A stretch of 64,000 nucleotides of DNA from a virus. Made by a program: the position numbers and the translations under genes. Below, piece by piece: positions 1-64,000 of this stretch (positions within the stretch are counted from its first letter, which is position 1; the number at the start of each line of letters is the position of its first letter). Below the pieces are notes generated by a model. The model saw only the letters and a list, made by a program, of their open reading frames with translations. It did not search any database and had not been told where the DNA came from. The stretch covers positions 8,896 through 72,895 of IMG/VR virus record IMGVR_UViG_3300027833_000035. One strand, written 5' to 3'.

Positions 1-690
1 TGCAGTTTGAGCATCAGCAGCTTTTTTAAGCTCAACATTCTCAACAATCGCTTTATTAGCGTCTGCTTTTAATGTTTCAATTTCTTCTTCCAAGCCAGCA
101 ACAACGTCTAGAGTTTCCTCATCAACATCAATGTTGTGCTCTTCGAATAGGCCTTTAAGACCATCCATTAACGACTCCGCCATTTCTACCTTAATACCGG
201 CTTCAATAGCAATTTCGTTTTCTGACATCCACTCTTCTACAACGTAGTCAAGATATGAGTCAAGATTTTCTAACATCTGTTCAACTGATTCATCAAGTGC
301 AGTTTGCATTGATGTTTCTAAAACTTCTGTTTTCTCAACGATAACTGCATCAGCTTTTACTGTTGCCGCTTCGTTAACCGCAGCTTCGAATACCATAGTT
401 GCTTTAGCTGTAAATTCTTCTGACAAATCCATGCCTTCGAAAATAGTCGCGATTGACTCTGCTACTTCAATTACTTCTTCTACGATTTCATCAGTTTCTA
501 CTTCTGACTCTTCCGCTTGCATTGGTGCTGGTGCAACTTTATCGGCTGTTGGATCAACCTTTTTGTTTACATCAGCTTTCTTCTTTTTATGTACGCCGCC
601 TGCTGGTGTAGCAGGATCCATAATTTCTGCAGCAGGTACACCTGCTCCGCCAGATTTTTCGACGAACTTTTCGTCTAAGTCATTTGACAT
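1..690 (-). CDS. gp22: Prohead core scaffold protein (T4 gp22-like), runs off the window start
   Basis: Not in the ORF track; I translated it from ATG at 690: MSNDLDEKFVEKSGG...IFEGMDLSEEFTAKATMVFEAAV...DSYLDYVVEEWMSENEIAIEAGIKVEMAESLMDGLKGLFEEHNI. These are gp22-type motifs. AGGAG SD upstream; lies directly after gp21. Confidence 0.92.
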   Translation of the reverse strand, partial: MSNDLDEKFVEKSGGAGVPAAEIMDPATPAGGVHKKKKADVNKKVDPTADKVAPAPMQAEESEVETDEIVEEVIEVAESIATIFEGMDLSEEFTAKATMVFEAAVNEAATVKADAVIVEKTEVLETSMQTALDESVEQMLENLDSYLDYVVEEWMSENEIAIEAGIKVEMAESLMDGLKGLFEEHNIDVDEETLDVVAGLEEEIETLKADANKAIVENVELKKAADAQTA

Positions 691-730
691 ATGTTCTACT
701 CCTTTTATTAGATACTTTTTATCTAAGTAT

Positions 731-738
731 TATTTATA
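731..738 (-). promoter_or_regulatory. T4-type late promoter TATAAATA upstream of gp22
   Basis: Exact TATAAATA on the minus strand (tatttata on plus), 40 nt upstream of the ATG. Confidence 0.75.
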
Positions 739-744
739 ATAATA

Positions 745-1443
745 TTATTTTTCAGCTTTTCTAAGTGAGTTCACAAAACGCTCGAATAATTCAGACGCGG
801 TGCCTTCATCAATTTTAGTGACAACTCGTCTGATTTGCTTTTCTACTACTTGTTGTATTTCTTCAATAACCTGTTCAATAGGTTCCTGAGCAATCCAGTT
901 ACCTGAGGCTATATCGTAATAGTATTCAGCATTCTCCATAATACCATTTACAAAACATTGTGGTCCGGATGGGTCAGTTACGATGTCGACTGTGGCTAAG
1001 TGAAAGTCATTTTGTACTTCCATAATTCCTTGCGCCGTTGCTTTAACTGAACCTAATCCGCGGGTAGATACACCGATCTTAACACCCTCGTCCATAAATG
1101 TTTTGACTATCTCACCCATTGGTGTACCAAGAATTTTGGCTTTACCAGTAAAGTTTGATCCCTCTCGTTTCATCTCTGTAATAAGATGAGACACACGATC
1201 GCCATTAATTGTAGGTCCGTCTGGGTGACCTAATTCTCCTAGCGCTCGCTTTGTTTCTACAAAATCAGAATTATATCTGATCATTTCTTTTTCTAAAATC
1301 TGCGACGGATAAATTCTTCCGTTGCGGTTTTTAATATCACCTTGCATAAAGATACCTTCGATGAAATGAGTTTTCTTACCCGTTTCTTCGTTCATTTCTA
1401 CAGCAACGTTACATTCTTCTACAACTTCTGTTATTAATCTCAT
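745..1443 (-). CDS. gp21: Prohead core protease (T4 gp21-like)
   Basis: FIEGIFMQGDIKNRNGRIYP, ALGELGHP, GVSTRGLGS and DIVTDPS motifs; synteny. Confidence 0.96.
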   Translation of the reverse strand: MRLITEVVEECNVAVEMNEETGKKTHFIEGIFMQGDIKNRNGRIYPSQILEKEMIRYNSDFVETKRALGELGHPDGPTINGDRVSHLITEMKREGSNFTGKAKILGTPMGEIVKTFMDEGVKIGVSTRGLGSVKATAQGIMEVQNDFHLATVDIVTDPSGPQCFVNGIMENAEYYYDIASGNWIAQEPIEQVIEEIQQVVEKQIRRVVTKIDEGTASELFERFVNSLRKAEK

Positions 1444-1466
1444 ATCCTAGATCCTTTAGTTTTTTT

Positions 1467-1474
1467 TATTTATA
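1467..1474 (-). promoter_or_regulatory. T4-type late promoter upstream of gp21
   Basis: Exact TATAAATA on the minus strand, overlapping the upstream stop codon. Confidence 0.65.
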
Positions 1475-2348
1475 ACGCTTCACGGGCAAATCCAACGATT
1501 TCTTTAAACCCTGCTTCGTCTTTCATCATTACCTTTTCCATATCTCTACGGTTTTTAGCATTAAGGTTTTTATAAAAGTCGTTTAAAAGTTTAGCATCTT
1601 GTTTGGACACCTTTGCATTTTTACCATTCTTTAATTTCAAGTTACCCACTCTAATAGCTTCGTCTAATGTTCCAATAAAGCTTTCATTAGTTTTAATAAC
1701 ATCTTGGCCGCGATCGTCAGTTTTATTAGATCTAAGCTTTTTCATAACTGTACGTGTTTTACCATCTGGTCCTGTTTGAGTAACCATATGTTTCATCGCA
1801 GAGGAAGTCGTTTCAACTACGTCAACTTCCTCATTTGACTTTTTTCGCGTACGCATAATTGCGAAGTCGTGTCCGTCAATTTTCCCGTTTTTGTTATGGT
1901 CAAGTTTTTTCTGTTTACCTGATAAAGCTTCATTCCATTTAGCGAATGCTAAATCTGAAACCTTTTCGGAAACTTCTTCTTTTTTATCCCAAGGAGCTTT
2001 AGCTAGAGTAACTTTTTTCTTGCCTTCTTTTGATGCAGCAGTAGCTTTATCAAGTGCAGCCTGTGTAGCCATCTCTTTTGATTCGTTTGCTCTAAATTGG
2101 CTGAACTTACGACCTTTACGTAATACCGGCTCTTGATCTGGTTTATCACCATAAGCTTGATCGTAATTAGCATCGTCTTCTTGGTCAGCAGGACGTGCAG
2201 CTTTTGTCTTTCCAATATCACCACTGAATTGACTATCAGGTGCTACAGGATGTTGCCCAGGTTTTTGGTTGTGTTGATCTTTGAAAGCTTTTTCTTCCGA
2301 AGATTTCGGTTGAGCAACTTCGCTAAGGATATTCTTAAAACTTTTCAT
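1470..2348 (-). CDS. Putative prohead core/internal protein (position of T4 gp67/gp68)
   Basis: Lys/Glu-rich protein between portal and protease; contains the EF-hand-like loop DHNKNGKIDGHD. ATG at 2348 with AGGAG SD. Confidence 0.6.
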   Translation of the reverse strand: MKSFKNILSEVAQPKSSEEKAFKDQHNQKPGQHPVAPDSQFSGDIGKTKAARPADQEDDANYDQAYGDKPDQEPVLRKGRKFSQFRANESKEMATQAALDKATAASKEGKKKVTLAKAPWDKKEEVSEKVSDLAFAKWNEALSGKQKKLDHNKNGKIDGHDFAIMRTRKKSNEEVDVVETTSSAMKHMVTQTGPDGKTRTVMKKLRSNKTDDRGQDVIKTNESFIGTLDEAIRVGNLKLKNGKNAKVSKQDAKLLNDFYKNLNAKNRRDMEKVMMKDEAGFKEIVGFAREAL

Positions 2349-2375
2349 CACTTAACTCCTAATTTTGTTTGTATA

Positions 2376-2383
2376 TATTTATA
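2376..2383 (-). promoter_or_regulatory. T4-type late promoter
   Basis: Exact TATAAATA on the minus strand, in the gap after gp20. Confidence 0.7.
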
Positions 2384-2402
2384 TGAATTTGTTGTTCTCA
2401 TT

Positions 2403-3923
2403 TTATTCTTCTGCCTCTTCTGGAGGGTTTTCCTTGGCTTCAGCTTCAATTTGATCCTTCATGTCACCCATTTCTTCTTCTGACATGCGGAGAACATTGC
2501 GTAATACCCATTCTCTAGAATAGTATGTACCAACATGTTCTTCAACTTCACGTAGAGTACTGAGTCTTTCACGAGTAATTTCAGCTTCTTTAAGCTCTTG
2601 GAAATAGTTGTCTTGTACAAAATCATAACGAATGGCGTTTTTGATTTCTTTAAATTCTTCTGGCGTTAATATACCTTTAAGCACTAATTGTTTTTCAAGT
2701 AATGATGTAAAGATAGCTGTAAAACGCGATCTTATTCTTTTGATGAATTTACTAAATTTTAATTCATCACGAGTAATTTCTGAAACACGGCCAAACGAAT
2801 ACATTGTCTCTGGCTCTAAACGCGATAGCGGAACCTTTAAAGATTTGTATAGTTTACGTTGGAAGTATTGCATATTCGTATCATCTGTTAAACCACCAGC
2901 ATTTCCACCTGGCATAGTGTCAACTTCTGTTGTACGCTCACCACCACGTCGTGGGAACCAAAAGTCTTCGGTCATAGTCATCATTTTACGAGCATCATTG
3001 ATTTCTCCAGTAGATGAGTCATATTGTAGTTTGTTCTTATGACGAACCATCATATCTCTTATATACTGCTCAGCTTTTGATTTAGGTAAGTTGCCAACGT
3101 CAATGTAGAACACTCGTCTTTCAGGAGCTCGTGTAATAGTGTAAATAACTGTTGCATCTTCCAACATCCTTAACTGGTTGAGCGGTTTAATTGAAGGATG
3201 TAAATAAGATAATACTAATGAATTGTTTTCATTCATTACGCCTGAAGTAATTCTAGCGATAGAGTCCTTAGCAATCTTATATCCTTGAGCAGTACCACCA
3301 CTTGCTGAGCTCGATTTATTTGAGCCAAAACCTGTTTCAGAATACATATAATATTCTGCTTTTACTTTCTTAACTGGGATACCTGAATGTGGATCCTTTT
3401 CGCGTTTATCAACTTCACGGATGAGTTTTAGTTTGCGCGGATCTACATATCGTAATTCTTTAATCCCATCTGGGATATTATCCGGATCAATAATAACGTG
3501 ATAGTTTAAACGACCATCAACGTAGAATTTTTGAAACGTTTCATATGCTGTTGTAGAAAAATCTAATAATGATAATATGTTATCAAACTCTTCTATAACT
3601 ATTTTCTTAACTTTGTCTGGTAAATCTGTCTCGTCCAAAAGAACTTCAACAACTTTATCATCTGTATCTACACTAATCGCTTCGTTGATTACTTCGTCAA
3701 CAGCTTGTGCAATTTCTGGCTGGTGTGCTAAACCTCGGTATTTTGATACCAATTCTGATTCAGTTTTAGCAGTTCCTTCCATATCCAAGAGTGTACTATA
3801 GAAGCCACCCATTGCATTACCAACGGTGATAGCTCCATCGTCATTTTGAGGCTCAACAAAAGAGGAAGGTGTAAAACCCTCCTCTTCAGCGTCTCGTTTA
3901 ATATCAAAACCAAAAATCTTCAT
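2403..3923 (-). CDS. gp20: Portal vertex protein (T4 gp20-like)
   Basis: YVDGRLNYH, ELRYVDPRK, RAPERRVFYIDVGNLPKSKAEQY, EDFWFPRR and ITRDELKFSKFI motifs. Confidence 0.98.
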   Translation of the reverse strand: MKIFGFDIKRDAEEEGFTPSSFVEPQNDDGAITVGNAMGGFYSTLLDMEGTAKTESELVSKYRGLAHQPEIAQAVDEVINEAISVDTDDKVVEVLLDETDLPDKVKKIVIEEFDNILSLLDFSTTAYETFQKFYVDGRLNYHVIIDPDNIPDGIKELRYVDPRKLKLIREVDKREKDPHSGIPVKKVKAEYYMYSETGFGSNKSSSASGGTAQGYKIAKDSIARITSGVMNENNSLVLSYLHPSIKPLNQLRMLEDATVIYTITRAPERRVFYIDVGNLPKSKAEQYIRDMMVRHKNKLQYDSSTGEINDARKMMTMTEDFWFPRRGGERTTEVDTMPGGNAGGLTDDTNMQYFQRKLYKSLKVPLSRLEPETMYSFGRVSEITRDELKFSKFIKRIRSRFTAIFTSLLEKQLVLKGILTPEEFKEIKNAIRYDFVQDNYFQELKEAEITRERLSTLREVEEHVGTYYSREWVLRNVLRMSEEEMGDMKDQIEAEAKENPPEEAEE

Positions 3924-3942
3924 TTATTCACTTTCTCATTAT

Positions 3943-4476
3943 TTAAGTAGTTGGAATGCCGGTGTTACCCTCAACACGCCATAAGTCATATTGGAATGTT
4001 ACGTTGAATTCCTCAATCGTATCAGCTTGTCCCCAATCCATTTGGATACCGTCGATACCGACTGGATGCATGCCTTCAAAGATGTATGTTCTAAGAATTG
4101 AACCATCTTTACTAAACTGGGTAATTTGCCCAGTTGATTTATAGTCTTGTGGTAATGCTCTGGTGTTTGAGTCATGCGAGTTAATCGCGTTTGACCAAGC
4201 TTCCATTGCATTTCGTACTGCGAAATCTTCATCGTTGATTACGGTCACGGACCAATCTGCGAATGTTCTATCACCGGCATACTTGACCTGACGGCCGAAG
4301 TAAGGTACCACAAATTGCCCCACAGTGGATTCTGGGATGCCTGCTGAGCGTATCATAAACGGAGTTTTGATGTCAGCCTCTGGAGCAATTGGGTTAGTGA
4401 TTTGACATTGGAACAGGGTAGGACGTGCACCGCCACCGACGAGCTCTGATTTGAACTGGTTGATATTGAATGCCAT
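3943..4476 (-). CDS. gp19: Tail tube protein (T4 gp19-like)
   Basis: GGARPTLF, GRQVKYAGDRTFADWSVTVINDEDF and IEEFNVTFQYD motifs. Confidence 0.96.
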   Translation of the reverse strand: MAFNINQFKSELVGGGARPTLFQCQITNPIAPEADIKTPFMIRSAGIPESTVGQFVVPYFGRQVKYAGDRTFADWSVTVINDEDFAVRNAMEAWSNAINSHDSNTRALPQDYKSTGQITQFSKDGSILRTYIFEGMHPVGIDGIQMDWGQADTIEEFNVTFQYDLWRVEGNTGIPTT

Positions 4477-4507
4477 TTTGTTTCTCCTATTTTCTATTCT
4501 TATTTAT

Positions 4508-6460
4508 TTAAGTTAACTGACCGACAATTTCATCAAATTCAATACCGGTTCTAGTTGCAACGAATGTTAATTCGATTACGTTAATAGAACGAGCTGGTTT
4601 AATGAAGATGCTTGCGCGGAATTTATTTTGGTCAATTACCTCAGGAGTATTAACGGTTGAGTCACTGATTACTCGGTAATCAATAATACCACGTCTTCCT
4701 TGGATATCACGTAAGAATGGATCTACAATGTTTCTAAACTGTGTTTGAGTGAATTCGTCATTCAATTCAAACAAGAAGCTTTGAGCTGCAGTCGCAATTG
4801 ATTTTTCAACCGCAATAAACAACCTACGAACATTTAATCTATCAAACGCAGATGAAACACCTAATCCTGTTTTATCACCAAATAGTACAATACCTTGACC
4901 TACTTGTGATACAACTGGGTTGATGTCTGAGCCATACAATAAATCTCTCATTGCTTTGTTAGGGTTAAACGCTAACTTAACAACATTTTTGATTATACCT
5001 TTTCTAAAGCCAGCTGGTGATTCCCATGCTTCAACTCTAGCAGCCAAACCGGCCATATCACCGTTTAATGGTGTCCAACGATATACATCGTTATACTTAT
5101 CATAGCGGTATTTGTATCCAGAGTCAATGAATGTGTATGACGAATTTTGTACCTTGTTACGATATGCAATTGCATTAGTAAGTTTTGCATTTGTTTTTAG
5201 TTCGGTAACCACTGCTTCTTTAGATGGTGAGATAAACGCAACGCAATCTTTTCTTGTGTCACAGATATTAGAAACAATGTAGTTTGCTCTTACTGCAGCA
5301 TCATCACCTTTACCTTGTAATACGAACGCAATGTCGATTTCATTAGCACTTCTTAAAGTATCATATGCTGCGCCTAATTGAGCTAAGGTAGCTGTTTCTT
5401 CAGATAATGCAGTATTTCCATTAGGATTTCCACCTGAGAATGATTCATATTTAGCAATTGCCGTAGATGCAGTACCAATTGGAAGAGTGTTAGCGACTGA
5501 TACCCAAGATGAGAAGTTTTCAATCACTGTACCATAATAATTAGCGGTACCTTGTGGTGAAACTGCACCAACTGTTGTTGAAATGTTTTCGAATTTTTCT
5601 AGTATAAATCCTGCAGTACCAGAAATTTCTCCACCTGCGTCAATAACCGCTACGTGAATGTGGTTAGCGTCTGGCTTTTTGGAGAATGTTCCTCCATGTT
5701 GCCATTTCTTTTTCATTGATAGTGCAGCTAAGTCTGTTTCAGCTAATGTGTATTTGTTAAAGAACTCAATGTCATATGTACGTAGAGCTAAGAATGAAGT
5801 ATTTGCATCTCCTGGCGTTGCTTCAGCATTTACTTCTGTTTCTGTAAATGTCTTAATTCTCATTTCTTGGTAACCAACTGATTCATTACCAATTTCTAAT
5901 ACGTCGCCTGCAATTAAGTCTTGTAGGTTTTGAGTGTTAGCAGTTTCAAATTGAAGGATAGAAGAGTTAAATTCAATAACTTGATCTATTTGATTATTTG
6001 AAACTTTATTTGTTGGAATTCCTGCAACTGCAACGAATTCACTTTCAAAGCCTGTTGATGATACCCAAGCAACTTCTAATGAGTCACCAAGTCCACCTTT
6101 ATATTTAGCCTTGAATGCACCGTAATAACTATCGTCTGAGACGACATCGTTATTTGCATCAAGTGTGATGTCTAGTATTGTACTGTCAGCTTCAGTTGAA
6201 CCGTCGTCTGCACGAACAACATACAGTGCATTTGAGTACGATAAGTAATCTGCAGCTGTAAAAAATGTTTCGTAATTATCATCAGTAGGTGTTCCAAAAC
6301 GATCTACGAGTTGGTTTTCTGATGATAGCAATAATGGTTCGTTAGTCGGGCCCCACCTAAACACACCAGCTATAGCAGCAGGTGGATTTGAGATGGCTGG
6401 TACTGCCTGAGAAGCATCAACTTCCCGAACTATAACAGAGGGACTTACGGAAAAAGCCAT
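4508..6460 (-). CDS. gp18: Contractile tail sheath protein (T4 gp18-like)
   Basis: SPSVIVREVD, AGVFRWGP, YDKYND..RWTPLNGD, SPAGF, FDRLNVRRLF and IKPARSINVIELTFVATRTG motifs. Confidence 0.97.
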   Translation of the reverse strand: MAFSVSPSVIVREVDASQAVPAISNPPAAIAGVFRWGPTNEPLLLSSENQLVDRFGTPTDDNYETFFTAADYLSYSNALYVVRADDGSTEADSTILDITLDANNDVVSDDSYYGAFKAKYKGGLGDSLEVAWVSSTGFESEFVAVAGIPTNKVSNNQIDQVIEFNSSILQFETANTQNLQDLIAGDVLEIGNESVGYQEMRIKTFTETEVNAEATPGDANTSFLALRTYDIEFFNKYTLAETDLAALSMKKKWQHGGTFSKKPDANHIHVAVIDAGGEISGTAGFILEKFENISTTVGAVSPQGTANYYGTVIENFSSWVSVANTLPIGTASTAIAKYESFSGGNPNGNTALSEETATLAQLGAAYDTLRSANEIDIAFVLQGKGDDAAVRANYIVSNICDTRKDCVAFISPSKEAVVTELKTNAKLTNAIAYRNKVQNSSYTFIDSGYKYRYDKYNDVYRWTPLNGDMAGLAARVEAWESPAGFRKGIIKNVVKLAFNPNKAMRDLLYGSDINPVVSQVGQGIVLFGDKTGLGVSSAFDRLNVRRLFIAVEKSIATAAQSFLFELNDEFTQTQFRNIVDPFLRDIQGRRGIIDYRVISDSTVNTPEVIDQNKFRASIFIKPARSINVIELTFVATRTGIEFDEIVGQLT

Positions 6461-6522
6461 ATTTTTCTCCTTTATGTATTGAAAACGCGTTAATCTTGTT
6501 TTTTATATTTTCTTACTGTTGT

Positions 6523-6530
6523 TATTTATA
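6523..6530 (-). promoter_or_regulatory. T4-type late promoter upstream of gp18
   Basis: Exact TATAAATA on the minus strand in the gp17-gp18 gap. Confidence 0.75.
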
Positions 6531-6550
6531 AAAAATGGTATTCTATATAA

Positions 6551-8140
6551 TTACAGCACTAAGCCGTCATCTTCATAATAAAAATCTTCACCTGTATCGA
6601 CAAAGCCAAAAGGTAATAATTCTTCTTCAATTTGTTCTTCTGTCTTCTCTCGTAACTTAATAAGTGTATTTATGTCAGTCATATCTTTGAAATATGCCTG
6701 CTCAGTCATCCATGCAAACAAAACAAGGTTCATAACTAAATCGTCGTGGAATCCTGACTCTGCTTCGTATGAGTTTGCTTTTTTAGAAAAACGGCTAATT
6801 TCTTGTATAGTATCATAATCTTGTATAATAAGTTGGTTTTGTTCAATTAGCATTTTCAGCATGCTACATCCAACCGCCTTAACATTTTTAGTTGTTCTTA
6901 TTCCATTATCTACCTTTTTACCAAAACCGCCAGTAAGTATTTTACCAGCTCGGCCGTTGTTTGTAGTATATAATATATTTTCATAACCATAATCCATTAA
7001 GAGAACATCAGCAACCTGTTCTCCAATATCATTGACCTCAATCAAAATCCCAGCAGTATTATATATTTGTCCTATTCTGTGACAAACTGATGCAAAATCA
7101 ATTGGTCCTACCATGTTATCTCTAAACATTGCCACTTGTTTATATGGCATCTCTGTAATATCAATTACTGAAAAACATGAATAGTCTAAACCTTTACCGC
7201 GAGCAACATCGACCGTCATGCAATATTGTCTGTCTTTAATTGGCTTTTCGTATTGCATAAAGCCATCGTGTTGTGCTATTGGTGTTGCGTGTAATAATTC
7301 TTTTAATTTCCAACCCGCGATAAGAGTACCAGAACTACCTAGGAACTGACAACAATATTCTTGGTTGAATTTTTCTTCGTCGTGGTCTAATGCTTCGATT
7401 GTTTCCTTACGCCATTTTTCATCGCGACCCGGAACATCGTGCCACATAACTTCTTCGTATTCATAACCATTTGTACCTTCTCTTGCACCAGTACATGTTT
7501 TCCAAAAATGATTTAATCCATTTGGAGTAGAAGTCATTAAAAGTTTTGTTGACTCGCCAGACGAGATAGTAGGATAAACAGATGCGAAAAATTCGTCATA
7601 TCCTTCGATGAATGCAACCTCATCAAGGTATAGAAAATTAACAGACTTACCACGAATAGCACTTGACGACGTAGTACCAGCCAAAATTTGACAACCATTC
7701 TCAAGCGCAATGTTTCCTTTGTTCCATTCTTCAACTCCTTGCTGCAGCCATTTAGGTAACGATTCAAATGCAAGTTTGACTCGAGCCATTACTTCTCGGG
7801 CAGCATCACCCTTGTTAGCTAAGATAGCGACAGTTTTAAATTCATTAAACAAAACATAATGTAAAATAATAGCCATTGCAGTGGTTGTTTTACCAGACTG
7901 CCGAGCCGTTAAAACAGCCATACGTCTATTCTCGGTAATTTTTCGAGTAATGTTTTCTTGGTAATCATACATTTCAAATGGAACTAATCCCTTATCAACA
8001 TGTACAATTTTAATATAATTCTTGGCAAAATATATCGGATCTTGCGCACATTTCATATACTCTTTTAATAGGTCAGGAGACCATTCTATTTCTTCACCAA
8101 TCTTTTTAAGATGTTGGTTTCCTAAATAACCTTCACCCAT
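6551..8140 (-). CDS. gp17: Terminase large subunit (T4 gp17-like)
   Basis: Walker A ARQSGKTT, Walker B LYLDEVAF, STPNGLNHF, nuclease motifs DVARGKGLDYS and HDDLVM. Confidence 0.98.
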   Translation of the reverse strand: MGEGYLGNQHLKKIGEEIEWSPDLLKEYMKCAQDPIYFAKNYIKIVHVDKGLVPFEMYDYQENITRKITENRRMAVLTARQSGKTTTAMAIILHYVLFNEFKTVAILANKGDAAREVMARVKLAFESLPKWLQQGVEEWNKGNIALENGCQILAGTTSSSAIRGKSVNFLYLDEVAFIEGYDEFFASVYPTISSGESTKLLMTSTPNGLNHFWKTCTGAREGTNGYEYEEVMWHDVPGRDEKWRKETIEALDHDEEKFNQEYCCQFLGSSGTLIAGWKLKELLHATPIAQHDGFMQYEKPIKDRQYCMTVDVARGKGLDYSCFSVIDITEMPYKQVAMFRDNMVGPIDFASVCHRIGQIYNTAGILIEVNDIGEQVADVLLMDYGYENILYTTNNGRAGKILTGGFGKKVDNGIRTTKNVKAVGCSMLKMLIEQNQLIIQDYDTIQEISRFSKKANSYEAESGFHDDLVMNLVLFAWMTEQAYFKDMTDINTLIKLREKTEEQIEEELLPFGFVDTGEDFYYEDDGLVL

Positions 8141-8579
8141 TTTCAGTATCTTTCAACATTTTTAATAAATCAGCGGTGGATACAATCAAGTTATTATTTA
8201 CTGTGTTGGTTTGTGCAGCCTCTTTAGGTGCATTTATTTCTTCTTTAGCAAATTTCTTTTTAGTTGAAGCATCAGCAAAATCTTTATTTGCATCAAGTAA
8301 AGTTTTCATTAGAGTAGAAACAACCTCAAAGCTACGAGCTGATTCAGATTGTTTTGCAATCTCAAGCATTTCTCTTATTGCTTCATTTCCGATTTCAATA
8401 ACACCTTCTATATTTTCACGGACCTTAGCAAGGTCCTTAATGTTTTCGTCATCTTCATCGTTAGTTACTACGGCTGGAAGTATTTCTTCAACAATCTCAA
8501 CCGGCTTGGCAGCCAACTCTTCTTCTCTAATTTCTGAAAGCGGTCTCAGTCCAAGATTTTCAGCTATCTTATCATTCAT
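8133..8579 (-). CDS. gp16: Terminase small subunit (T4 gp16-like)
   Basis: ARSFEVVSTLMKTL and C-terminal NNNLIVSTADLLKML motifs; immediately upstream of gp17. Start placed at MNDKI. Confidence 0.88.
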   Translation of the reverse strand: MNDKIAENLGLRPLSEIREEELAAKPVEIVEEILPAVVTNDEDDENIKDLAKVRENIEGVIEIGNEAIREMLEIAKQSESARSFEVVSTLMKTLLDANKDFADASTKKKFAKEEINAPKEAAQTNTVNNNLIVSTADLLKMLKDTENG

Positions 8580-8580
8580 A

Positions 8581-10692
8581 TTATTCACTCACTATAGTTT
8601 TAATAATACCCCAGTTGTCATCAAACTCAATGTCTTGGTATGGAATTGATCCAAAGTCTGGAGACGATATAGTTATTGCAGGCGGATTTCTATATCCTAA
8701 ACCTGCGTCGGTTATTGTTATTGATTGAATATCCCCGTTATTACCAACATTTGCTATGGCAGTTGCCTGAGTCGACGTTGGTGCGGAGATGTTGATTGCA
8801 GGAGCGTTCGCGTAAAACTTACCTGCATTATTTATTGTAATTGAGTCTATGACTCCATTTACTAACGTTGGCGTTAATGAAGCAGCAAATGTTGACGGAA
8901 TATCGTCAGGTGGATCAATCGTAACAGTTGGTGCTGTGGTATACCCAGATCCACCAGAAGTAACATCAATAGAAATAACTTCGCCATCGGTCACGGTAAT
9001 TGCAGCTACTGGAAGATCCTTATCAAAGTTCTTAGTAAATAAATCACCAGTTCTTGCAGTCGTTGGGATCGTATATGGATCGCCACTAGAAGCCGTAGGC
9101 ATATCACCGGTTGTTTCCCAAGTTACGTTATCTAAATATCCAAGGAAGCTTCTGTTAGCTCCATCAAATACTGATTCATTACCTTGAGCATCACCAGCTC
9201 GATATGTATGTCCTGGGAATGCAACGTTGCCTGCTCCACGTGTTTCTTGCGTACCATATAAACCATTAACGTTAATACGAATAAGATTTGTGTAATGCTC
9301 TACCTCTACGTGGTTCCATTGGTTGAGGACCAAATCAGTATCAGAAGTAACAACAGGAGAACCACCATATTGGAACCTAACGTTACCTGTATCAGCGGTA
9401 AAGAATATTTTTGTAAATGGCGCAAAGAGTACTGACATTGGATTATTACCACCCGGAAATGATGTTGGGTAAATCCAAAACGATACTTTGTATCCAGTAT
9501 TAGAATTGAAATACGCAGAGAATGAATGTAAAGTCGTAACATCATTTTCACTACTATGAGCTAATGCATCATCACCAAACTTAAACTCTGCAGCCACGTT
9601 TGGAGGTGGAGCTATTGAAAACGTTGGATTATTATAGAAATTCCCTGGGTTTGATATAGATACGTTAGCAACAGAGCCGCTGTTTAATGTGGCAGTCCCC
9701 GTAGCAGTTGTTACAGGGCTGTCTGGAAGCCCTGCAGTGACCGTTGGTAAATTACTGAAGTATCCTCCACCATCATTGATTGTTATATCAGATACTGCCC
9801 CGTTTGTTATCGTAGATGTTATGTCTGCGTTCGCTACGTCAGGTGCGCCAATAGTAACAACCGTATTTGCATTATAGTTTTCACCATCATTAGTTAACGT
9901 GATACTCCCTACAGTTCCTGTCGTCAAGGCTGATACTGCGGTTGCTGTTACGCCGACTTCAGTTATTGGAGTATTTGCAGATGATAAACCGGGCTGAATA
10001 TCAATACCTTCTATGAATGGAGAATTAGTATCGGTACCATTAAACATATCAACATCAATAAACTTAATAATTTGTTTCTTTTTCTCTGGTCCAAAATAAT
10101 AACCTTTAAGCGTAAAGGTAAGGGTATGTAAAACCATTTGTCTTTCATCAAACGCACCTTCATAAAGATCCTCGATTGTTACGCTGTTTAAAATAACAGG
10201 TATATCAATAGGATCTAAATCTGGTATCATCTTGGCGCCAACGGTCCAATCTGGTGTAAAGAATGGTATAATTTGTTCTAATATTTTAGTAGCATCTTCT
10301 GAATACTTTGTCATAATGTATAGAGAAAAATCTAAATTATATGGAACAGGATTATATACGTAAGGTCGAGCATCATCTGTTTCTGATTTACCGCGTTTAA
10401 TCATTTTACCTGTTGTTGCTAATTTTCTCTGAGGATCATACATAATGTTTTGTATTTCAAAAGACATTCTTGGTAACGTCATAGCAGGTCTACGACTATT
10501 AATCAAATCAGGATCTGCAGCTACTCTTGCTAATATTTTTTGATATGGCGCATAGGCTAATGGTACAATCATTTCCTTTTTAAGTACACCAGCATTATCT
10601 TGTCTTTGGATCTTTAACTGATTAAACAGTGTTCCAAATAACGCTACGTATTTTCTCGTAGTTGAATTATAAAAATAATTTGCGATTGCCAT
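8581..10692 (-). CDS. gp15: Tail sheath stabilizer/terminator (T4 gp15-like) with a large inserted region including a LamG/ConA-like domain
   Basis: N-terminal YFYNSTTRKYVALFGTLF, VPLAYAP, LPRMSFE, PVPYNLDFSL and EQIIPFFTP are gp15 motifs. About 450 extra residues carry ITxxxGxxY-type repeats and a FWIYP...LNQWNHV...GYLDNV segment. Confidence 0.9.
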   Translation of the reverse strand: MAIANYFYNSTTRKYVALFGTLFNQLKIQRQDNAGVLKKEMIVPLAYAPYQKILARVAADPDLINSRRPAMTLPRMSFEIQNIMYDPQRKLATTGKMIKRGKSETDDARPYVYNPVPYNLDFSLYIMTKYSEDATKILEQIIPFFTPDWTVGAKMIPDLDPIDIPVILNSVTIEDLYEGAFDERQMVLHTLTFTLKGYYFGPEKKKQIIKFIDVDMFNGTDTNSPFIEGIDIQPGLSSANTPITEVGVTATAVSALTTGTVGSITLTNDGENYNANTVVTIGAPDVANADITSTITNGAVSDITINDGGGYFSNLPTVTAGLPDSPVTTATGTATLNSGSVANVSISNPGNFYNNPTFSIAPPPNVAAEFKFGDDALAHSSENDVTTLHSFSAYFNSNTGYKVSFWIYPTSFPGGNNPMSVLFAPFTKIFFTADTGNVRFQYGGSPVVTSDTDLVLNQWNHVEVEHYTNLIRINVNGLYGTQETRGAGNVAFPGHTYRAGDAQGNESVFDGANRSFLGYLDNVTWETTGDMPTASSGDPYTIPTTARTGDLFTKNFDKDLPVAAITVTDGEVISIDVTSGGSGYTTAPTVTIDPPDDIPSTFAASLTPTLVNGVIDSITINNAGKFYANAPAINISAPTSTQATAIANVGNNGDIQSITITDAGLGYRNPPAITISSPDFGSIPYQDIEFDDNWGIIKTIVSE

Positions 10693-10696
10693 ATTG

Positions 10697-11374
10697 TTAA
10701 TCCTGTATAGAAATGTTTTCGCTGAATGGGTCCATTTCAGAGAAGTCTAATATATCATCTGCTTGTTCCTCAAAATCAAGGTTATTAGCAAGTGGGTCAA
10801 CACCTTGTAATGATGTAAGAGATGTAACCGTGTTTGCTGATGTATCAATGTCTGCAAAATAATTATCAATTTCATAATAACCAGTATCAAACGTTTCACC
10901 AGAGTATTCAGCCAATTCGCATCTCATATCATATACTTGTAATGCACCTGTTTGGTAGAACACACTTTCATGTTCAACGTGTTGGATCTTATACATTTTT
11001 TGATTGAGTGGCATCCAAATCATTTCGCCTTCAAGCGGACGTAATCTCGTATCTTGTTCACGTGTAACGTATTGTTCAAAGGTACGTATAGCAACTGTAA
11101 ATGTAATTGAGTCACGAATTTGTAAACCAAACTTAGATAAGAAGTCGCCTTCGCCTTCAAATCCGTCAACGTTCTTAATGTATACTTCAAAATCATAATA
11201 CTTATCAAACGTTGGTAAGTCGTCTTCATTTAAAATTTTATCAATGTTTTCATGTAATCTTGTAATGAATTTAACATCTATACCATAAATCTTAATTGAC
11301 TCAATAACTAAATCGTCAATTAAATTTTGTTCGTATACATTGTCGTGGTTTCTAAAATATGCGTTCGTTGCCAT
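10697..11374 (-). CDS. gp14: Neck protein (T4 gp14-like)
   Basis: EQNLIDDLVIESIKIYG, GFEGEGDFLSKFGLQIRD, RPLEGEMI and FYQTG motifs. Confidence 0.94.
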   Translation of the reverse strand: MATNAYFRNHDNVYEQNLIDDLVIESIKIYGIDVKFITRLHENIDKILNEDDLPTFDKYYDFEVYIKNVDGFEGEGDFLSKFGLQIRDSITFTVAIRTFEQYVTREQDTRLRPLEGEMIWMPLNQKMYKIQHVEHESVFYQTGALQVYDMRCELAEYSGETFDTGYYEIDNYFADIDTSANTVTSLTSLQGVDPLANNLDFEEQADDILDFSEMDPFSENISIQD

Positions 11375-11377
11375 AAC

Positions 11378-12121
11378 TTATCCAATAAAATTGTAGGTAA
11401 GAGGTTGAAGTGATCGTATTGCGTCTTCTTCTATTCTTTCTCTGTCAGCTCTTGCCTCTGATAATATTTGCTCTCCGTTAAACTGTACTCCACCAACCAA
11501 AGTCATCTGATTAAATTTAGTAAGGTTCATACCCCATTGTTCTCTGACTAAAACTGCTGCGTAATTCTGCAGCCATCTGTCTGTCCATAATTCAGCATAT
11601 GCATCTTCGTCTAAAATGTCGTATGCTTCAATAATAATATAGTTTCCAACGACCCACTGTTTAGTGTCAGTGTCGATGTGTAATTTGTTTACATACTTAT
11701 TATAACGTATCATTGGTTTACCAACAAGTAATTCTTGCATAAACTCAATATGTTGCATTGTCATGTAATAAGTCTGCATAGAATAACTGGTCATATCTTG
11801 TATGTTATTTAAAACGAATTGATAATTAACATTAAACATACCAGTACCTGTAGAAATATTAGTATCAAAACCAAATATTTTTGAAATACCTAGCAGACCT
11901 TTTGGCAGAGGAACGTATCCGTTATCTTTATCGGCTTGAGTAATTTCATGCTTAAGATAAACTAATTGACTACCATTATAATGATAATCTCTCCAAAAAG
12001 AAATAGCTTCATCTACACGATCGTCAACTTGTTCATCAGCGACGTTAATCTGAATTACCGGCGCACCGATCTTTCTTAAAATAAAATCTTTAAAATCTTC
12101 TCTGGAATGAGGCAGTGCCAT
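11378..12121 (-). CDS. gp13: Neck protein (T4 gp13-like)
   Basis: ILRKIGAPVIQINV, WLQNYAAVLVREQWGMNLTKF and GGVQFNG motifs. Confidence 0.94.
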   Translation of the reverse strand: MALPHSREDFKDFILRKIGAPVIQINVADEQVDDRVDEAISFWRDYHYNGSQLVYLKHEITQADKDNGYVPLPKGLLGISKIFGFDTNISTGTGMFNVNYQFVLNNIQDMTSYSMQTYYMTMQHIEFMQELLVGKPMIRYNKYVNKLHIDTDTKQWVVGNYIIIEAYDILDEDAYAELWTDRWLQNYAAVLVREQWGMNLTKFNQMTLVGGVQFNGEQILSEARADRERIEEDAIRSLQPLTYNFIG

Positions 12122-12124
12122 ATC

Positions 12125-12457
12125 TTATCCTAACTCTTCTCTAATGATTATTTTGATATATCCTGAGTTAGGAAACGTTTCAATTTGACCATTAGTATAT
12201 GTTACTTGAAATTCAGCATTATGAATTCCTGTGTTTGATGTATCGCCTGTCTGCCAAGGATAAGATACAATACCCTTCGTAGCATTAATAATGGATGCAG
12301 TACCCAAATTAACTAAGCTTGAGCCTTCTTCTGTCGACATATTAAACTTAATTTGCGAGGCAAGTATCAATGATTTTGCTCGGCCAGTTGAGTCTGTTAA
12401 GACGGCTTCAATAGACGGGGCAGTGTCGTTTTGCTTTATGTAAAAATTTGCCGCCAT
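12125..12457 (-). CDS. BppU N-terminal-like virion adaptor protein
   Basis: FYIKQNDTAP...GIVSYPWQTGDT...AEFQVTY..G.IETFP pattern resembles BppU/DUF2479-type domains. Confidence 0.65.
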   Translation of the reverse strand: MAANFYIKQNDTAPSIEAVLTDSTGRAKSLILASQIKFNMSTEEGSSLVNLGTASIINATKGIVSYPWQTGDTSNTGIHNAEFQVTYTNGQIETFPNSGYIKIIIREELG

Positions 12458-12497
12458 GTGTTTATCTCCAAGGTTTACTTTTATTTATTAAAATAAA

Positions 12498-13088
12498 TTA
12501 GTTTCTTACTTCAGCATAAGTTAAACCAATATTTTTTAGTTTTATATCGTTCGGTTCTGATGCTCTACGTATGAGAACATTATTTTCTTTAGTATTTGCT
12601 AGTTCTATTGAATTAAAACCAGATCGTGCTCTGTTTGAAAGCGTATAATTAATTACTTTTGAATTAAGTGCAAACCCAAAAGCTCCTGTAGTTTGACCCA
12701 ACGAGAACTGAGCCATGGTACCAGATATTGTAATCGGAAATGTTATATCCGCAGTACCAGCAATTATTGAAAAACCACTCGAGGACGAGGTAAAGTTGAT
12801 TTCATTATTACCAGAATATAAGTAACTCTGAATACCAAACTCAATTCGAGCAGGCTCTGTTAATGTAAAGTCAATGTTACCGCTAAATTCGCCATATACC
12901 GTCGGCGTTACAATACCAGCCTGAACATCAAATGTTAGTGTTTGATCTAATTCAGCAAGTACTGGTACAAAAACATCAGAACTAAATATATAGTCAAATG
13001 TACTAGAAGCCCCTCCAGCAATAGTTGAATAACCACCGCCAAAGAAGCCGAAATCTAATGTTGATGTAAATACGCCATTTGCGGACAT
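12498..13088 (-). CDS. Hypothetical virion protein (beta-rich)
   Basis: 196-aa ORF rich in F/T/S/G, in a late operon. Confidence 0.55.
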   Translation of the reverse strand: MSANGVFTSTLDFGFFGGGYSTIAGGASSTFDYIFSSDVFVPVLAELDQTLTFDVQAGIVTPTVYGEFSGNIDFTLTEPARIEFGIQSYLYSGNNEINFTSSSSGFSIIAGTADITFPITISGTMAQFSLGQTTGAFGFALNSKVINYTLSNRARSGFNSIELANTKENNVLIRRASEPNDIKLKNIGLTYAEVRN

Positions 13089-13099
13089 TTATTTAGTCC

Positions 13100-13507
13100 T
13101 TATGCGCCACCGGCTGTAATTGAAAATGTTGTTATAGTAATCTGCTGACCAATAGCAATGTTAGTGTTATCTAACTGCATATCGCCACCAGCGCCTGATG
13201 CTGATATTGTACCTTGCATATGGCATACTGTTCCATCACTTTGGTGAATTCTAAAATAACCCGCTGTACCTGATGCATCAGCAGATAAGTCTTGCCAATT
13301 ACCAGATAACTGAATTACACCACCTGATGGTACTGCTAACCATTCGGTAGGCAATATCATAGTTGCAACAATGTTACCAGTGTTTGCTGATGAACATTCT
13401 GTTGGTGACGCACCTGTTGCGATAGTTAAAATGGGGTTTGCACCGACTGTTGTCTCTAATGACTGAAGTGTACCATTACGAGCTCCCGGCGATAACTGAA
13501 AAGCCAT
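13100..13507 (-). CDS. Putative small virion structural protein
   Basis: ADASGTAGYFRI...GDMQLDNTNIAIGQQITIT pattern typical of phage structural proteins; GGAG SD and late promoter upstream. Confidence 0.6.
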   Translation of the reverse strand: MAFQLSPGARNGTLQSLETTVGANPILTIATGASPTECSSANTGNIVATMILPTEWLAVPSGGVIQLSGNWQDLSADASGTAGYFRIHQSDGTVCHMQGTISASGAGGDMQLDNTNIAIGQQITITTFSITAGGA

Positions 13508-13540
13508 CTTTTTCTCCTTTGTTTCAATATTATTTTTATA

Positions 13541-13548
13541 TATTTATA
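13541..13548 (-). promoter_or_regulatory. T4-type late promoter for the neck/tail/terminase unit
   Basis: Exact TATAAATA on the minus strand, 33 nt upstream of the ATG at 13507. Confidence 0.75.
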
Positions 13549-13557
13549 AAAAAAGAG

Positions 13558-13585
13558 TTGACATATAATTCCAGTGTGATATAAT
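13558..13585 (+). promoter_or_regulatory. Consensus sigma70-type promoter with no sense gene downstream
   Basis: TTGACA (13558-63), 16-nt spacer, TATAAT (13580-85), with an extended -10 TG at 13577-78. Confidence 0.55.
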
Positions 13586-13612
13586 AGATTTATCTACTAA
13601 AAAACAATAATA

Positions 13613-14386
13613 TTATCTTCTTTCAATATCTTCTTCTGATAAGGTATTTCCCATCCATACTTCAATTACTTTGACTGGACAGTCTCCAACATTCGTTGCA
13701 TGGTGCCAACATTTGACTGGAATATCAATACTGTCACCAGTCTTATATACTTTAGATGTAGAGTAACCATTGTTAAACTGTAAATCCATTTTTAATTCAC
13801 CATCAACGATATGCCAGTGTTCAGAACGAACGAAATGTCGTTGGTCCGATAAAGATTTACCAACATCAACTGATAACTCTTTTACTTTCCAATGACCGTT
13901 TTGATCCAATTCTCTGTATTTACCCCATAGTCTTTGTGTTGTTGGCTTATCCCATTCCTTTAAGATCCATGAAGAACTATTCTTTTTATCATTACCGCCT
14001 ACACCAAACGCGAATGATATGTTACATTCATCACGTAATTCTTTAGCAAACTCAACCTCTGGTGTTGTTCCCTTTTTACGATCGCCACCATTAGCAAATA
14101 GAATTTCTGCGCCTCTAGGAGCTTGTTTTGCTACATATCGAATAGCATCACAGGCCGTATCATCTGAGTCATCAAAAGTAAATACGTGACCTACACAACC
14201 AATCTCTTTAATAATTGCCATACGTTCTTCAACAGACATAAATGGTTTACCCTTTTTACGAGTTAACCATTCATCACTATTAACGCCAACAAATAGAATT
14301 GAACCCATTTCCTTAGCCGCTTTAAAATATTCAATATGTCCGGAATGAATTGGATCAAATCCCCCGGTTACTAATACTGGTTTCAT
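13613..14386 (-). CDS. Cytidylyltransferase-like (HIGH) domain fused to a mannose-6-phosphate isomerase type II-like cupin
   Basis: VTGGFDPIHSGH, GVNSDEWL.RKKG and FANGGDR, then RLWG.Y...LSDQRHFVRSEHW...WH...VIEVWMG..LSEEDIER. Start MKPVLV overlaps the upstream stop (ATGA). Confidence 0.85.
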   Translation of the reverse strand: MKPVLVTGGFDPIHSGHIEYFKAAKEMGSILFVGVNSDEWLTRKKGKPFMSVEERMAIIKEIGCVGHVFTFDDSDDTACDAIRYVAKQAPRGAEILFANGGDRKKGTTPEVEFAKELRDECNISFAFGVGGNDKKNSSSWILKEWDKPTTQRLWGKYRELDQNGHWKVKELSVDVGKSLSDQRHFVRSEHWHIVDGELKMDLQFNNGYSTSKVYKTGDSIDIPVKCWHHATNVGDCPVKVIEVWMGNTLSEEDIERR

Positions 14387-15615
14387 CTTCTCTCCTTCAT
14401 CATATAATCCCAAGCAAAGTTGGTCTCTTTATTACTGCGCATGTCTGGTCTAACAAATCCAGGATGTACCCACCAATCTTCATACGCGTTAGTTTCATCA
14501 ATAGCAATATTTGGTACTAATAATATATATCCAATTTCTTGCAGTATTTTTCTAGTTTTATCTTTTAAGTCTGATCCCCACCAACACTCGTTATGTTGGA
14601 TTTGAATTACCGAAAACTCATATTCATTAAACGGTATATTTTCTAATGCTACTAAAGAAGCGTTATCTGAGTTGATACGTAAAAAATCTATTTGATTTTC
14701 TATACAGTTTTGTTTAAATAAATCTTTAAAACTAACTTGACCTGCGTCAGCGAGTACTGCGGTTGTATTACGTTTCCTACTAAAGATGGCACACATCCTT
14801 TCAGAAATATCAACCGATAAACCTTTCCAACCAAAGTCTTTCTCTAATAGATATGTATTATTAAATAGTGTTGGGTGACCTGATCCTATTTCAACAAAGG
14901 TGCCATTTCTTTTACCATTTAAAGTAGATAAAACAAACATATCTTGGAGATGGCGAGAATAATTCTTTGTTACTTTATCTAAACCATCAAACTTATATCT
15001 GTATTTGTTTTCTTCAGCTTCAGTATATGGCAGTGTACTAGGATACCCTACTTGACTAATCCACCAATCAACGCTTTCACGCATTTCTTTATTCATATCT
15101 AATTTGCGTTTATGTTTTAAATTAAAGAACAGATTTTTAGAGTCATCGCGTCCATCTGATTTCCATTTAGATATAGCATAACAATAATCTAAACCAACGC
15201 GCCCTGGATAGTTTAATTCAGAATTTGGTTCAACGTCTTCACAATCTAAACCCATCTTGGCGTACATCGCTGAGTCTCTAAAATTACTTTGGTCTATTGA
15301 ATATTTAGCTGCCCAATAATAAGCCTCTTGTCTTGTAGGTAAAACCGATATGGCAGCTTTGATTAAACCGTTAACCGTTTGATTTCTGGCTTCTGATCTG
15401 GCAAATAACGCTGAACCTAGGACCATACATTTATATTGAAGTTCTTTTTCTTCATATGTTTCGCCTTCAGAAAAATCAGCAGCACGTAAATACCAGCCAA
15501 ATGCTGCAGCGCCTTGTTTTAATTTATCATATTCTTTTGCCAACTCAAACATTTTAAAAGGATTATCGTAATCCATTATAACATCATGTAGTACTTGTTT
15601 ATTTTTAAATATCAT
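14383..15615 (-). CDS. TPR-like domain plus FkbM-like (Methyltransf_21) SAM-dependent methyltransferase
   Basis: Helical N-half (AFGWYLRAA, PTRQEAYY). C-half has QDMFVL...GTFVEIGS...NNTYLLEKDFGWKGLSVD...IDFL...EDWWVHP. Confidence 0.72.
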   Translation of the reverse strand: MIFKNKQVLHDVIMDYDNPFKMFELAKEYDKLKQGAAAFGWYLRAADFSEGETYEEKELQYKCMVLGSALFARSEARNQTVNGLIKAAISVLPTRQEAYYWAAKYSIDQSNFRDSAMYAKMGLDCEDVEPNSELNYPGRVGLDYCYAISKWKSDGRDDSKNLFFNLKHKRKLDMNKEMRESVDWWISQVGYPSTLPYTEAEENKYRYKFDGLDKVTKNYSRHLQDMFVLSTLNGKRNGTFVEIGSGHPTLFNNTYLLEKDFGWKGLSVDISERMCAIFSRKRNTTAVLADAGQVSFKDLFKQNCIENQIDFLRINSDNASLVALENIPFNEYEFSVIQIQHNECWWGSDLKDKTRKILQEIGYILLVPNIAIDETNAYEDWWVHPGFVRPDMRSNKETNFAWDYMMKERR

Positions 15616-16655
15616 ATTTCACCTAATTGTAAAAAGTTAGCGAATACTGTTTTAGGCAGTTTTAATACATAAGAAGCATTATCCTGCCATCCAAAGGATA
15701 TTAGAATATCATCGCCTACCATCGTAACACCAGTAACAAATTCAATATTATAATCCTGACCTTTTACGTGGTCGTAATACGTTCCCATAAAATGGAATTC
15801 TCTAGACTTGTGAACAATATTCCAATCATTATCCCATATGATTACGCGATGAGCGTAATTGCCGTCTTTTCTACCAAAAGAATCTCTTAATAAATTTGTT
15901 TCGTGGATAAAGGCCATACGCTGTTTATCATTAATACGAATGACTTGTGATCCACCTCTAAAGTCTTTGTTAGCTTCTATGTATTTTTCTTTGTCGTATA
16001 TTGCATCTTCAGTTGTACCTGTTTCAATATCGTATTTAACCACCTGTGTTGGATTAGTCCATTTAATAAAGTGGTATGGCATATCAAGTACAGGCATCCA
16101 ATTCTTTTCGCAATATGATTTATCGCCATTTGGAGAAGGAATAGGATTACGAGAAACCTCTGTCCATTCACCATCAATAAATTCAATCTCTGCCATTTCC
16201 ATACGTCCACGGCCTTTATCATCATAGCAATCTCTGCGTACACCGCAAAGAAACATCCTGTCTTCCCAACTAAATAGTCGGCAATCTTCGAGGCCAATAA
16301 AGTTCCATGTTGGTTTACCAGTATCTAAAGCCATATTAACACGCTGCGCGTTAACCATATTTAAATTACTATCAAGTTCACACATAACGTTATGGGTTGT
16401 AAGTGTTACATCATTTTCTGGATGTATGTATACTAAAGGACCCCACTGATGAGGAAACTTTTTACCTTCACTATGATACAGATAATAGTTAACGTGTCTT
16501 ACGTTAATAAAGAGTTTATCTTTGTGTTGAAAAATTGAGGGGTTCATAATCCCAGTTTCATTACCCAACACCTCAGTTGGAATGATAATAGGATGGATTG
16601 AACCACCTCGTTTTAAAGCATATGTGGCTAAACCACCCATGTGCAAATCGTGCAT
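15612..16655 (-). CDS. Beta-propeller glycoside hydrolase/phosphorylase-like protein (GH130/GH43-like)
   Basis: NPSI, GLEDCRLF, EKNWMP, RGGSQ and IEFVTG...ISFGWQD motifs. Confidence 0.65.
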   Translation of the reverse strand: MHDLHMGGLATYALKRGGSIHPIIIPTEVLGNETGIMNPSIFQHKDKLFINVRHVNYYLYHSEGKKFPHQWGPLVYIHPENDVTLTTHNVMCELDSNLNMVNAQRVNMALDTGKPTWNFIGLEDCRLFSWEDRMFLCGVRRDCYDDKGRGRMEMAEIEFIDGEWTEVSRNPIPSPNGDKSYCEKNWMPVLDMPYHFIKWTNPTQVVKYDIETGTTEDAIYDKEKYIEANKDFRGGSQVIRINDKQRMAFIHETNLLRDSFGRKDGNYAHRVIIWDNDWNIVHKSREFHFMGTYYDHVKGQDYNIEFVTGVTMVGDDILISFGWQDNASYVLKLPKTVFANFLQLGEI

Positions 16656-16684
16656 AATAACTCCATAATATAAAGTTTAATAAA

Positions 16685-17020
16685 TTACCAGTTAGGGGTA
16701 ATCATAGTCATTGTATTTTGTTCAACCTTTGAGTCTAGAATAGTATTTATAGTGACAACCTTATCGGCGCCTAATGCTTCTTCTACCCACTCGATAACGT
16801 TGGCTTTGGTAACATCGTCTAATGCAATGTAATCTGCAGCCGATGTAGTTGTTAAGTCAAGCTTCGTAGTCGAAACATAGCTTGCCTTTTTGTTTGCCTC
16901 GTTGGTTGCAATCTTTTTCCATTTAACAGAAATGATAGCATCTGATAAAACTTCGCCTGCACCATTAGTTTGGTCTAATGTACCAAGCTTTAGTATTTCC
17001 CAAGTGTAAGTCATGCTCAT
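16685..17020 (-). CDS. Small hypothetical phage protein, paralogue of 17025-17414
   Basis: TYTWEI..L...DQ.N.AGE.L..AI..V.W...YIALDDVTKANVIEWV aligns with the neighbouring gene. Confidence 0.7.
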   Translation of the reverse strand: MSMTYTWEILKLGTLDQTNGAGEVLSDAIISVKWKKIATNEANKKASYVSTTKLDLTTTSAADYIALDDVTKANVIEWVEEALGADKVVTINTILDSKVEQNTMTMITPNW

Positions 17021-17024
17021 ACTC

Positions 17025-17414
17025 TTATTCTACTGGTGCTTCAGGTTCTACACCCCAAGGCAATTCAGGACCAGAAATTTCTGTACTAATCGCAGCATCA
17101 ATTACTTTTTGAATTTCTCCGTCAATATGCTCTTTATATTGTTGGTCAGCGTTAATTACTGCAGCAATCCATGCTGTTACGTGTGCTTCTTCTAATTCTT
17201 CAAAGGCTGTGAAAGAACCAGCTGGTACATTAGCAGCTGAGAAAGGTGTAGCGCCAGAGAAAGTACCAACTTGCCCTGCTTCATTTGTACCTTGAATTTC
17301 CCAGTAAGTTTGAACTACTGCATTTGTTAAAGTTTCGCCTGCCGCGTTTACCTGATCTTGTACCTTCAGGTTACGGACAGTATAAGTATATGTAAATGAC
17401 ATTATTGTCTCCAT
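17025..17414 (-). CDS. Small hypothetical phage protein of a type often found near tail fibres
   Basis: TYTYTV.NL..QDQVNAAGETL.NAVVQTYW...FTAFEELEEAHVTAWI...LPW. The start may be MSFTY at 17402, which has a GGAG SD. Confidence 0.7.
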   Translation of the reverse strand: METIMSFTYTYTVRNLKVQDQVNAAGETLTNAVVQTYWEIQGTNEAGQVGTFSGATPFSAANVPAGSFTAFEELEEAHVTAWIAAVINADQQYKEHIDGEIQKVIDAAISTEISGPELPWGVEPEAPVE

Positions 17415-17461
17415 TTATTATTAGTGTTTGATTAATCTTACACTTGTTTAAAATCTATTTC

Positions 17462-17469
17462 TATTTATA
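17462..17469 (-). promoter_or_regulatory. T4-type late promoter for the 17414-13613 unit
   Basis: Exact TATAAATA on the minus strand. Confidence 0.7.
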
Positions 17470-17470
17470 A

Positions 17471-18034
17471 TTAACCACCACGGTACAGATATAAATCAAC
17501 TGGTACACATATTCTAAGACTAGAATAGTAGGGGTTAACATGGTGATATGTAAAGCTTGGGAATATCATATAATCCCCAGTTCTTGGTGTTATTGCTTTT
17601 TTATCAAATACATTATTCCACCAATCATCATAACCGCGATTAGCGTTTGTTCTTGGATCTGAGAAAACAATATCACCGCCAGAGTTTTGGTCCTCGGCTA
17701 ATATATAAAACACACCAGACAAATGAGCGCCCGAGTGATTATGTATAGTCATGTTATAATCTTTACCATGACCAGTAATCCACGCTTTCATTTCATGCGC
17801 TTTATAATCTTGGATATGTTTTCCGATACTTGCATAGAGATAGCGGTCAAAAGAGCTATACACCATGTCTTTAAATTTATTCATTTCAGGTGAATTATCT
17901 TTGAATATATTTCCACCGTTTACTTCACCTTCCATGTTATTTAAATCATAGTTAGCAAAGATGTATTCTATCAATCCATCAGTATCAAATTTACCTGAGC
18001 CAATCTTTGTTGGCCACATTTCATTAAATTCCAT
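17471..18034 (-). CDS. Putative 2OG-Fe(II) oxygenase (TIGR02466-like)
   Basis: AWIT...HNHSGAHLSGVFY...GGDIVFSDPR...PRTGDYMIFPSFTYHHVNP...R motifs. Confidence 0.8.
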   Translation of the reverse strand: MEFNEMWPTKIGSGKFDTDGLIEYIFANYDLNNMEGEVNGGNIFKDNSPEMNKFKDMVYSSFDRYLYASIGKHIQDYKAHEMKAWITGHGKDYNMTIHNHSGAHLSGVFYILAEDQNSGGDIVFSDPRTNANRGYDDWWNNVFDKKAITPRTGDYMIFPSFTYHHVNPYYSSLRICVPVDLYLYRGG

Positions 18035-18059
18035 AGCACCTCTCCATAATATATAAATC

Positions 18060-18067
18060 TATTTATA
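18060..18067 (-). promoter_or_regulatory. T4-type late promoter for the oxygenase
   Basis: Exact TATAAATA on the minus strand. Confidence 0.65.
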
Positions 18068-18079
18068 ACATATAAATGG

Positions 18080-18113
18080 TTGACAAATTTACTTCTATAT
18101 GTTATTATAAATA
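18080..18113 (+). promoter_or_regulatory. Overlapping sigma70-like and late promoters driving the plus-strand rSAM operon
   Basis: TTGACA (18080-85), 17-nt spacer, TATTAT (18103-08), overlapping TATAAATA (18106-13). Confidence 0.65.
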
Positions 18114-18139
18114 TATTAGTATATTATGATTGGAACACA

Positions 18140-18604
18140 ATGCTGTTTGAAAACTTTGAAAACTTCCTATTAACAGAAGAATGTTTTAATAACCACGACG
18201 TATCGCATATAGATAACGACGGCAACCAGCATTACCTAGAACATTCAGAATATATTTCTTACCTCGGTCAGGTTACAATTTTACTAGCTAACAGAGCTAC
18301 TATTAAAGTTGAACAAGCCGAGAAACTATTTGACTATAACGATAGGACAATACATTTATTTTATAATGATGTAGACGGTCCATCGTTTAAAGAACATACA
18401 GATCCTGTCGATGTTTTAATAGAATGTTTGGATGGTATAAAGGTTTTGGAAGTAGAAGGTGCTACAGTTATTCTGCAGCCAAACCAAAGCGTTTTTATAC
18501 CTGCAGGAACAAAGCATAGAGCACTTAATAACAAAAAGGCATTAATGATTTCACATGGCATTCGCGACACCGAAACACTTACTCGTATACGTAAAAACGA
18601 CTGA
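18140..18604 (+). CDS. Cupin/JmjC-like putative 2OG-dependent hydroxylase
   Basis: SFKEHTDPVDV...G.K...LQPNQSVFIPAGTKHRA gives an HxD...H triad. ATG 18140 preferred because the track's TTG start is the -35 box. Confidence 0.7.
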   Translation: MLFENFENFLLTEECFNNHDVSHIDNDGNQHYLEHSEYISYLGQVTILLANRATIKVEQAEKLFDYNDRTIHLFYNDVDGPSFKEHTDPVDVLIECLDGIKVLEVEGATVILQPNQSVFIPAGTKHRALNNKKALMISHGIRDTETLTRIRKND

Positions 18605-19583
18605 AACCTGCAATCTAAATTGCGCACACTGCTTTACGTCTGGTATCAATGGTAGAAAAATCTACTTTGATGCTGAGAAGACTGCTAACTGGTGCAATGA
18701 ATTATGCGATGGTAATAACGAAATACATTTTGAATACCACGGTGGCGAACCTATATTAGCTCCTATGGCAGACTTGATGAAGTTCTATAATATTACTAAA
18801 GAACATTGGGGTGACCGATGTACGCATGGTATTACAACTAACTTAGTTTATAAACTTACTGACGAAAGACTTGAGTTTTTAAAAATGTTAGACGGTGGTT
18901 CTGTTGGTACATCTTGGGATCCAAACATTCGTTTCTCTAATGAAAAGCAACGTAAACTATGGGAAGATAACGTCAAACGTTTGGTTGACGAAGGCTGCTT
19001 TGTTAAATGCTTTATATCAGTTTCAAAAGATGTGGTTAAAATGGATCCCATTGAAATTGCTGATTATATGCATTCGCTTGGTGTCGGCGCTATTAATTAT
19101 GAACGATTAACACATGACGGTAATGCAACAATCAACACTGATATTTTTCCACACAACTCTGAGCTTGATGCTTTTTGGATGGATATGCATGAAAAGACTG
19201 CTGACCATCCCGTTTATAATAGTTTCCTTAACACTGTATACGATAAGTTTAGTAAAGGTCAATTCTTTAATGGTACTTTCTGCAGAGACTGCGAGCAAAA
19301 GTTACATACCATCAACGCTGATGGAACTGTAGCCGGCTGCCCTAACACTGCGCCAACACAATGGTATGGTACGATTGATACTCCTGCAAAAGAGGTGCGC
19401 CAATCACCAAAACGTATGGAAGTTATATCATGTGAAATGCATGAAAGAGATCCACGCTGTTATGATTGCCCTGTGTTTATATATTGCCATTCTGATTGTC
19501 ATCAACTTCAATGGATGGGAGACGTCTGTCCAGCTCCTAAAACATTAATGATGAAACTTGCGAAGGATAAAGGATGGATTTAA
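18555..19583 (+). CDS. Radical SAM/SPASM protein (rSAM-1)
   Basis: CNLNCAHC, HGGEP, ITTN; C-terminal CRDC...GCPN...CYDCPVFIYCHSDC...C. Confidence 0.93.
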   Translation: MAFATPKHLLVYVKTTETCNLNCAHCFTSGINGRKIYFDAEKTANWCNELCDGNNEIHFEYHGGEPILAPMADLMKFYNITKEHWGDRCTHGITTNLVYKLTDERLEFLKMLDGGSVGTSWDPNIRFSNEKQRKLWEDNVKRLVDEGCFVKCFISVSKDVVKMDPIEIADYMHSLGVGAINYERLTHDGNATINTDIFPHNSELDAFWMDMHEKTADHPVYNSFLNTVYDKFSKGQFFNGTFCRDCEQKLHTINADGTVAGCPNTAPTQWYGTIDTPAKEVRQSPKRMEVISCEMHERDPRCYDCPVFIYCHSDCHQLQWMGDVCPAPKTLMMKLAKDKGWI

Positions 19584-20614
19584 TTATTAAGCCAACCGAG
19601 GCCTGTAACTTTAAATGTACCTTTTGTTCATCAACTGATATTGATGCTGACAAAGCTGGCTTACTTGATTTAGAATATGTTTATAAATTTCTAAAACGTT
19701 ATCCTGACACCAATACTATTATTGTAAATGGTGGTGATCCATTAATGGTTGATCCAAAATGGTATTGGGATTTGATTGCTCACCTTGACGAACATGATTA
19801 CCCTGCATCAATTAGTTTTACATCAAACCTCTGGCCATTCCTTATTAGACCAGAGAAATGGTTACCTTTATTTCAACACGAAAGATTTGGATGTACTACC
19901 TCATTTCAATATGGTGGTGGAAGATTAAAGGGTGATTACTCTGAGTTTACTGAAAAGGATTTTTGGCGAGTATCAGATGCTATGTTAAAACATACTGGCT
20001 CTCGACCAGATTTTATTTCTGTAATCGTTGATGAAAACTTTGATGATGCTATTAAAAATGTAGAATTAGCGAAAGAGATGGGAGTCGAGTGCAAACTTAA
20101 TTATGCAATGGCTTCTGGTGTTCAAGGCTCTACATTTAGGCTAAGTAAGATATATGAAACCTATATAAAGATATATGATATGGGTTTAGCTGAATACGAA
20201 TATAATACTAAACAAATGATGATAAGGTTAAATAAAAATAGTTGGACTACTTGTCCACAGAATAGACAATGCGATAGTGGTATACGCGCATTTAACCCAG
20301 GTGGTGATTACTATTCATGTGGTTCGTTTGCTGACGATTATGATTACCCTATTGATTTTGAGGAAGAAATGAATGGTGAAATGCAGACACCATTGCAGAA
20401 TGATCCAAATATACAGACAATGAAATCAGCTTGCTATACTTGTCCGATGTTTGATATATGTAATGGTTGTAAAAAGACTGTGCGTGATATGAAACGCGAA
20501 GGTCAAGCTGAGGATCATTGTTATCATATGAAAAAACTAGCACCAAGAATACTTGAAATAAACGGCATGGACCCAGGATTGGCAACACCTTATGTTAATG
20601 AATCTATCAATTAA
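19574..20614 (+). CDS. Radical SAM/SPASM protein (rSAM-2)
   Basis: CNFKCTFC, NGGDP, FTSN; CP...C...GDYYSC...CYTCPMFDICNGC...C. Confidence 0.93.
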   Translation: MDLIIKPTEACNFKCTFCSSTDIDADKAGLLDLEYVYKFLKRYPDTNTIIVNGGDPLMVDPKWYWDLIAHLDEHDYPASISFTSNLWPFLIRPEKWLPLFQHERFGCTTSFQYGGGRLKGDYSEFTEKDFWRVSDAMLKHTGSRPDFISVIVDENFDDAIKNVELAKEMGVECKLNYAMASGVQGSTFRLSKIYETYIKIYDMGLAEYEYNTKQMMIRLNKNSWTTCPQNRQCDSGIRAFNPGGDYYSCGSFADDYDYPIDFEEEMNGEMQTPLQNDPNIQTMKSACYTCPMFDICNGCKKTVRDMKREGQAEDHCYHMKKLAPRILEINGMDPGLATPYVNESIN

Positions 20615-21506
20615 TCCAACATACTATTGTAACTTCGCTTGCGATTTCTGTTACTTAACAACAGAGCAGCTAAACGATAGACATAAAATTACTCCTTTAT
20701 GGTTAGAGAATAGCCTACAACAAATTACTGACGAGGTTGGTCATGTTGATTTATATGGTGGAGAAATTGGTTTACTATCACCGGAGTATTATTATTCATT
20801 AAAGAAAGTAATACGTAATCATTACAAAGGCCCAATTAATATTAATACTAACTTGTCGGCATTCCCTGACTTTTTTAGAGATGAGGATGTAACGTTATCA
20901 GTATCATATGATTTCCATGCCAGAGAAAAAGAGCAGCATGTTTTAAATAATATGATGAATGCCAACAAGGATTTATCTGTATTGATATTAGCCTCGCCAA
21001 AAGTGTTAGAGATGGATGTAGAGTTTATGATTTTTACACTTAATATGATTTCTAATGTTAAATCAGTTGAGATTAAACCATATTCAGTTAATCAGGCAAA
21101 CCAACATAATGTAACTCATAAAGACTTTGAGGATTTCGTTATTAGGTTTGATGAAGCAAACACTGTAAAGAATTTTAATTTTCAAAACATTGATAACATA
21201 TACGATAGCATAGAAGGCAAGTATGACGCATTTAGTAATGACCATGTTTATATAACACCGCGTGGGAAATTTGGCGTCTTGGAATTCGATAAATACGACA
21301 GAGAGTACTTTAAAGAATACGACACTTACCATGAATATCAAACATGGGCACGTGAAGAACCTGAAAACAATTTGAGCGATATATGTAACGTATGTTCTTA
21401 TTATGGGAAATGCTTAACAGAACATTATCGGTATGTACACGACTTAACCAATAGTTGTAATGGATATAAAGGGTTATTAGAATATTATGAAAGAATGGAA
21501 AGCTAG
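20598..21506 (+). CDS. Radical SAM protein with a C-terminal Cys cluster (rSAM-3)
   Basis: CNFACDFC, YGGE, INTN; CNVCSYYGKC...C. Start MNLSINP assumed. Confidence 0.9.
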   Translation: MNLSINPTYYCNFACDFCYLTTEQLNDRHKITPLWLENSLQQITDEVGHVDLYGGEIGLLSPEYYYSLKKVIRNHYKGPININTNLSAFPDFFRDEDVTLSVSYDFHAREKEQHVLNNMMNANKDLSVLILASPKVLEMDVEFMIFTLNMISNVKSVEIKPYSVNQANQHNVTHKDFEDFVIRFDEANTVKNFNFQNIDNIYDSIEGKYDAFSNDHVYITPRGKFGVLEFDKYDREYFKEYDTYHEYQTWAREEPENNLSDICNVCSYYGKCLTEHYRYVHDLTNSCNGYKGLLEYYERMES

Positions 21507-21885
21507 ACAAAGCGCGTATCATTTAACAGCATCTTTATTTAAAGACGATTTAACTGATGTAGAAATTAATTGGCAGCCAGATAATATCGTTGAGGATGCA
21601 CTAACGCATTTCAGACAATATGTTGACGAATGGGTCTACCCTGCAAAATCGTATGTAGTTGCTATATGTTATGCCCATTGGTTAAATAGAGATTTTAAAG
21701 AACCATTCTTTGATGCTCTTAATGACGAAGCCTTATTGTTTAATAATGATCCACACTTTGTTCCATATTGGGCAGACAAAGAAACATATGACGATATACT
21801 ATTTAAATTAGACTTTAACGAAAAACTTGGTATGGTACCTGACATATACGAATATTATAAAGAGGAAATGTTATTTGGACTTTGA
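21487..21885 (+). CDS. Hypothetical protein within the rSAM operon
   Basis: 132-aa acidic/aromatic ORF overlapping both neighbours. Confidence 0.75.
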   Translation: MKEWKARQSAYHLTASLFKDDLTDVEINWQPDNIVEDALTHFRQYVDEWVYPAKSYVVAICYAHWLNRDFKEPFFDALNDEALLFNNDPHFVPYWADKETYDDILFKLDFNEKLGMVPDIYEYYKEEMLFGL

Positions 21886-22951
21886 AATAACAAAAACACT
21901 ATTAGAATCTAAACGTCCGGATATAGCCGAGATTGAGTTGACTTTATTTGAAAACTGTCATCTTAATTGTTCGTTCTGTCATCACGATAAAAAATCTACC
22001 GTAGGTTTGAGTAGGGAAGAGATATTCTCTAAATTGGATTTAGTTGAACAACATGTCATTAAGATGAAAGGCAGAGTTGATATAATCCAAATCAATATGG
22101 TTGGCGGTGAGTTATTCCAAGATAGAATATCAGAATGGGCTTACCCTGTTTACTTTGATTTCCTTGTAGCAATCAAAAAGGTATTTGACGAACATAAGCA
22201 AAAGATTAAAGTTGTGTGGGTAACATCGTTTCAATTTAGCAAACGTGAAAGAGTACAGAAACTACTCGACGACCTAAACGCTGAAGCAATCCCTTCATAT
22301 ATTATATGTTCATATGACTTTGACGGGCGACCAACAAAAGGTCCATACGCTAAAAATATAGAATACTTTGCTGACTATATCGTATCAATTAATATGGTTG
22401 CTACTACTTTGTCAATCAAAAAGTTTATGGCAGACGATGATGAGTATTTCCATTACTTATATGAAAAGTTTGACGAATTCTATTTTGATGATTATATTCC
22501 AGATCGTGGATATGATTATATGATACCATCAGATAGTGAGTACCTCGAGTTTTTAAAATTCGTATACCATAACTATCCAGACATTAATCCTATTAAGGAT
22601 CTCATATATAACGAGAGTAATCACATGCATTGCTTGGCTCTTAATAAGGTTACGATATTCCCAGATAACTCTACATCAAATTGCCGCTGGGATAGATACG
22701 ATCAACGAGATTTTAATACAGAATACAAACCTAAAGATAACGCCGGAATGATGCAAGCATATATGGATGAAAACGGTTGTCTATCTTGTCAGTGGTATAA
22801 TAAGTGTGGATTTAGATGCTATACCCAATGGGATTGGAAAAACAGAGAACGCGATTTACCTGACTGCATAATGAGAATGTGGTTTAATTATATGGACAAA
22901 ACAGGTCAAAATTTGATAACAGGATTTAATTATGATAAAGAAAAAACTTAA
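21875..22951 (+). CDS. Radical SAM protein with SPASM-like C-terminus (rSAM-4)
   Basis: CHLNCSFC, VGGE; C...C...CLSCQWYNKCGFRC...C. TTG start at 21875 after a GAGG SD (track start 21827). Confidence 0.9.
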   Translation: MDFEITKTLLESKRPDIAEIELTLFENCHLNCSFCHHDKKSTVGLSREEIFSKLDLVEQHVIKMKGRVDIIQINMVGGELFQDRISEWAYPVYFDFLVAIKKVFDEHKQKIKVVWVTSFQFSKRERVQKLLDDLNAEAIPSYIICSYDFDGRPTKGPYAKNIEYFADYIVSINMVATTLSIKKFMADDDEYFHYLYEKFDEFYFDDYIPDRGYDYMIPSDSEYLEFLKFVYHNYPDINPIKDLIYNESNHMHCLALNKVTIFPDNSTSNCRWDRYDQRDFNTEYKPKDNAGMMQAYMDENGCLSCQWYNKCGFRCYTQWDWKNRERDLPDCIMRMWFNYMDKTGQNLITGFNYDKEKT

Positions 22952-23651
22952 ACTTGATTTTTATACATCACACAAAACGCTTATAGAATTACAACCAATT
23001 CAATCTAGAACTAAACCACCATCATGGTGGAAGTCTATTAAGAATTCGTATAGCCAATTTAGGTCTAGGGCTGGTACTAAAGTTCCAACTCCAACGGTTA
23101 AAACTTGTCCTGGGATTGTTGATTATATTCGCAAACCTATTGTTCTTAAACTATGGTCGGATGGTATTTTTAAAGTAAAACCAAACGGTGATGTTGAATG
23201 TATTGAACCCTTACAAGGATCTGGCATACTTGATGGATCTCAACATGAACGTAGACAATTTGGTGATACATTATATCCAAACTGTACTGTATTTAAACTA
23301 CATGGTCCATGGTCAGTTAAATCAAGTGAACGTAAAGAGTTTATGATTACTGAATGTCATTACACTGAAGATTTGCGTAAGCATGGTATTTTAATCTCAC
23401 CTGGGATTACAAACTTTTATGACCAACATACTTTAAACTGTTTTTTAGTATTTCCAATTAAAGACGAAGAATATACTGTAACGCTTAAATATGGTACACC
23501 TATTATGTCAATATATCCAATGCACGAAATGGAACTTGATATTAAAATGCATGAGGTAGCTACACGTCAGGAATGGCAAGAAATACAAAACGTATTCCCA
23601 TCAACCTTTATCGGTCGTTATCACTCCCGGAAACACACACGCGGTAAGTGA
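22932..23651 (+). CDS. Hypothetical phage protein
   Basis: PSWWK...TVKTCPGI.DY...KLHGPW...ISPGI...GTPI pattern; last gene of the plus-strand operon. Confidence 0.7.
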   Translation: MIKKKLKLDFYTSHKTLIELQPIQSRTKPPSWWKSIKNSYSQFRSRAGTKVPTPTVKTCPGIVDYIRKPIVLKLWSDGIFKVKPNGDVECIEPLQGSGILDGSQHERRQFGDTLYPNCTVFKLHGPWSVKSSERKEFMITECHYTEDLRKHGILISPGITNFYDQHTLNCFLVFPIKDEEYTVTLKYGTPIMSIYPMHEMELDIKMHEVATRQEWQEIQNVFPSTFIGRYHSRKHTRGK

Positions 23652-24629
23652 ATGGTGTTCCATATAACTTAGTACACCTTTATCAATACATGTCATTAAA
23701 TTTTTACAATTGGCACAGTTATCAGATTTACTTGAATAAGCCAACTGTGACATGAACTTATTGTCTTTTACCTGAGTCCACGACTCAATATCATTTTCAT
23801 CCTTGACTACAAAATTATCTGTACCAATTAAAGCTATATCATATACGAATGGTGTCCAAAAGAAACGTTCGTTACAATAAGTATAATTTAATTCTAAAGA
23901 ACCACCTTGCGCTTGGTCAATAAATGTTTTAGGCATAAGATCGTCAGCAAAGTCATAGTTCTTCCATTTTTCAATAAGATGTTTTTGAACTTTAGATTTT
24001 GGCGCTCGGAAAAACGATGGATTTAAAGTAAGAATAGAATCAAACTGTTCTTCAACGAGTTTTGACATTTCGAGTACCTTATGGTTCTCAACATCATCAT
24101 TACCCATATTATATACCATATAATAATTTAAATCATCTGTCAACCCGTTTAATATATCTAATTTATATTTAAGTACATTCCAATTAACAGGTGGCTGCAA
24201 CGCTATATTACAATCATACATAAATCCATCAGCTTTTGGAATACTATTTAATAACTCAATAACATTATAATCAATCTTTTCCAATGTTGTAACGAATTGA
24301 ATAGTAGTTACTTTACTTAAACACTCTCGGAATGTTTCATCTTTTAATAACTCTGTAATATTATTATTACCAAATAAATCAGTTGGACCAATATTAATGG
24401 TTGACACGCGGTACCCATTGGTATTAAATAAATCAATGGCATTATTTAATCTATCAAACGATCCCATATTTGAACCGAGTTTATTAACAAAACAACCTTT
24501 GCATTTAAACTCGCAGCCAGATAATACCTCACAATTAAACTGTACTTTGATTTCATGTCCTTCATTAAAGGATAAATCAAAATCCTTATCGGCTTGAGCA
24601 GCACGTTTATTATTAGTAACTATTCCCAT
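23601..24629 (-). CDS. Divergent radical SAM protein, GPTD paralogue group (rSAM-9)
   Basis: EVLSGCEFKCKGCF, IGPTDLF; CANCKNLMTC...C. Start MGIVT assumed. Confidence 0.82.
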   Translation of the reverse strand: MGIVTNNKRAAQADKDFDLSFNEGHEIKVQFNCEVLSGCEFKCKGCFVNKLGSNMGSFDRLNNAIDLFNTNGYRVSTINIGPTDLFGNNNITELLKDETFRECLSKVTTIQFVTTLEKIDYNVIELLNSIPKADGFMYDCNIALQPPVNWNVLKYKLDILNGLTDDLNYYMVYNMGNDDVENHKVLEMSKLVEEQFDSILTLNPSFFRAPKSKVQKHLIEKWKNYDFADDLMPKTFIDQAQGGSLELNYTYCNERFFWTPFVYDIALIGTDNFVVKDENDIESWTQVKDNKFMSQLAYSSKSDNCANCKNLMTCIDKGVLSYMEHHSLTACVFPGVITTDKG

Positions 24630-25767
24630 GGTAAACCTCATCATCATATAAACCAATTACATCTTTATTTAAAATACATTCTTTTCTTCCATCAAATACG
24701 GTATCCATAATCATTGGAACCATTCTATTCACGCATATATTTAAATACTTACAATCGCCGCATTCTTTGCTTCCACTATTTTCAATCTGTTTAACAACGA
24801 TTTCGTCTTTCTTTTTTAGAATATAATCAGTTATATCCGCGTCAGGCAGCATCAACCAACCATTATCAACTTTAAAATCATCTGTATGGATCTGAGCATT
24901 CTCATATATGAATGGAGACAAATACATATCACCGTGGTATATACTGACTACCGAATAATGAAATGCTTTATGTGATACATCACCTTGTAAGAAATGGAAT
25001 TTGTTTTTAAACTTATGTGGATCTGCAGCCAACCGAGTTAGCATATCGTTCCATTCAAATAGTTTATTTCCATGTTTTGCACTATGATTAAAAGAACGTA
25101 CTACTGATGGCAATACTTCAATAACAGTTTCATACCTACTCCTAACAAACTCAATGGCAGGGAATAGTATATCCTCTACACCTTGTACGATATTAGTAGC
25201 CATACTTATTTCAAAGTTTAAAGAACTATTCTTAAACGTTTCAACTCTTTCGTCGAGTGCATCTAAGTATACTTGATCGTTCATTAATCTATTTAAATCC
25301 AAAGCGATTTGTACATCCCATGCTTCAACGACCTTACCCAGCGGTGAGTTTTCAATAGATTTTATCTTACCCTCAATATCCTTTTCAGATAATGATCCAA
25401 GTATAGAACAGTTATGTTGGATATTTCTATTATCCTCAGGCATCATTAATATAGCATCAGCAAGCCTTTGATTATTAATAATCTCTTCTAAATTTTGAGC
25501 ACCATAAAAGTCAGTAGGTCCGATTACAATATCGTCCAATACAACATCAGTTCTATCTTTTAATTCATACGCCAAGGAATGAAACGTTGCGATTGAGTTT
25601 GGGTTCCAATTACCTTTACGTTTAACAAAACAACCCGGACACATATATGAACAGCCTTCAAGTATTTCAAGGTTGACTTGTATTTTATATTCTTTCATAT
25701 TGTCGATTGAAGTAAATTCCTCACCACGTCCACCGTCTACAATATTTTTCCAATCATTATTTAACAT
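24613..25767 (-). CDS. Divergent radical SAM protein, GPTD paralogue group (rSAM-8)
   Basis: EILEGCSYMCPGCF, IGPTDFY, YLSPFIYE; CGDCKYLNIC...C. Confidence 0.85.
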   Translation of the reverse strand: MLNNDWKNIVDGGRGEEFTSIDNMKEYKIQVNLEILEGCSYMCPGCFVKRKGNWNPNSIATFHSLAYELKDRTDVVLDDIVIGPTDFYGAQNLEEIINNQRLADAILMMPEDNRNIQHNCSILGSLSEKDIEGKIKSIENSPLGKVVEAWDVQIALDLNRLMNDQVYLDALDERVETFKNSSLNFEISMATNIVQGVEDILFPAIEFVRSRYETVIEVLPSVVRSFNHSAKHGNKLFEWNDMLTRLAADPHKFKNKFHFLQGDVSHKAFHYSVVSIYHGDMYLSPFIYENAQIHTDDFKVDNGWLMLPDADITDYILKKKDEIVVKQIENSGSKECGDCKYLNICVNRMVPMIMDTVFDGRKECILNKDVIGLYDDEVYHGNSY

Positions 25768-26914
25768 ATGATATATCCTTTAAACGTTTTAGTTCTGGGT
25801 CGTCGTCATCAGTAACCAAAAACTTTTTACGATAACCATTCTTATCGTTTTCAACTGAATAGCCATCCCATTCATACATTGTTTGAGCAGGACCATTATA
25901 GTTGTTTATATTATTTAGCATATTCTCTTTAGGAGCAATGCAGCGATCTACTCCGAGGTAATCCCTTAACATTATTATTTTTCTATTATAACAACTAAAG
26001 AACAACGGACAATCCTCACACTCAGTTCCTTTTGCTCTTTCAATTTGATGTTCAACCATTGGAACAACGTCATTAAAAGATTTTACTTTAAACATATCAT
26101 CGTATATAGCCATGTTCTCATACATGAATGGACTTAAATACCATTCACCACGTTTATAGTTTAACACAGTGTAATTAATACCTGCATGAGAATGGTCTAC
26201 CATAATATTGTTTAGCTTTGACTCTTGGTGCCATGTGCTAAAGTATTCATTAAACTCATCGAGTGTCTTTAAGATTATGTTTGCTTTATGAGAACGAGAT
26301 ACTGACGGAATAAAATCCAATATAGTATCAAAACGTTTTACTGCTTGATCGTGTAATGCTTCATAATCTAATCCATAATCTTTAATATTAACAACAAACG
26401 TATAAGTAACCTCATGCATAATATGTTTATCTATATAAGCTAACATATCTGATATATGTTTCGTGTATTCATCAGTAAAGAATTTATGTGGATTTGTAGC
26501 GATACCAATTTCTATTTCAGTATCGAGGTTAATGTTATCCATAAGAAAATTACAGAACTTTTTAATATCACCATCAATAAGAGTTGACACAAAAGCTAGG
26601 ATAGGAGAGTTTTCATTAATAATATCTACGAGTTCTGGCATTACTTCATAGAAATTTTCTGATGCCAAAAAGTCTGTTGGACCGATTAATATTTCATCAA
26701 CAAGTATTCCTTGGTCAGTAATCGAACGTATAAACTCTTTTGCCATAAATATTTGGCTTTTATCGCTAGCGTTCCCCCGTCTATGTACAAAGCACCCAGG
26801 GCACTTGTGGTGACAACCGTCTAGTATATCCATTTGAATTTTGACGGCACTGACGGGCTTAGTTTGGGTCTCTGTGGTCATCTCATAATAGAGATTATTT
26901 TTAATCAGAGGCAT
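25757..26914 (-). CDS. Divergent radical SAM protein, GPTD paralogue group (rSAM-7)
   Basis: DILDGCHHKCPGCF, IGPTDFL, YLSPFMYE; CEDCPLFFSC...C. Confidence 0.85.
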   Translation of the reverse strand: MPLIKNNLYYEMTTETQTKPVSAVKIQMDILDGCHHKCPGCFVHRRGNASDKSQIFMAKEFIRSITDQGILVDEILIGPTDFLASENFYEVMPELVDIINENSPILAFVSTLIDGDIKKFCNFLMDNINLDTEIEIGIATNPHKFFTDEYTKHISDMLAYIDKHIMHEVTYTFVVNIKDYGLDYEALHDQAVKRFDTILDFIPSVSRSHKANIILKTLDEFNEYFSTWHQESKLNNIMVDHSHAGINYTVLNYKRGEWYLSPFMYENMAIYDDMFKVKSFNDVVPMVEHQIERAKGTECEDCPLFFSCYNRKIIMLRDYLGVDRCIAPKENMLNNINNYNGPAQTMYEWDGYSVENDKNGYRKKFLVTDDDDPELKRLKDISYVK

Positions 26915-27923
26915 ACATATATTCCTTCAATGCGACGCAGTTATCTAATCCTCGCGACTCCATATATAAATGTATATTACGTTCAGCACAGCTCATCATA
27001 TATTTGCAGCCATTACAATCATCAACCTGTTGAGCATATTCAATATTATCATATAAAGTATTTGCATCCATCGTTGTTTCAAAATTTGGAGTTCTTTGAA
27101 TAATAACATCATATAAGAATGGATTTAAATATAGTTTATTATTATAAAAGCTATAGTTTTGGCAGCCATATCCATTAAACTTTGCATCAAAGAATGTATA
27201 AAGATTAAGCCATTTTTTATCAATGTTTTGCTCAACCATTTCGCGTCTAAAGTTTGCTAGGTGCTGTTCCACCTTACCGCGTGCATTCCTATCTGTTAGA
27301 AACGACGGCGTAATTATAACTGGTGCATTATAATCATCAAATATTCGTTGACATAAATCATTATAGCCGATACGTTTAAATACATCTTTATGGTAATTAA
27401 CTCTAAATTGAACTGAACCTAATTCAAACATTTTGAGTTTACGGTTCCAATCGTCTAGTTCTCCATCAAGGTACTTATCTATATCTAAAACGATTTTAAA
27501 ATCAATATCAGGTACTCTGTGAATGCCTTCGTATAAACTCCAAATCTTATCGAGCTTATCCTTTATTTCAGCATATGGTTGAAGTAACGTTGATGTAAAT
27601 CCAACTGCCGATATTTCATAAAGCTTTTTCATATATGGATGGTTCATAATCTCGTAGAAGTTCTCTGCGTCAAAAATGTCAGTAGGACCAACCGTTATTT
27701 CGTCAGGATAATAAGAACCATTAATTAAAAGATTATAAAGCGTTTCTAAATTATCAGCCTTAGTAAGGTTCTTACGTGGAATAAAACAACCTGGGCACGA
27801 CTGAGCGCAGCCATGTAATATGTCTAAGTTTATTTCAGTACGTAAAAAGTCTGTATTAATAGGGCTTTTATTTTCATCATACGTATAGTAACCTGCGTAT
27901 GTTTTATTCAGTTTCACTGTCAT
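26901..27923 (-). CDS. Divergent radical SAM protein, GPTD paralogue group (rSAM-6)
   Basis: DILHGCAQSCPGCF, VGPTDIF, YLNPFLYD; CNGCKYMMSC...C. Start MTVKL assumed. Confidence 0.85.
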   Translation of the reverse strand: MTVKLNKTYAGYYTYDENKSPINTDFLRTEINLDILHGCAQSCPGCFIPRKNLTKADNLETLYNLLINGSYYPDEITVGPTDIFDAENFYEIMNHPYMKKLYEISAVGFTSTLLQPYAEIKDKLDKIWSLYEGIHRVPDIDFKIVLDIDKYLDGELDDWNRKLKMFELGSVQFRVNYHKDVFKRIGYNDLCQRIFDDYNAPVIITPSFLTDRNARGKVEQHLANFRREMVEQNIDKKWLNLYTFFDAKFNGYGCQNYSFYNNKLYLNPFLYDVIIQRTPNFETTMDANTLYDNIEYAQQVDDCNGCKYMMSCAERNIHLYMESRGLDNCVALKEYMYASD

Positions 27924-28740
27924 TAGTATTGGCCTCGGCTTCCGATTGAATATCAGCTTTAATGTCAGCCTCGATTTCCTCTTCAGTTTTTGGTTTTGGA
28001 ATATCAACACTAATAATAAATCCAGGAGGCATCATTGATAAAATGTTATTTGTAATATTAGCTTGTGTCAATACATAAAACAAATCTTTACCAAAGTATG
28101 CTGGCTTATCGTTATACATTTGTTTATTATATTGCATTTTAAATCCAAGCATAGAACAAACTAATAGGAAACCATCCCAACCGTCAGTAAGGAGACGCGC
28201 AACGTTTGGACCACACACTGTTGGTTTATCAACTACTGTAATTTGGTCAACTGCGTCTTTTACTTCAATTTCAATTGCTTTGTTTTCATCTGATAAATTT
28301 TCGTGGAATTTACAGATTACGAATGGAATAAGTTCAGCCATGTTATTACAAACTTCATCAATCAAATCAATATGTTTATCAACAAAATCGTGTAACTGAT
28401 CTTTACTAAATATGTCAAGTAATTGCTGTTCTAAACCATTAAACTCATATCTATATCTAGCTTTAATAGCCATCACAACAAACCGTGATAGGAAAGGGCT
28501 ATCAATAATAAAGTCTGATTTAATATATTCCAACAACAAGTCTTCATCGACTTGAGCAAAAGTTGTTTTAAAGTTAGTGTTTGCTAAATAAATTAGAATA
28601 TGTTTAGCTGACAGCTTTTCTTTAGATGCCAAATAATCTACCCATAAAACAAAATCTTCATCTTCTTCTTTTACCTTATAGATCTCAACTAAATTCTGAG
28701 GTGCTAATGGTAAAGTATATATATTTTTTTCTTCACTCAT
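27904..28740 (-). CDS. Hypothetical protein within the rSAM operon
   Basis: 278-aa helical-looking ORF with an acidic tail, overlapping the downstream rSAM gene. Confidence 0.75.
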   Translation of the reverse strand: MSEEKNIYTLPLAPQNLVEIYKVKEEDEDFVLWVDYLASKEKLSAKHILIYLANTNFKTTFAQVDEDLLLEYIKSDFIIDSPFLSRFVVMAIKARYRYEFNGLEQQLLDIFSKDQLHDFVDKHIDLIDEVCNNMAELIPFVICKFHENLSDENKAIEIEVKDAVDQITVVDKPTVCGPNVARLLTDGWDGFLLVCSMLGFKMQYNKQMYNDKPAYFGKDLFYVLTQANITNNILSMMPPGFIISVDIPKPKTEEEIEADIKADIQSEAEANTNDSETE

Positions 28741-28755
28741 AATAAAATCACTTTC

Positions 28756-29859
28756 TTATATCAATGGGTATTTATGAATTAAATATGGTATTCTGTTTTG
28801 GCGTTTTGAAAAGAACTGAACATCTGTATTGATTAACGCTAAGTCTTCTCTAATATTATCTGTGTTAAAGTTTCTTTCTAAAACCTTTTTAACGATAGGG
28901 AACACATTATTGATTTCAGTATATAGATCCATGTATTCCCAACCATCCGCTGTAGTATCAGCTTTGTTTTGGTGAACCGCAATAAAATCAGCATCGTCTT
29001 TAACTTTATTCCATAACTCTTCTAATAAGTAAAACGCAAGTGTGTAGTTAGATTTATTAGCAGCATTTACATATACATCTTTAAAGAATTGTTTTTTGTC
29101 TGTAGCCCAATCATTCGCGTCAGTTGCATTGGCATTCATATAATCAATGACTGACATAATGTATGCTGAATAGTGACGACGTGAAGTAAAGTGTTCCATA
29201 ACATCTCTTGCCATAACTGGTGAATGGATAGTAAACTTCTCAACGATTAATTCTGAAATCGGTGTACATGGATAAAAATCATTTAAGAAGAACAATAAGT
29301 CATAACTAAAGTTTTTACCATTTTGATATGTAATTACCCAAGGTGTTTCGCCTTCAGCATTTAATAAAGTATTCGTGTGGTTTCTAACATCGTTATAAAC
29401 TGTTGAGTCACTCATTAATGATAATACTAAATCTTGGTTAATCACTGCTTCCATATAATGGGCAGTCATAGAATTAATTGTTGTTGCATCGGCATCAGGG
29501 TAGAAACCAGAGGCTGTTAATAATCCAGCGGTATATTTAGCAAATACTTTAATCATATCCTCTTCGTCTGTAAACATAAGGATACGTTTATCACTGTTTT
29601 GAATATAGTCAGCATTAGCAACGTCTTCCCATTGCTCAAAATCCAATAGTGAAGCAGCATTAGAACGTGCGTTATTTGCCAACAATTCGTATTCAGCAGG
29701 CTGAAGGAATGCATCTTCAATATCAGGATGAACGATTGTAATTCTTCTTGGCTCAGCAGTATGATAAAAAGAATTTAATTCACCAATTACTGTTTCAACG
29801 TTTTGCGTATTTGTAATATACTTTTTATTATTTAAGTAATATAAACTCTGTCCAATCAT
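28756..29859 (-). CDS. Hypothetical protein within the rSAM operon
   Basis: About 367 aa; start MIGQSL overlaps the upstream stop (ATGA). No motif recognised. Confidence 0.75.
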   Translation of the reverse strand: MIGQSLYYLNNKKYITNTQNVETVIGELNSFYHTAEPRRITIVHPDIEDAFLQPAEYELLANNARSNAASLLDFEQWEDVANADYIQNSDKRILMFTDEEDMIKVFAKYTAGLLTASGFYPDADATTINSMTAHYMEAVINQDLVLSLMSDSTVYNDVRNHTNTLLNAEGETPWVITYQNGKNFSYDLLFFLNDFYPCTPISELIVEKFTIHSPVMARDVMEHFTSRRHYSAYIMSVIDYMNANATDANDWATDKKQFFKDVYVNAANKSNYTLAFYLLEELWNKVKDDADFIAVHQNKADTTADGWEYMDLYTEINNVFPIVKKVLERNFNTDNIREDLALINTDVQFFSKRQNRIPYLIHKYPLI

Positions 29860-31031
29860 AATTTTGCTCCTAATTTTTCTATTGCGTCGTCGTTCCAAGT
29901 GAAATCGTATGGATTATATTCAGCAAGAACATCTTTGTTCAATACACAGCCATTAACATTTAATGATTCTTGGGCTTCAAAGATCAGTCTACTTGCGCAG
30001 GCAACTGCGAATTTACAGTCAGCACAGTCTTTTACTTTACTCGACTTATTTATACCTTTTGTTACTAATTCATTTTTACGATCTAATATTTCTTCGAATG
30101 TTAAACCAGTAACATCTAAATTTTTATTACCTAAGAAAAACGCTTGTTCATGTAGCATTACATTTAGGTGTGTGGTTGGACCATTTTCTCCTGGAACAAT
30201 TGTAAGTCCAACAAAGTTAATTGAGTTACAATAAAGATTAGCCATTGACATAACAGTTTCTTGTGCGTTATCTTTATCAATAACTCTACCAAGGAAATCG
30301 TTCCATCCAAACAAATTCTTTCTTTGAACCAATTGTGAGTTTGCCCTAGAAAAAGCAGGGTTCATTTCTACGATTGTTTCATATTCATTTACAGATTTTT
30401 GGATAATCTTATTGTATGTTTCTTTATCAATCTTTTTGCCAACAACGTTAGAAGCCTGAAGTGTCCACGACCAATCCATTTGTTTTGGCGTATTGTTTTT
30501 AAAGAACTCTACCTTTTCCATAACGTTATCAAAGTATTCATCATCATTTAACATCTGCTCTACTCTGCCGATTGGCATAATAAATTCGATAATCATTTCG
30601 CGGCGATACTTATCTTCATCGTCAAGTACAGCAAAGATTTCTTTTACTTTATCCATAGTTGCTAAATCAAATTTAGCAGGTGCCGCGATACGAGCTCCGG
30701 TATGTTCTCTCATAATCTCTTGGACTACTGAGTTATTTAATACTGACTCTGTATTCTTGGCAGTGAAAAAGTCTGTTGGTCCAATAACGAATTCTCTTAG
30801 GTTAAGGCCAGTTCTTTTTACACCATCGGCAAGTTCTTTTGCTCTATCAATAATTTGTTGGTTCATAGCAGGGTCAATGTTTTTATCAACGAAACAACCT
30901 AGGCAGCCGTGATTACATCCAGCCAAAACTTCCATTTGAATTAAAACATCAAACTTAGTAGCATCCGAAGGTGTTAGACTTTCTGGTCCTGAGTACCTCA
31001 TTTGCTTACAATATGATTTTTGCATTGACAT
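29856..31031 (-). CDS. Divergent radical SAM protein, GPTD paralogue group (rSAM-5), adjacent to the putative substrates
   Basis: EVLAGCNHGCLGCF, IGPTDFF; CADCKFAVAC...C. Start MSMQKSY lies 1 nt after the stop of 31033-31413. Confidence 0.85.
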   Translation of the reverse strand: MSMQKSYCKQMRYSGPESLTPSDATKFDVLIQMEVLAGCNHGCLGCFVDKNIDPAMNQQIIDRAKELADGVKRTGLNLREFVIGPTDFFTAKNTESVLNNSVVQEIMREHTGARIAAPAKFDLATMDKVKEIFAVLDDEDKYRREMIIEFIMPIGRVEQMLNDDEYFDNVMEKVEFFKNNTPKQMDWSWTLQASNVVGKKIDKETYNKIIQKSVNEYETIVEMNPAFSRANSQLVQRKNLFGWNDFLGRVIDKDNAQETVMSMANLYCNSINFVGLTIVPGENGPTTHLNVMLHEQAFFLGNKNLDVTGLTFEEILDRKNELVTKGINKSSKVKDCADCKFAVACASRLIFEAQESLNVNGCVLNKDVLAEYNPYDFTWNDDAIEKLGAKL

Positions 31032-31032
31032 G

Positions 31033-31413
31033 TTATCTTCTTCCTCTCGAACTGTGACAACTACTATGGCAGCTGGCATGACAGTAATAAGCATTGATTG
31101 TTCGGTTACTCATTCTGCCTTCTATTAAGTCGACTGTTCTTCTAGTTAAATCTTCTAATGTATCAACAATATCTTGTGCGTAAATTATCTGACCTGAATT
31201 AATGCCACCATCTACATAGTTATTATATACATAATAGTTTGCATTCACAAATTCAAATCTATGATAATGCCATTGGCCTGTGGTATAACTTGTAACACCT
31301 GTACCATTAACATATGCGTTAACATAAATTCCAACATTTCTATCAAACGTTCTTAATTGTTGTCCACCATACGTCATTACATACGAATTAACGTCACCTC
31401 TATCCATAGTCAT
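31033..31413 (-). CDS. Putative rSAM substrate/precursor B (126 aa, C-terminal YYCHASCHSSCHSSRGRR)
   Basis: Paralogue of the upstream gene; TAATG overlap with it; Tyr-rich with a CHxS repeat tail. Confidence 0.8.
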   Translation of the reverse strand: MTMDRGDVNSYVMTYGGQQLRTFDRNVGIYVNAYVNGTGVTSYTTGQWHYHRFEFVNANYYVYNNYVDGGINSGQIIYAQDIVDTLEDLTRRTVDLIEGRMSNRTINAYYCHASCHSSCHSSRGRR

Positions 31414-31793
31414 TAGCGGCGACCTCGCGAGCTATGACACGATGAGTGACAACTTGAATGGCAGTAATATGCGTTAATAGTTCTATTTGATAATCTTCCT
31501 TCAACCAAATCAACAGTCCTCCGTACGACGTTACGAATTGAATCAATAACATTACCTGAACGAATAATTCCGCCGGTGTATATACCACTAGACATATACC
31601 CATTATAATAAGAATATGAAGCGTTTACAAACTCGAACCGTGTATAATGCCATTGGCCTGTGGTATAACTGTATCGTCCACCGTTTGCATATACATAAGC
31701 ATTAATATAAAACCCAACGGTCTTATCAAAGGTTCGTAATTGTCGACCACATTGAGTCTGTAAACTACTATTTAACTGTGCATAACTTGGCAT
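31413..31793 (-). CDS. Putative rSAM substrate/precursor A (126 aa, C-terminal YYCHSSCHSSCHSSRGRR)
   Basis: Starts 1 nt after the tail-fibre stop codon; three tandem CHSS units. Confidence 0.8.
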   Translation of the reverse strand: MPSYAQLNSSLQTQCGRQLRTFDKTVGFYINAYVYANGGRYSYTTGQWHYTRFEFVNASYSYYNGYMSSGIYTGGIIRSGNVIDSIRNVVRRTVDLVEGRLSNRTINAYYCHSSCHSSCHSSRGRR

Positions 31794-31794
31794 A

Positions 31795-34700
31795 CTATAC
31801 TTTAACCTCTACTTCACCATTTTCACTATCACTTATCGCGATACCAATTATTTCATAGCTATTTATACCCGGAGTACCATAGTCAACTCCCTTAGCTTTA
31901 CCATCACCAGCAGGGATTACCCATTGGCCTTTCTTAACATCTTCACTTACTAAACATGGGATCCGACCTTTAAGAGCAATGAACGGATTCATTAATGCTT
32001 TTGTAGAAGTAGATCCAGGCTCAATTCCCATGTCGTTCATTTGAACAGCAGGGTTTGTTGATATGACACCAGCAAGAGGCATGCCCGGTTCCCATTTAGT
32101 AACTTCTGAGTCACCTTCAATGTTAATACCCATAACAGTAGCATTTTCATATACAGCATCTGCAGAATATCTCTCTGCAAGGTCAGCCCATCTTGCTGAC
32201 GTAGCTGTACCAACATATAAACCACCATTATCAATATACGATCTATCAGAACCATTTTGTCTAAACTGACAAATACGGTTTGAGTTACCACCAGAAGTAA
32301 TATAGAAACGGTTTGAGTGGTATTCAATTTTACCAACATCGTTTCCTGGGTTACCTGTCCAAGATTCGTTACCAGATTCTTCAAATCTAATACATGGTGA
32401 ATAACCATCTTGGTGTCGTGTTCTTAACTGCCATTGACCCGCAGCATTCAAATCGCCTGACCATGTTCTGTCACCATACATCCAACGACACATTGTACCG
32501 TTATATGTTGCTCTAAGTTGTAGAGACATAGACGAAGAGTTATTGTTACCAGTGATAGCATAATACTGACCTTGGTAAGAATAAGCGTGTACACCGGTTT
32601 GCTGGTTGTAAATACCCTCACGTTGACCGTCGTTACGGAACCAATTACGAGCATATATTTCATTGGCACGAACATAATCATTGAAGTTAGAACCTGATGA
32701 TGGATTACAATAATAACCAGTATTATCTCTGTCGTAGAAGATTGGCGCACGGAATGAGGATGATGCATAAGAGTTGCCATCACACATTGCTTGGAAGTAC
32801 CAACCTGAAATACTATCAGTAGCATTACCGTGCATCCCAACATAGAAACCTGTTGACCCTGTAGTGTTATTATTATTTGAGTCAAGGTTAAAGAATATGT
32901 CGTGGTATGAGTTAAATCGTAAATCGTCTGATACACCTCCACCACTGTCTCTGGAAGATATAGAGTGATAAGTACTGTCGTTACCATAGAATGTAATAAA
33001 GTCACCACGATCTCTTGCGTTTAACTGATCCCATTCAATCGTACTCATTTGCGAAGTAGATGCTGGGTTTGTATAACGATTTGTATCGTTTGAGTCGTAG
33101 AAGATTGGAGCTCTTAATGAACTACCAGCTTGTAATGAGTTATTTACATAAACGTCGTTAGCACCAAGTGGATCAGAACCGTTATTGATTGACATGACCT
33201 GAGTATTCATTGTATAGTCATCGTAGAAACGCATACCATTATAACTAGCATTTGCACCCATCTTAATACCAGTGTGGAAAGCAATTCTTAGATCCGGGTA
33301 TGGGTAAGTCCAACCACCACCTTCACGATAGATAGCGTAAGCAGTTGATTCATTACTTCCAAAGTACAAACCAAATTGGTCATTTTGTGAAACATCATCT
33401 TTGTGTACAAATCTATTTGCTCTAATGTCGCCAGCAAAATTGTTATCACCGGCTGGATTTAAAAAGTATGCAGAGTTGTTACGATCGTAATAAGTATTGG
33501 CATATATATCACCATATACTTCAGTTGTACCACTTCGAGTTCTTAGTGCCCAGCTACCAGATTGATTAAGGAAACCAATATCATTTGAGTTGTTTGCATA
33601 TACATAGCCTCGAATAGTACTTCCATTATCATCTCTAAATCGTATACCATTAGCAGAGCCACCGCCTGCAACGTTCCAATAGTCATCGTTGTCTGAATAG
33701 AAATGCTGACCTGTTGCAGTGTTATATAAACCACGACCATTTGTATCGTTACGGAACCAACCATCGTTATAAACTTCTGAACGAATATCAAGTGTATGCA
33801 TTACTGATGTTGAAGCAAAGTCACCGTAATAACCTGTACTGTCACGGTCATAATATCGTCCAGAGTAAGTTCCACCTGTTACGAATATGTTACCATCACC
33901 ACGAACAAGAAGATTTGTTGTACCTGATAAGCCGCCATCTCTAAACGCAATGTCTTCACCGCCTGATGTAGCAATAATTAAGTGAGCATCATTAGTATCA
34001 GTAGCTTGGATATAACCACGAACATTGCCAGCATTTGTAATAAACTGAGCTTCACCACCGTCAGCAAACTGAATAACATCTACTTTTGATGTACTTGATG
34101 GATCGACGTAGAAAGATGTATCGTCTGAGTCAACTAATCTACTTGCATAGAAGTATGAACTTGTACCGCCGCCTGGGTTTGCGTTATAGATAGCAATATC
34201 AGAATAAGAAGAATAGGCTGTACCTGAGTTCCATGACTGTTGCCATAGACGCATACCACGACCAGACTTTTTAAACATCAATAAGTTATCTGAACCGCCA
34301 GAAGAGTCTGTGTAAGATCTTAAGTGTAAGTAATCGGCATATGGTGCAGTGTTATTATTGTTCCAAGATGTGAAACCAAACGTTAATCGACCTGCAGTAT
34401 CTTCGTTAGGTTCAATAATACGGTTATCTTTGCGTAATAATGATCCTGCATAACCATTAACATTACCTTGGATTACGTTATCAACTTGTAATGTTAATAG
34501 TCTCGAAGTACCATTACCGTCAATTTTGTATGCAGTATTGTCACTGTCATACCAAATTGGTGAACGTAACTGATTAACACCTAGGAAGAAACCATCTTTA
34601 GTAGACGCTTGTTCTTCACCATTATAATAAAGTTCAACATCGCCATTTTGACGGAAGATTTGTGCCCATTCGTCGTTAGTATCATTAAAGATACCAGCAA

Positions 34701-37700
34701 CGCCAGCTCCACTTGACATGAATACCCAGTCATCGTTAATAGCATAACCTGCATAACCACCTTTATTACCAGTTACACTGATTGAGCCATATGTACCAGT
34801 AGTTGCATCTAATTGATATGTTGCTCCACCAAACTGAACAGCGTTTGCACGAAGAATATTTGTAAGAGATGTTGAGGCTGGATCTAAGTAATAAGCGTTA
34901 TCGTCTGAGTCATAGAACCTGCTTGCATAAGAACCGTTAAGCGCTGTATGCGTACCCGATACAACAACATTACGAGACATTGCCCAGTCACCGTTAGCAT
35001 CAGTCCAGTTACTATCTGTAACAAATCTTAGTCTGTCTGGGTTAGTACCCTCTGCCATTCTAAGCATTTGAGTTCCACCAGCAACCAACTGCATATCGTC
35101 AGCACCAATAAATCTGATATATGTATCAGTATCGCCATTATGTCTAATATATTCGTTAGCACGTATTTCGTTAAATACAGATGTTGAAGCCGGATCAGCA
35201 TAGTAAGCTGAGTTGTTAGAGTCATAGAACCGTTGAGCATATGAATAACGTCCAGCCCAAACATCACCGTCAGACTCGACACGTAAACGATATACACCAT
35301 TACCAGCACCAGTTGTGAATTGTAAATTACCGCCTACGTTAGTTGCGAAGTCATTTGGTGACTCATAAATTTGCCATAGGTTTCCGCCGTTCCATGCTAG
35401 ACCTTCAGATGGTCCTGGATCGTTGAATGTTAATTTGTTTACGTTATTAATATTACCGTTTGTCCAATCCCAGTTACCTCCGACTTTAGATGGACCTTTT
35501 GGTTCAATGTAATAGTTAGTGTCGTTAAGGTCTCTAAACCTACCAGCATCAATAATATTTGCTGAGATGTTATCTGCAGAAATATCACCAGTAACAGTAA
35601 GATCGTTACCGATTGTGGCATCGTTAACAATAGTTAATCCTGCAGCTTTTAAGCTTGATTGAGCATCAGTTCTTTTTAGAATTGGTGGACCAAACTCACG
35701 TGTTGCACCATTTGGAGCATAATTCATTAATGAGATTAATCTAACAAAACGAACGCCTTCACCATCTGAACCATTATATGGTGTGTGAGTTGTTGGTACA
35801 ACGTGTTCACCTGAATATTGAGTCCAGCCTGTGGCGGTATGATTGATAGCAGATGCCGCAAAGTATGAAATACCATCATTAGTAGCAATTGGATTTTTGT
35901 TTTTATCGTATCGTCTAACACCTAAGTAGAATAAACCGCCAGTACCACTAATGCGTCGAACAGCTTGTTCTGCGTAAATTGTTTCGCCAGGTTCTACAGG
36001 AATAAAATCAGAGTCAAAGCTTCTATAACCATTTGATCTTAATGCGTAACTTGATGCGAATGGACCGTCACCGTTTAAAACATATTCACCGGTACTAGTT
36101 GTTGCATTATTTTCAACACCCTGCATTGGTTGAATAACACGTTTATCCCAGTAGTCTGAAGCATCAAACATTTTGAGATCAGCAAGGCCGGCGCCATATG
36201 ATTTAAGTAATCCAAGGTTCTCATTACCACCGTTAAGAGCAAGAGATCCAAATATACCAGCGCCATAAGCTTGTATATCACCATTTTCTGAGAACCAAAA
36301 ACGTTCACCAATATTATTAAACGAAATACCCATCGCAGAACGAGAGTTTCTTGTTTTATGGAATATAGATGGGAAGTTAGCATCAGCAGCTGTATTTTGT
36401 AAAACAATTAAACGTTGTTGAGTAGACTTAACCTCTAATGGATAAGTTGTATTATTAAAGATTGCGCTATCACCAGCTTTAACTGATTTAAGTCTGGATT
36501 GACCAGCAAGATCGGCATAGAATGCAGAGTTATCTAAATCATAGAATATTGGAGAACGCATACTGTTTGGAGCAGAACCATAACCATTTTCAGCACCAAT
36601 TTGATGAATGTTATTAGAATATAATCTTGTGAAGTTATTTCTGTTAGCAACCAATGACCATTCGTTATCTGTTTCGTTATACAGACCCATCTCTGTAGCA
36701 CCACTGGATATAAAGCCCCAGTCATTACTAATCATATAACCTGCATAGCCATCTCTTTCGCCTTCAACCATGATAGTCCCTTTAGGACCTGATGGTGAGT
36801 CGATAGTTAGGGAACTGCCGTCCATTTGGATTTGATTTGTTCGAACAACATTTAAAATAGATGTTGAAGCAGGATCTAAATAATAAGCATTATTGCCTGA
36901 GTCATAATAACGTGGAGCATAAACATCAAGGTTAAAATCAGCAGAGTTATCATCAATGTTTAATCTCTCTGTATTATTGATAAACAATTTATAAATGCCA
37001 GCTGCAGAGAAACCAAAGTATGTATCTGCATCACCGTTATGTCTAATGTAATCGTCAATGTCAATTCTATTCATTACTGATGTACCAGCAAAGTCACCAT
37101 AGTATGCGTTATTATTATAATCGTAATAAGTAGGGAAGTATGCCATGTCATTGGCATCAGCAGCTGATATGCCGCCATTGAAATTCACTCTCTTATTGAA
37201 TAAGAATAAAGCTCTATCAGTATCAAATTGTGCTGAACCAGCAACCTTAGATCCAATATCTAAATAACCAGTTGGTGTTGTGAACCTATGAGCATTACTT
37301 GTATTTGGTTCAAACTTAAAAGTTCCACCAGCATCAGAGAATATTGGGGATCGCATATCTGTAGCAGCTTCTGCATATGTTGTATATACATCAAGCTGCG
37401 CGGTTCCGCCGGCAGTAAATATAATTTGGTCAGCGCCAAATCCAATTTTAGTATTAGTATCACCGTCGTGTATAATTTCACCGACGAGACTTATGTTATT
37501 CATTCGCGATGTACTAGCAAAGTCACCGTAATATAAAACATCATTTGCATCTAGGTACTGAGCGAATGAAGCATTACCTGTTGACGTAAGTGTTTTATTA
37601 TTTCTAACTCTAAGATTGTTGGCATCGTTCATGTAGAAACCGCCGCCTTGACCAAAGCCAAGTTCATCCATTCTTAGGAATGTAGCAGTTCCATTACCAA

Positions 37701-40173
37701 CAACATATGCATCATCAGTACCATTAAGTTGTAATGATCCATCTATGTGAAGTTTACTATCTGTTTTTGTACCACTATTTAATAACGGAGTATTATCGTG
37801 TTGAGTATATGCAACTGAGTCATTACCAATTGTAATATCCCCAGTACTTAACATTGCTAATCTTGTTGATGCACCACTATCGTAGAAGTAAACTCCTTGG
37901 TCTGCATCAGATACAAAGTACGCATTCTTTGAACTATCACCTCTAATAGAGAACGCCGCTGCGCCATCTGCTAAGAATTCTGACCAATATCCATTTTTAC
38001 CTGAGAATGGATTACCACCCATATCAATTCTGTTAAGTGATAATAGTGATAGTCCACCAGTATTACCAGCAATTGAAATTGTAGGGTTAGTAGTCGCACC
38101 TAATCCAGCATATGGCGCGATCATAATTCCGCCAGTACCTGAGTTATTATCTACAAGGTTAAAGTCTGTACCTGCGCCAACATTAATACGTCCACCAACT
38201 CTAAGCGAGTCAGCAGCACCAGTTTGACCAAGATCCAAGAAGTTTGTTGTTCCTGATGTATCATAATATACTGGTGCTTTCATATTGTCAACGGCTGTTA
38301 CGCCAGTATCTCTTACGAATAATCTATCACTACCACCAGTTCTAACTTTAAACTCGTTTGCGGAAGAGAATGTAATTAATGTATCAGCATCACCTTGGTG
38401 AATAATGTCACCTTGTAAACTGATGTTGTTCATTACTGATGTACCAGCAAAGTCGCCGTAATATGAGTTATTATCAGAGTCAACAAACTGTGGTGCAAGA
38501 ACATTATATGTAAATGTCGCGTTTGTAGCATTAAGAGTTAATCGTGCAACCCCATTTGTTGTAAATGTCTGTACATCTGTACCAAAAGAAATTTTATTAT
38601 TAGTATCACCATTATGGAATAAGTCGTCATTAATACCAAGGCTATTAAATACTGATGAACCAGCTGGATCGGCATAAAAGTTATTATCGCTTGAGTCAAG
38701 GAACCTTGGTGCGATTAAATCAACTGATGATGTAACTGCTGTATCAGTGATTGATAATCTAACTGAGCCACCCGTTGCTAAATCAATTTGATTAGTACCA
38801 AATGATAACTTAGTATCGGTATCACCGTTATGGAAAAGATCGCTATCAATTCCAATTGTATTCATTACTGATGTACCAGCAAAGTCACCAAGATACGCAT
38901 TATTGCCACTATCTAAATAACGAGGAGCTTTTACATCAACTAACGCTTCAACTGCAGTGTTATTAATTAATAGCCTTTGCCCTGCACCAGTATATACTTC
39001 GAATTGATTAGCAGCTGGGAAATTAATATACGTATCAGCATCGCCATCGTGTGATATAGTTCCAACAAGTTCAATATTATTTAACCTTGATGTATCGGAC
39101 GGCCAAGACAAATATGTATTATCATCAGAGTCTAAAAATTTATCAGCAATAAGATTACGGCCAACAGTCCAATCACCATTTAAATCTGAATATGTTTGAT
39201 AAGCAAAGACTCCATCAAGGAAACCAATTTTACCGTTATCAGAAGAAAGAACTCTATTGTTACCCGCACCGCGCATAGTAAGTAGGGCCGAACCAGTTCC
39301 GTTACCGATAGCAACCGTTCCTTCAAACTCTAAATTACCCGTAGCAATGTCATTAACATCTGAGCGAATAAACTGTGAAGCTTCTAATCCGTCAACGGTA
39401 TCAGCATCAAAGTTATTACCAGAACCTTCGTCGTCTGTTGTAATAATACGACCAATGTCTGTACCATTTGATATTAGTTTAAACCAATCGTCTGTCTCGT
39501 CCCATTGTAAAGATGATGTTGCTAAACCTCCACGAAGAACTTCCCAACCAGCGTTTTCTGTTGGTGTACCAGTAGTAAAGTTTGAATTGAGTGTAATAAT
39601 ATTATCAGCAATTAAAACCGTTTCTGATTGAACCTCGACGCGTGTACCTTGTACTGTAAGGTTACCAGTGATAATATAATCACCGTCCATCGTATCATTT
39701 TGATCCGACCTTACAAAACTTCCACTATCAATTCCATCAAGTAAATCGGCATCTAAACCAGATCCTGTGCCGTCGTTTCCAGCGTACCAAATATCTTCGC
39801 CATTAACTGTTGGAGCACGTTTAAAATCAATACCAGTTGACGTAAATGCTAAATCAATAGAACCACTATATGTAACAGCAATTCCATCAGTACCATTATT
39901 AAATGTAATACCGTTATTGCCATTGTCTATTGAATAATCATTTGGTGTTGGATTTGAAACATTTAAACTGTTTGCGTTACCAATAAAGCTGGTAATTACT
40001 GAACCATTGCCGCCATCGTTTGTTATTGTAACTGGTATACCTGAAGAATTACTAAAATCAGCTGTTCCTGATACTTGTAATTTATTTGTGCCGTCGTCGG
40101 ATGTTGTGCCGATTAGAACGTTATTCTCAGATTGAAGTCCGTTCTTTACTATGAATTTCTTATCATTTGCCAT
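31795..40173 (-). CDS. Long tail fibre/adhesin with repeated modules and a C-terminal autocleaving chaperone-like domain
   Basis: GSGLDADLLDG fibre motif; about 19 copies of an AP.FYDS.N..YY.DPASTS module; C-terminal SARWADLAERY...GVISTNP...IALKGRIPC resembles the peptidase G2/phi29 gp12-type domain. Start MANDKK with SD. Confidence 0.85.
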   Translation of the reverse strand: MANDKKFIVKNGLQSENNVLIGTTSDDGTNKLQVSGTADFSNSSGIPVTITNDGGNGSVITSFIGNANSLNVSNPTPNDYSIDNGNNGITFNNGTDGIAVTYSGSIDLAFTSTGIDFKRAPTVNGEDIWYAGNDGTGSGLDADLLDGIDSGSFVRSDQNDTMDGDYIITGNLTVQGTRVEVQSETVLIADNIITLNSNFTTGTPTENAGWEVLRGGLATSSLQWDETDDWFKLISNGTDIGRIITTDDEGSGNNFDADTVDGLEASQFIRSDVNDIATGNLEFEGTVAIGNGTGSALLTMRGAGNNRVLSSDNGKIGFLDGVFAYQTYSDLNGDWTVGRNLIADKFLDSDDNTYLSWPSDTSRLNNIELVGTISHDGDADTYINFPAANQFEVYTGAGQRLLINNTAVEALVDVKAPRYLDSGNNAYLGDFAGTSVMNTIGIDSDLFHNGDTDTKLSFGTNQIDLATGGSVRLSITDTAVTSSVDLIAPRFLDSSDNNFYADPAGSSVFNSLGINDDLFHNGDTNNKISFGTDVQTFTTNGVARLTLNATNATFTYNVLAPQFVDSDNNSYYGDFAGTSVMNNISLQGDIIHQGDADTLITFSSANEFKVRTGGSDRLFVRDTGVTAVDNMKAPVYYDTSGTTNFLDLGQTGAADSLRVGGRINVGAGTDFNLVDNNSGTGGIMIAPYAGLGATTNPTISIAGNTGGLSLLSLNRIDMGGNPFSGKNGYWSEFLADGAAAFSIRGDSSKNAYFVSDADQGVYFYDSGASTRLAMLSTGDITIGNDSVAYTQHDNTPLLNSGTKTDSKLHIDGSLQLNGTDDAYVVGNGTATFLRMDELGFGQGGGFYMNDANNLRVRNNKTLTSTGNASFAQYLDANDVLYYGDFASTSRMNNISLVGEIIHDGDTNTKIGFGADQIIFTAGGTAQLDVYTTYAEAATDMRSPIFSDAGGTFKFEPNTSNAHRFTTPTGYLDIGSKVAGSAQFDTDRALFLFNKRVNFNGGISAADANDMAYFPTYYDYNNNAYYGDFAGTSVMNRIDIDDYIRHNGDADTYFGFSAAGIYKLFINNTERLNIDDNSADFNLDVYAPRYYDSGNNAYYLDPASTSILNVVRTNQIQMDGSSLTIDSPSGPKGTIMVEGERDGYAGYMISNDWGFISSGATEMGLYNETDNEWSLVANRNNFTRLYSNNIHQIGAENGYGSAPNSMRSPIFYDLDNSAFYADLAGQSRLKSVKAGDSAIFNNTTYPLEVKSTQQRLIVLQNTAADANFPSIFHKTRNSRSAMGISFNNIGERFWFSENGDIQAYGAGIFGSLALNGGNENLGLLKSYGAGLADLKMFDASDYWDKRVIQPMQGVENNATTSTGEYVLNGDGPFASSYALRSNGYRSFDSDFIPVEPGETIYAEQAVRRISGTGGLFYLGVRRYDKNKNPIATNDGISYFAASAINHTATGWTQYSGEHVVPTTHTPYNGSDGEGVRFVRLISLMNYAPNGATREFGPPILKRTDAQSSLKAAGLTIVNDATIGNDLTVTGDISADNISANIIDAGRFRDLNDTNYYIEPKGPSKVGGNWDWTNGNINNVNKLTFNDPGPSEGLAWNGGNLWQIYESPNDFATNVGGNLQFTTGAGNGVYRLRVESDGDVWAGRYSYAQRFYDSNNSAYYADPASTSVFNEIRANEYIRHNGDTDTYIRFIGADDMQLVAGGTQMLRMAEGTNPDRLRFVTDSNWTDANGDWAMSRNVVVSGTHTALNGSYASRFYDSDDNAYYLDPASTSLTNILRANAVQFGGATYQLDATTGTYGSISVTGNKGGYAGYAINDDWVFMSSGAGVAGIFNDTNDEWAQIFRQNGDVELYYNGEEQASTKDGFFLGVNQLRSPIWYDSDNTAYKIDGNGTSRLLTLQVDNVIQGNVNGYAGSLLRKDNRIIEPNEDTAGRLTFGFTSWNNNNTAPYADYLHLRSYTDSSGGSDNLLMFKKSGRGMRLWQQSWNSGTAYSSYSDIAIYNANPGGGTSSYFYASRLVDSDDTSFYVDPSSTSKVDVIQFADGGEAQFITNAGNVRGYIQATDTNDAHLIIATSGGEDIAFRDGGLSGTTNLLVRGDGNIFVTGGTYSGRYYDRDSTGYYGDFASTSVMHTLDIRSEVYNDGWFRNDTNGRGLYNTATGQHFYSDNDDYWNVAGGGSANGIRFRDDNGSTIRGYVYANNSNDIGFLNQSGSWALRTRSGTTEVYGDIYANTYYDRNNSAYFLNPAGDNNFAGDIRANRFVHKDDVSQNDQFGLYFGSNESTAYAIYREGGGWTYPYPDLRIAFHTGIKMGANASYNGMRFYDDYTMNTQVMSINNGSDPLGANDVYVNNSLQAGSSLRAPIFYDSNDTNRYTNPASTSQMSTIEWDQLNARDRGDFITFYGNDSTYHSISSRDSGGGVSDDLRFNSYHDIFFNLDSNNNNTTGSTGFYVGMHGNATDSISGWYFQAMCDGNSYASSSFRAPIFYDRDNTGYYCNPSSGSNFNDYVRANEIYARNWFRNDGQREGIYNQQTGVHAYSYQGQYYAITGNNNSSSMSLQLRATYNGTMCRWMYGDRTWSGDLNAAGQWQLRTRHQDGYSPCIRFEESGNESWTGNPGNDVGKIEYHSNRFYITSGGNSNRICQFRQNGSDRSYIDNGGLYVGTATSARWADLAERYSADAVYENATVMGINIEGDSEVTKWEPGMPLAGVISTNPAVQMNDMGIEPGSTSTKALMNPFIALKGRIPCLVSEDVKKGQWVIPAGDGKAKGVDYGTPGINSYEIIGIAISDSENGEVEVKV

Positions 40174-40211
40174 TCGGTTCACTCTCCCCAGTTAGGCTTT
40201 ATTCTTAAATC

Positions 40212-40219
40212 TATTTATA
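40212..40219 (-). promoter_or_regulatory. T4-type late promoter upstream of the fibre-precursor-rSAM unit
   Basis: Exact TATAAATA on the minus strand, 38 nt upstream of ATG 40173. Confidence 0.75.
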
Positions 40220-40223
40220 ACGA

Positions 40224-42329
40224 TTATTTAATCAGTGTGCCAGCAATTTTATATACGTGTGATGATGCAGAACTTGATGTTACGTTTAACTTAACAACTG
40301 GTCCGTCAATTTCAACTTCAAACGTCGCTAACTCTGTATTCGTAAATACCACACCATATTCAGTAGCAATCGCGGTTGAACCGTCATGTGTAACCAACAA
40401 TTTAGTTATTTGACGATCAGATCCTTCGGTTACTGTGACTGTATATTCTGCACCAGTAAAACTACTATGTGGGAATGCGTGTACATTAGTAGAGCTTGTA
40501 GACGTCGTTGTAGTCGTAGCTGATATAAACGTAGAATAATTTAAACTTAAATTACCCTCAACCGTTAAGTTACCTGTAATTGTATCACCAGTAACATTAA
40601 CAAATCTGTTATCAGCTTCGGTTTCAGTATAATATCGACTATCTAACTGACCACCATCTAATTCTGTTTCAGTATAATATCTGCTATCTAATTGGCCGTT
40701 ATCTAATTCAGTCTCTGTGTAATAAAGGCTATTAAGTTGACCGCCGTCTAGCTCAGCCTCTGTATAATAAAGGCTATTAAGTTGACCTGCATCTAATTCT
40801 GTTTCAGTATAATAACGACTATCAAGTTCACCAGCATCTAACTCTGATTCAGTGTAGTATCTGTTATCGAGTTGACCTGCGTCTAATTCTGTTTCAGTGT
40901 AATAAAAATCATCAAAGTGTGTAGTTGCTGTACCCGTAACGTGACCATATGTATCAAACGTTAAACCGGTAATTGCTCTGCCTGTAGCCAAAGAAATATC
41001 AACAACTGAAGATGTATCATCGTGGTTTATTGTAATTGTTGTTGGAGTAGAATCATTTAAGTTAAAACTACCAGAACCATCTAACCCAGTTCCACCTTGA
41101 ACTGTAACTGAAGCATTACCAATTTGATTTGCCGCGGTATTTGCTGCTTGAGATAAAATATCTGATGCATGTAAACCATCCAATAAGTCAGCATCAAGTG
41201 AAGAACCCGTACCATCATTTGAAGTATCAAAGAAACCAAGTGTTCTAATATCGGCAGCATCCTGATCCGCGGTAGCACCGGCCTCGATTAAATCAAGCTT
41301 TGCACCATCAACAGAAAGATCCCTGCCATCAACAGTTCCAGCGGTCGTAATATCACCTGTCGTAATATCAGTAAATGTATTTAATAAAGTATTATAATCT
41401 GTTGTACTTGTGCTAAGAACTAACGTGTTGTTTGCTGAATACCATTGAAAATCAGAAACACCTGACACAGCAGCTTCACCTGCTACGGTTAATCGTCCAT
41501 CCTCATCAACAGTAAATGTTGGGATTGCGGTAGATGAACCATACGATCCTGCAGTTACACCAGTATTTGCAAGCTCAGTTGTTACTGTCATTACGCCAGT
41601 ATTTGAACTTGCTGTACCTGTAACTTTACCAGTTAATGTAAGATCCAATCCATCTTCTAATAAATCTAACTTTGCACCATCAGTAGCAATATCTCGTCCA
41701 TCTACCAAACCTGTTACTGTAATATTTCCAATAACACCAAGGCCTGTAAATGTATTAATAAGAGTATCATAATAATTCCCATCAGCAGTACCAATGGTAA
41801 AAGTATTATTTGCGATAGTCCATGTGGTGTTTGCTACACCTGCAACTGAAACCGTACTAGCAGTCGTAATTCGTCCATCTTCATCAACCGAGAAAACGGG
41901 AACAAGAGAAGCCGAACCATATGACCCTGCGGTTACGCCAGTGTTTGCCAACTCTGTTGTGAGCGTCATAACACCAGTATTTGAGAATGCGTTACCTGTT
42001 ACTTTACCATTTAATGTTAGGTCTAAAGTTGCAGGTGGTACATTCGTAAAATTATTATAATCTAAATAGTATGCACCTGACTCACCATCAAAAAGGTCAG
42101 CATCAAGGCCTGAACCTGCGCCGTCAACTGTTTTGATAAGGGTGAGAATTGCATTGGCATCTAAGTCTGCCGATACATCAATAATTGATTCGGTGTTTGC
42201 AACGGCGTCGTATTTTTTAAAATATAGTTTACCATCAGCTGTGTTGATAGCGATTTCGCCAAGTTCCAACTGTGCAATTGTAGGTACGCGTCCCGCAACC
42301 GAACTGCGTCGTAATTTTATTGTTGACAT
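40224..42329 (-). CDS. Tail fibre-like structural protein
   Basis: IKLRRSSVAGRVP...LELGEIAINTADGKLY N-terminus; two GSxLDADLxDG motifs; two GVTAGSYGS...VDEDGR motifs; two VDGRD...DGAKLD motifs; YYTETELD repeats. Confidence 0.8.
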   Translation of the reverse strand: MSTIKLRRSSVAGRVPTIAQLELGEIAINTADGKLYFKKYDAVANTESIIDVSADLDANAILTLIKTVDGAGSGLDADLFDGESGAYYLDYNNFTNVPPATLDLTLNGKVTGNAFSNTGVMTLTTELANTGVTAGSYGSASLVPVFSVDEDGRITTASTVSVAGVANTTWTIANNTFTIGTADGNYYDTLINTFTGLGVIGNITVTGLVDGRDIATDGAKLDLLEDGLDLTLTGKVTGTASSNTGVMTVTTELANTGVTAGSYGSSTAIPTFTVDEDGRLTVAGEAAVSGVSDFQWYSANNTLVLSTSTTDYNTLLNTFTDITTGDITTAGTVDGRDLSVDGAKLDLIEAGATADQDAADIRTLGFFDTSNDGTGSSLDADLLDGLHASDILSQAANTAANQIGNASVTVQGGTGLDGSGSFNLNDSTPTTITINHDDTSSVVDISLATGRAITGLTFDTYGHVTGTATTHFDDFYYTETELDAGQLDNRYYTESELDAGELDSRYYTETELDAGQLNSLYYTEAELDGGQLNSLYYTETELDNGQLDSRYYTETELDGGQLDSRYYTETEADNRFVNVTGDTITGNLTVEGNLSLNYSTFISATTTTTSTSSTNVHAFPHSSFTGAEYTVTVTEGSDRQITKLLVTHDGSTAIATEYGVVFTNTELATFEVEIDGPVVKLNVTSSSASSHVYKIAGTLIK
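40606..40913 (-). repeat. 45-bp/15-aa coding tandem repeat, 7 copies (YYTETELDxGQLDxR)
   Basis: Seven YYTE units spaced 15 aa apart in the 701-aa protein. Confidence 0.9.
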
Positions 42330-42382
42330 ATGTATGTCCTTCTGTTATAATAGATATATATCTTAATAATTAATAATATAGT

Positions 42383-45300
42383 TTAAAACGTTCCACCGTC
42401 AATTTCATTAATCGCAATCGCGACATTACCCGCGGTTACTGTAGTATCAACCCCATCAGTACCTGTAAAGGTTAGATTAGTACCTAGAGATATATCAGAT
42501 GTTGCACCACTTTCATCAATAACTGTGAATGTTGGATTTTCTAATTTAGCATTAGTGATGTCACCATCTGTTATAGAAAATTCAGTACCAGTTAATGTTA
42601 ACGCACTTCCAGCAGAGTATGTACCCGCGCCAGAGAATTGATACCAAATAACATCATCAGTACCAAGAGCAAAAGTTTCAGCATCTGTTACCGTAGCAAC
42701 GTAACCAGTACTGTTATTTACAGCACCATCAGTTACGAATTGGAAAGCACCTGGAATTTCTGAGGTTTCATTAAAGTATTCGCCTCGTGTGATTACCCAG
42801 TCAGTGGATGCACCACCGATTGTAGTAAGTTCATAAGAACCATTTTCAAGTGAGTTTGTTTGATCCTTAACAAGTATTCTATCTCCAAGAGACCACGCAG
42901 CTACACCATCAATGTCAAGTATAATATTAGCAGGAATAGTAAGAGTACCATTTCCATTATTATACGTAGCACCCAAATCGGCTGTTGTCGCCGCAAGCGC
43001 TGAAGGAATAACTCTTAATCCTTGAGCTGTACTATCAACATAACCTTTAGTTGCGGCATCTTGTATACTAACAGGGTCAACAAGGTCTTTAATTCGATTA
43101 TTACTTACACTTATTTCATTTGTATCAGAATTAAGAGTTAAGTCGTGTCCAGTTGAGACGGCCGTAGAAATTGTTCTATTAGTTATTAATACTGAACCTG
43201 ATTTTAAATCGCCATCAACTTCAAGTGCTTTAAATACAGAGTCTGTACCACCTGGATGTAAGAAGTAAGATGTAGCATCAGTATCAACAAATTTCTTAGC
43301 TCTTACTTCATTGCCTACAATCCAGTTACTAGTGGATCTTTCTGCATAAGCAGAGAAGTTAAACGTATTATTAAGGAAACCAATTTTACCTTGACCGGCA
43401 TAAAGCGTTGACTGAGAACCTGGACCGTCAGCCATTCCAATTTGTGAGAATGTTAAACCATAACCAACTCTTAGACCATTAAGTCTTGTTTCACCAGCAA
43501 AATCACCATAGTAGTTATTATTATCTGAGTCAAAATATCTTGGAGCAAATACGTTACCAGAAAATGTAGCACCATTTGTTGTGGCGTATAGAGTATCTAA
43601 GAAAGAGTAATCAATTCCAATTAAAACATCAGCTGCCGCGCCTGCGCTTTGCGTGATTGTTAAACCAGAGTTTGCAGAAGCACCTATAACGTTTTCAACA
43701 TAATCAGCTGTAATTGTCGCATTAATCGTCGTATCAGTTAGCCTTGTAACTTCTGCAGTACCAGATAAATCACCACCTAATGTAATGTTGAAGTTATCTG
43801 CAAAGAGGCTCATTACATCGTTAGGATCATCGTTTACTGCAAATACACCCCCACCATTTGCATTACCGTCTGTAAACATTAAGGCAATAATATCACGTGA
43901 TGTTTCAGTAAAGTTTGGAATCGCGTTAGCTTGTAATTCTAATGGAATGTCTGTAGCAAAATCAATACGACCATCTTCAGTAATTCTGATACGAGGAGTA
44001 AATCCATCAGTACCATACATTTCAGCAGAAACGCCAGTAACATCAAGTCCAATTTTTAATTCGTTGTTTGCGCTATCAATTTCCTGAAGTTCTAAACCAC
44101 GACCAAGATTTAATGTTGGATTTTGTAGTAAATCAATATCTGTTAAATGTGTATTGGCACCGTCTTCAATCTGTAACTTAGATGAGAACTGTCCGCCAAG
44201 ATAGTTAAGAGTAACTACATCACTAAGATTAACTGGGTCAGCAACATTAGTAATTGTATTATTTGCAGCATCAATATTTCCAGTAGGATCAAGTACTAAG
44301 TTAGCGTTTGAAACAATTTTGGTATTGACTTCTAAATTACCTGTGTTATAATTAAGTATAACTTCGTTAAGATTTTGGCCAAAGTTTAAATTACCAAGCT
44401 CATCAATTTGCATTCTTTGAGTATTGGCAGTATAGAAATCTAAATCATTATTGTCAACGCCAGCAGCGGTTTCAGCAATGATATATGTATTTCTGTCGAG
44501 ATCCATAACTGAACCAGCAAGACCAGCCCAAGCAGTACCATCGTAACCTTCAAACCGAGCATCTTCAGTATTATAACGTAATCCACCAACGATACCAACT
44601 GGTCTTTCTGCAGTCGTACCTTTTGGCATAACCAATGCGCCATTAGTATCAATTCTAATTAACTCATCGTCTGAACCAAGTTTACCTGTAAAGATTTTAT
44701 CAAAGTTATAATTTGCCGCACCAAGTGTTAAAGTGCCAGTTGCATTTGGTCTTAGAGAAGTTGATATGACAGGAACATTAACATCACCATAAAAAGTGGT
44801 AACGTTATTTGCATTCATCATAGCAACTCTAGAACCGCCAGTAAAGAATTGTAATTGATCGTCGTCAGACCCTGGACTATTCTCTGCTATAACCTTCGTG
44901 TCTTGGTCAACATCAACAGTACCACCCAGTCCTGCCCACGCAACACCATCATAACCTTCGAATTGGCTATCCTGAGTATTAAAGCGAATTTGACCAGTTG
45001 CTTCGGTTGGTCTTTCTAATGTTGTACCTTGTGGTAACCTAACTGCGGTTGTACCTGAGATTATTAAATCATCACCGATTGGATTGATTTGATCCAATGG
45101 CAGAGTTTGTGAAACACTAAATTGAGTTCCATTAAGATTTAAACCAGCGCCAGCTGTAAATGTACCTTCACCTTGGAACTGAGCCCAATCAACAGGATCA
45201 GTATTAAGATTAAAGTTAGCGGCATCAAGAACTGTAGAAACCCAACCTGTACCACCATTGATTGTACCATCGGTAACAAACTCATATGATCCTGGAAGAT

Positions 45301-46258
45301 TTTCGCTTGTATTGAAATCAGCTCTTTGGAATATCCATTCAGTATTGGCAGAACCAACTTGGATTACATCATAAGAACCGTTTTGTGTTTTGTCTGTTTG
45401 GTCTTTAACAAGAAGGTTTTCACCAAGTGTCCATGTAGTAACATCATCAATATATAAAAAGTTAACTGGTGGAATAATAAGAGTATCACGTACAGTTGAG
45501 TTTCCTGTTTCAAACGTGGCACCTAAATCTTCTGTCGTCGCAGCAAGAGCTTGTGGTCTAACCACGAAACCTTGTACTAAATTATCAACATATCTTTTGT
45601 TGGTAGCATCTGTAGGAAGAATAGGATCTTCAAAAACTTTAATAGATGTTTCAACTCTATCTAATTCAAACTCGAGGTATGTTTTGTTAATTCCGTCAAA
45701 TCCATCAATAGGATCAAGTACACCAGTAATTCTATGGAAAGACATATCAATAACATTATTAGAACCTGGGTTAAATGTAATGTCACCGTTTGCAGTGTAT
45801 GTTTTATTAAATAGTTCAACACCGCCTGCTTCAAGAGTCGTAAGTCCAATTATATTATTTGAGGTCTCACCAAGAGTTAAGGCTGTTGTACCGAGTGTAA
45901 TATCGTCTGTTGTAATTACATTATTAGCATAAGAAAAATTATCTTCACTAAATGAACGAGTATTGAATTGAGTAATGTGACCATATTGGTCTATATCAAT
46001 ATTACCAGCAAATACTAAACCGGCGTTATTAGAACTTATTTCTGTTGATGTAGCTGCGTGTGATATGACAAGATTTGCATTTTCTACATTAAGTTCCGGC
46101 GTAACAATAATACCTGAACCTGCATCAATCTTTGCAACGTATTGACCAACTGTATCAATACCGAGCGTAATGGAATCTGGCGTAATGAGTGGTTTTTTCT
46201 CAGCAGCAGCGACAATCCTAATCTTACCCGGGGCGCCTACTTTTACTTTAATGCTCAC
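42383..46258 (-). CDS. Large virion structural/fibre protein with internal duplications
   Basis: Two P.GTT.ERP...RxNTxD..FEGYDG.AW.GL modules; two ALAATT.DLGAT...LVKDQT...NGSY modules; DP....DAxxKxYVD motifs. Confidence 0.8.
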   Translation of the reverse strand: MSIKVKVGAPGKIRIVAAAEKKPLITPDSITLGIDTVGQYVAKIDAGSGIIVTPELNVENANLVISHAATSTEISSNNAGLVFAGNIDIDQYGHITQFNTRSFSEDNFSYANNVITTDDITLGTTALTLGETSNNIIGLTTLEAGGVELFNKTYTANGDITFNPGSNNVIDMSFHRITGVLDPIDGFDGINKTYLEFELDRVETSIKVFEDPILPTDATNKRYVDNLVQGFVVRPQALAATTEDLGATFETGNSTVRDTLIIPPVNFLYIDDVTTWTLGENLLVKDQTDKTQNGSYDVIQVGSANTEWIFQRADFNTSENLPGSYEFVTDGTINGGTGWVSTVLDAANFNLNTDPVDWAQFQGEGTFTAGAGLNLNGTQFSVSQTLPLDQINPIGDDLIISGTTAVRLPQGTTLERPTEATGQIRFNTQDSQFEGYDGVAWAGLGGTVDVDQDTKVIAENSPGSDDDQLQFFTGGSRVAMMNANNVTTFYGDVNVPVISTSLRPNATGTLTLGAANYNFDKIFTGKLGSDDELIRIDTNGALVMPKGTTAERPVGIVGGLRYNTEDARFEGYDGTAWAGLAGSVMDLDRNTYIIAETAAGVDNNDLDFYTANTQRMQIDELGNLNFGQNLNEVILNYNTGNLEVNTKIVSNANLVLDPTGNIDAANNTITNVADPVNLSDVVTLNYLGGQFSSKLQIEDGANTHLTDIDLLQNPTLNLGRGLELQEIDSANNELKIGLDVTGVSAEMYGTDGFTPRIRITEDGRIDFATDIPLELQANAIPNFTETSRDIIALMFTDGNANGGGVFAVNDDPNDVMSLFADNFNITLGGDLSGTAEVTRLTDTTINATITADYVENVIGASANSGLTITQSAGAAADVLIGIDYSFLDTLYATTNGATFSGNVFAPRYFDSDNNNYYGDFAGETRLNGLRVGYGLTFSQIGMADGPGSQSTLYAGQGKIGFLNNTFNFSAYAERSTSNWIVGNEVRAKKFVDTDATSYFLHPGGTDSVFKALEVDGDLKSGSVLITNRTISTAVSTGHDLTLNSDTNEISVSNNRIKDLVDPVSIQDAATKGYVDSTAQGLRVIPSALAATTADLGATYNNGNGTLTIPANIILDIDGVAAWSLGDRILVKDQTNSLENGSYELTTIGGASTDWVITRGEYFNETSEIPGAFQFVTDGAVNNSTGYVATVTDAETFALGTDDVIWYQFSGAGTYSAGSALTLTGTEFSITDGDITNAKLENPTFTVIDESGATSDISLGTNLTFTGTDGVDTTVTAGNVAIAINEIDGGTF

Positions 46259-46261
46259 TGG

Positions 46262-46588
46262 TTAAACCTCCGTGATCGTTGGAATAACTATCGCTAGTCC
46301 TTCAACAATTTTAGACATCTCACCACTGGATTTTCTCATTAAAACATCATATTCATATTTCCCTGGCCTTAGATTAGCAGTAACATCCGCCTCTAAAACG
46401 AGTGTAATGTCGTTTTCGTTTTTCTCTACAACAAATTCTGCTGCGCGCTTTGATGAATACATTTTTCTTAAGTCTGCGAAAAAACTAAATGTGCTTATCA
46501 CCAAATCATCATCGTCTCCGTCGAACATTTCCAACGTGATACGAAAATCAGTACCTTGATCTATATAGATATTTGCTTTGGATCCCAT
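46262..46588 (-). CDS. Small virion structural protein
   Basis: ANIYIDQGTDF...LRPGKYEYDVL...KIVEG..IV.P pattern typical of T4-like phage fibre-adjacent proteins. Confidence 0.7.
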   Translation of the reverse strand: MGSKANIYIDQGTDFRITLEMFDGDDDDLVISTFSFFADLRKMYSSKRAAEFVVEKNENDITLVLEADVTANLRPGKYEYDVLMRKSSGEMSKIVEGLAIVIPTITEV

Positions 46589-46614
46589 CTTCTCATCTCT
46601 TTATTAATTTAATC

Positions 46615-46622
46615 TATTTATA
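46615..46622 (-). promoter_or_regulatory. T4-type late promoter
   Basis: Exact TATAAATA on the minus strand, just past the terminator. Confidence 0.72.
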
Positions 46623-46655
46623 AAAAATAAGGGGATACAATTGCTTGACCCCCTC
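46622..46655 (-). terminator. Rho-independent terminator after the collagen-like fibre gene
   Basis: Minus strand reads GAGGGGGTCAA-GCAA-TTGTATCCCCTT-ATTTTTT: an imperfect stem with a GNRA loop and a U-tract. Confidence 0.7.
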
Positions 46656-46681
46656 ACTTATCATGGTTGAGATATGCAAAA

Positions 46682-49600
46682 TTATTGACCTTTAATTTCG
46701 TCAACCTCATCTTTTAAATCTTTAATAGCTTCAACTAAAAGTCCAATTAACGAGGCGTATGCAACTGATTTAATCTTATCTTCAGTTTTATCTTCAATTA
46801 CAACCTCAGGAATAATTCTTTCAACTTCCTGAGCAATTAGACCAATTTTTCTAGTATCAGGATTTGTTTTCTTATTAAAATATACACCACGTAATTCTGT
46901 AACTTTTGAAAGCGCGTTATCAACAGTAATAACATTTTCTTTAAGTCTTTCATCAGAGTTAGTAGTAATATCACCGGTTGCAGTAAATTCACCAGTTGTT
47001 GTATCAAAAGTAAATACCGCAGTACCGCCAGCTCTTTCTTCAATTCTAATTGATGTCGCTGTGGTCGTATCAGCATCCATTAAGAATGCGCCAGTACCTG
47101 TTTCAAATCCAAGTTTCATTGCATTACCAGTACCGAAGCCCATATAGACGTCGTCAGGTAAATTCATATCAGATGTAATACCAGTAAGGTTGCCAGCGGT
47201 TAATGTACCACCAACAGTCATGTTGCCATTAACATCCATGTTTTCTAAACTAAGTTCATCATCACCAGATGTATAGAAGAAGTTTTGCTCACCACCTGGG
47301 TTAGGACCTAGTGTAGCCATCAATGGTCGTTGGTCTGCACCAGCTTCAAAGAATGGAATGAATAATGCAGTATCTTGTAATGGAGATGTGTGGATGTTTT
47401 GTAAGTTACCAACACCACCTTCGTTACCTGGGCCCTGTACACCTTGTAAACCTTGGAAACCGTAATCCCCTTGGATACCAGTAGTACCTTGTGAACCTTG
47501 AACACCTGCACCGATGGCACCTTGAAAACCTAAATTACCTTGTATACCTTGAGTACCTTGTGAACCCTGCGCACCAAATCCTATCGCGCCTTGTACACCT
47601 TGCCAACCGTTAAAGCCTTGAGCACCTTGGAAACCTTGAGTACCAGCTCCACCAACTGAGCCTGCTTCACCTTGAACACCTTGTTGTCCTTGGAAACCTT
47701 CATAACCTTGAATACCACCTTCGCCTGACTCACCAGAAATACCCTGTGGACCTGATGGACCGTTATTACCTTGGAGACCAGTATCACCGATACCAGCCGC
47801 ACCTTGGAAGCCCTGTACACCTTGTTGACCCGAACCATTTGGTCCTTGGAAACCTAATCCACCTTGGAAGCCTTGGAAACCATTACCACCTTGGGCACCT
47901 TGATTACCTTCACCAGCTGTACCTTGGTTACCACCAAATCCTTGGAAACCCTCAGATCCTTGGAAGCCTTGCATACCCTGTACGCCTTGAGTACCAAATC
48001 CAATTGGACCAGTACCACCTTGGATACCTTGAGCAGCTTGAGGACCTTGTGTACCTTGGAAACCATCGTTACCTTGGAAACCGGCAGCGCCTGGGGCTCC
48101 AACACCTTGAGTACCTTGGAAACCCTGCATACCTTGGAAGCCATCGCCACCTTGTAGTCCAAAGTCACCTTGTACACCTTGTGGACCTTCGCCACCAACT
48201 TCACCTTCGTCACCTTGTTCTCCGTCAGTACCTTGTGGACCGGTTGCTCCTTGGAAACCAGTAGCACCTTGAGCACCAATACCGTCTAAGCCTTGCAGGC
48301 CTTGTAAACCTTGTGTACCTTGAGCACCAACCGTACCAATTCCACCGTCTAAACCTTGAATACCAGTATCACCTTGGATACCAGTAGTACCTTGTAAACC
48401 AGTAGCACCGAGGTCACCAGTTCTTGCAAAGGTAATTACGACATCTTCTGCATCAGCAAAGGTTGTGACTGAACCGTTTACATATGAACAAATTATATTA
48501 AAATAACCTGCAACTTCCTGAACACTAGTAATAGTGAATACCGCGAAATTCTCTGGCGAACCATTTTGAGATATTTTAAAGTGACCTTTGATAGGGCTTG
48601 TTGAATCATCAATAGTTCTAAGGAACGGTTGAATGTCCGTAAAATTATCATCTCTATCATCCATATACAGGTTACCGGCAGAGCTGAACGAAGCATTATT
48701 AAACTTAAGTGTACCAACCCCTGGATCCGATGTAGCAGTATTTGTGCTAAACGTATAATCAAAAGTAACCCCACCGAACGAACCAGTTTGACCTTGAACA
48801 CCTGATCCACCTTGTAGACCATCAGTTCCTTGAGTACCTTGTGGACCAAGCAGCCCTGGGAAACCTTGAACACCTTGGAAGCCAAGATCGCCTTGGAAAC
48901 CGTCAGTACCTTGAATTGATTGTGGTCCTTGCGTACCTTGATTACCTAGTAATCCTTGAATACCCTGTACTCCTTGGACACCTTGAACTCCTTGAGTACC
49001 TTGAGGACCAAGATCAGAAGTAACAATAACTCCACCCATTGCAGCGTGGATAGTACATTGATAATAAAGAGATGCAGGAGCATCAAACGGTACTCGGAAT
49101 ACAATTAAACCAGTCGCTGATGCGTTACCTGTTACACCAGTATTATAAGCAGCTCCACCTTGAGCAACTCTAATTTCAAACGGGTGACCTGCAGCGCTTA
49201 CATCAAAGATATAAGTAAATCCACGGATAAGGTGAATTGTTGGATCAGCAACACCATCAATTAGGTAATCACTTGTTCCATTGTTTGTTACGATAAACGT
49301 ACGAGCGCCTTCTTGTCCTTGTAGACCTTGAGCACCTTGGATACCAGTAGTACCTTGAATTGATTGTGGTCCTTGAGTACCTTGCAGACCTTGTAAGCCT
49401 TGAGTACCCTGTAAACCTTGAACGCCTTGTACACCTTGAGTACCAGCTTCGCCGCGTGGTACAAAGTTAATTAATGTCTTAGCAGGGTGTAATGTATCAA
49501 TAACATCTGTTTGCCATGAATTATTTGGTAATCCATATGAGCCAACATAAGTAACGTCGAACCAACCAAATGTTTTTCCTACGCCATCCCATGTAAAGTT

Positions 49601-51382
49601 TGTAAATTCATATACAACTTGGTGGTGACCAGACGGACCATTACCATCGTCGAATGATTCAACAACGATTAAGCCTTTTGAACCTGAACCTTGTGGTATT
49701 GTTTGTAACCAATCAAATACTTCATCAACGTCGTTAGTATAATTATTTAAAGGAATATCATCAAGTGTTAAAACAGTAGCCAATGTAACATCAGCGTTGT
49801 TTATTTTCCATTTGCTAGTTCCTGGGAATGTTGAAGCAGTTGAGTTATTAAGGAAATCCCACTCATAAGTTAAACCACCGTAATGGCCAACCGCACCCTG
49901 CACTCCTTGAGTACCTTGGTCGCCTTGTGTACCTTGATAACCCTGTAGACCTTCGCCGCCTTGTAAACCTTGAATACCTTGAACAGACTGAGTACCTTGA
50001 ATACCCTGTACACCAACTCCGCCTTGTAGACCCTGTAAGCCTTGAATACCTTGAACAGATTGTGTACCCTGTATGCCTTGTAAACCTTGTGTTCCTTGGC
50101 TGCCTTGAATACCTTTTTGTCCTTGGATACCTTGAAAACCTTCAGTACCTTGAATTGATTGCGGACCTTGTACACCTTGGCTACCTAGTACGCCTTGAAT
50201 ACCTTGTGTTCCTTGAAGTCCTTGTAATCCTTGAGTACCTTGAATACCTTGATCGCCAGCTAAGCTAAACGCTACGAGAGTAGGAAGCATAGTTGTAGTG
50301 CCTACAGTCGGAGTATCAAGTTGAACAAAGTCACCTTTAACACCATCACCAGAAAGATAAGTAACATCTAATTCCCAATAACCCGTTCTATCTGTTGCGC
50401 CTGTAATTTGGAATATTACATAGTCGCTAGGGGTATTACGAAGAGTTACTTTCATAATTCCTTTATTATTAGTAGATACAGCCGCGATTGCAGTAAATAA
50501 ACCTTCTAAGTTTACACCGTAGAAAGCTTCATCGTCAATCCATATTTTTGTAACTGCGCTGAAATTATCTGTAGGTAAAGCTGCACCATTAAATATCATA
50601 TCGCCTGTGCCCGGATCGGCTTCTACGATAGGATCTGTAAGTCTGTATTCTACTACATGGCCAGCATCATCACCGCTAAAGCCTTGGAAACCTAAGTCAC
50701 CTTGGATACCAGTAGTACCTTGAATTGATTGTGGTCCTTGCGTACCTTGATTACCTAATAACCCTTGGACGCCTTGTGTACCTTGAGTACCCTGCGTGCC
50801 TTGTGGACCTTGGACGCCTTGGTTACCTTGAATACCCTGCATACCTTGAATACCGGTATCACCTTGTACACCCTGAGTACCTTGGTAACCGCGGAAACCA
50901 CGTGAACCTTGGATACCTTCATCACCGATTGTACCTTGAGTTCCCTGTAAACCTTGGTTACCATCAAAACCTTGTACACCACGGAATGAACCAACGTTAA
51001 CCCATACCGCACCGTCATAAACCCATAACTCATCATCGGCGTTATCAATAACACCTTGACCAACTACGGCTGAAGGGAATGCTGTATTAAGAGTAGCTTG
51101 TTGATCGCCACCTGTGTCAACATCAGTGACAGAACCAATAACGTTAAACCCTGGGCCGTATGTACCTTGAGTACCCTGCGCGCCCTCATCACCTTGAAGT
51201 CCTGTTGTACCTTGAATTCCTGCACCAACTGCGTTCCATGCTGTACCATTAGAAACATAAATTAACCCGTCGGAACCATAAGCAATGGCACCTTTGTACG
51301 GGGCTGGATCTAATTGAATAGGGACTGCTTGAGGCGTACCCTTTCCAATTATTCGTGAACCGCTAATTGATTTGAAAGCCAT
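46682..51382 (-). CDS. Collagen-like tail fibre with a C-terminal peptidase S74 intramolecular chaperone
   Basis: Several long (Gly-X-Gln)n tracts separated by globular domains; C-terminal SDERLKENV...IGLIAQEVE..IPEVV...SVAY..L..LLVEAIKDL. Confidence 0.88.
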   Translation of the reverse strand: MAFKSISGSRIIGKGTPQAVPIQLDPAPYKGAIAYGSDGLIYVSNGTAWNAVGAGIQGTTGLQGDEGAQGTQGTYGPGFNVIGSVTDVDTGGDQQATLNTAFPSAVVGQGVIDNADDELWVYDGAVWVNVGSFRGVQGFDGNQGLQGTQGTIGDEGIQGSRGFRGYQGTQGVQGDTGIQGMQGIQGNQGVQGPQGTQGTQGTQGVQGLLGNQGTQGPQSIQGTTGIQGDLGFQGFSGDDAGHVVEYRLTDPIVEADPGTGDMIFNGAALPTDNFSAVTKIWIDDEAFYGVNLEGLFTAIAAVSTNNKGIMKVTLRNTPSDYVIFQITGATDRTGYWELDVTYLSGDGVKGDFVQLDTPTVGTTTMLPTLVAFSLAGDQGIQGTQGLQGLQGTQGIQGVLGSQGVQGPQSIQGTEGFQGIQGQKGIQGSQGTQGLQGIQGTQSVQGIQGLQGLQGGVGVQGIQGTQSVQGIQGLQGGEGLQGYQGTQGDQGTQGVQGAVGHYGGLTYEWDFLNNSTASTFPGTSKWKINNADVTLATVLTLDDIPLNNYTNDVDEVFDWLQTIPQGSGSKGLIVVESFDDGNGPSGHHQVVYEFTNFTWDGVGKTFGWFDVTYVGSYGLPNNSWQTDVIDTLHPAKTLINFVPRGEAGTQGVQGVQGLQGTQGLQGLQGTQGPQSIQGTTGIQGAQGLQGQEGARTFIVTNNGTSDYLIDGVADPTIHLIRGFTYIFDVSAAGHPFEIRVAQGGAAYNTGVTGNASATGLIVFRVPFDAPASLYYQCTIHAAMGGVIVTSDLGPQGTQGVQGVQGVQGIQGLLGNQGTQGPQSIQGTDGFQGDLGFQGVQGFPGLLGPQGTQGTDGLQGGSGVQGQTGSFGGVTFDYTFSTNTATSDPGVGTLKFNNASFSSAGNLYMDDRDDNFTDIQPFLRTIDDSTSPIKGHFKISQNGSPENFAVFTITSVQEVAGYFNIICSYVNGSVTTFADAEDVVITFARTGDLGATGLQGTTGIQGDTGIQGLDGGIGTVGAQGTQGLQGLQGLDGIGAQGATGFQGATGPQGTDGEQGDEGEVGGEGPQGVQGDFGLQGGDGFQGMQGFQGTQGVGAPGAAGFQGNDGFQGTQGPQAAQGIQGGTGPIGFGTQGVQGMQGFQGSEGFQGFGGNQGTAGEGNQGAQGGNGFQGFQGGLGFQGPNGSGQQGVQGFQGAAGIGDTGLQGNNGPSGPQGISGESGEGGIQGYEGFQGQQGVQGEAGSVGGAGTQGFQGAQGFNGWQGVQGAIGFGAQGSQGTQGIQGNLGFQGAIGAGVQGSQGTTGIQGDYGFQGLQGVQGPGNEGGVGNLQNIHTSPLQDTALFIPFFEAGADQRPLMATLGPNPGGEQNFFYTSGDDELSLENMDVNGNMTVGGTLTAGNLTGITSDMNLPDDVYMGFGTGNAMKLGFETGTGAFLMDADTTTATSIRIEERAGGTAVFTFDTTTGEFTATGDITTNSDERLKENVITVDNALSKVTELRGVYFNKKTNPDTRKIGLIAQEVERIIPEVVIEDKTEDKIKSVAYASLIGLLVEAIKDLKDEVDEIKGQ

Positions 51383-51804
51383 TATACATCATCCTCCTCG
51401 GATTGACCAAGTGTGAAGGATAACGTAGCGTGTACTGCTAAGTTTGTATCGCATTTTAGTTCTAATAAATCACCTGACTTAAAGAACTGGCCATTAAGTG
51501 GTAATGGAATAGTATCATATCCCGGGATTTGCAAATTCCTAATTAAATAAAATTCTGCGTTAACATCTTCTCTATGTACCCTTACATCAGCGTTAACTGT
51601 GTTTGCTGTAATGTTACATAAAATGAGTGGTGAAATAACTTCGCCGACGCCCGGTTCTACTGTTGTTGAACCACCGAAGACTAGCTCCGGTACTTCATAG
51701 TTTGGTACCTCAATCATTGTCTGCCAGTTGGTTGTCAATGTAAAGGATTTGGCGACCGGCTTCGCGTCGGGTGCCTGTGTTGTTGCTATTGTGTAAATTG
51801 TCAT
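51382..51804 (-). CDS. Hypothetical virion-associated protein
   Basis: 140-aa ORF coupled by TAATG overlaps to the giant genes on both sides. Confidence 0.7.
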   Translation of the reverse strand: MTIYTIATTQAPDAKPVAKSFTLTTNWQTMIEVPNYEVPELVFGGSTTVEPGVGEVISPLILCNITANTVNADVRVHREDVNAEFYLIRNLQIPGYDTIPLPLNGQFFKSGDLLELKCDTNLAVHATLSFTLGQSEEDDV

Positions 51805-54800
51805 TATAGAGCTGCCCTACTGTTCGATGCACGTCTTGCAAGTTTTCTAACTGATGAAGTGAATGGTCGACCTTCAATTCGACCTGTTCTACCGTTAATC
51901 TTTAGACCTCTTGCGAAGTACTGGTTATTTAATTCGTCTGATCCTGACCATCTAATTCTACCACCACCTTCTGATAATACAGAGGCATTAGCACCAATTG
52001 CCGCGCCAACGTTTCTGAAGTTCAGAGGTAAGGCGTTTCTGTTAACACCTGCCGAAGCACCGTTAAACTGGTGAGCAATGGACTCAACGAGCGATCCGAA
52101 GACTAAGAAGTCTGGTCGAATAACACTTTCTGTAATAAGATTGTCTATCAATTCAGTTACCATTGTTGAGTGATCCACATCAGGAGCGATATTGTTATTT
52201 ATATAAGTTTTCATACGTGACCAAGCACCTGTGAATGAGTCAAGTAAATCAGTATTGTTAGCACCGACGTTGTTCCAAACTGCTGCGCCGTCATATACGT
52301 AAATGTTACCTGTGTAACGATTTGCATTTGGATCTGTTGAAACAATACGAGTATCCCATTTCTTAGAAGTCGCGTTAAGCGCCGCTAATGCAGGTACGTT
52401 ATTAACTGTACCTTTAAATCGTAATCTTCTCCAATCAACATATGATTCTGGTGGATTGAATACTGGGAATACGTGTTGTGCGTCAATATTAAACAATGCG
52501 CCAACGAAGGATCGTGATGCTTTATCGGAACCAACAGTTCCAACAACCGGATCAATAACTCTACCTTTGAAATCGTTCATAAGAACTTTAATGAGGTTAC
52601 CACCGTCACGATATGTTTTCGGTAAGTCAATAAACTTATATTCAGAAGTAATAAATCGTTGTACTTCTCTTTGTAATTTGTTTCTGTTATTGTTAAGGAT
52701 ATCCTTAGCAAAGTTGAATGTTTTATCAGTTTCCCATTCGAAGTTAGGCTCTTCTTTTGGTCCAAGTGATTTTGGTGTGTTATAGAACATTACGTTATGT
52801 AATATGTCACCAAGTCTTATTGCTTGAGCCTCTTGAGTAGTTGTACCTAATTCAGAACGTATAGCTTGATTTGGTAACTTACCAATAACAACTTGGCTTA
52901 CAATTTTACCAAGTTGACGATATGCTTTTGCTGTTGCGACTCTTGTATCCTCAGGAATACGTAATTCGTTATTCCAATAATAGAAGTCTGCGTTCCAATG
53001 AGTAGCTAAGTTACCACCATAGTTAAGATCCCAAGACATCGCATCAATAATATACCCTGCGTCTCTGCGACACTTAGCTTTAGAGTAATCAATAATTGTA
53101 AATGTATCTTTAAGGAATTTAGTAACATCATCTGCAAGTTCGTCAAGGTTATCATCAATAATTTTTGAAGCTTCGATTTTACCAGCATCAACCCAGCTTG
53201 TGTTAGGTTCAATAATATCTGGTAGACCGTCAATGTTATCTCTTCTGATTGCGTCTTCAACGATACGAACTAGATCAGCAACCTCTTCACCTTCAACTGA
53301 TGTTGCGGCAGTGATTGATGTATCTTGTGTTGTCCAAGTTCTAACTGCTTTCTTCAATCCGCCTTCAATTGCACTTACGAATGTATGAGCACCTGAGTAT
53401 GTAGCCGCTGCGCCAACCCACATTGTAATTACGTTACCTTCAACGTAAAGGACTGGACAAGGAACATCGTAATATGGATGATGTGCCTCAGGTACCGCGT
53501 GGTCAGTTGGACCTGCGCCAGTATCACATGAGAATGTAAAGCTTTCAGGTTCAAACGATACATAATCACCAATTTCTAAACCGTGATCAGCATCAATAGT
53601 TGCAGTAAAGTAACCTGTGTCAGCATCATATGTTGCATCAGTTGAAGTAAATCCTCTCTGATATGCAGTCTCATTTTGAACTACTGATTTAACAACGCCG
53701 GCCATCTCTGTAAAGAAGTGAGCAGTCTGTTGTCTTTGGTCAGCTGGTAATATTGAATGAGCGCCTTCGAAGTATAGACCTGCAGTCATTATCATCGCGT
53801 AGTTAGTTGTATAGTTAACATCGTGTGATATAGCATCAATCATTACACCAACATCTCTACGACATTTCTCTTTTGAGTATGATATGCCATTATATTCATT
53901 AGCAATATGGATCTGTAAATCCTTAGCCATTTGAATTGAGTTATCATCAACTGCGCCTTTAGCAACCATTAAATCATCTTGTACCCAAGTAATATCTGGA
54001 TCAATCCTTGATGGAATATTTGCTGGGCTATTATCATCTGCGACTTTTGCCAACATCGTTGCTAATGATTTTGCTTCATCTGCAATTGTACGTCTAGCAG
54101 CTCTAAATTTCATCTCTTGTCTAACAGTGTTACCAGTGATATGAGTGATTGAATTTAATGTTGAACTTACGAATGTATGAGCACCGCCACCTTTACCGTA
54201 TGGAACCTTACCAACATTCATAGTGATTGTTGTACCAGTCCTAGACAGAATTTTCATTGGTGCGTTATAATATGGATCACCTGATTGTGGGCTTGGGTGT
54301 AATGCAATATCACCATCCATAGAACATGTAAAGTTAATACTCTCTGGTGCAATCATTACATAATCGCCAACTTTAAGATTGTGGTTCGCCATAGTTGCAG
54401 TGAATACGCCTGTATCAGGATCGTATGTTGCAGTCGATGGTGTAAACTTACGACCTTCTTTACGTGGTACCATTTCGTTACGAGTTACCCAACGAACTAC
54501 TTTACCAAGATATTCAAACGCTTCTCTAGTTGATTGACGTTGGTCAATTGGTAGAATATTTACCGCATTTTTGAAGTAAAGTTCAGCAGTACCATGCATT
54601 GCAGAGTTACCACCATATTGAATATCGTGTGAAATTGCATCAACAATATAACCTGTATCTCTTCTGCATCGTGCTTCATCGTACTCAAGGTAATCAAAGT
54701 TATCTCTTAGGTATTGAGTAATCGTACCTTGTAGATTATCTTTACGTCCTGCAATCAATGTAGCTTCTGGATCGTATAAGTAGTTTTCAGCGCCAACAGT

Positions 54801-57800
54801 ATTTGTAGCAATTTCAGAAACATCAGGCATATTGATTAATGAGTCGTCAGCAATTAAGTCTCCAACTATTTTCCATAGTGATGTGATATGCTGCGCGATT
54901 GGAACAGTAACTACGCCGAATGAGGTATTTTGAGTAACGGTATTACCAGCTGATCGACCTACTGTTTGTTTCAGAACAATTTGACTTGCTACGGCACTTA
55001 AGTGGGTATATAATGCAGCGGTTGGTGCCCTTTGAGCTGAACTCAATGTGGACAGACCATTCTCAAAATATAGTTTAGCGACATCAAGCATTGCAGTATT
55101 TGACTCATGTTGAGTATCATATGATACCGCGTCAACCATAATACCTGTGTCACGTTTACATTTATTTACATCATATGATAATCCGCCATAGTTTGCGTTG
55201 ACCCATGCTGTTGCTTCTTCTTTTAAGAATTCTCTATTAAGTTGAAGCGCTTCACGAGCAAATACGTGGTTATCAGAAATTTGACCAGCACCGTAGTTAT
55301 AGTTTGTACCATCTGGTGTGTAATCATTAATCATAGATGTAATAATGTTATTGAAGGAATCCTGAGTTCTAGTAAGTGCTACACCGGAAAGCTGTGCTTC
55401 GATGTCTTTTTGTACATATCTGATTCCTTCAATTGTTTCGGCAAGTTGGTCCTCAATAACCTTATCAGCACCTACTGTACCAATACGATATGATTTACCG
55501 ATATACTTACCATTGTATGTTGAACCTGTTTGAACATCTCTTCTAACCGCATCGATAATGAAGCCTGCGTCTCTAGCACATTTTGCTTCATCGAATGTAT
55601 AGTTATTATCTCGTACGAATTGAATAAGCTCTTCTTGGATAAACGTTCTGTTCCATTGTAGAGATTTACGTGCGAATGTTCTAGCAGGATCTGCTTTTGG
55701 TTTAGTTAATAAGTTCTCCGTAGGCAGTGGCTTAGGAGTTCTTTGACTAATATCTAATGAACCTCTGTAATCTGGGATTACCAATCTATCGTCAACAATA
55801 TTTGCTATAACCATTGCTAGGTCAGATGCGATAGTTCCTGTTGCAGTATCAGCAGCTTGTAGTGATACGTTTTGGTATAGAAGGTTACCATTAATTTCTG
55901 AGATACCATCAGCTAATGCAGATACGAATGTATGAGCACCAGTATATGCTCCAGCATTACCTACCCACAATGTAATCGTTGTTGCATCAGCACCAATAAT
56001 TGGACACGCTTTGTTAAAGAAGCGATGATGTGCTTCAGGGCTTGCGTGGTTAGTTGGACCGGAACCAGTATCACAAGAGAATGTAATTGCATTTGGCTTG
56101 AACCAAACGTGATCGGCTGTTGTTAATGTGTGAGTACCGATGGTAGCAACCATGATACCTGTAACAGGATCGTATGTTGCGCCAGTTGGAGTAAATCTTG
56201 CTCCAAAGATTGGATCTTGTACTTCGTTTTTAACAACCTTTTGCATTACACTCGCTAGGTGAGTAAATGCTAATCTTGTTGGTTCTCTCTGATATTGTGG
56301 TAATACGTTAATAGCACCTTCAAAGTAATATCTTGCGTTGAATATTGTAGCAGAGTCTCCGCCATATTCTAAGTCTTCTGAAATCGCGTCAACAATGTAA
56401 CCCGTATCTCTTGGGCATTTCTCTAAGCTATATGCTAAGCCATTATATGTGTCTGCGATATATTCATTGATTTCAGTTTGATACTTAACAGCTTGACCTT
56501 TGATTGACTCAAACTCTGCGCCTAATGTATAGTTTGCAGTGAAAGTATCAAATGCTGGTTCAACAATCGCTGGGATTGTACCATCATTTTCTCTGATAAC
56601 ACCACCAACATCTGCGAATAATTTTTCAGCGTGTTGAGCAACTGCAGGTTTAATGGATCTTCTAACACCGTCAGCTAATGCGCTTACGAATGAGTGGGCT
56701 TTATCAACTCTAGCTTCACCAACTTGTAATGTAATAGTTGTTGGAGTAACTGAGTCAATTCTAACTGGTTTGTTGTAAATTGGATCAGTTGGTCTAGGGT
56801 GTGATATGTTAATTGGTGTGGCATCAGTTGGTGATGTTGGGCAAGATAGTGTAATTGCATTCTCTGCAAAGATTACATAATCTCTTTCAGTAAATGAGTG
56901 AGTACCCAATGTCATTGTCATAACACCAGAGTTATGATTGTATGCAACGTTTGTTGGTGTATAAGCCTCTGCCATATTTGCTACATTAACCGCATCAGCA
57001 GTAACCGATACGAATGTATGTACAGTTTGTGGCTCATGTTTCATTGCATTGGCTGTTGCACTTACGAATGTATGTACTGAACCTGACGCACTTCCTGCAT
57101 CACCAACATTGAATGTCATTGTACCAGTTTGACGTCTGATTGAATTAGCCGTCGCGCTTACAAATATATGAGCACCATTATATGGTGATGGTCCAACATT
57201 TAATTTGAATGTATCAGTTGTAACATCTGAGATTTCCAACCAACGGTTAGAAGCGAAATCAGTAGCTCTTGGATAACCTTTTTCAACCGTGTTACCATCA
57301 AGTACGCATGTATATACTAATCCGTAATCAGCGATCATTACATAATCACCATTACTAAATCCGTGACCAGCTACTGTGATTGTTGTATCACCACTTGATG
57401 GGCTATGAACCGCGTTTGTTGGAGTATGTTGAGTTTCACCAACTGCAGTAATTGATAATGATTTACCAGTTAATGGATCTCCAACTCTTGGATATGTATG
57501 TTGAGTTGCGTTACCATCTTGGTCACAAGTGAATGTAAAAGAGTTATCTTCTAAAACAATACCGTTACCAACTCTTAAACCATGTTGACCAACATTAACA
57601 ATCATTACACCTGATGCCGCATCATAGTTAGCAGACGTTGGTGTGAAGTATTTGTTAGGACCTGATGCCGCGGCGTCTAGTGTAACTGTATTTGCACTTA
57701 CTTCTTTAACCAAGTATGTTTTCAATGCGTATGGATCAAGTCCTGCACGAGGATATGTTTTCGCAGCATCGTCACCGTCCATTGTACATGTAAACGTAAA

Positions 57801-60800
57801 GCTATTTGGTTCCAATGTAACTCTATCGTTAAGAGAAACAGTATGTCCAGGCATAGTCATTACAAAGTCGCCATTTGCTGGATCGTATGTTGCAGTTGTT
57901 GGTGTATATGTTGTTGTTTCAACAATAGTTTGAGTTACAACACCTTGAAGTGGAGTAACAACTTCGTTTCTAACAATTTGACCAACTAAATCTGATGCAA
58001 AGAAGAATGCCTCTGATGTTGGAACAACTTCTTCATCATCTAATACTGGGATAGCATTTTCAAAATATAGTTTCGAGTTAGTTGCACTTAATGCATTCGA
58101 ACCGTTTTGTGTATCCCATGCGATTAGATCAACGAAGATACCCATATCTCTTTCACACGCAGCAGTGTTATATACAAAGTTTGGATAGTTAGCTGTGATA
58201 AACGCGATGATTTCTTTTTGGATAAACGCTTTGTTAGTAAGTATTGCTTTACCTGCTTGACGATGTTCTGGTGAAATTGTCAAGTCACCGTATACTGGTA
58301 AATCAGCACCTGCGATACCATTTGACATAATATCAATGATAGTATCAAACGCAGTATTTGACCTTGTAATTGCTGTAGCATCAGTCAATACGTCAGTTGC
58401 GATTTTACCTTTGAGCCAAGTAATAGCGCCAACTGTTTGAGTTAACTGATCGTTGATTACCGCGTTAGCGCCAACCGTACCAATTGTATAACCTTTACCT
58501 ACATAGTAAGCGTTAACAGTTGAGTCTGTTAGAATATCTCTAGCAACTGCATCTAAAATTAAACCTGTATCTCTTGAGCATTTGTTATTGTCATAGACGA
58601 AGTAAGTATTTTCCATCCATTCTTTAACTTCATTTTGAAGATAAGCTTTATTTTTCTGTAGGATACGAGAAGCATATGTACCTTGCTCTTTAGCACCAAC
58701 CTGTACAACCGCACCTTCATCAGCACTTACGAATGTATGTGGATCAGTATTAGTTCCTGCATTTCCGCAGTTTACCGTGATTGTATTTGATGTTGTTGAA
58801 GTAATTTCTAATGGTAATTGATAAGCCTTATCACCAATACGTGGTGAGTAATCAGTACCACCACCATTGTGAGCACAACTGAATGCAAAGCTTAATGGTT
58901 GTAATTCAATGTGATCGCCAGTTGTCATACCGTGGTCAGTAATAGTAATAACCATCTCGCCACTTACTGGGTCGTATGTAGCAGTTTCTGGTGTAAAGGC
59001 TTTTATAACTCTAGCAGAGTCTGAGAAGAATAATGCGTTTGAGTCGATTGAGTCTTCAGTCGCCGATACGAATGTATGGTTATTAGCATGTCCACCAGCA
59101 TTACCAACATTAACAGTAATTGTGTCTGATGTTGTTCCAGTAACTCTTACCGGTTCTTTATATGCAGGGTGATCGTTTAATGGTGAAAGGTCTGTACCTG
59201 TTACGCCACCAACATCACAACTGAATACCATTGACTCAGGAGCAATTTGGATCCATTTACCAACCGGTAAATCGTGTTGTCCGATAGTAATTTCTAATTC
59301 ACCAGTTACTGGGCTGTATGTTGCAGTCTGAGGAGTAAATTTACCAGTCCACATTCCTGCTTCACGTATTGCGTTATTAGTTGCTGATACGAAAGTATGT
59401 AGTGATGTATCGCTTGACTCACCAACATTAACAGTAATAGTTGTTGAAGTTCTTGCAGAAATTGTAACTGGCTTTTTATATGCAGGGTGCATTTTTTCAG
59501 CTTGGATACAGTTATCAGATGCAGATACGAATGTATGAGCACCACCGCCATCAGCAATTCCACCTACATTCATATAGATTTTTGTTGCATCAACTTTTTC
59601 AATAGTAATTTGTTTCTTATAGAATGGGTGATGTGATTCTGGTGCAGGGTGGTTTGTTATATCACCGTCAAGTTGACAAGTAAAGATAATTGAACTTGGT
59701 TTAAATTCAACCTTATCACCAACCTTCAGTGTATGTGTACCAATAGTTGCGCTAAACTCTCCAGTAGCAACATCGTATGAAGCATCAGTTGGAGTAAAGT
59801 TTAAGAATTGATTTGCAGGATAAGCATGTTTAGTTGCATTGTTATCAAGTGCACATGTAAACACTAAACTGTGTGGTTCAATATAAATTTCATCACCGAT
59901 GTTAAAGTCATTAGAACCGATCGTCATAACGACTGAGCCTATTGCAGGATCGTATACTGCGTTAGTCGGTGTATATTTTTTACCATTGTTATTTAGTAAT
60001 CTCGACATTTCGTCGAAAGAAGCATTTGTTCTATCAATGGCAATTGAGTTATCGCCAATAAACGTAGCAGCTCTTGCTTTTAAATAATCAATAGAACCAA
60101 CGGTTTGCTCTAACTGTTCAGTAACACTTACCTCACCAGATTTAGTACGGTAAGCAGCTCCAGTTTGAATTGCGTTATAGTTTGTTCCAAGAATTAAATC
60201 ACGTTGTACTGCAGGTAAAATATACTCTTCAGTATCTCTGTGACATTTTTTGCTATCGTAGAAGTACCATTCGTTGTCGGCCCATTCCATCATATAGTCT
60301 TGGATGTATTCTTTATTTGATTGTAGAATTTTACGTGCGTTACGTTTGTCAACTGATATACCAGTGTTATCAGAGTATGTCAATAGCGAACCGATTACTG
60401 ATACCGCATTAGCAGATGCTTCAACAAATCTATGTTCGAAGTTAGCAGCCGTTAATCCTGGGTTAACCGTAATAGTTTTTGCTGATACCGCAACGATTGG
60501 AAGCGCAGCCAAGTAAGCCTTTTCTGATTTACGCGGATGGCTAATTTTTGTTTTAAAGTTATCACTTGAACATGTGAATGTAAATGATTCTTCACCAAGG
60601 TTAACATAACGTCCAACTGTTAAATCGTGTGTACCGATAGTAATAACCATCATACCAGTTGTTGGTTCGTATGTTGCTTTAGTTGGCGTATATTTTTCGC
60701 CTGAGTTTGCAATCGTATCAATAACGTTATTAAATGCAGAGTAAGCAGATGTTGCCGCAGGAGCAGAGTTAGCTTGAATTAATTCATCAGTTGTTTTTCG

Positions 60801-63800
60801 TAATCTCTTAAACGAAGCAACAGTTTCATTTCTTTGGTTTTCAAGGCTTGTTCTTGCAGTGTTAACATAATATGCTAATCCAGCGTTTTCAGTATTATAA
60901 TTTGTATCTAACATCATGTCATATTTGACAGCAGGTAAGATATATTCCTGAACATCTCTTTCACACTTAGCGCTATCGTAAGCGTAGAAATCATCGTTGT
61001 TATCAATCCAATCAACAAAATCGTTGATGATTAATTCTCTGTTAGACTGAACAAGTTCTCTAGCAGCAGTCTGATCTGATTTACCAGTATCTGAGAATAT
61101 AATAGGGTTCGCCGCAGCTTCACCATTTTCTAAGATGTTTAACGTTTCATTAAGTGAAGAGTTAACTCGAGATATTAATTCAGAACCTGCGTTACCAAAG
61201 ATACCACCATTTGTACTAACAATAGAGTCCTTAAGGTGATTAATAGATCCAGTAGTTTCTGTTAATTGTTCGTTAACAACAAGGTATGAAATTGGTGAAC
61301 GATATGAAATACCATTTAATCGGCCCCAGTAGTTACCCTTTGTAGCAACATCGAAACCAGTGTTGTCAACAATAATTCCTGTATCTCTGAAACATTTATC
61401 AGCATTATAACCTTGATAACCTAAACCACCATCAGAAGCAGGTGACGTTAAGTAGTAAACCATGTCATCAACGATTTCATCTGATTTTGTTTCTAGCACA
61501 TCGGCAAACGCAGAGTTAGCAATTAAGTTTCCAGCAGTGCCTTCAGCTGGTCTAATAATAACTGTTGAACCTCTTGCTCTCATTGATATGTCACCAAACT
61601 GAGAACCTGAGTTGTTCAATGTCATTTGGCCGCCATCAAGAGCAAAGAACGCTTGGCGAGTAAAGATTGATAATGAACCAATACCGTTAACACCCGCGCC
61701 GTTTTTAGCAACGTAACCTGTACCGTTTTGAGTACGAGGTGTGAAACCAAAACATAATACGTATGTATATAGTGAGTCTGTATCTAGTACCGCTCTATCT
61801 GCCAATAGACAACCACCGCCACGACCAACTAGTCTGTTAGGGAAATCATCAATTCCGATTGACTCGATAGTACCTGTACCACCACGTTGTGCGTATAGTA
61901 CATCGCCAACTTCAACATTACCTTTAAGGTTACGAACATAAATTTGTCTGTTAGCATCAATATCATTAATATATGAAATATAACCTGATGCACCAGATGA
62001 GAATGTTACTTCATCATCAACTTCAAATTGAGTTTGAACAGAGTGACCTGCAACTAAATAGAATTCTTGACCTAAATCAAGGATGGTACCTTTTGAGTTA
62101 AACGGATTTAACGGAGGTTCAACATCAAGTCTATTAAAGTTTGAAAGCTGAGTGGAGTCACGAAGATATGGTGAACGTCTTAGTAGAGCGCCTGGTCTGT
62201 AGGCGATAGCAAAACCACCTTCAGGTTGGTCAAAGTTATCAACTTCGAAGTTCATGTAAGAGAAACCTTGGACATAACAACCGGATCCAACTAGAATACC
62301 GTTTGTTTTTTCCCAACCCTTTTTCTTTTGAATAAGTGTGGCATACTGACCACTGGTCGATGTCATTGATGTATCATCAGGTAACATAACTGGTTCATCA
62401 ACGTAGTACGTACCAGGGCCTACTGAGATGTGAACCGCGTTATTAATATCGTTACGATCATATGAACCACCAGCTTTTTCTAAAGCAAGTAACCCAGCAC
62501 GTTTTAATGTTTTAACTGGTTGTAAAATAGTTCCTGGGTATTTGTCGTCACCATCAGAAGCAACGTGGATCTTAAGTGATTTTTCTGTTTGTTTAGAGAA
62601 TTCGTTATACAGTTGACGATAAGTCATCTTCTCTGTTTCACCAGTCTTAACATTTTTCAATGCAAAGTAACTATCTTCGTCGAGCATTGGCTCAAACTCT
62701 TTAGTGATATTCATATCAAAGTCTACAAGAGTACTATCCTCGATTGTAGAATTAGCTATGGCACCATCTTTAAATTCTGAATTTTCAATAACTGATTTTT
62801 GTTGACCAAGGCCATCAGTTGATGAACTTGTAATTGTCATATTCTGAGCAGTTACATTATCAAGTGTACCTTGGAAAGATGAATTTGTAATAACGTTATT
62901 AGCAAGTGTACCATCTTGGATTGTAGTATTAGTAAATACGTTATTGTTACCAGTTCCATCAGAGAAATCTGAGTTAGTAATCTGAACGTTATTTGCAGTG
63001 CTATCATTTAATACTGAGTTAGTAATAACAATGTTGTTTGCAGTCGAGTCAATGATAGATGAATTACTTGTTGTAGTATCCCAAATTAAACCATTAGCAA
63101 ATCTTGAGTTTGTAATCGTTACATTATCTAAATCAGTATCACGGATATCAGAATTAGAAATATCTGTATCAACAATAGTAACATTTGATACTGCAGTGTC
63201 TCGGATCGTACCATTGCTAAAGTCAGTAGTAATAATTACTGAGTTTGACATTAACGCATCTTCGAGAACAATTTCATCAATCGTAATGTTAGTAAGGATT
63301 AAACCGTTCGCAGTACCTTGCTCAATAGCAACGTTCGCAAAGGATGAATTATCAACCTGCGAATTAGTAAAGATGTTGTTATTGCCGGTTCCATTAGAAA
63401 AATCGGAATTATCAATCGCCATGTTATTGGCAGAACTATCAAGTATTGTTGAATCGTCAATAGTTGAATTCGTTAGAATAACGTTATTACCAGTACCATC
63501 ATTAAATTCAGAATCAGTAATTACTGAATTCGTCATTGTCATGTTATTGGCAGTTGACTCTTCAATGGCTACCGTGCTAAGCGCCGTCCCAGCCATTGTT
63601 CCGTTGGATATAGTAGAGTCGTTTATTTCAACATTGTTGAGAGTTGAAACCGACATAATGACGTTTTGAATTGAACCGCCGGTAATTTTTATATTGTTGA
63701 AAATTTCGAATTGTAATGCTTGAACCAGTTCCTTACGTGTGATGTTTTTTGTTCCATCATCACCTTGGATCAAGTTAACAATAACGAAAAGATCCTCAGA

Positions 63801-63848
63801 TCTTGTATTGGCGCCTGTTATCGGACCGAGTTCTGAAATCAATGACAT
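51804..63848 (-). CDS. Giant (4014 aa) repetitive virion structural protein
   Basis: N-terminal S/N/T/I-rich short-period repeats; HVASDGDD...PVKTLKRA motif; about 11 C.RD.G.I.DA helical repeats; about 12 TPT.A.Y...FTC...HTFVSA modules. Confidence 0.82.
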   Translation of the reverse strand: MSLISELGPITGANTRSEDLFVIVNLIQGDDGTKNITRKELVQALQFEIFNNIKITGGSIQNVIMSVSTLNNVEINDSTISNGTMAGTALSTVAIEESTANNMTMTNSVITDSEFNDGTGNNVILTNSTIDDSTILDSSANNMAIDNSDFSNGTGNNNIFTNSQVDNSSFANVAIEQGTANGLILTNITIDEIVLEDALMSNSVIITTDFSNGTIRDTAVSNVTIVDTDISNSDIRDTDLDNVTITNSRFANGLIWDTTTSNSSIIDSTANNIVITNSVLNDSTANNVQITNSDFSDGTGNNNVFTNTTIQDGTLANNVITNSSFQGTLDNVTAQNMTITSSSTDGLGQQKSVIENSEFKDGAIANSTIEDSTLVDFDMNITKEFEPMLDEDSYFALKNVKTGETEKMTYRQLYNEFSKQTEKSLKIHVASDGDDKYPGTILQPVKTLKRAGLLALEKAGGSYDRNDINNAVHISVGPGTYYVDEPVMLPDDTSMTSTSGQYATLIQKKKGWEKTNGILVGSGCYVQGFSYMNFEVDNFDQPEGGFAIAYRPGALLRRSPYLRDSTQLSNFNRLDVEPPLNPFNSKGTILDLGQEFYLVAGHSVQTQFEVDDEVTFSSGASGYISYINDIDANRQIYVRNLKGNVEVGDVLYAQRGGTGTIESIGIDDFPNRLVGRGGGCLLADRAVLDTDSLYTYVLCFGFTPRTQNGTGYVAKNGAGVNGIGSLSIFTRQAFFALDGGQMTLNNSGSQFGDISMRARGSTVIIRPAEGTAGNLIANSAFADVLETKSDEIVDDMVYYLTSPASDGGLGYQGYNADKCFRDTGIIVDNTGFDVATKGNYWGRLNGISYRSPISYLVVNEQLTETTGSINHLKDSIVSTNGGIFGNAGSELISRVNSSLNETLNILENGEAAANPIIFSDTGKSDQTAARELVQSNRELIINDFVDWIDNNDDFYAYDSAKCERDVQEYILPAVKYDMMLDTNYNTENAGLAYYVNTARTSLENQRNETVASFKRLRKTTDELIQANSAPAATSAYSAFNNVIDTIANSGEKYTPTKATYEPTTGMMVITIGTHDLTVGRYVNLGEESFTFTCSSDNFKTKISHPRKSEKAYLAALPIVAVSAKTITVNPGLTAANFEHRFVEASANAVSVIGSLLTYSDNTGISVDKRNARKILQSNKEYIQDYMMEWADNEWYFYDSKKCHRDTEEYILPAVQRDLILGTNYNAIQTGAAYRTKSGEVSVTEQLEQTVGSIDYLKARAATFIGDNSIAIDRTNASFDEMSRLLNNNGKKYTPTNAVYDPAIGSVVMTIGSNDFNIGDEIYIEPHSLVFTCALDNNATKHAYPANQFLNFTPTDASYDVATGEFSATIGTHTLKVGDKVEFKPSSIIFTCQLDGDITNHPAPESHHPFYKKQITIEKVDATKIYMNVGGIADGGGAHTFVSASDNCIQAEKMHPAYKKPVTISARTSTTITVNVGESSDTSLHTFVSATNNAIREAGMWTGKFTPQTATYSPVTGELEITIGQHDLPVGKWIQIAPESMVFSCDVGGVTGTDLSPLNDHPAYKEPVRVTGTTSDTITVNVGNAGGHANNHTFVSATEDSIDSNALFFSDSARVIKAFTPETATYDPVSGEMVITITDHGMTTGDHIELQPLSFAFSCAHNGGGTDYSPRIGDKAYQLPLEITSTTSNTITVNCGNAGTNTDPHTFVSADEGAVVQVGAKEQGTYASRILQKNKAYLQNEVKEWMENTYFVYDNNKCSRDTGLILDAVARDILTDSTVNAYYVGKGYTIGTVGANAVINDQLTQTVGAITWLKGKIATDVLTDATAITRSNTAFDTIIDIMSNGIAGADLPVYGDLTISPEHRQAGKAILTNKAFIQKEIIAFITANYPNFVYNTAACERDMGIFVDLIAWDTQNGSNALSATNSKLYFENAIPVLDDEEVVPTSEAFFFASDLVGQIVRNEVVTPLQGVVTQTIVETTTYTPTTATYDPANGDFVMTMPGHTVSLNDRVTLEPNSFTFTCTMDGDDAAKTYPRAGLDPYALKTYLVKEVSANTVTLDAAASGPNKYFTPTSANYDAASGVMIVNVGQHGLRVGNGIVLEDNSFTFTCDQDGNATQHTYPRVGDPLTGKSLSITAVGETQHTPTNAVHSPSSGDTTITVAGHGFSNGDYVMIADYGLVYTCVLDGNTVEKGYPRATDFASNRWLEISDVTTDTFKLNVGPSPYNGAHIFVSATANSIRRQTGTMTFNVGDAGSASGSVHTFVSATANAMKHEPQTVHTFVSVTADAVNVANMAEAYTPTNVAYNHNSGVMTMTLGTHSFTERDYVIFAENAITLSCPTSPTDATPINISHPRPTDPIYNKPVRIDSVTPTTITLQVGEARVDKAHSFVSALADGVRRSIKPAVAQHAEKLFADVGGVIRENDGTIPAIVEPAFDTFTANYTLGAEFESIKGQAVKYQTEINEYIADTYNGLAYSLEKCPRDTGYIVDAISEDLEYGGDSATIFNARYYFEGAINVLPQYQREPTRLAFTHLASVMQKVVKNEVQDPIFGARFTPTGATYDPVTGIMVATIGTHTLTTADHVWFKPNAITFSCDTGSGPTNHASPEAHHRFFNKACPIIGADATTITLWVGNAGAYTGAHTFVSALADGISEINGNLLYQNVSLQAADTATGTIASDLAMVIANIVDDRLVIPDYRGSLDISQRTPKPLPTENLLTKPKADPARTFARKSLQWNRTFIQEELIQFVRDNNYTFDEAKCARDAGFIIDAVRRDVQTGSTYNGKYIGKSYRIGTVGADKVIEDQLAETIEGIRYVQKDIEAQLSGVALTRTQDSFNNIITSMINDYTPDGTNYNYGAGQISDNHVFAREALQLNREFLKEEATAWVNANYGGLSYDVNKCKRDTGIMVDAVSYDTQHESNTAMLDVAKLYFENGLSTLSSAQRAPTAALYTHLSAVASQIVLKQTVGRSAGNTVTQNTSFGVVTVPIAQHITSLWKIVGDLIADDSLINMPDVSEIATNTVGAENYLYDPEATLIAGRKDNLQGTITQYLRDNFDYLEYDEARCRRDTGYIVDAISHDIQYGGNSAMHGTAELYFKNAVNILPIDQRQSTREAFEYLGKVVRWVTRNEMVPRKEGRKFTPSTATYDPDTGVFTATMANHNLKVGDYVMIAPESINFTCSMDGDIALHPSPQSGDPYYNAPMKILSRTGTTITMNVGKVPYGKGGGAHTFVSSTLNSITHITGNTVRQEMKFRAARRTIADEAKSLATMLAKVADDNSPANIPSRIDPDITWVQDDLMVAKGAVDDNSIQMAKDLQIHIANEYNGISYSKEKCRRDVGVMIDAISHDVNYTTNYAMIMTAGLYFEGAHSILPADQRQQTAHFFTEMAGVVKSVVQNETAYQRGFTSTDATYDADTGYFTATIDADHGLEIGDYVSFEPESFTFSCDTGAGPTDHAVPEAHHPYYDVPCPVLYVEGNVITMWVGAAATYSGAHTFVSAIEGGLKKAVRTWTTQDTSITAATSVEGEEVADLVRIVEDAIRRDNIDGLPDIIEPNTSWVDAGKIEASKIIDDNLDELADDVTKFLKDTFTIIDYSKAKCRRDAGYIIDAMSWDLNYGGNLATHWNADFYYWNNELRIPEDTRVATAKAYRQLGKIVSQVVIGKLPNQAIRSELGTTTQEAQAIRLGDILHNVMFYNTPKSLGPKEEPNFEWETDKTFNFAKDILNNNRNKLQREVQRFITSEYKFIDLPKTYRDGGNLIKVLMNDFKGRVIDPVVGTVGSDKASRSFVGALFNIDAQHVFPVFNPPESYVDWRRLRFKGTVNNVPALAALNATSKKWDTRIVSTDPNANRYTGNIYVYDGAAVWNNVGANNTDLLDSFTGAWSRMKTYINNNIAPDVDHSTMVTELIDNLITESVIRPDFLVFGSLVESIAHQFNGASAGVNRNALPLNFRNVGAAIGANASVLSEGGGRIRWSGSDELNNQYFARGLKINGRTGRIEGRPFTSSVRKLARRASNSRAAL

Positions 63849-63884
63849 TATTGAGTACCTTCGTATGTTTCTACTATTTCTTTT

Positions 63885-63892
63885 TATTTATA
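63885..63892 (-). promoter_or_regulatory. T4-type late promoter upstream of the giant gene
   Basis: Exact TATAAATA on the minus strand, 36 nt upstream of ATG 63848. Confidence 0.75.
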
Positions 63893-63930
63893 AAAAATAG
63901 TATGATTATTCGTGTCTAATTATATTTTAT

Positions 63931-63999
63931 TTACTCTGCTTTCCAGAGTACAAAATCGTCTATGGTATCTTTATCAACATATTTTCTTTCGCGTAAAAT
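63931..63999 (-). CDS. Possible 3' end of an upstream gene (partial)
   Basis: Open frame ...ILRERKYVDKDTIDDFVLWKAE* enters from the window edge; too short to assign. Confidence 0.4.
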   Translation of the reverse strand: MLRERKYVDKDTIDDFVLWKAE

Positions 64000-64000
64000 A

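What the first reader, a model, noticed from the sequence alone, without database searches (positions are those of the whole stretch)
31033..31793. Tandem 126-aa paralogues with a near-invariant NRTINAYYCH(S/A)SCHSSCHSSRGRR C-terminus
Seen: identical length, divergent N-termini and middles, and conserved blocks QLRTFD, SYTTGQWHY.RFEFVNA, RRTVDL.EGR and the C-terminal tail. They have 14 and 13 Tyr. The tail gives Cys at i, i+4, i+8 and three His-x-Ser triplets, so it fits either thioether or His-Ser cyclophane chemistry. Inference: the tail is the modified core and RRTVDL.EGR..NRTINA a recognition element. An alternative is that the tail is a Cys/His metal or Fe-S binding site loaded by the island.
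Basis: partly seen in the sequence, partly recalled or inferred. Interest (0 to 1): 0.88.

Follow-up and report, generated by a model that had tools for sequence, protein, structure and literature searches.

The report
Cys-His-tailed phage proteins with radical-SAM partners
Two small sister genes behind a giant phage tail-fibre gene end in the same 16-residue Cys-His tail, which always sits among radical-SAM enzyme genes in phages and some predatory bacteria, so it is probably an undescribed chemically finished part of a fibre-linked protein.

Summary
Two 126-aa ORFs lie on the minus strand (31413-31793 and 31033-31413). They are 64% identical and both end in NRTINAYYCH(S/A)SCHSSCHSSRGRR. In their last 24 codons, 19 differ and 18 of those are synonymous.

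The tail (C-H-x-S)x3-R-G-R-R is invariant or nearly so in 121 homologues. It is the only conserved part of a much wider superfamily (845 representatives) whose N-terminal domains are otherwise unrelated. Members include Ralstonia phage RSL2 ORF068, Agrobacterium phage Atu_ph07 gp170 and chromosomal genes of Bdellovibrionota.

Of 68 loci with a called tail gene, 67 hold a CX3CX2C radical-SAM gene and 56 have one directly adjacent. Four radical-SAM/SPASM families, a cupin, a 132-aa protein and a ~250-aa protein travel with it. Fibre or S74-chaperone genes are frequent neighbours.

My best reading (confidence 0.55) is that this is a protein substrate whose Cys-His tail is modified by the co-encoded radical-SAM enzymes and that acts with fibres. 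A plain metal-binding tail is the main rival.

In the wider family Cys-His is more conserved than Ser. The proposed RRTVDL..NRTINA recognition element is specific to the 126-aa family.

It is not a member of the HXS, SCIFF or triceptide families. I found no paper that describes it. The scan found this family before on other DNA, with the same reading.

The parts
31413..31793 (-). Tail protein A, 126 aa. AF2 model: helix 4-19, beta-hairpin 23-34/43-54, helix 79-100, tail helix 113-120.
   Evidence: (mean pLDDT 86.2)
31416..31463 (-). A tail, residues 111-126: CHSSCHSSCHSSRGRR
31033..31413 (-). Tail protein B, 126 aa, paralogue of A (64% identity). A and B are separate orthologue groups, kept as a pair in 32 of 37 related viral loci.
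31036..31083 (-). B tail, residues 111-126: CHASCHSSCHSSRGRR
31795..40182 (-). 2795-aa tail-fibre-like protein directly upstream. A TATAAATA late-promoter-like box lies at 40212-40219.
   Evidence: (phrog_19602 tail fiber, E 1.6e-5)
29856..31094 (-). Radical-SAM paralogue directly downstream of B (CNHGCLGC). It probably starts at 31031, one base after B's stop, as in orthologues. It has a C-terminal CxxCx5C...C motif.
28756..29898 (-). 380-aa protein with no family match, evolving as fast as the fibre
27904..28740 (-). 278-aa protein. It is homologous to the ~250-aa gene that follows the tail gene in distant phages and bacteria. The fold is unmatched.
   Evidence: (hhalign 98.7%, E 2.6e-16)
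23601..28010 (-). Four further radical-SAM paralogues (26901-28010, 25757-26914, 24613-25767, 23601-24656). They share CX3CX2C, GPTD and a four-Cys C-terminal motif.
18555..22951 (+). Core set found with every tail gene: radical-SAM/SPASM 18555-19583, 19574-20614, 20592-21506 and 21827-22951, plus the 132-aa protein 21487-21885
18080..18604 (+). Cupin (weak JmjC-like match) that precedes the 18555-type radical SAM in most genomes
17471..18034 (-). 2OG-Fe(II) oxygenase at the edge of the island
   Evidence: PF13759, E 2.7e-13

Best explanation
A and B are folded carrier proteins. Their last 16 residues, (Cys-His-x-Ser)x3-Arg-Gly-Arg-Arg, are the substrate site of the radical-SAM/SPASM enzymes encoded around them.

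Shown:
- The tail is under strict protein-level selection.
- It is the only shared part of a large superfamily.
- It always travels with four conserved radical-SAM/SPASM families, a cupin, a 132-aa protein and a ~250-aa protein.

Inferred:
- One or more of these enzymes abstract hydrogen from the tail and install covalent changes centred on the Cys-His dyads. Candidates are thioether or His-linked crosslinks, or Cys oxidation of the anSME type. The oxygenases possibly add hydroxyl groups.
- The fast-evolving N-terminal domain gives partner or host specificity. The finished protein works with trimeric fibres, either as a fibre-tip or accessory component or as an assembly factor.
For: Tail conservation.
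- C111, H112, S114, C115, C119, S122 and RGRR are invariant, and H116, S118 and H120 are at least 90% conserved, in 121 sequences.
- Every invariant residue shows synonymous codon turnover.

Module character.
- In 22 carriers of 168-296 aa with mean column identity 21%, only M1 and the tail are invariant.
- 845 representatives match the profile at E<=1e-3.
- Cultured examples are RSL2 ORF068 and Atu_ph07 gp170.

Linkage.
- Of 68 loci with a called tail ORF, 67 hold a CX3CX2C ORF and 56 have one adjacent.
- The same four radical-SAM families recur in marine T4-like contigs, RSL2, Atu_ph07 and Bdellovibrionota chromosomes.

Enzyme type.
- The 18555 family has invariant CX3CX2C, GGEP and eight further Cys.
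- It aligns full-length to the DarE, DynA and anSME models (E 1.9e-14 to 2.2e-8) and to solved anSME 4k37 (E 1.8e-7).

Precedent.
- In the HXS system a protein with HxS repeats is matured by two radical-SAM enzymes (PMC13128918, sections 6, 9 and 10 read).

Fibre link.
- The genes are packed as fibre-A-B-rSAM.
- Median identities to the window are fibre 50%, A 53% and B 57%, against 69-85% for the radical SAMs.
- S74-chaperone proteins lie within about 5 kb of the module, and adjacent in G001, in 4 of 9 bacterial chromosomal loci inspected.
Against: - No modification is shown, and every link here is genomic.
- All radical-SAM matches are far below the curated cutoffs. The five minus-strand paralogues hit almost nothing, so peptide chemistry is not established. 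SPASM enzymes also act on non-peptide substrates.
- Cys and His are classical metal ligands, and Ser is replaceable in the wider family.
- An invariant core with a variable carrier is the reverse of most RiPP precursors.
- In RSL2, ORF057 and ORF065 are annotated as virion structural proteins, while the tail protein ORF068 is only 'hypothetical'. This gives no support for a virion location.
- In several loci the tail gene is not next to a fibre gene (L044-L047 and L049).
- Many of the 68 loci are near-duplicates, so the counts overstate independence.
Confidence: 0.55

Rival explanations
1. The tail is an unmodified metal or Fe-S binding site: three Cys and three His, possibly pooled across an oligomer. 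It could be structural, as His-metal sites are in T4 fibres. It could instead serve the many cluster-hungry radical-SAM enzymes as a carrier or electron partner.
For: - Cys-His dyads are the most conserved feature, while the fourth position varies (S, N, A, D) in 33 of the top 150 representatives.
- Small residues fill the other positions.
- Most structural proteins of the window (37 of 43 crudely called ORFs) hold 0-2 Cys, so the three tail Cys stand out.
- An Mrp/NUBPL Fe-S carrier gene lies near the module in one bacterial genome.
- T4 gp37 HxH iron sites are recalled, not tested here.
Against: - A carrier that serves conserved enzymes should not have a hypervariable body.
- The invariant R-x-R-R end and the near-invariant first and last Ser have no ligand role.
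- Metal-binding tails of known chaperones are usually variable in length and sequence (recalled).
- This reading does not explain why four different radical-SAM families are always present.
Confidence: 0.22
2. The tail is a docking peptide that plugs the carrier into a conserved partner, such as the ~250-aa protein or an enzyme. The radical SAMs act on something else, for example the fibre itself or a small molecule.
For: - The w27904-type protein follows the tail gene in distant genomes.
- 19574 also resembles the MoaA and NirJ models, which are not peptide enzymes.
- Giant fibres are obvious alternative substrates.
Against: - No other ORF in the window carries a repeated conserved motif.
- The w27904 family itself evolves fast (median 49% identity), which fits poorly with a partner for an invariant peptide.
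- Tail genes occur without adjacent fibres.
Confidence: 0.13
3. It is a phage-borne counterpart of the HXS defence effector: a basic His-x-Ser peptide, matured by radical SAMs, that blocks DNA entry of competing phages (superinfection exclusion).
For: - There are three HxS triplets and a basic RGRR end.
- HxsA needs radical-SAM maturation and binds DNA (PMC13128918, section 9).
Against: - No HxsA match at E<=10 in 7 tail proteins.
- The HxsB and HxsC matches reach 33.8 and 23.3 bits against cutoffs of 370 and 268.
- Pfam finds no peptidoglycan-binding domain.
- The genes are packed behind a late-promoter-like box with the fibre.
- Ser is not conserved in the wider family.
Confidence: 0.05

Closest known systems
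HXS antiphage system (HxsA matured by the radical-SAM enzymes HxsB and HxsC with HxsD; PMC13128918)
   Same: A folded protein, not a short peptide, carries tandem His-x-Ser units. It is encoded with more than one radical-SAM enzyme that it needs for maturation. The modification maps to an S-H-x-S-S stretch.
   Different: - The tail proteins match no HxsA model, and the enzymes are not HxsB or HxsC equivalogs.
- The repeats here are C-terminal, preceded by Cys, and number three (rarely two or four).
- Pfam finds no peptidoglycan-binding domain in A or B.
- There are four to nine radical SAMs.
- The system is phage- and predator-borne and fibre-linked.
RiPP radical-SAM/SPASM maturases and their Cys-rich precursors (SCIFF/ranthipeptides with CteB or PapB, sactipeptides, DarE/DynA)
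   Same: - The enzymes have CX3CX2C plus auxiliary-cluster Cys.
- The substrate has period-4 Cys spacing with small residues, like C-x3-C/D ranthipeptide cores (recalled).
- A and B give a weak hit to the CLI_3235 Cys-rich precursor model (E 0.027 and 0.082).
   Different: - Every match is far below cutoff.
- The carrier is a 110-280-aa folded domain.
- The core is invariant and the carrier variable.
- No RRE, protease or exporter was recognised.
Anaerobic sulfatase-maturating enzyme (anSME) acting on C/S-x-P/A-x-R in folded proteins
   Same: - anSME is the only solved relative aligned over the full length of the 18555 family (4k37, E 1.8e-7, full length), though two partial matches score better. 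Model matches are E 2.2e-8 and 1.9e-10.
- anSME acts on proteins.
- The last repeat C-H-x-S-R shares Cys, Ser+3 and Arg+4 with the sulfatase motif (motif recalled).
   Different: - There is no Pro or Ala at +2.
- There are three repeats rather than one site.
- No sulfatase is present.
- Scores are far below the 349-bit cutoff.
Phage fibre accessory proteins encoded after the distal fibre gene (T4 gp38-type adhesin or chaperone; recalled)
   Same: They are small genes directly downstream of the long fibre gene and evolve as fast as the fibre.
   Different: No sequence or fold similarity was found. gp38 has no radical-SAM partners or Cys-His tail.

Membership tests
HXS system | Effector belongs to the HxsA family (NCBIfam His-Xaa-Ser repeat protein) | tested here: not met
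   hmmscan against NCBIfam at E<=10 on 7 tail proteins (A, B, RSL2, Atu_ph07 and 3 loci) gave no HxsA row.
HXS system | Paired radical-SAM maturases HxsB and HxsC | tested here: not met
   18555 against HxsB scores 33.8 bits (cutoff 370), covering the N-terminal part only. 19574 against HxsC scores 23.3 bits (cutoff 267.9).
HXS system | Tandem His-x-Ser repeats essential in the effector | tested here: inconclusive
   Three HxS units are present in A and B. Ser is replaced by N, A or D in 33 of the top 150 superfamily representatives.
HXS system | Peptidoglycan-binding domain and export of the effector | tested here: not met
   Pfam finds no domain in A or B. Signal peptides were not tested.
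Radical-SAM/SPASM peptide maturases | CX3CX2C cluster motif and SAM-binding GGEP-like motif | tested here: met
   C19, C23, C26 and G63-G64-E65-P66 are invariant in 22 orthologues of 18555. CX3CX2C is present in all 9 island enzymes. Pfam Radical_SAM passes its cutoff only for 19574 (39.7 against 29.5 bits).
Radical-SAM/SPASM peptide maturases | SPASM or twitch auxiliary-cluster Cys | tested here: inconclusive
   The 18555 family has eight further invariant Cys. TIGR04085 SPASM scores 25.7 and 23.1 bits against a cutoff of 27. The minus-strand paralogues have CxxCx5C...C.
Radical-SAM/SPASM peptide maturases | Demonstrated peptide or protein substrate | not testable with these tools
   This needs enzymology and mass spectrometry.
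SCIFF / Cys-rich radical-SAM precursors | Match to a precursor model | tested here: not met
   TIGR04065 scores 14.7 and 13.1 bits against a cutoff of 26.
Triceptides (three-residue cyclophanes) | Aromatic-x-x motif with a dedicated cyclophane synthase equivalog | tested here: not met
   The H-x-S motif is present, but AmcB, YhhB, FxsB and GrrM matches score 16-28 bits against cutoffs of 310-445.
anSME / formylglycine | C/S-x-P/A-x-R motif and an anSME equivalog | tested here: not met
   The last repeat is C-H-x-S-R, without P or A. TIGR03942 scores 33.6 and 40.3 bits against a cutoff of 349.
Known fibre chaperone or adhesin folds | Structural similarity of the carrier domain | tested here: inconclusive
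   Best Foldseek E-values are 0.39 (PDB) and 0.04 (BFVD). Best VIA Z is 5.6 over 73 residues at rmsd 3.8.

The most novel reading that the evidence does not exclude
Phages and predatory bacteria share a dedicated radical-SAM pathway. It turns an invariant Cys-His peptide at the end of interchangeable carrier domains into a defined protein-derived structure, either a crosslinked staple or a metal-holding cofactor. That structure is needed on host- or prey-recognition fibres. This would be the first enzymatic radical chemistry known to finish a virion adhesion protein.
Probability: 0.3. Interest if true: 0.9.

Novelty: new variant of a known kind. Interest (0 to 1): 0.8.

Why it matters
Radical-SAM maturation is known for peptides and a few proteins, but not for phage fibre-linked proteins.

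This module is common. The profile search found 845 protein representatives, in marine T4-like phages, in cultured jumbo phages of Ralstonia, Burkholderia and Agrobacterium, and in the chromosomes of some Bdellovibrionota. Published papers list its radical-SAM and cupin genes only as 'accessory' genes.

An invariant 16-residue target on swappable carriers gives a clean handle for enzymology. If the product is a staple or a metal site on adhesins, it would also explain why marine phages carry up to a dozen radical-SAM genes together with Fe-S assembly genes. A paper noted that observation without explaining it (PMC5332604, passage seen).

Tried and rejected
I used the search for related loci instead.
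- blastn of 29800-32000 and tblastn of A and of the 194-aa L044 tail protein against the phage collection found nothing. Cultured examples came only through the 18555 radical SAM.
- Pfam and NCBIfam give no family for A or B. PHROGs gives only phrog_35144, of unknown function, E 2.8e-5 over the C-terminal half.
- Fold searches of the A model gave nothing convincing. The w27904 model (pLDDT 88.8) also has no match: best Foldseek E 0.15, best VIA Z 4.8. Weak rows to the radical-SAM structures ChlB (Z 4.7) and anSME (Z 4.3) are within noise.
- The protein atlas gave no usable hit for w28756 or w27904.
- Complex prediction with the 18555 radical SAM plus A, three 4Fe-4S clusters and SAM returned 'no answer' (score 0.00, controls not run). 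This is neither for nor against binding.
- hhalign of the w28756 family against the ~365-aa gene that follows the tail gene elsewhere gave 1.0% probability, so I did not treat them as one family.
- The TATAAATA count in the window (15) is not above shuffles (mean 9.9; 9 of 100 shuffles reach 15). The terminator scan is at chance level.
- Literature: seven searches found no paper on this tail or module. Phage papers only list the radical-SAM and cupin genes (passages seen in PMC5468394 and PMC11898562).
- Supplementary tables were closed. Virion proteomics of RSL2-like phages may bear on whether the tail protein is in particles.
- One search failed because it had too many words. I did not repeat it.

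Full report
**Observation.** The window is part of a 72.9-kb viral record estimated at 33% complete. On the minus strand, the ORF listing gives a 2795-aa ORF (31795..40182), then two 126-aa ORFs, A (31413..31793) and B (31033..31413), then a 412-aa ORF with a CNHGCLGC motif. A begins one base after the fibre stop. B's ATG overlaps A's TAA. A and B are 64% identical (79/123, E 1e-38). Of the last 24 codons, 19 differ between A and B and 18 of those changes are synonymous. The identity is therefore kept by selection on the peptide, not by gene conversion.

**Conservation of the tail.** A word-indexed search found 190 related proteins among 457 candidates. All came from marine metagenomes or viromes and none is named. 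In an alignment of 121 of them, L19, C111, H112, S114, C115, C119, S122 and R123-G124-R125-R126 are invariant. H116, S118 and H120 are at least 90% conserved. In 59 distinct tail-coding DNAs, each invariant residue uses several codons, with AGY/TCN switches for Ser and AGR/CGN for Arg.

**The tail is a module.**
- A scan of viral contigs returned 47 loci (98 pattern matches, 47 confirmed). Ten of them (L040-L049) matched chiefly or only through the C-terminal region, on proteins of 187-209 aa.
- PHROG 35144 (186 positions, unknown function) matches only the C-terminal half of A and B.
- Through the 18555 radical SAM I reached cultured jumbo phages (15 records). Ralstonia phage RSL2 ORF068 (186 aa) ends CHSSCHTSCHGSRGRR. 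Agrobacterium phage Atu_ph07 gp170 (296 aa) ends CHSSCHASCHNSRSRR. Each lies directly after the 18555-type enzyme and a cupin.
- In an alignment of 22 such carriers, mean column identity is 21% and only M1 and C-H-x-S-C-H-x-S-C-H-x-S-R-x-R-R are invariant.
- With the last 16 columns removed, the 126-aa family and these carriers show no profile similarity (hhalign probability 1.3%).
- A profile search of 1.84 billion representatives found 845 proteins at E<=1e-3, 595 at E<=1e-10 and 62 at E<=1e-30.
- Of the best 150, 103 end in (CHx[S/T])n-RxRR, mostly with three units (95), sometimes two (7) or four (1). Another 33 keep the C-H period but have N, A or D at the fourth position. The remaining 14 have other ends, some with an inserted residue before RxRR and some stopping at CHGS[I/L].
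- So Cys-His dyads at period four and the R-x-R-R end are the hard core. Ser is preferred but not obligatory.

**Linkage to radical-SAM enzymes.**
- The island 17471-31094 holds nine ORFs with CX3CX2C.
- The plus-strand four (18555, 19574, 20592, 21827) match Radical_SAM weakly in Pfam. Only 19574 passes the cutoff.
- 18555 and 19574 align full-length to the DarE, DynA and anSME models, far below cutoffs. They reach 25.7 and 23.1 bits on the SPASM domain model, whose cutoff is 27.
- In 22 orthologues of 18555, the cluster Cys, GGEP and eight further Cys are invariant.
- The solved relatives by sequence are ChlB (best E, 1.5e-8, partial match) and anSME (4k37, E 1.8e-7, the only full-length match), then CteB.
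- The five minus-strand paralogues are 19-26% identical to the first (w29856). They share CX3CX2C, GPTD and CxxCx5C...C.
- Across the 69 loci examined (L003-L049 and L052-L073), 68 had a called tail ORF. Of these, 67 had at least one CX3CX2C ORF and 56 had one adjacent. The exception has its tail ORF at a contig edge. Many of these loci are near-duplicates.
- The recurring set is: cupin, 18555-type radical SAM, tail protein, a ~250-aa protein, a 21827-type enzyme, 19574, 20592 and the 132-aa protein.
- The ~250-aa protein is homologous to w27904 (hhalign 98.7%, E 2.6e-16 over 204 columns).
- The A/B lineage has in addition the five minus-strand paralogues and keeps both copies in 32 of 37 loci. 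One further locus is cut at its edge, and four carry a single copy.

**Occurrence in bacteria.**
- A degenerate-pattern scan of one genome per species found 22 stretches. Many are in Bdellovibrionota MAGs and some are evidently phage contigs binned with marine bacteria.
- On a 1.29-Mb contig, the 11-kb module is flanked by serine dehydratase, acyl-CoA dehydrogenase, an Mrp/NUBPL ATPase, an SLT transglycosylase and a PBP. It is therefore chromosomal and not an obvious prophage.
- In a sample of 301 genomes of that phylum, 10 had a match. Four of those 10 were the genomes I started from.
- In 4 of 9 chromosomal loci inspected, proteins of 334-397 aa with a C-terminal Peptidase_S74 chaperone domain lie within about 5 kb of the module (adjacent in G001). 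In three of the four loci they also carry a prepilin-type N-terminal motif.
- S74-terminated trimeric fibres are known prey-recognition adhesins of Bdellovibrio (PMC10769870, passages seen).
- In the window, the 1566-aa protein 46682-51382 also ends in collagen repeats plus S74.

**Evolutionary rates.** Relative to the window, median identities over the non-duplicate rows of L003-L039 are: fibre 50%, A 53%, B 57%, w28756 56% and w27904 49%. The radical SAMs are at 69-85%. The carriers thus evolve like host-range proteins, while the enzymes and the tail are held fixed.

**Structure.** AF2 with 121 sequences gives a confident model of A (pLDDT 86.2). It has helix 4-19, a long hairpin, helix 79-100 and a less confident helical tail. 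No solved or predicted viral fold matches.

**Interpretation.** The simplest account of an invariant peptide on interchangeable carriers, always beside several conserved radical-SAM/SPASM enzymes, is that the peptide is their substrate. The nearest documented case is the HXS defence system, in which HxsA with His-x-Ser repeats is matured by HxsB and HxsC (PMC13128918). Membership fails on every testable criterion, so this is an analogue, not a member. Which chemistry occurs cannot be decided here. Options are thioether links from Cys, His-centred crosslinks, or anSME-like Cys oxidation (the last repeat C-H-x-S-R resembles the sulfatase motif, which I recall from memory). The conservation pattern points to Cys and His rather than Ser. 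A pure metal site is the main rival. A modified tail that also binds metal would reconcile both readings. The fibre association rests on gene order, shared evolutionary rate and the S74 neighbours in bacteria. It is weakened by loci without an adjacent fibre and by the lack of a virion annotation for RSL2 ORF068.

**Earlier scan notes.** Four follow-ups on other genomes reached the same reading and the same closest analogue. I saw them after my own analysis. Notes on this genome about operon packing and the oxygenases agree.

**Verdict.** This is a real, strongly selected and widespread family that I found undescribed in print. It is best read as a radical-SAM-modified, fibre-linked protein tail. 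Confidence is 0.55 for the substrate reading and lower for any specific chemistry.

Noticed in passing
window 31860-31867 (-): A second TATAAATA box lies inside the 3' end of the fibre gene, 67 nt upstream of A's ATG. It could be an internal late promoter for A, B and the enzymes. The overall count of the box is not above chance.
   Followed up: partly
window 29856-31094 (-): The listed start at 31094 overlaps B by 62 nt. Orthologues of 391-392 aa start right after the B-type gene, so the likely start is the internal Met at 31031, one base after B's stop.
   Followed up: partly
L075:4-1006, L078:8597-9640 and 10255-11262, L087:15135-16325, L090:6658-7692: Bdellovibrionota chromosomes carry, within about 5 kb of the tail/radical-SAM module, 334-397-aa proteins that combine a prepilin-type N-terminal methylation motif (4 of the 5) with a C-terminal Peptidase_S74 chaperone. 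This is an unusual pilin-fibre hybrid.
   Followed up: partly
window 46682-51382 (-): The C-terminal 400 residues of the 1566-aa protein hold collagen triple-helix repeats (E 4.3e-14) followed by a Peptidase_S74 domain (E 1.4e-14).
   Followed up: no
whole window: Structural proteins are Cys-poor, most with 0-2 Cys even at 500-1566 aa. The island enzymes hold 7-17 Cys and the 4014-aa protein holds 30.
   Followed up: no
L063:864-1430, L067:156-761; P0239, P0268, P0295, P0296, P0299: Variants of the tail exist. Two Bacteriovoracia MAGs have four CHxS units. Several representatives stop at CHGS[I/L] without RxRR, and these could be real variants or gene-call errors.
   Followed up: no
L075:15650-16801 (-): An Mrp/NUBPL-type Fe-S carrier ATPase (PF10609, E 1.9e-92) lies two to three genes (about 1.9 kb) from the module in the 1.29-Mb bacterial contig.
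   Followed up: no
window 27904-28740 (-): The confident AF2 model of the 278-aa partner has no clear fold match. Weak rows to radical-SAM structures (ChlB Z 4.7, anSME Z 4.3) raise the question of a degenerate cluster-less relative, but they are within noise.
   Followed up: partly
literature: A T4-like marine viral genome with 12 radical-SAM genes plus Fe-S assembly genes was reported without explanation (PMC5332604, passage seen). It probably carries this island.
   Followed up: no
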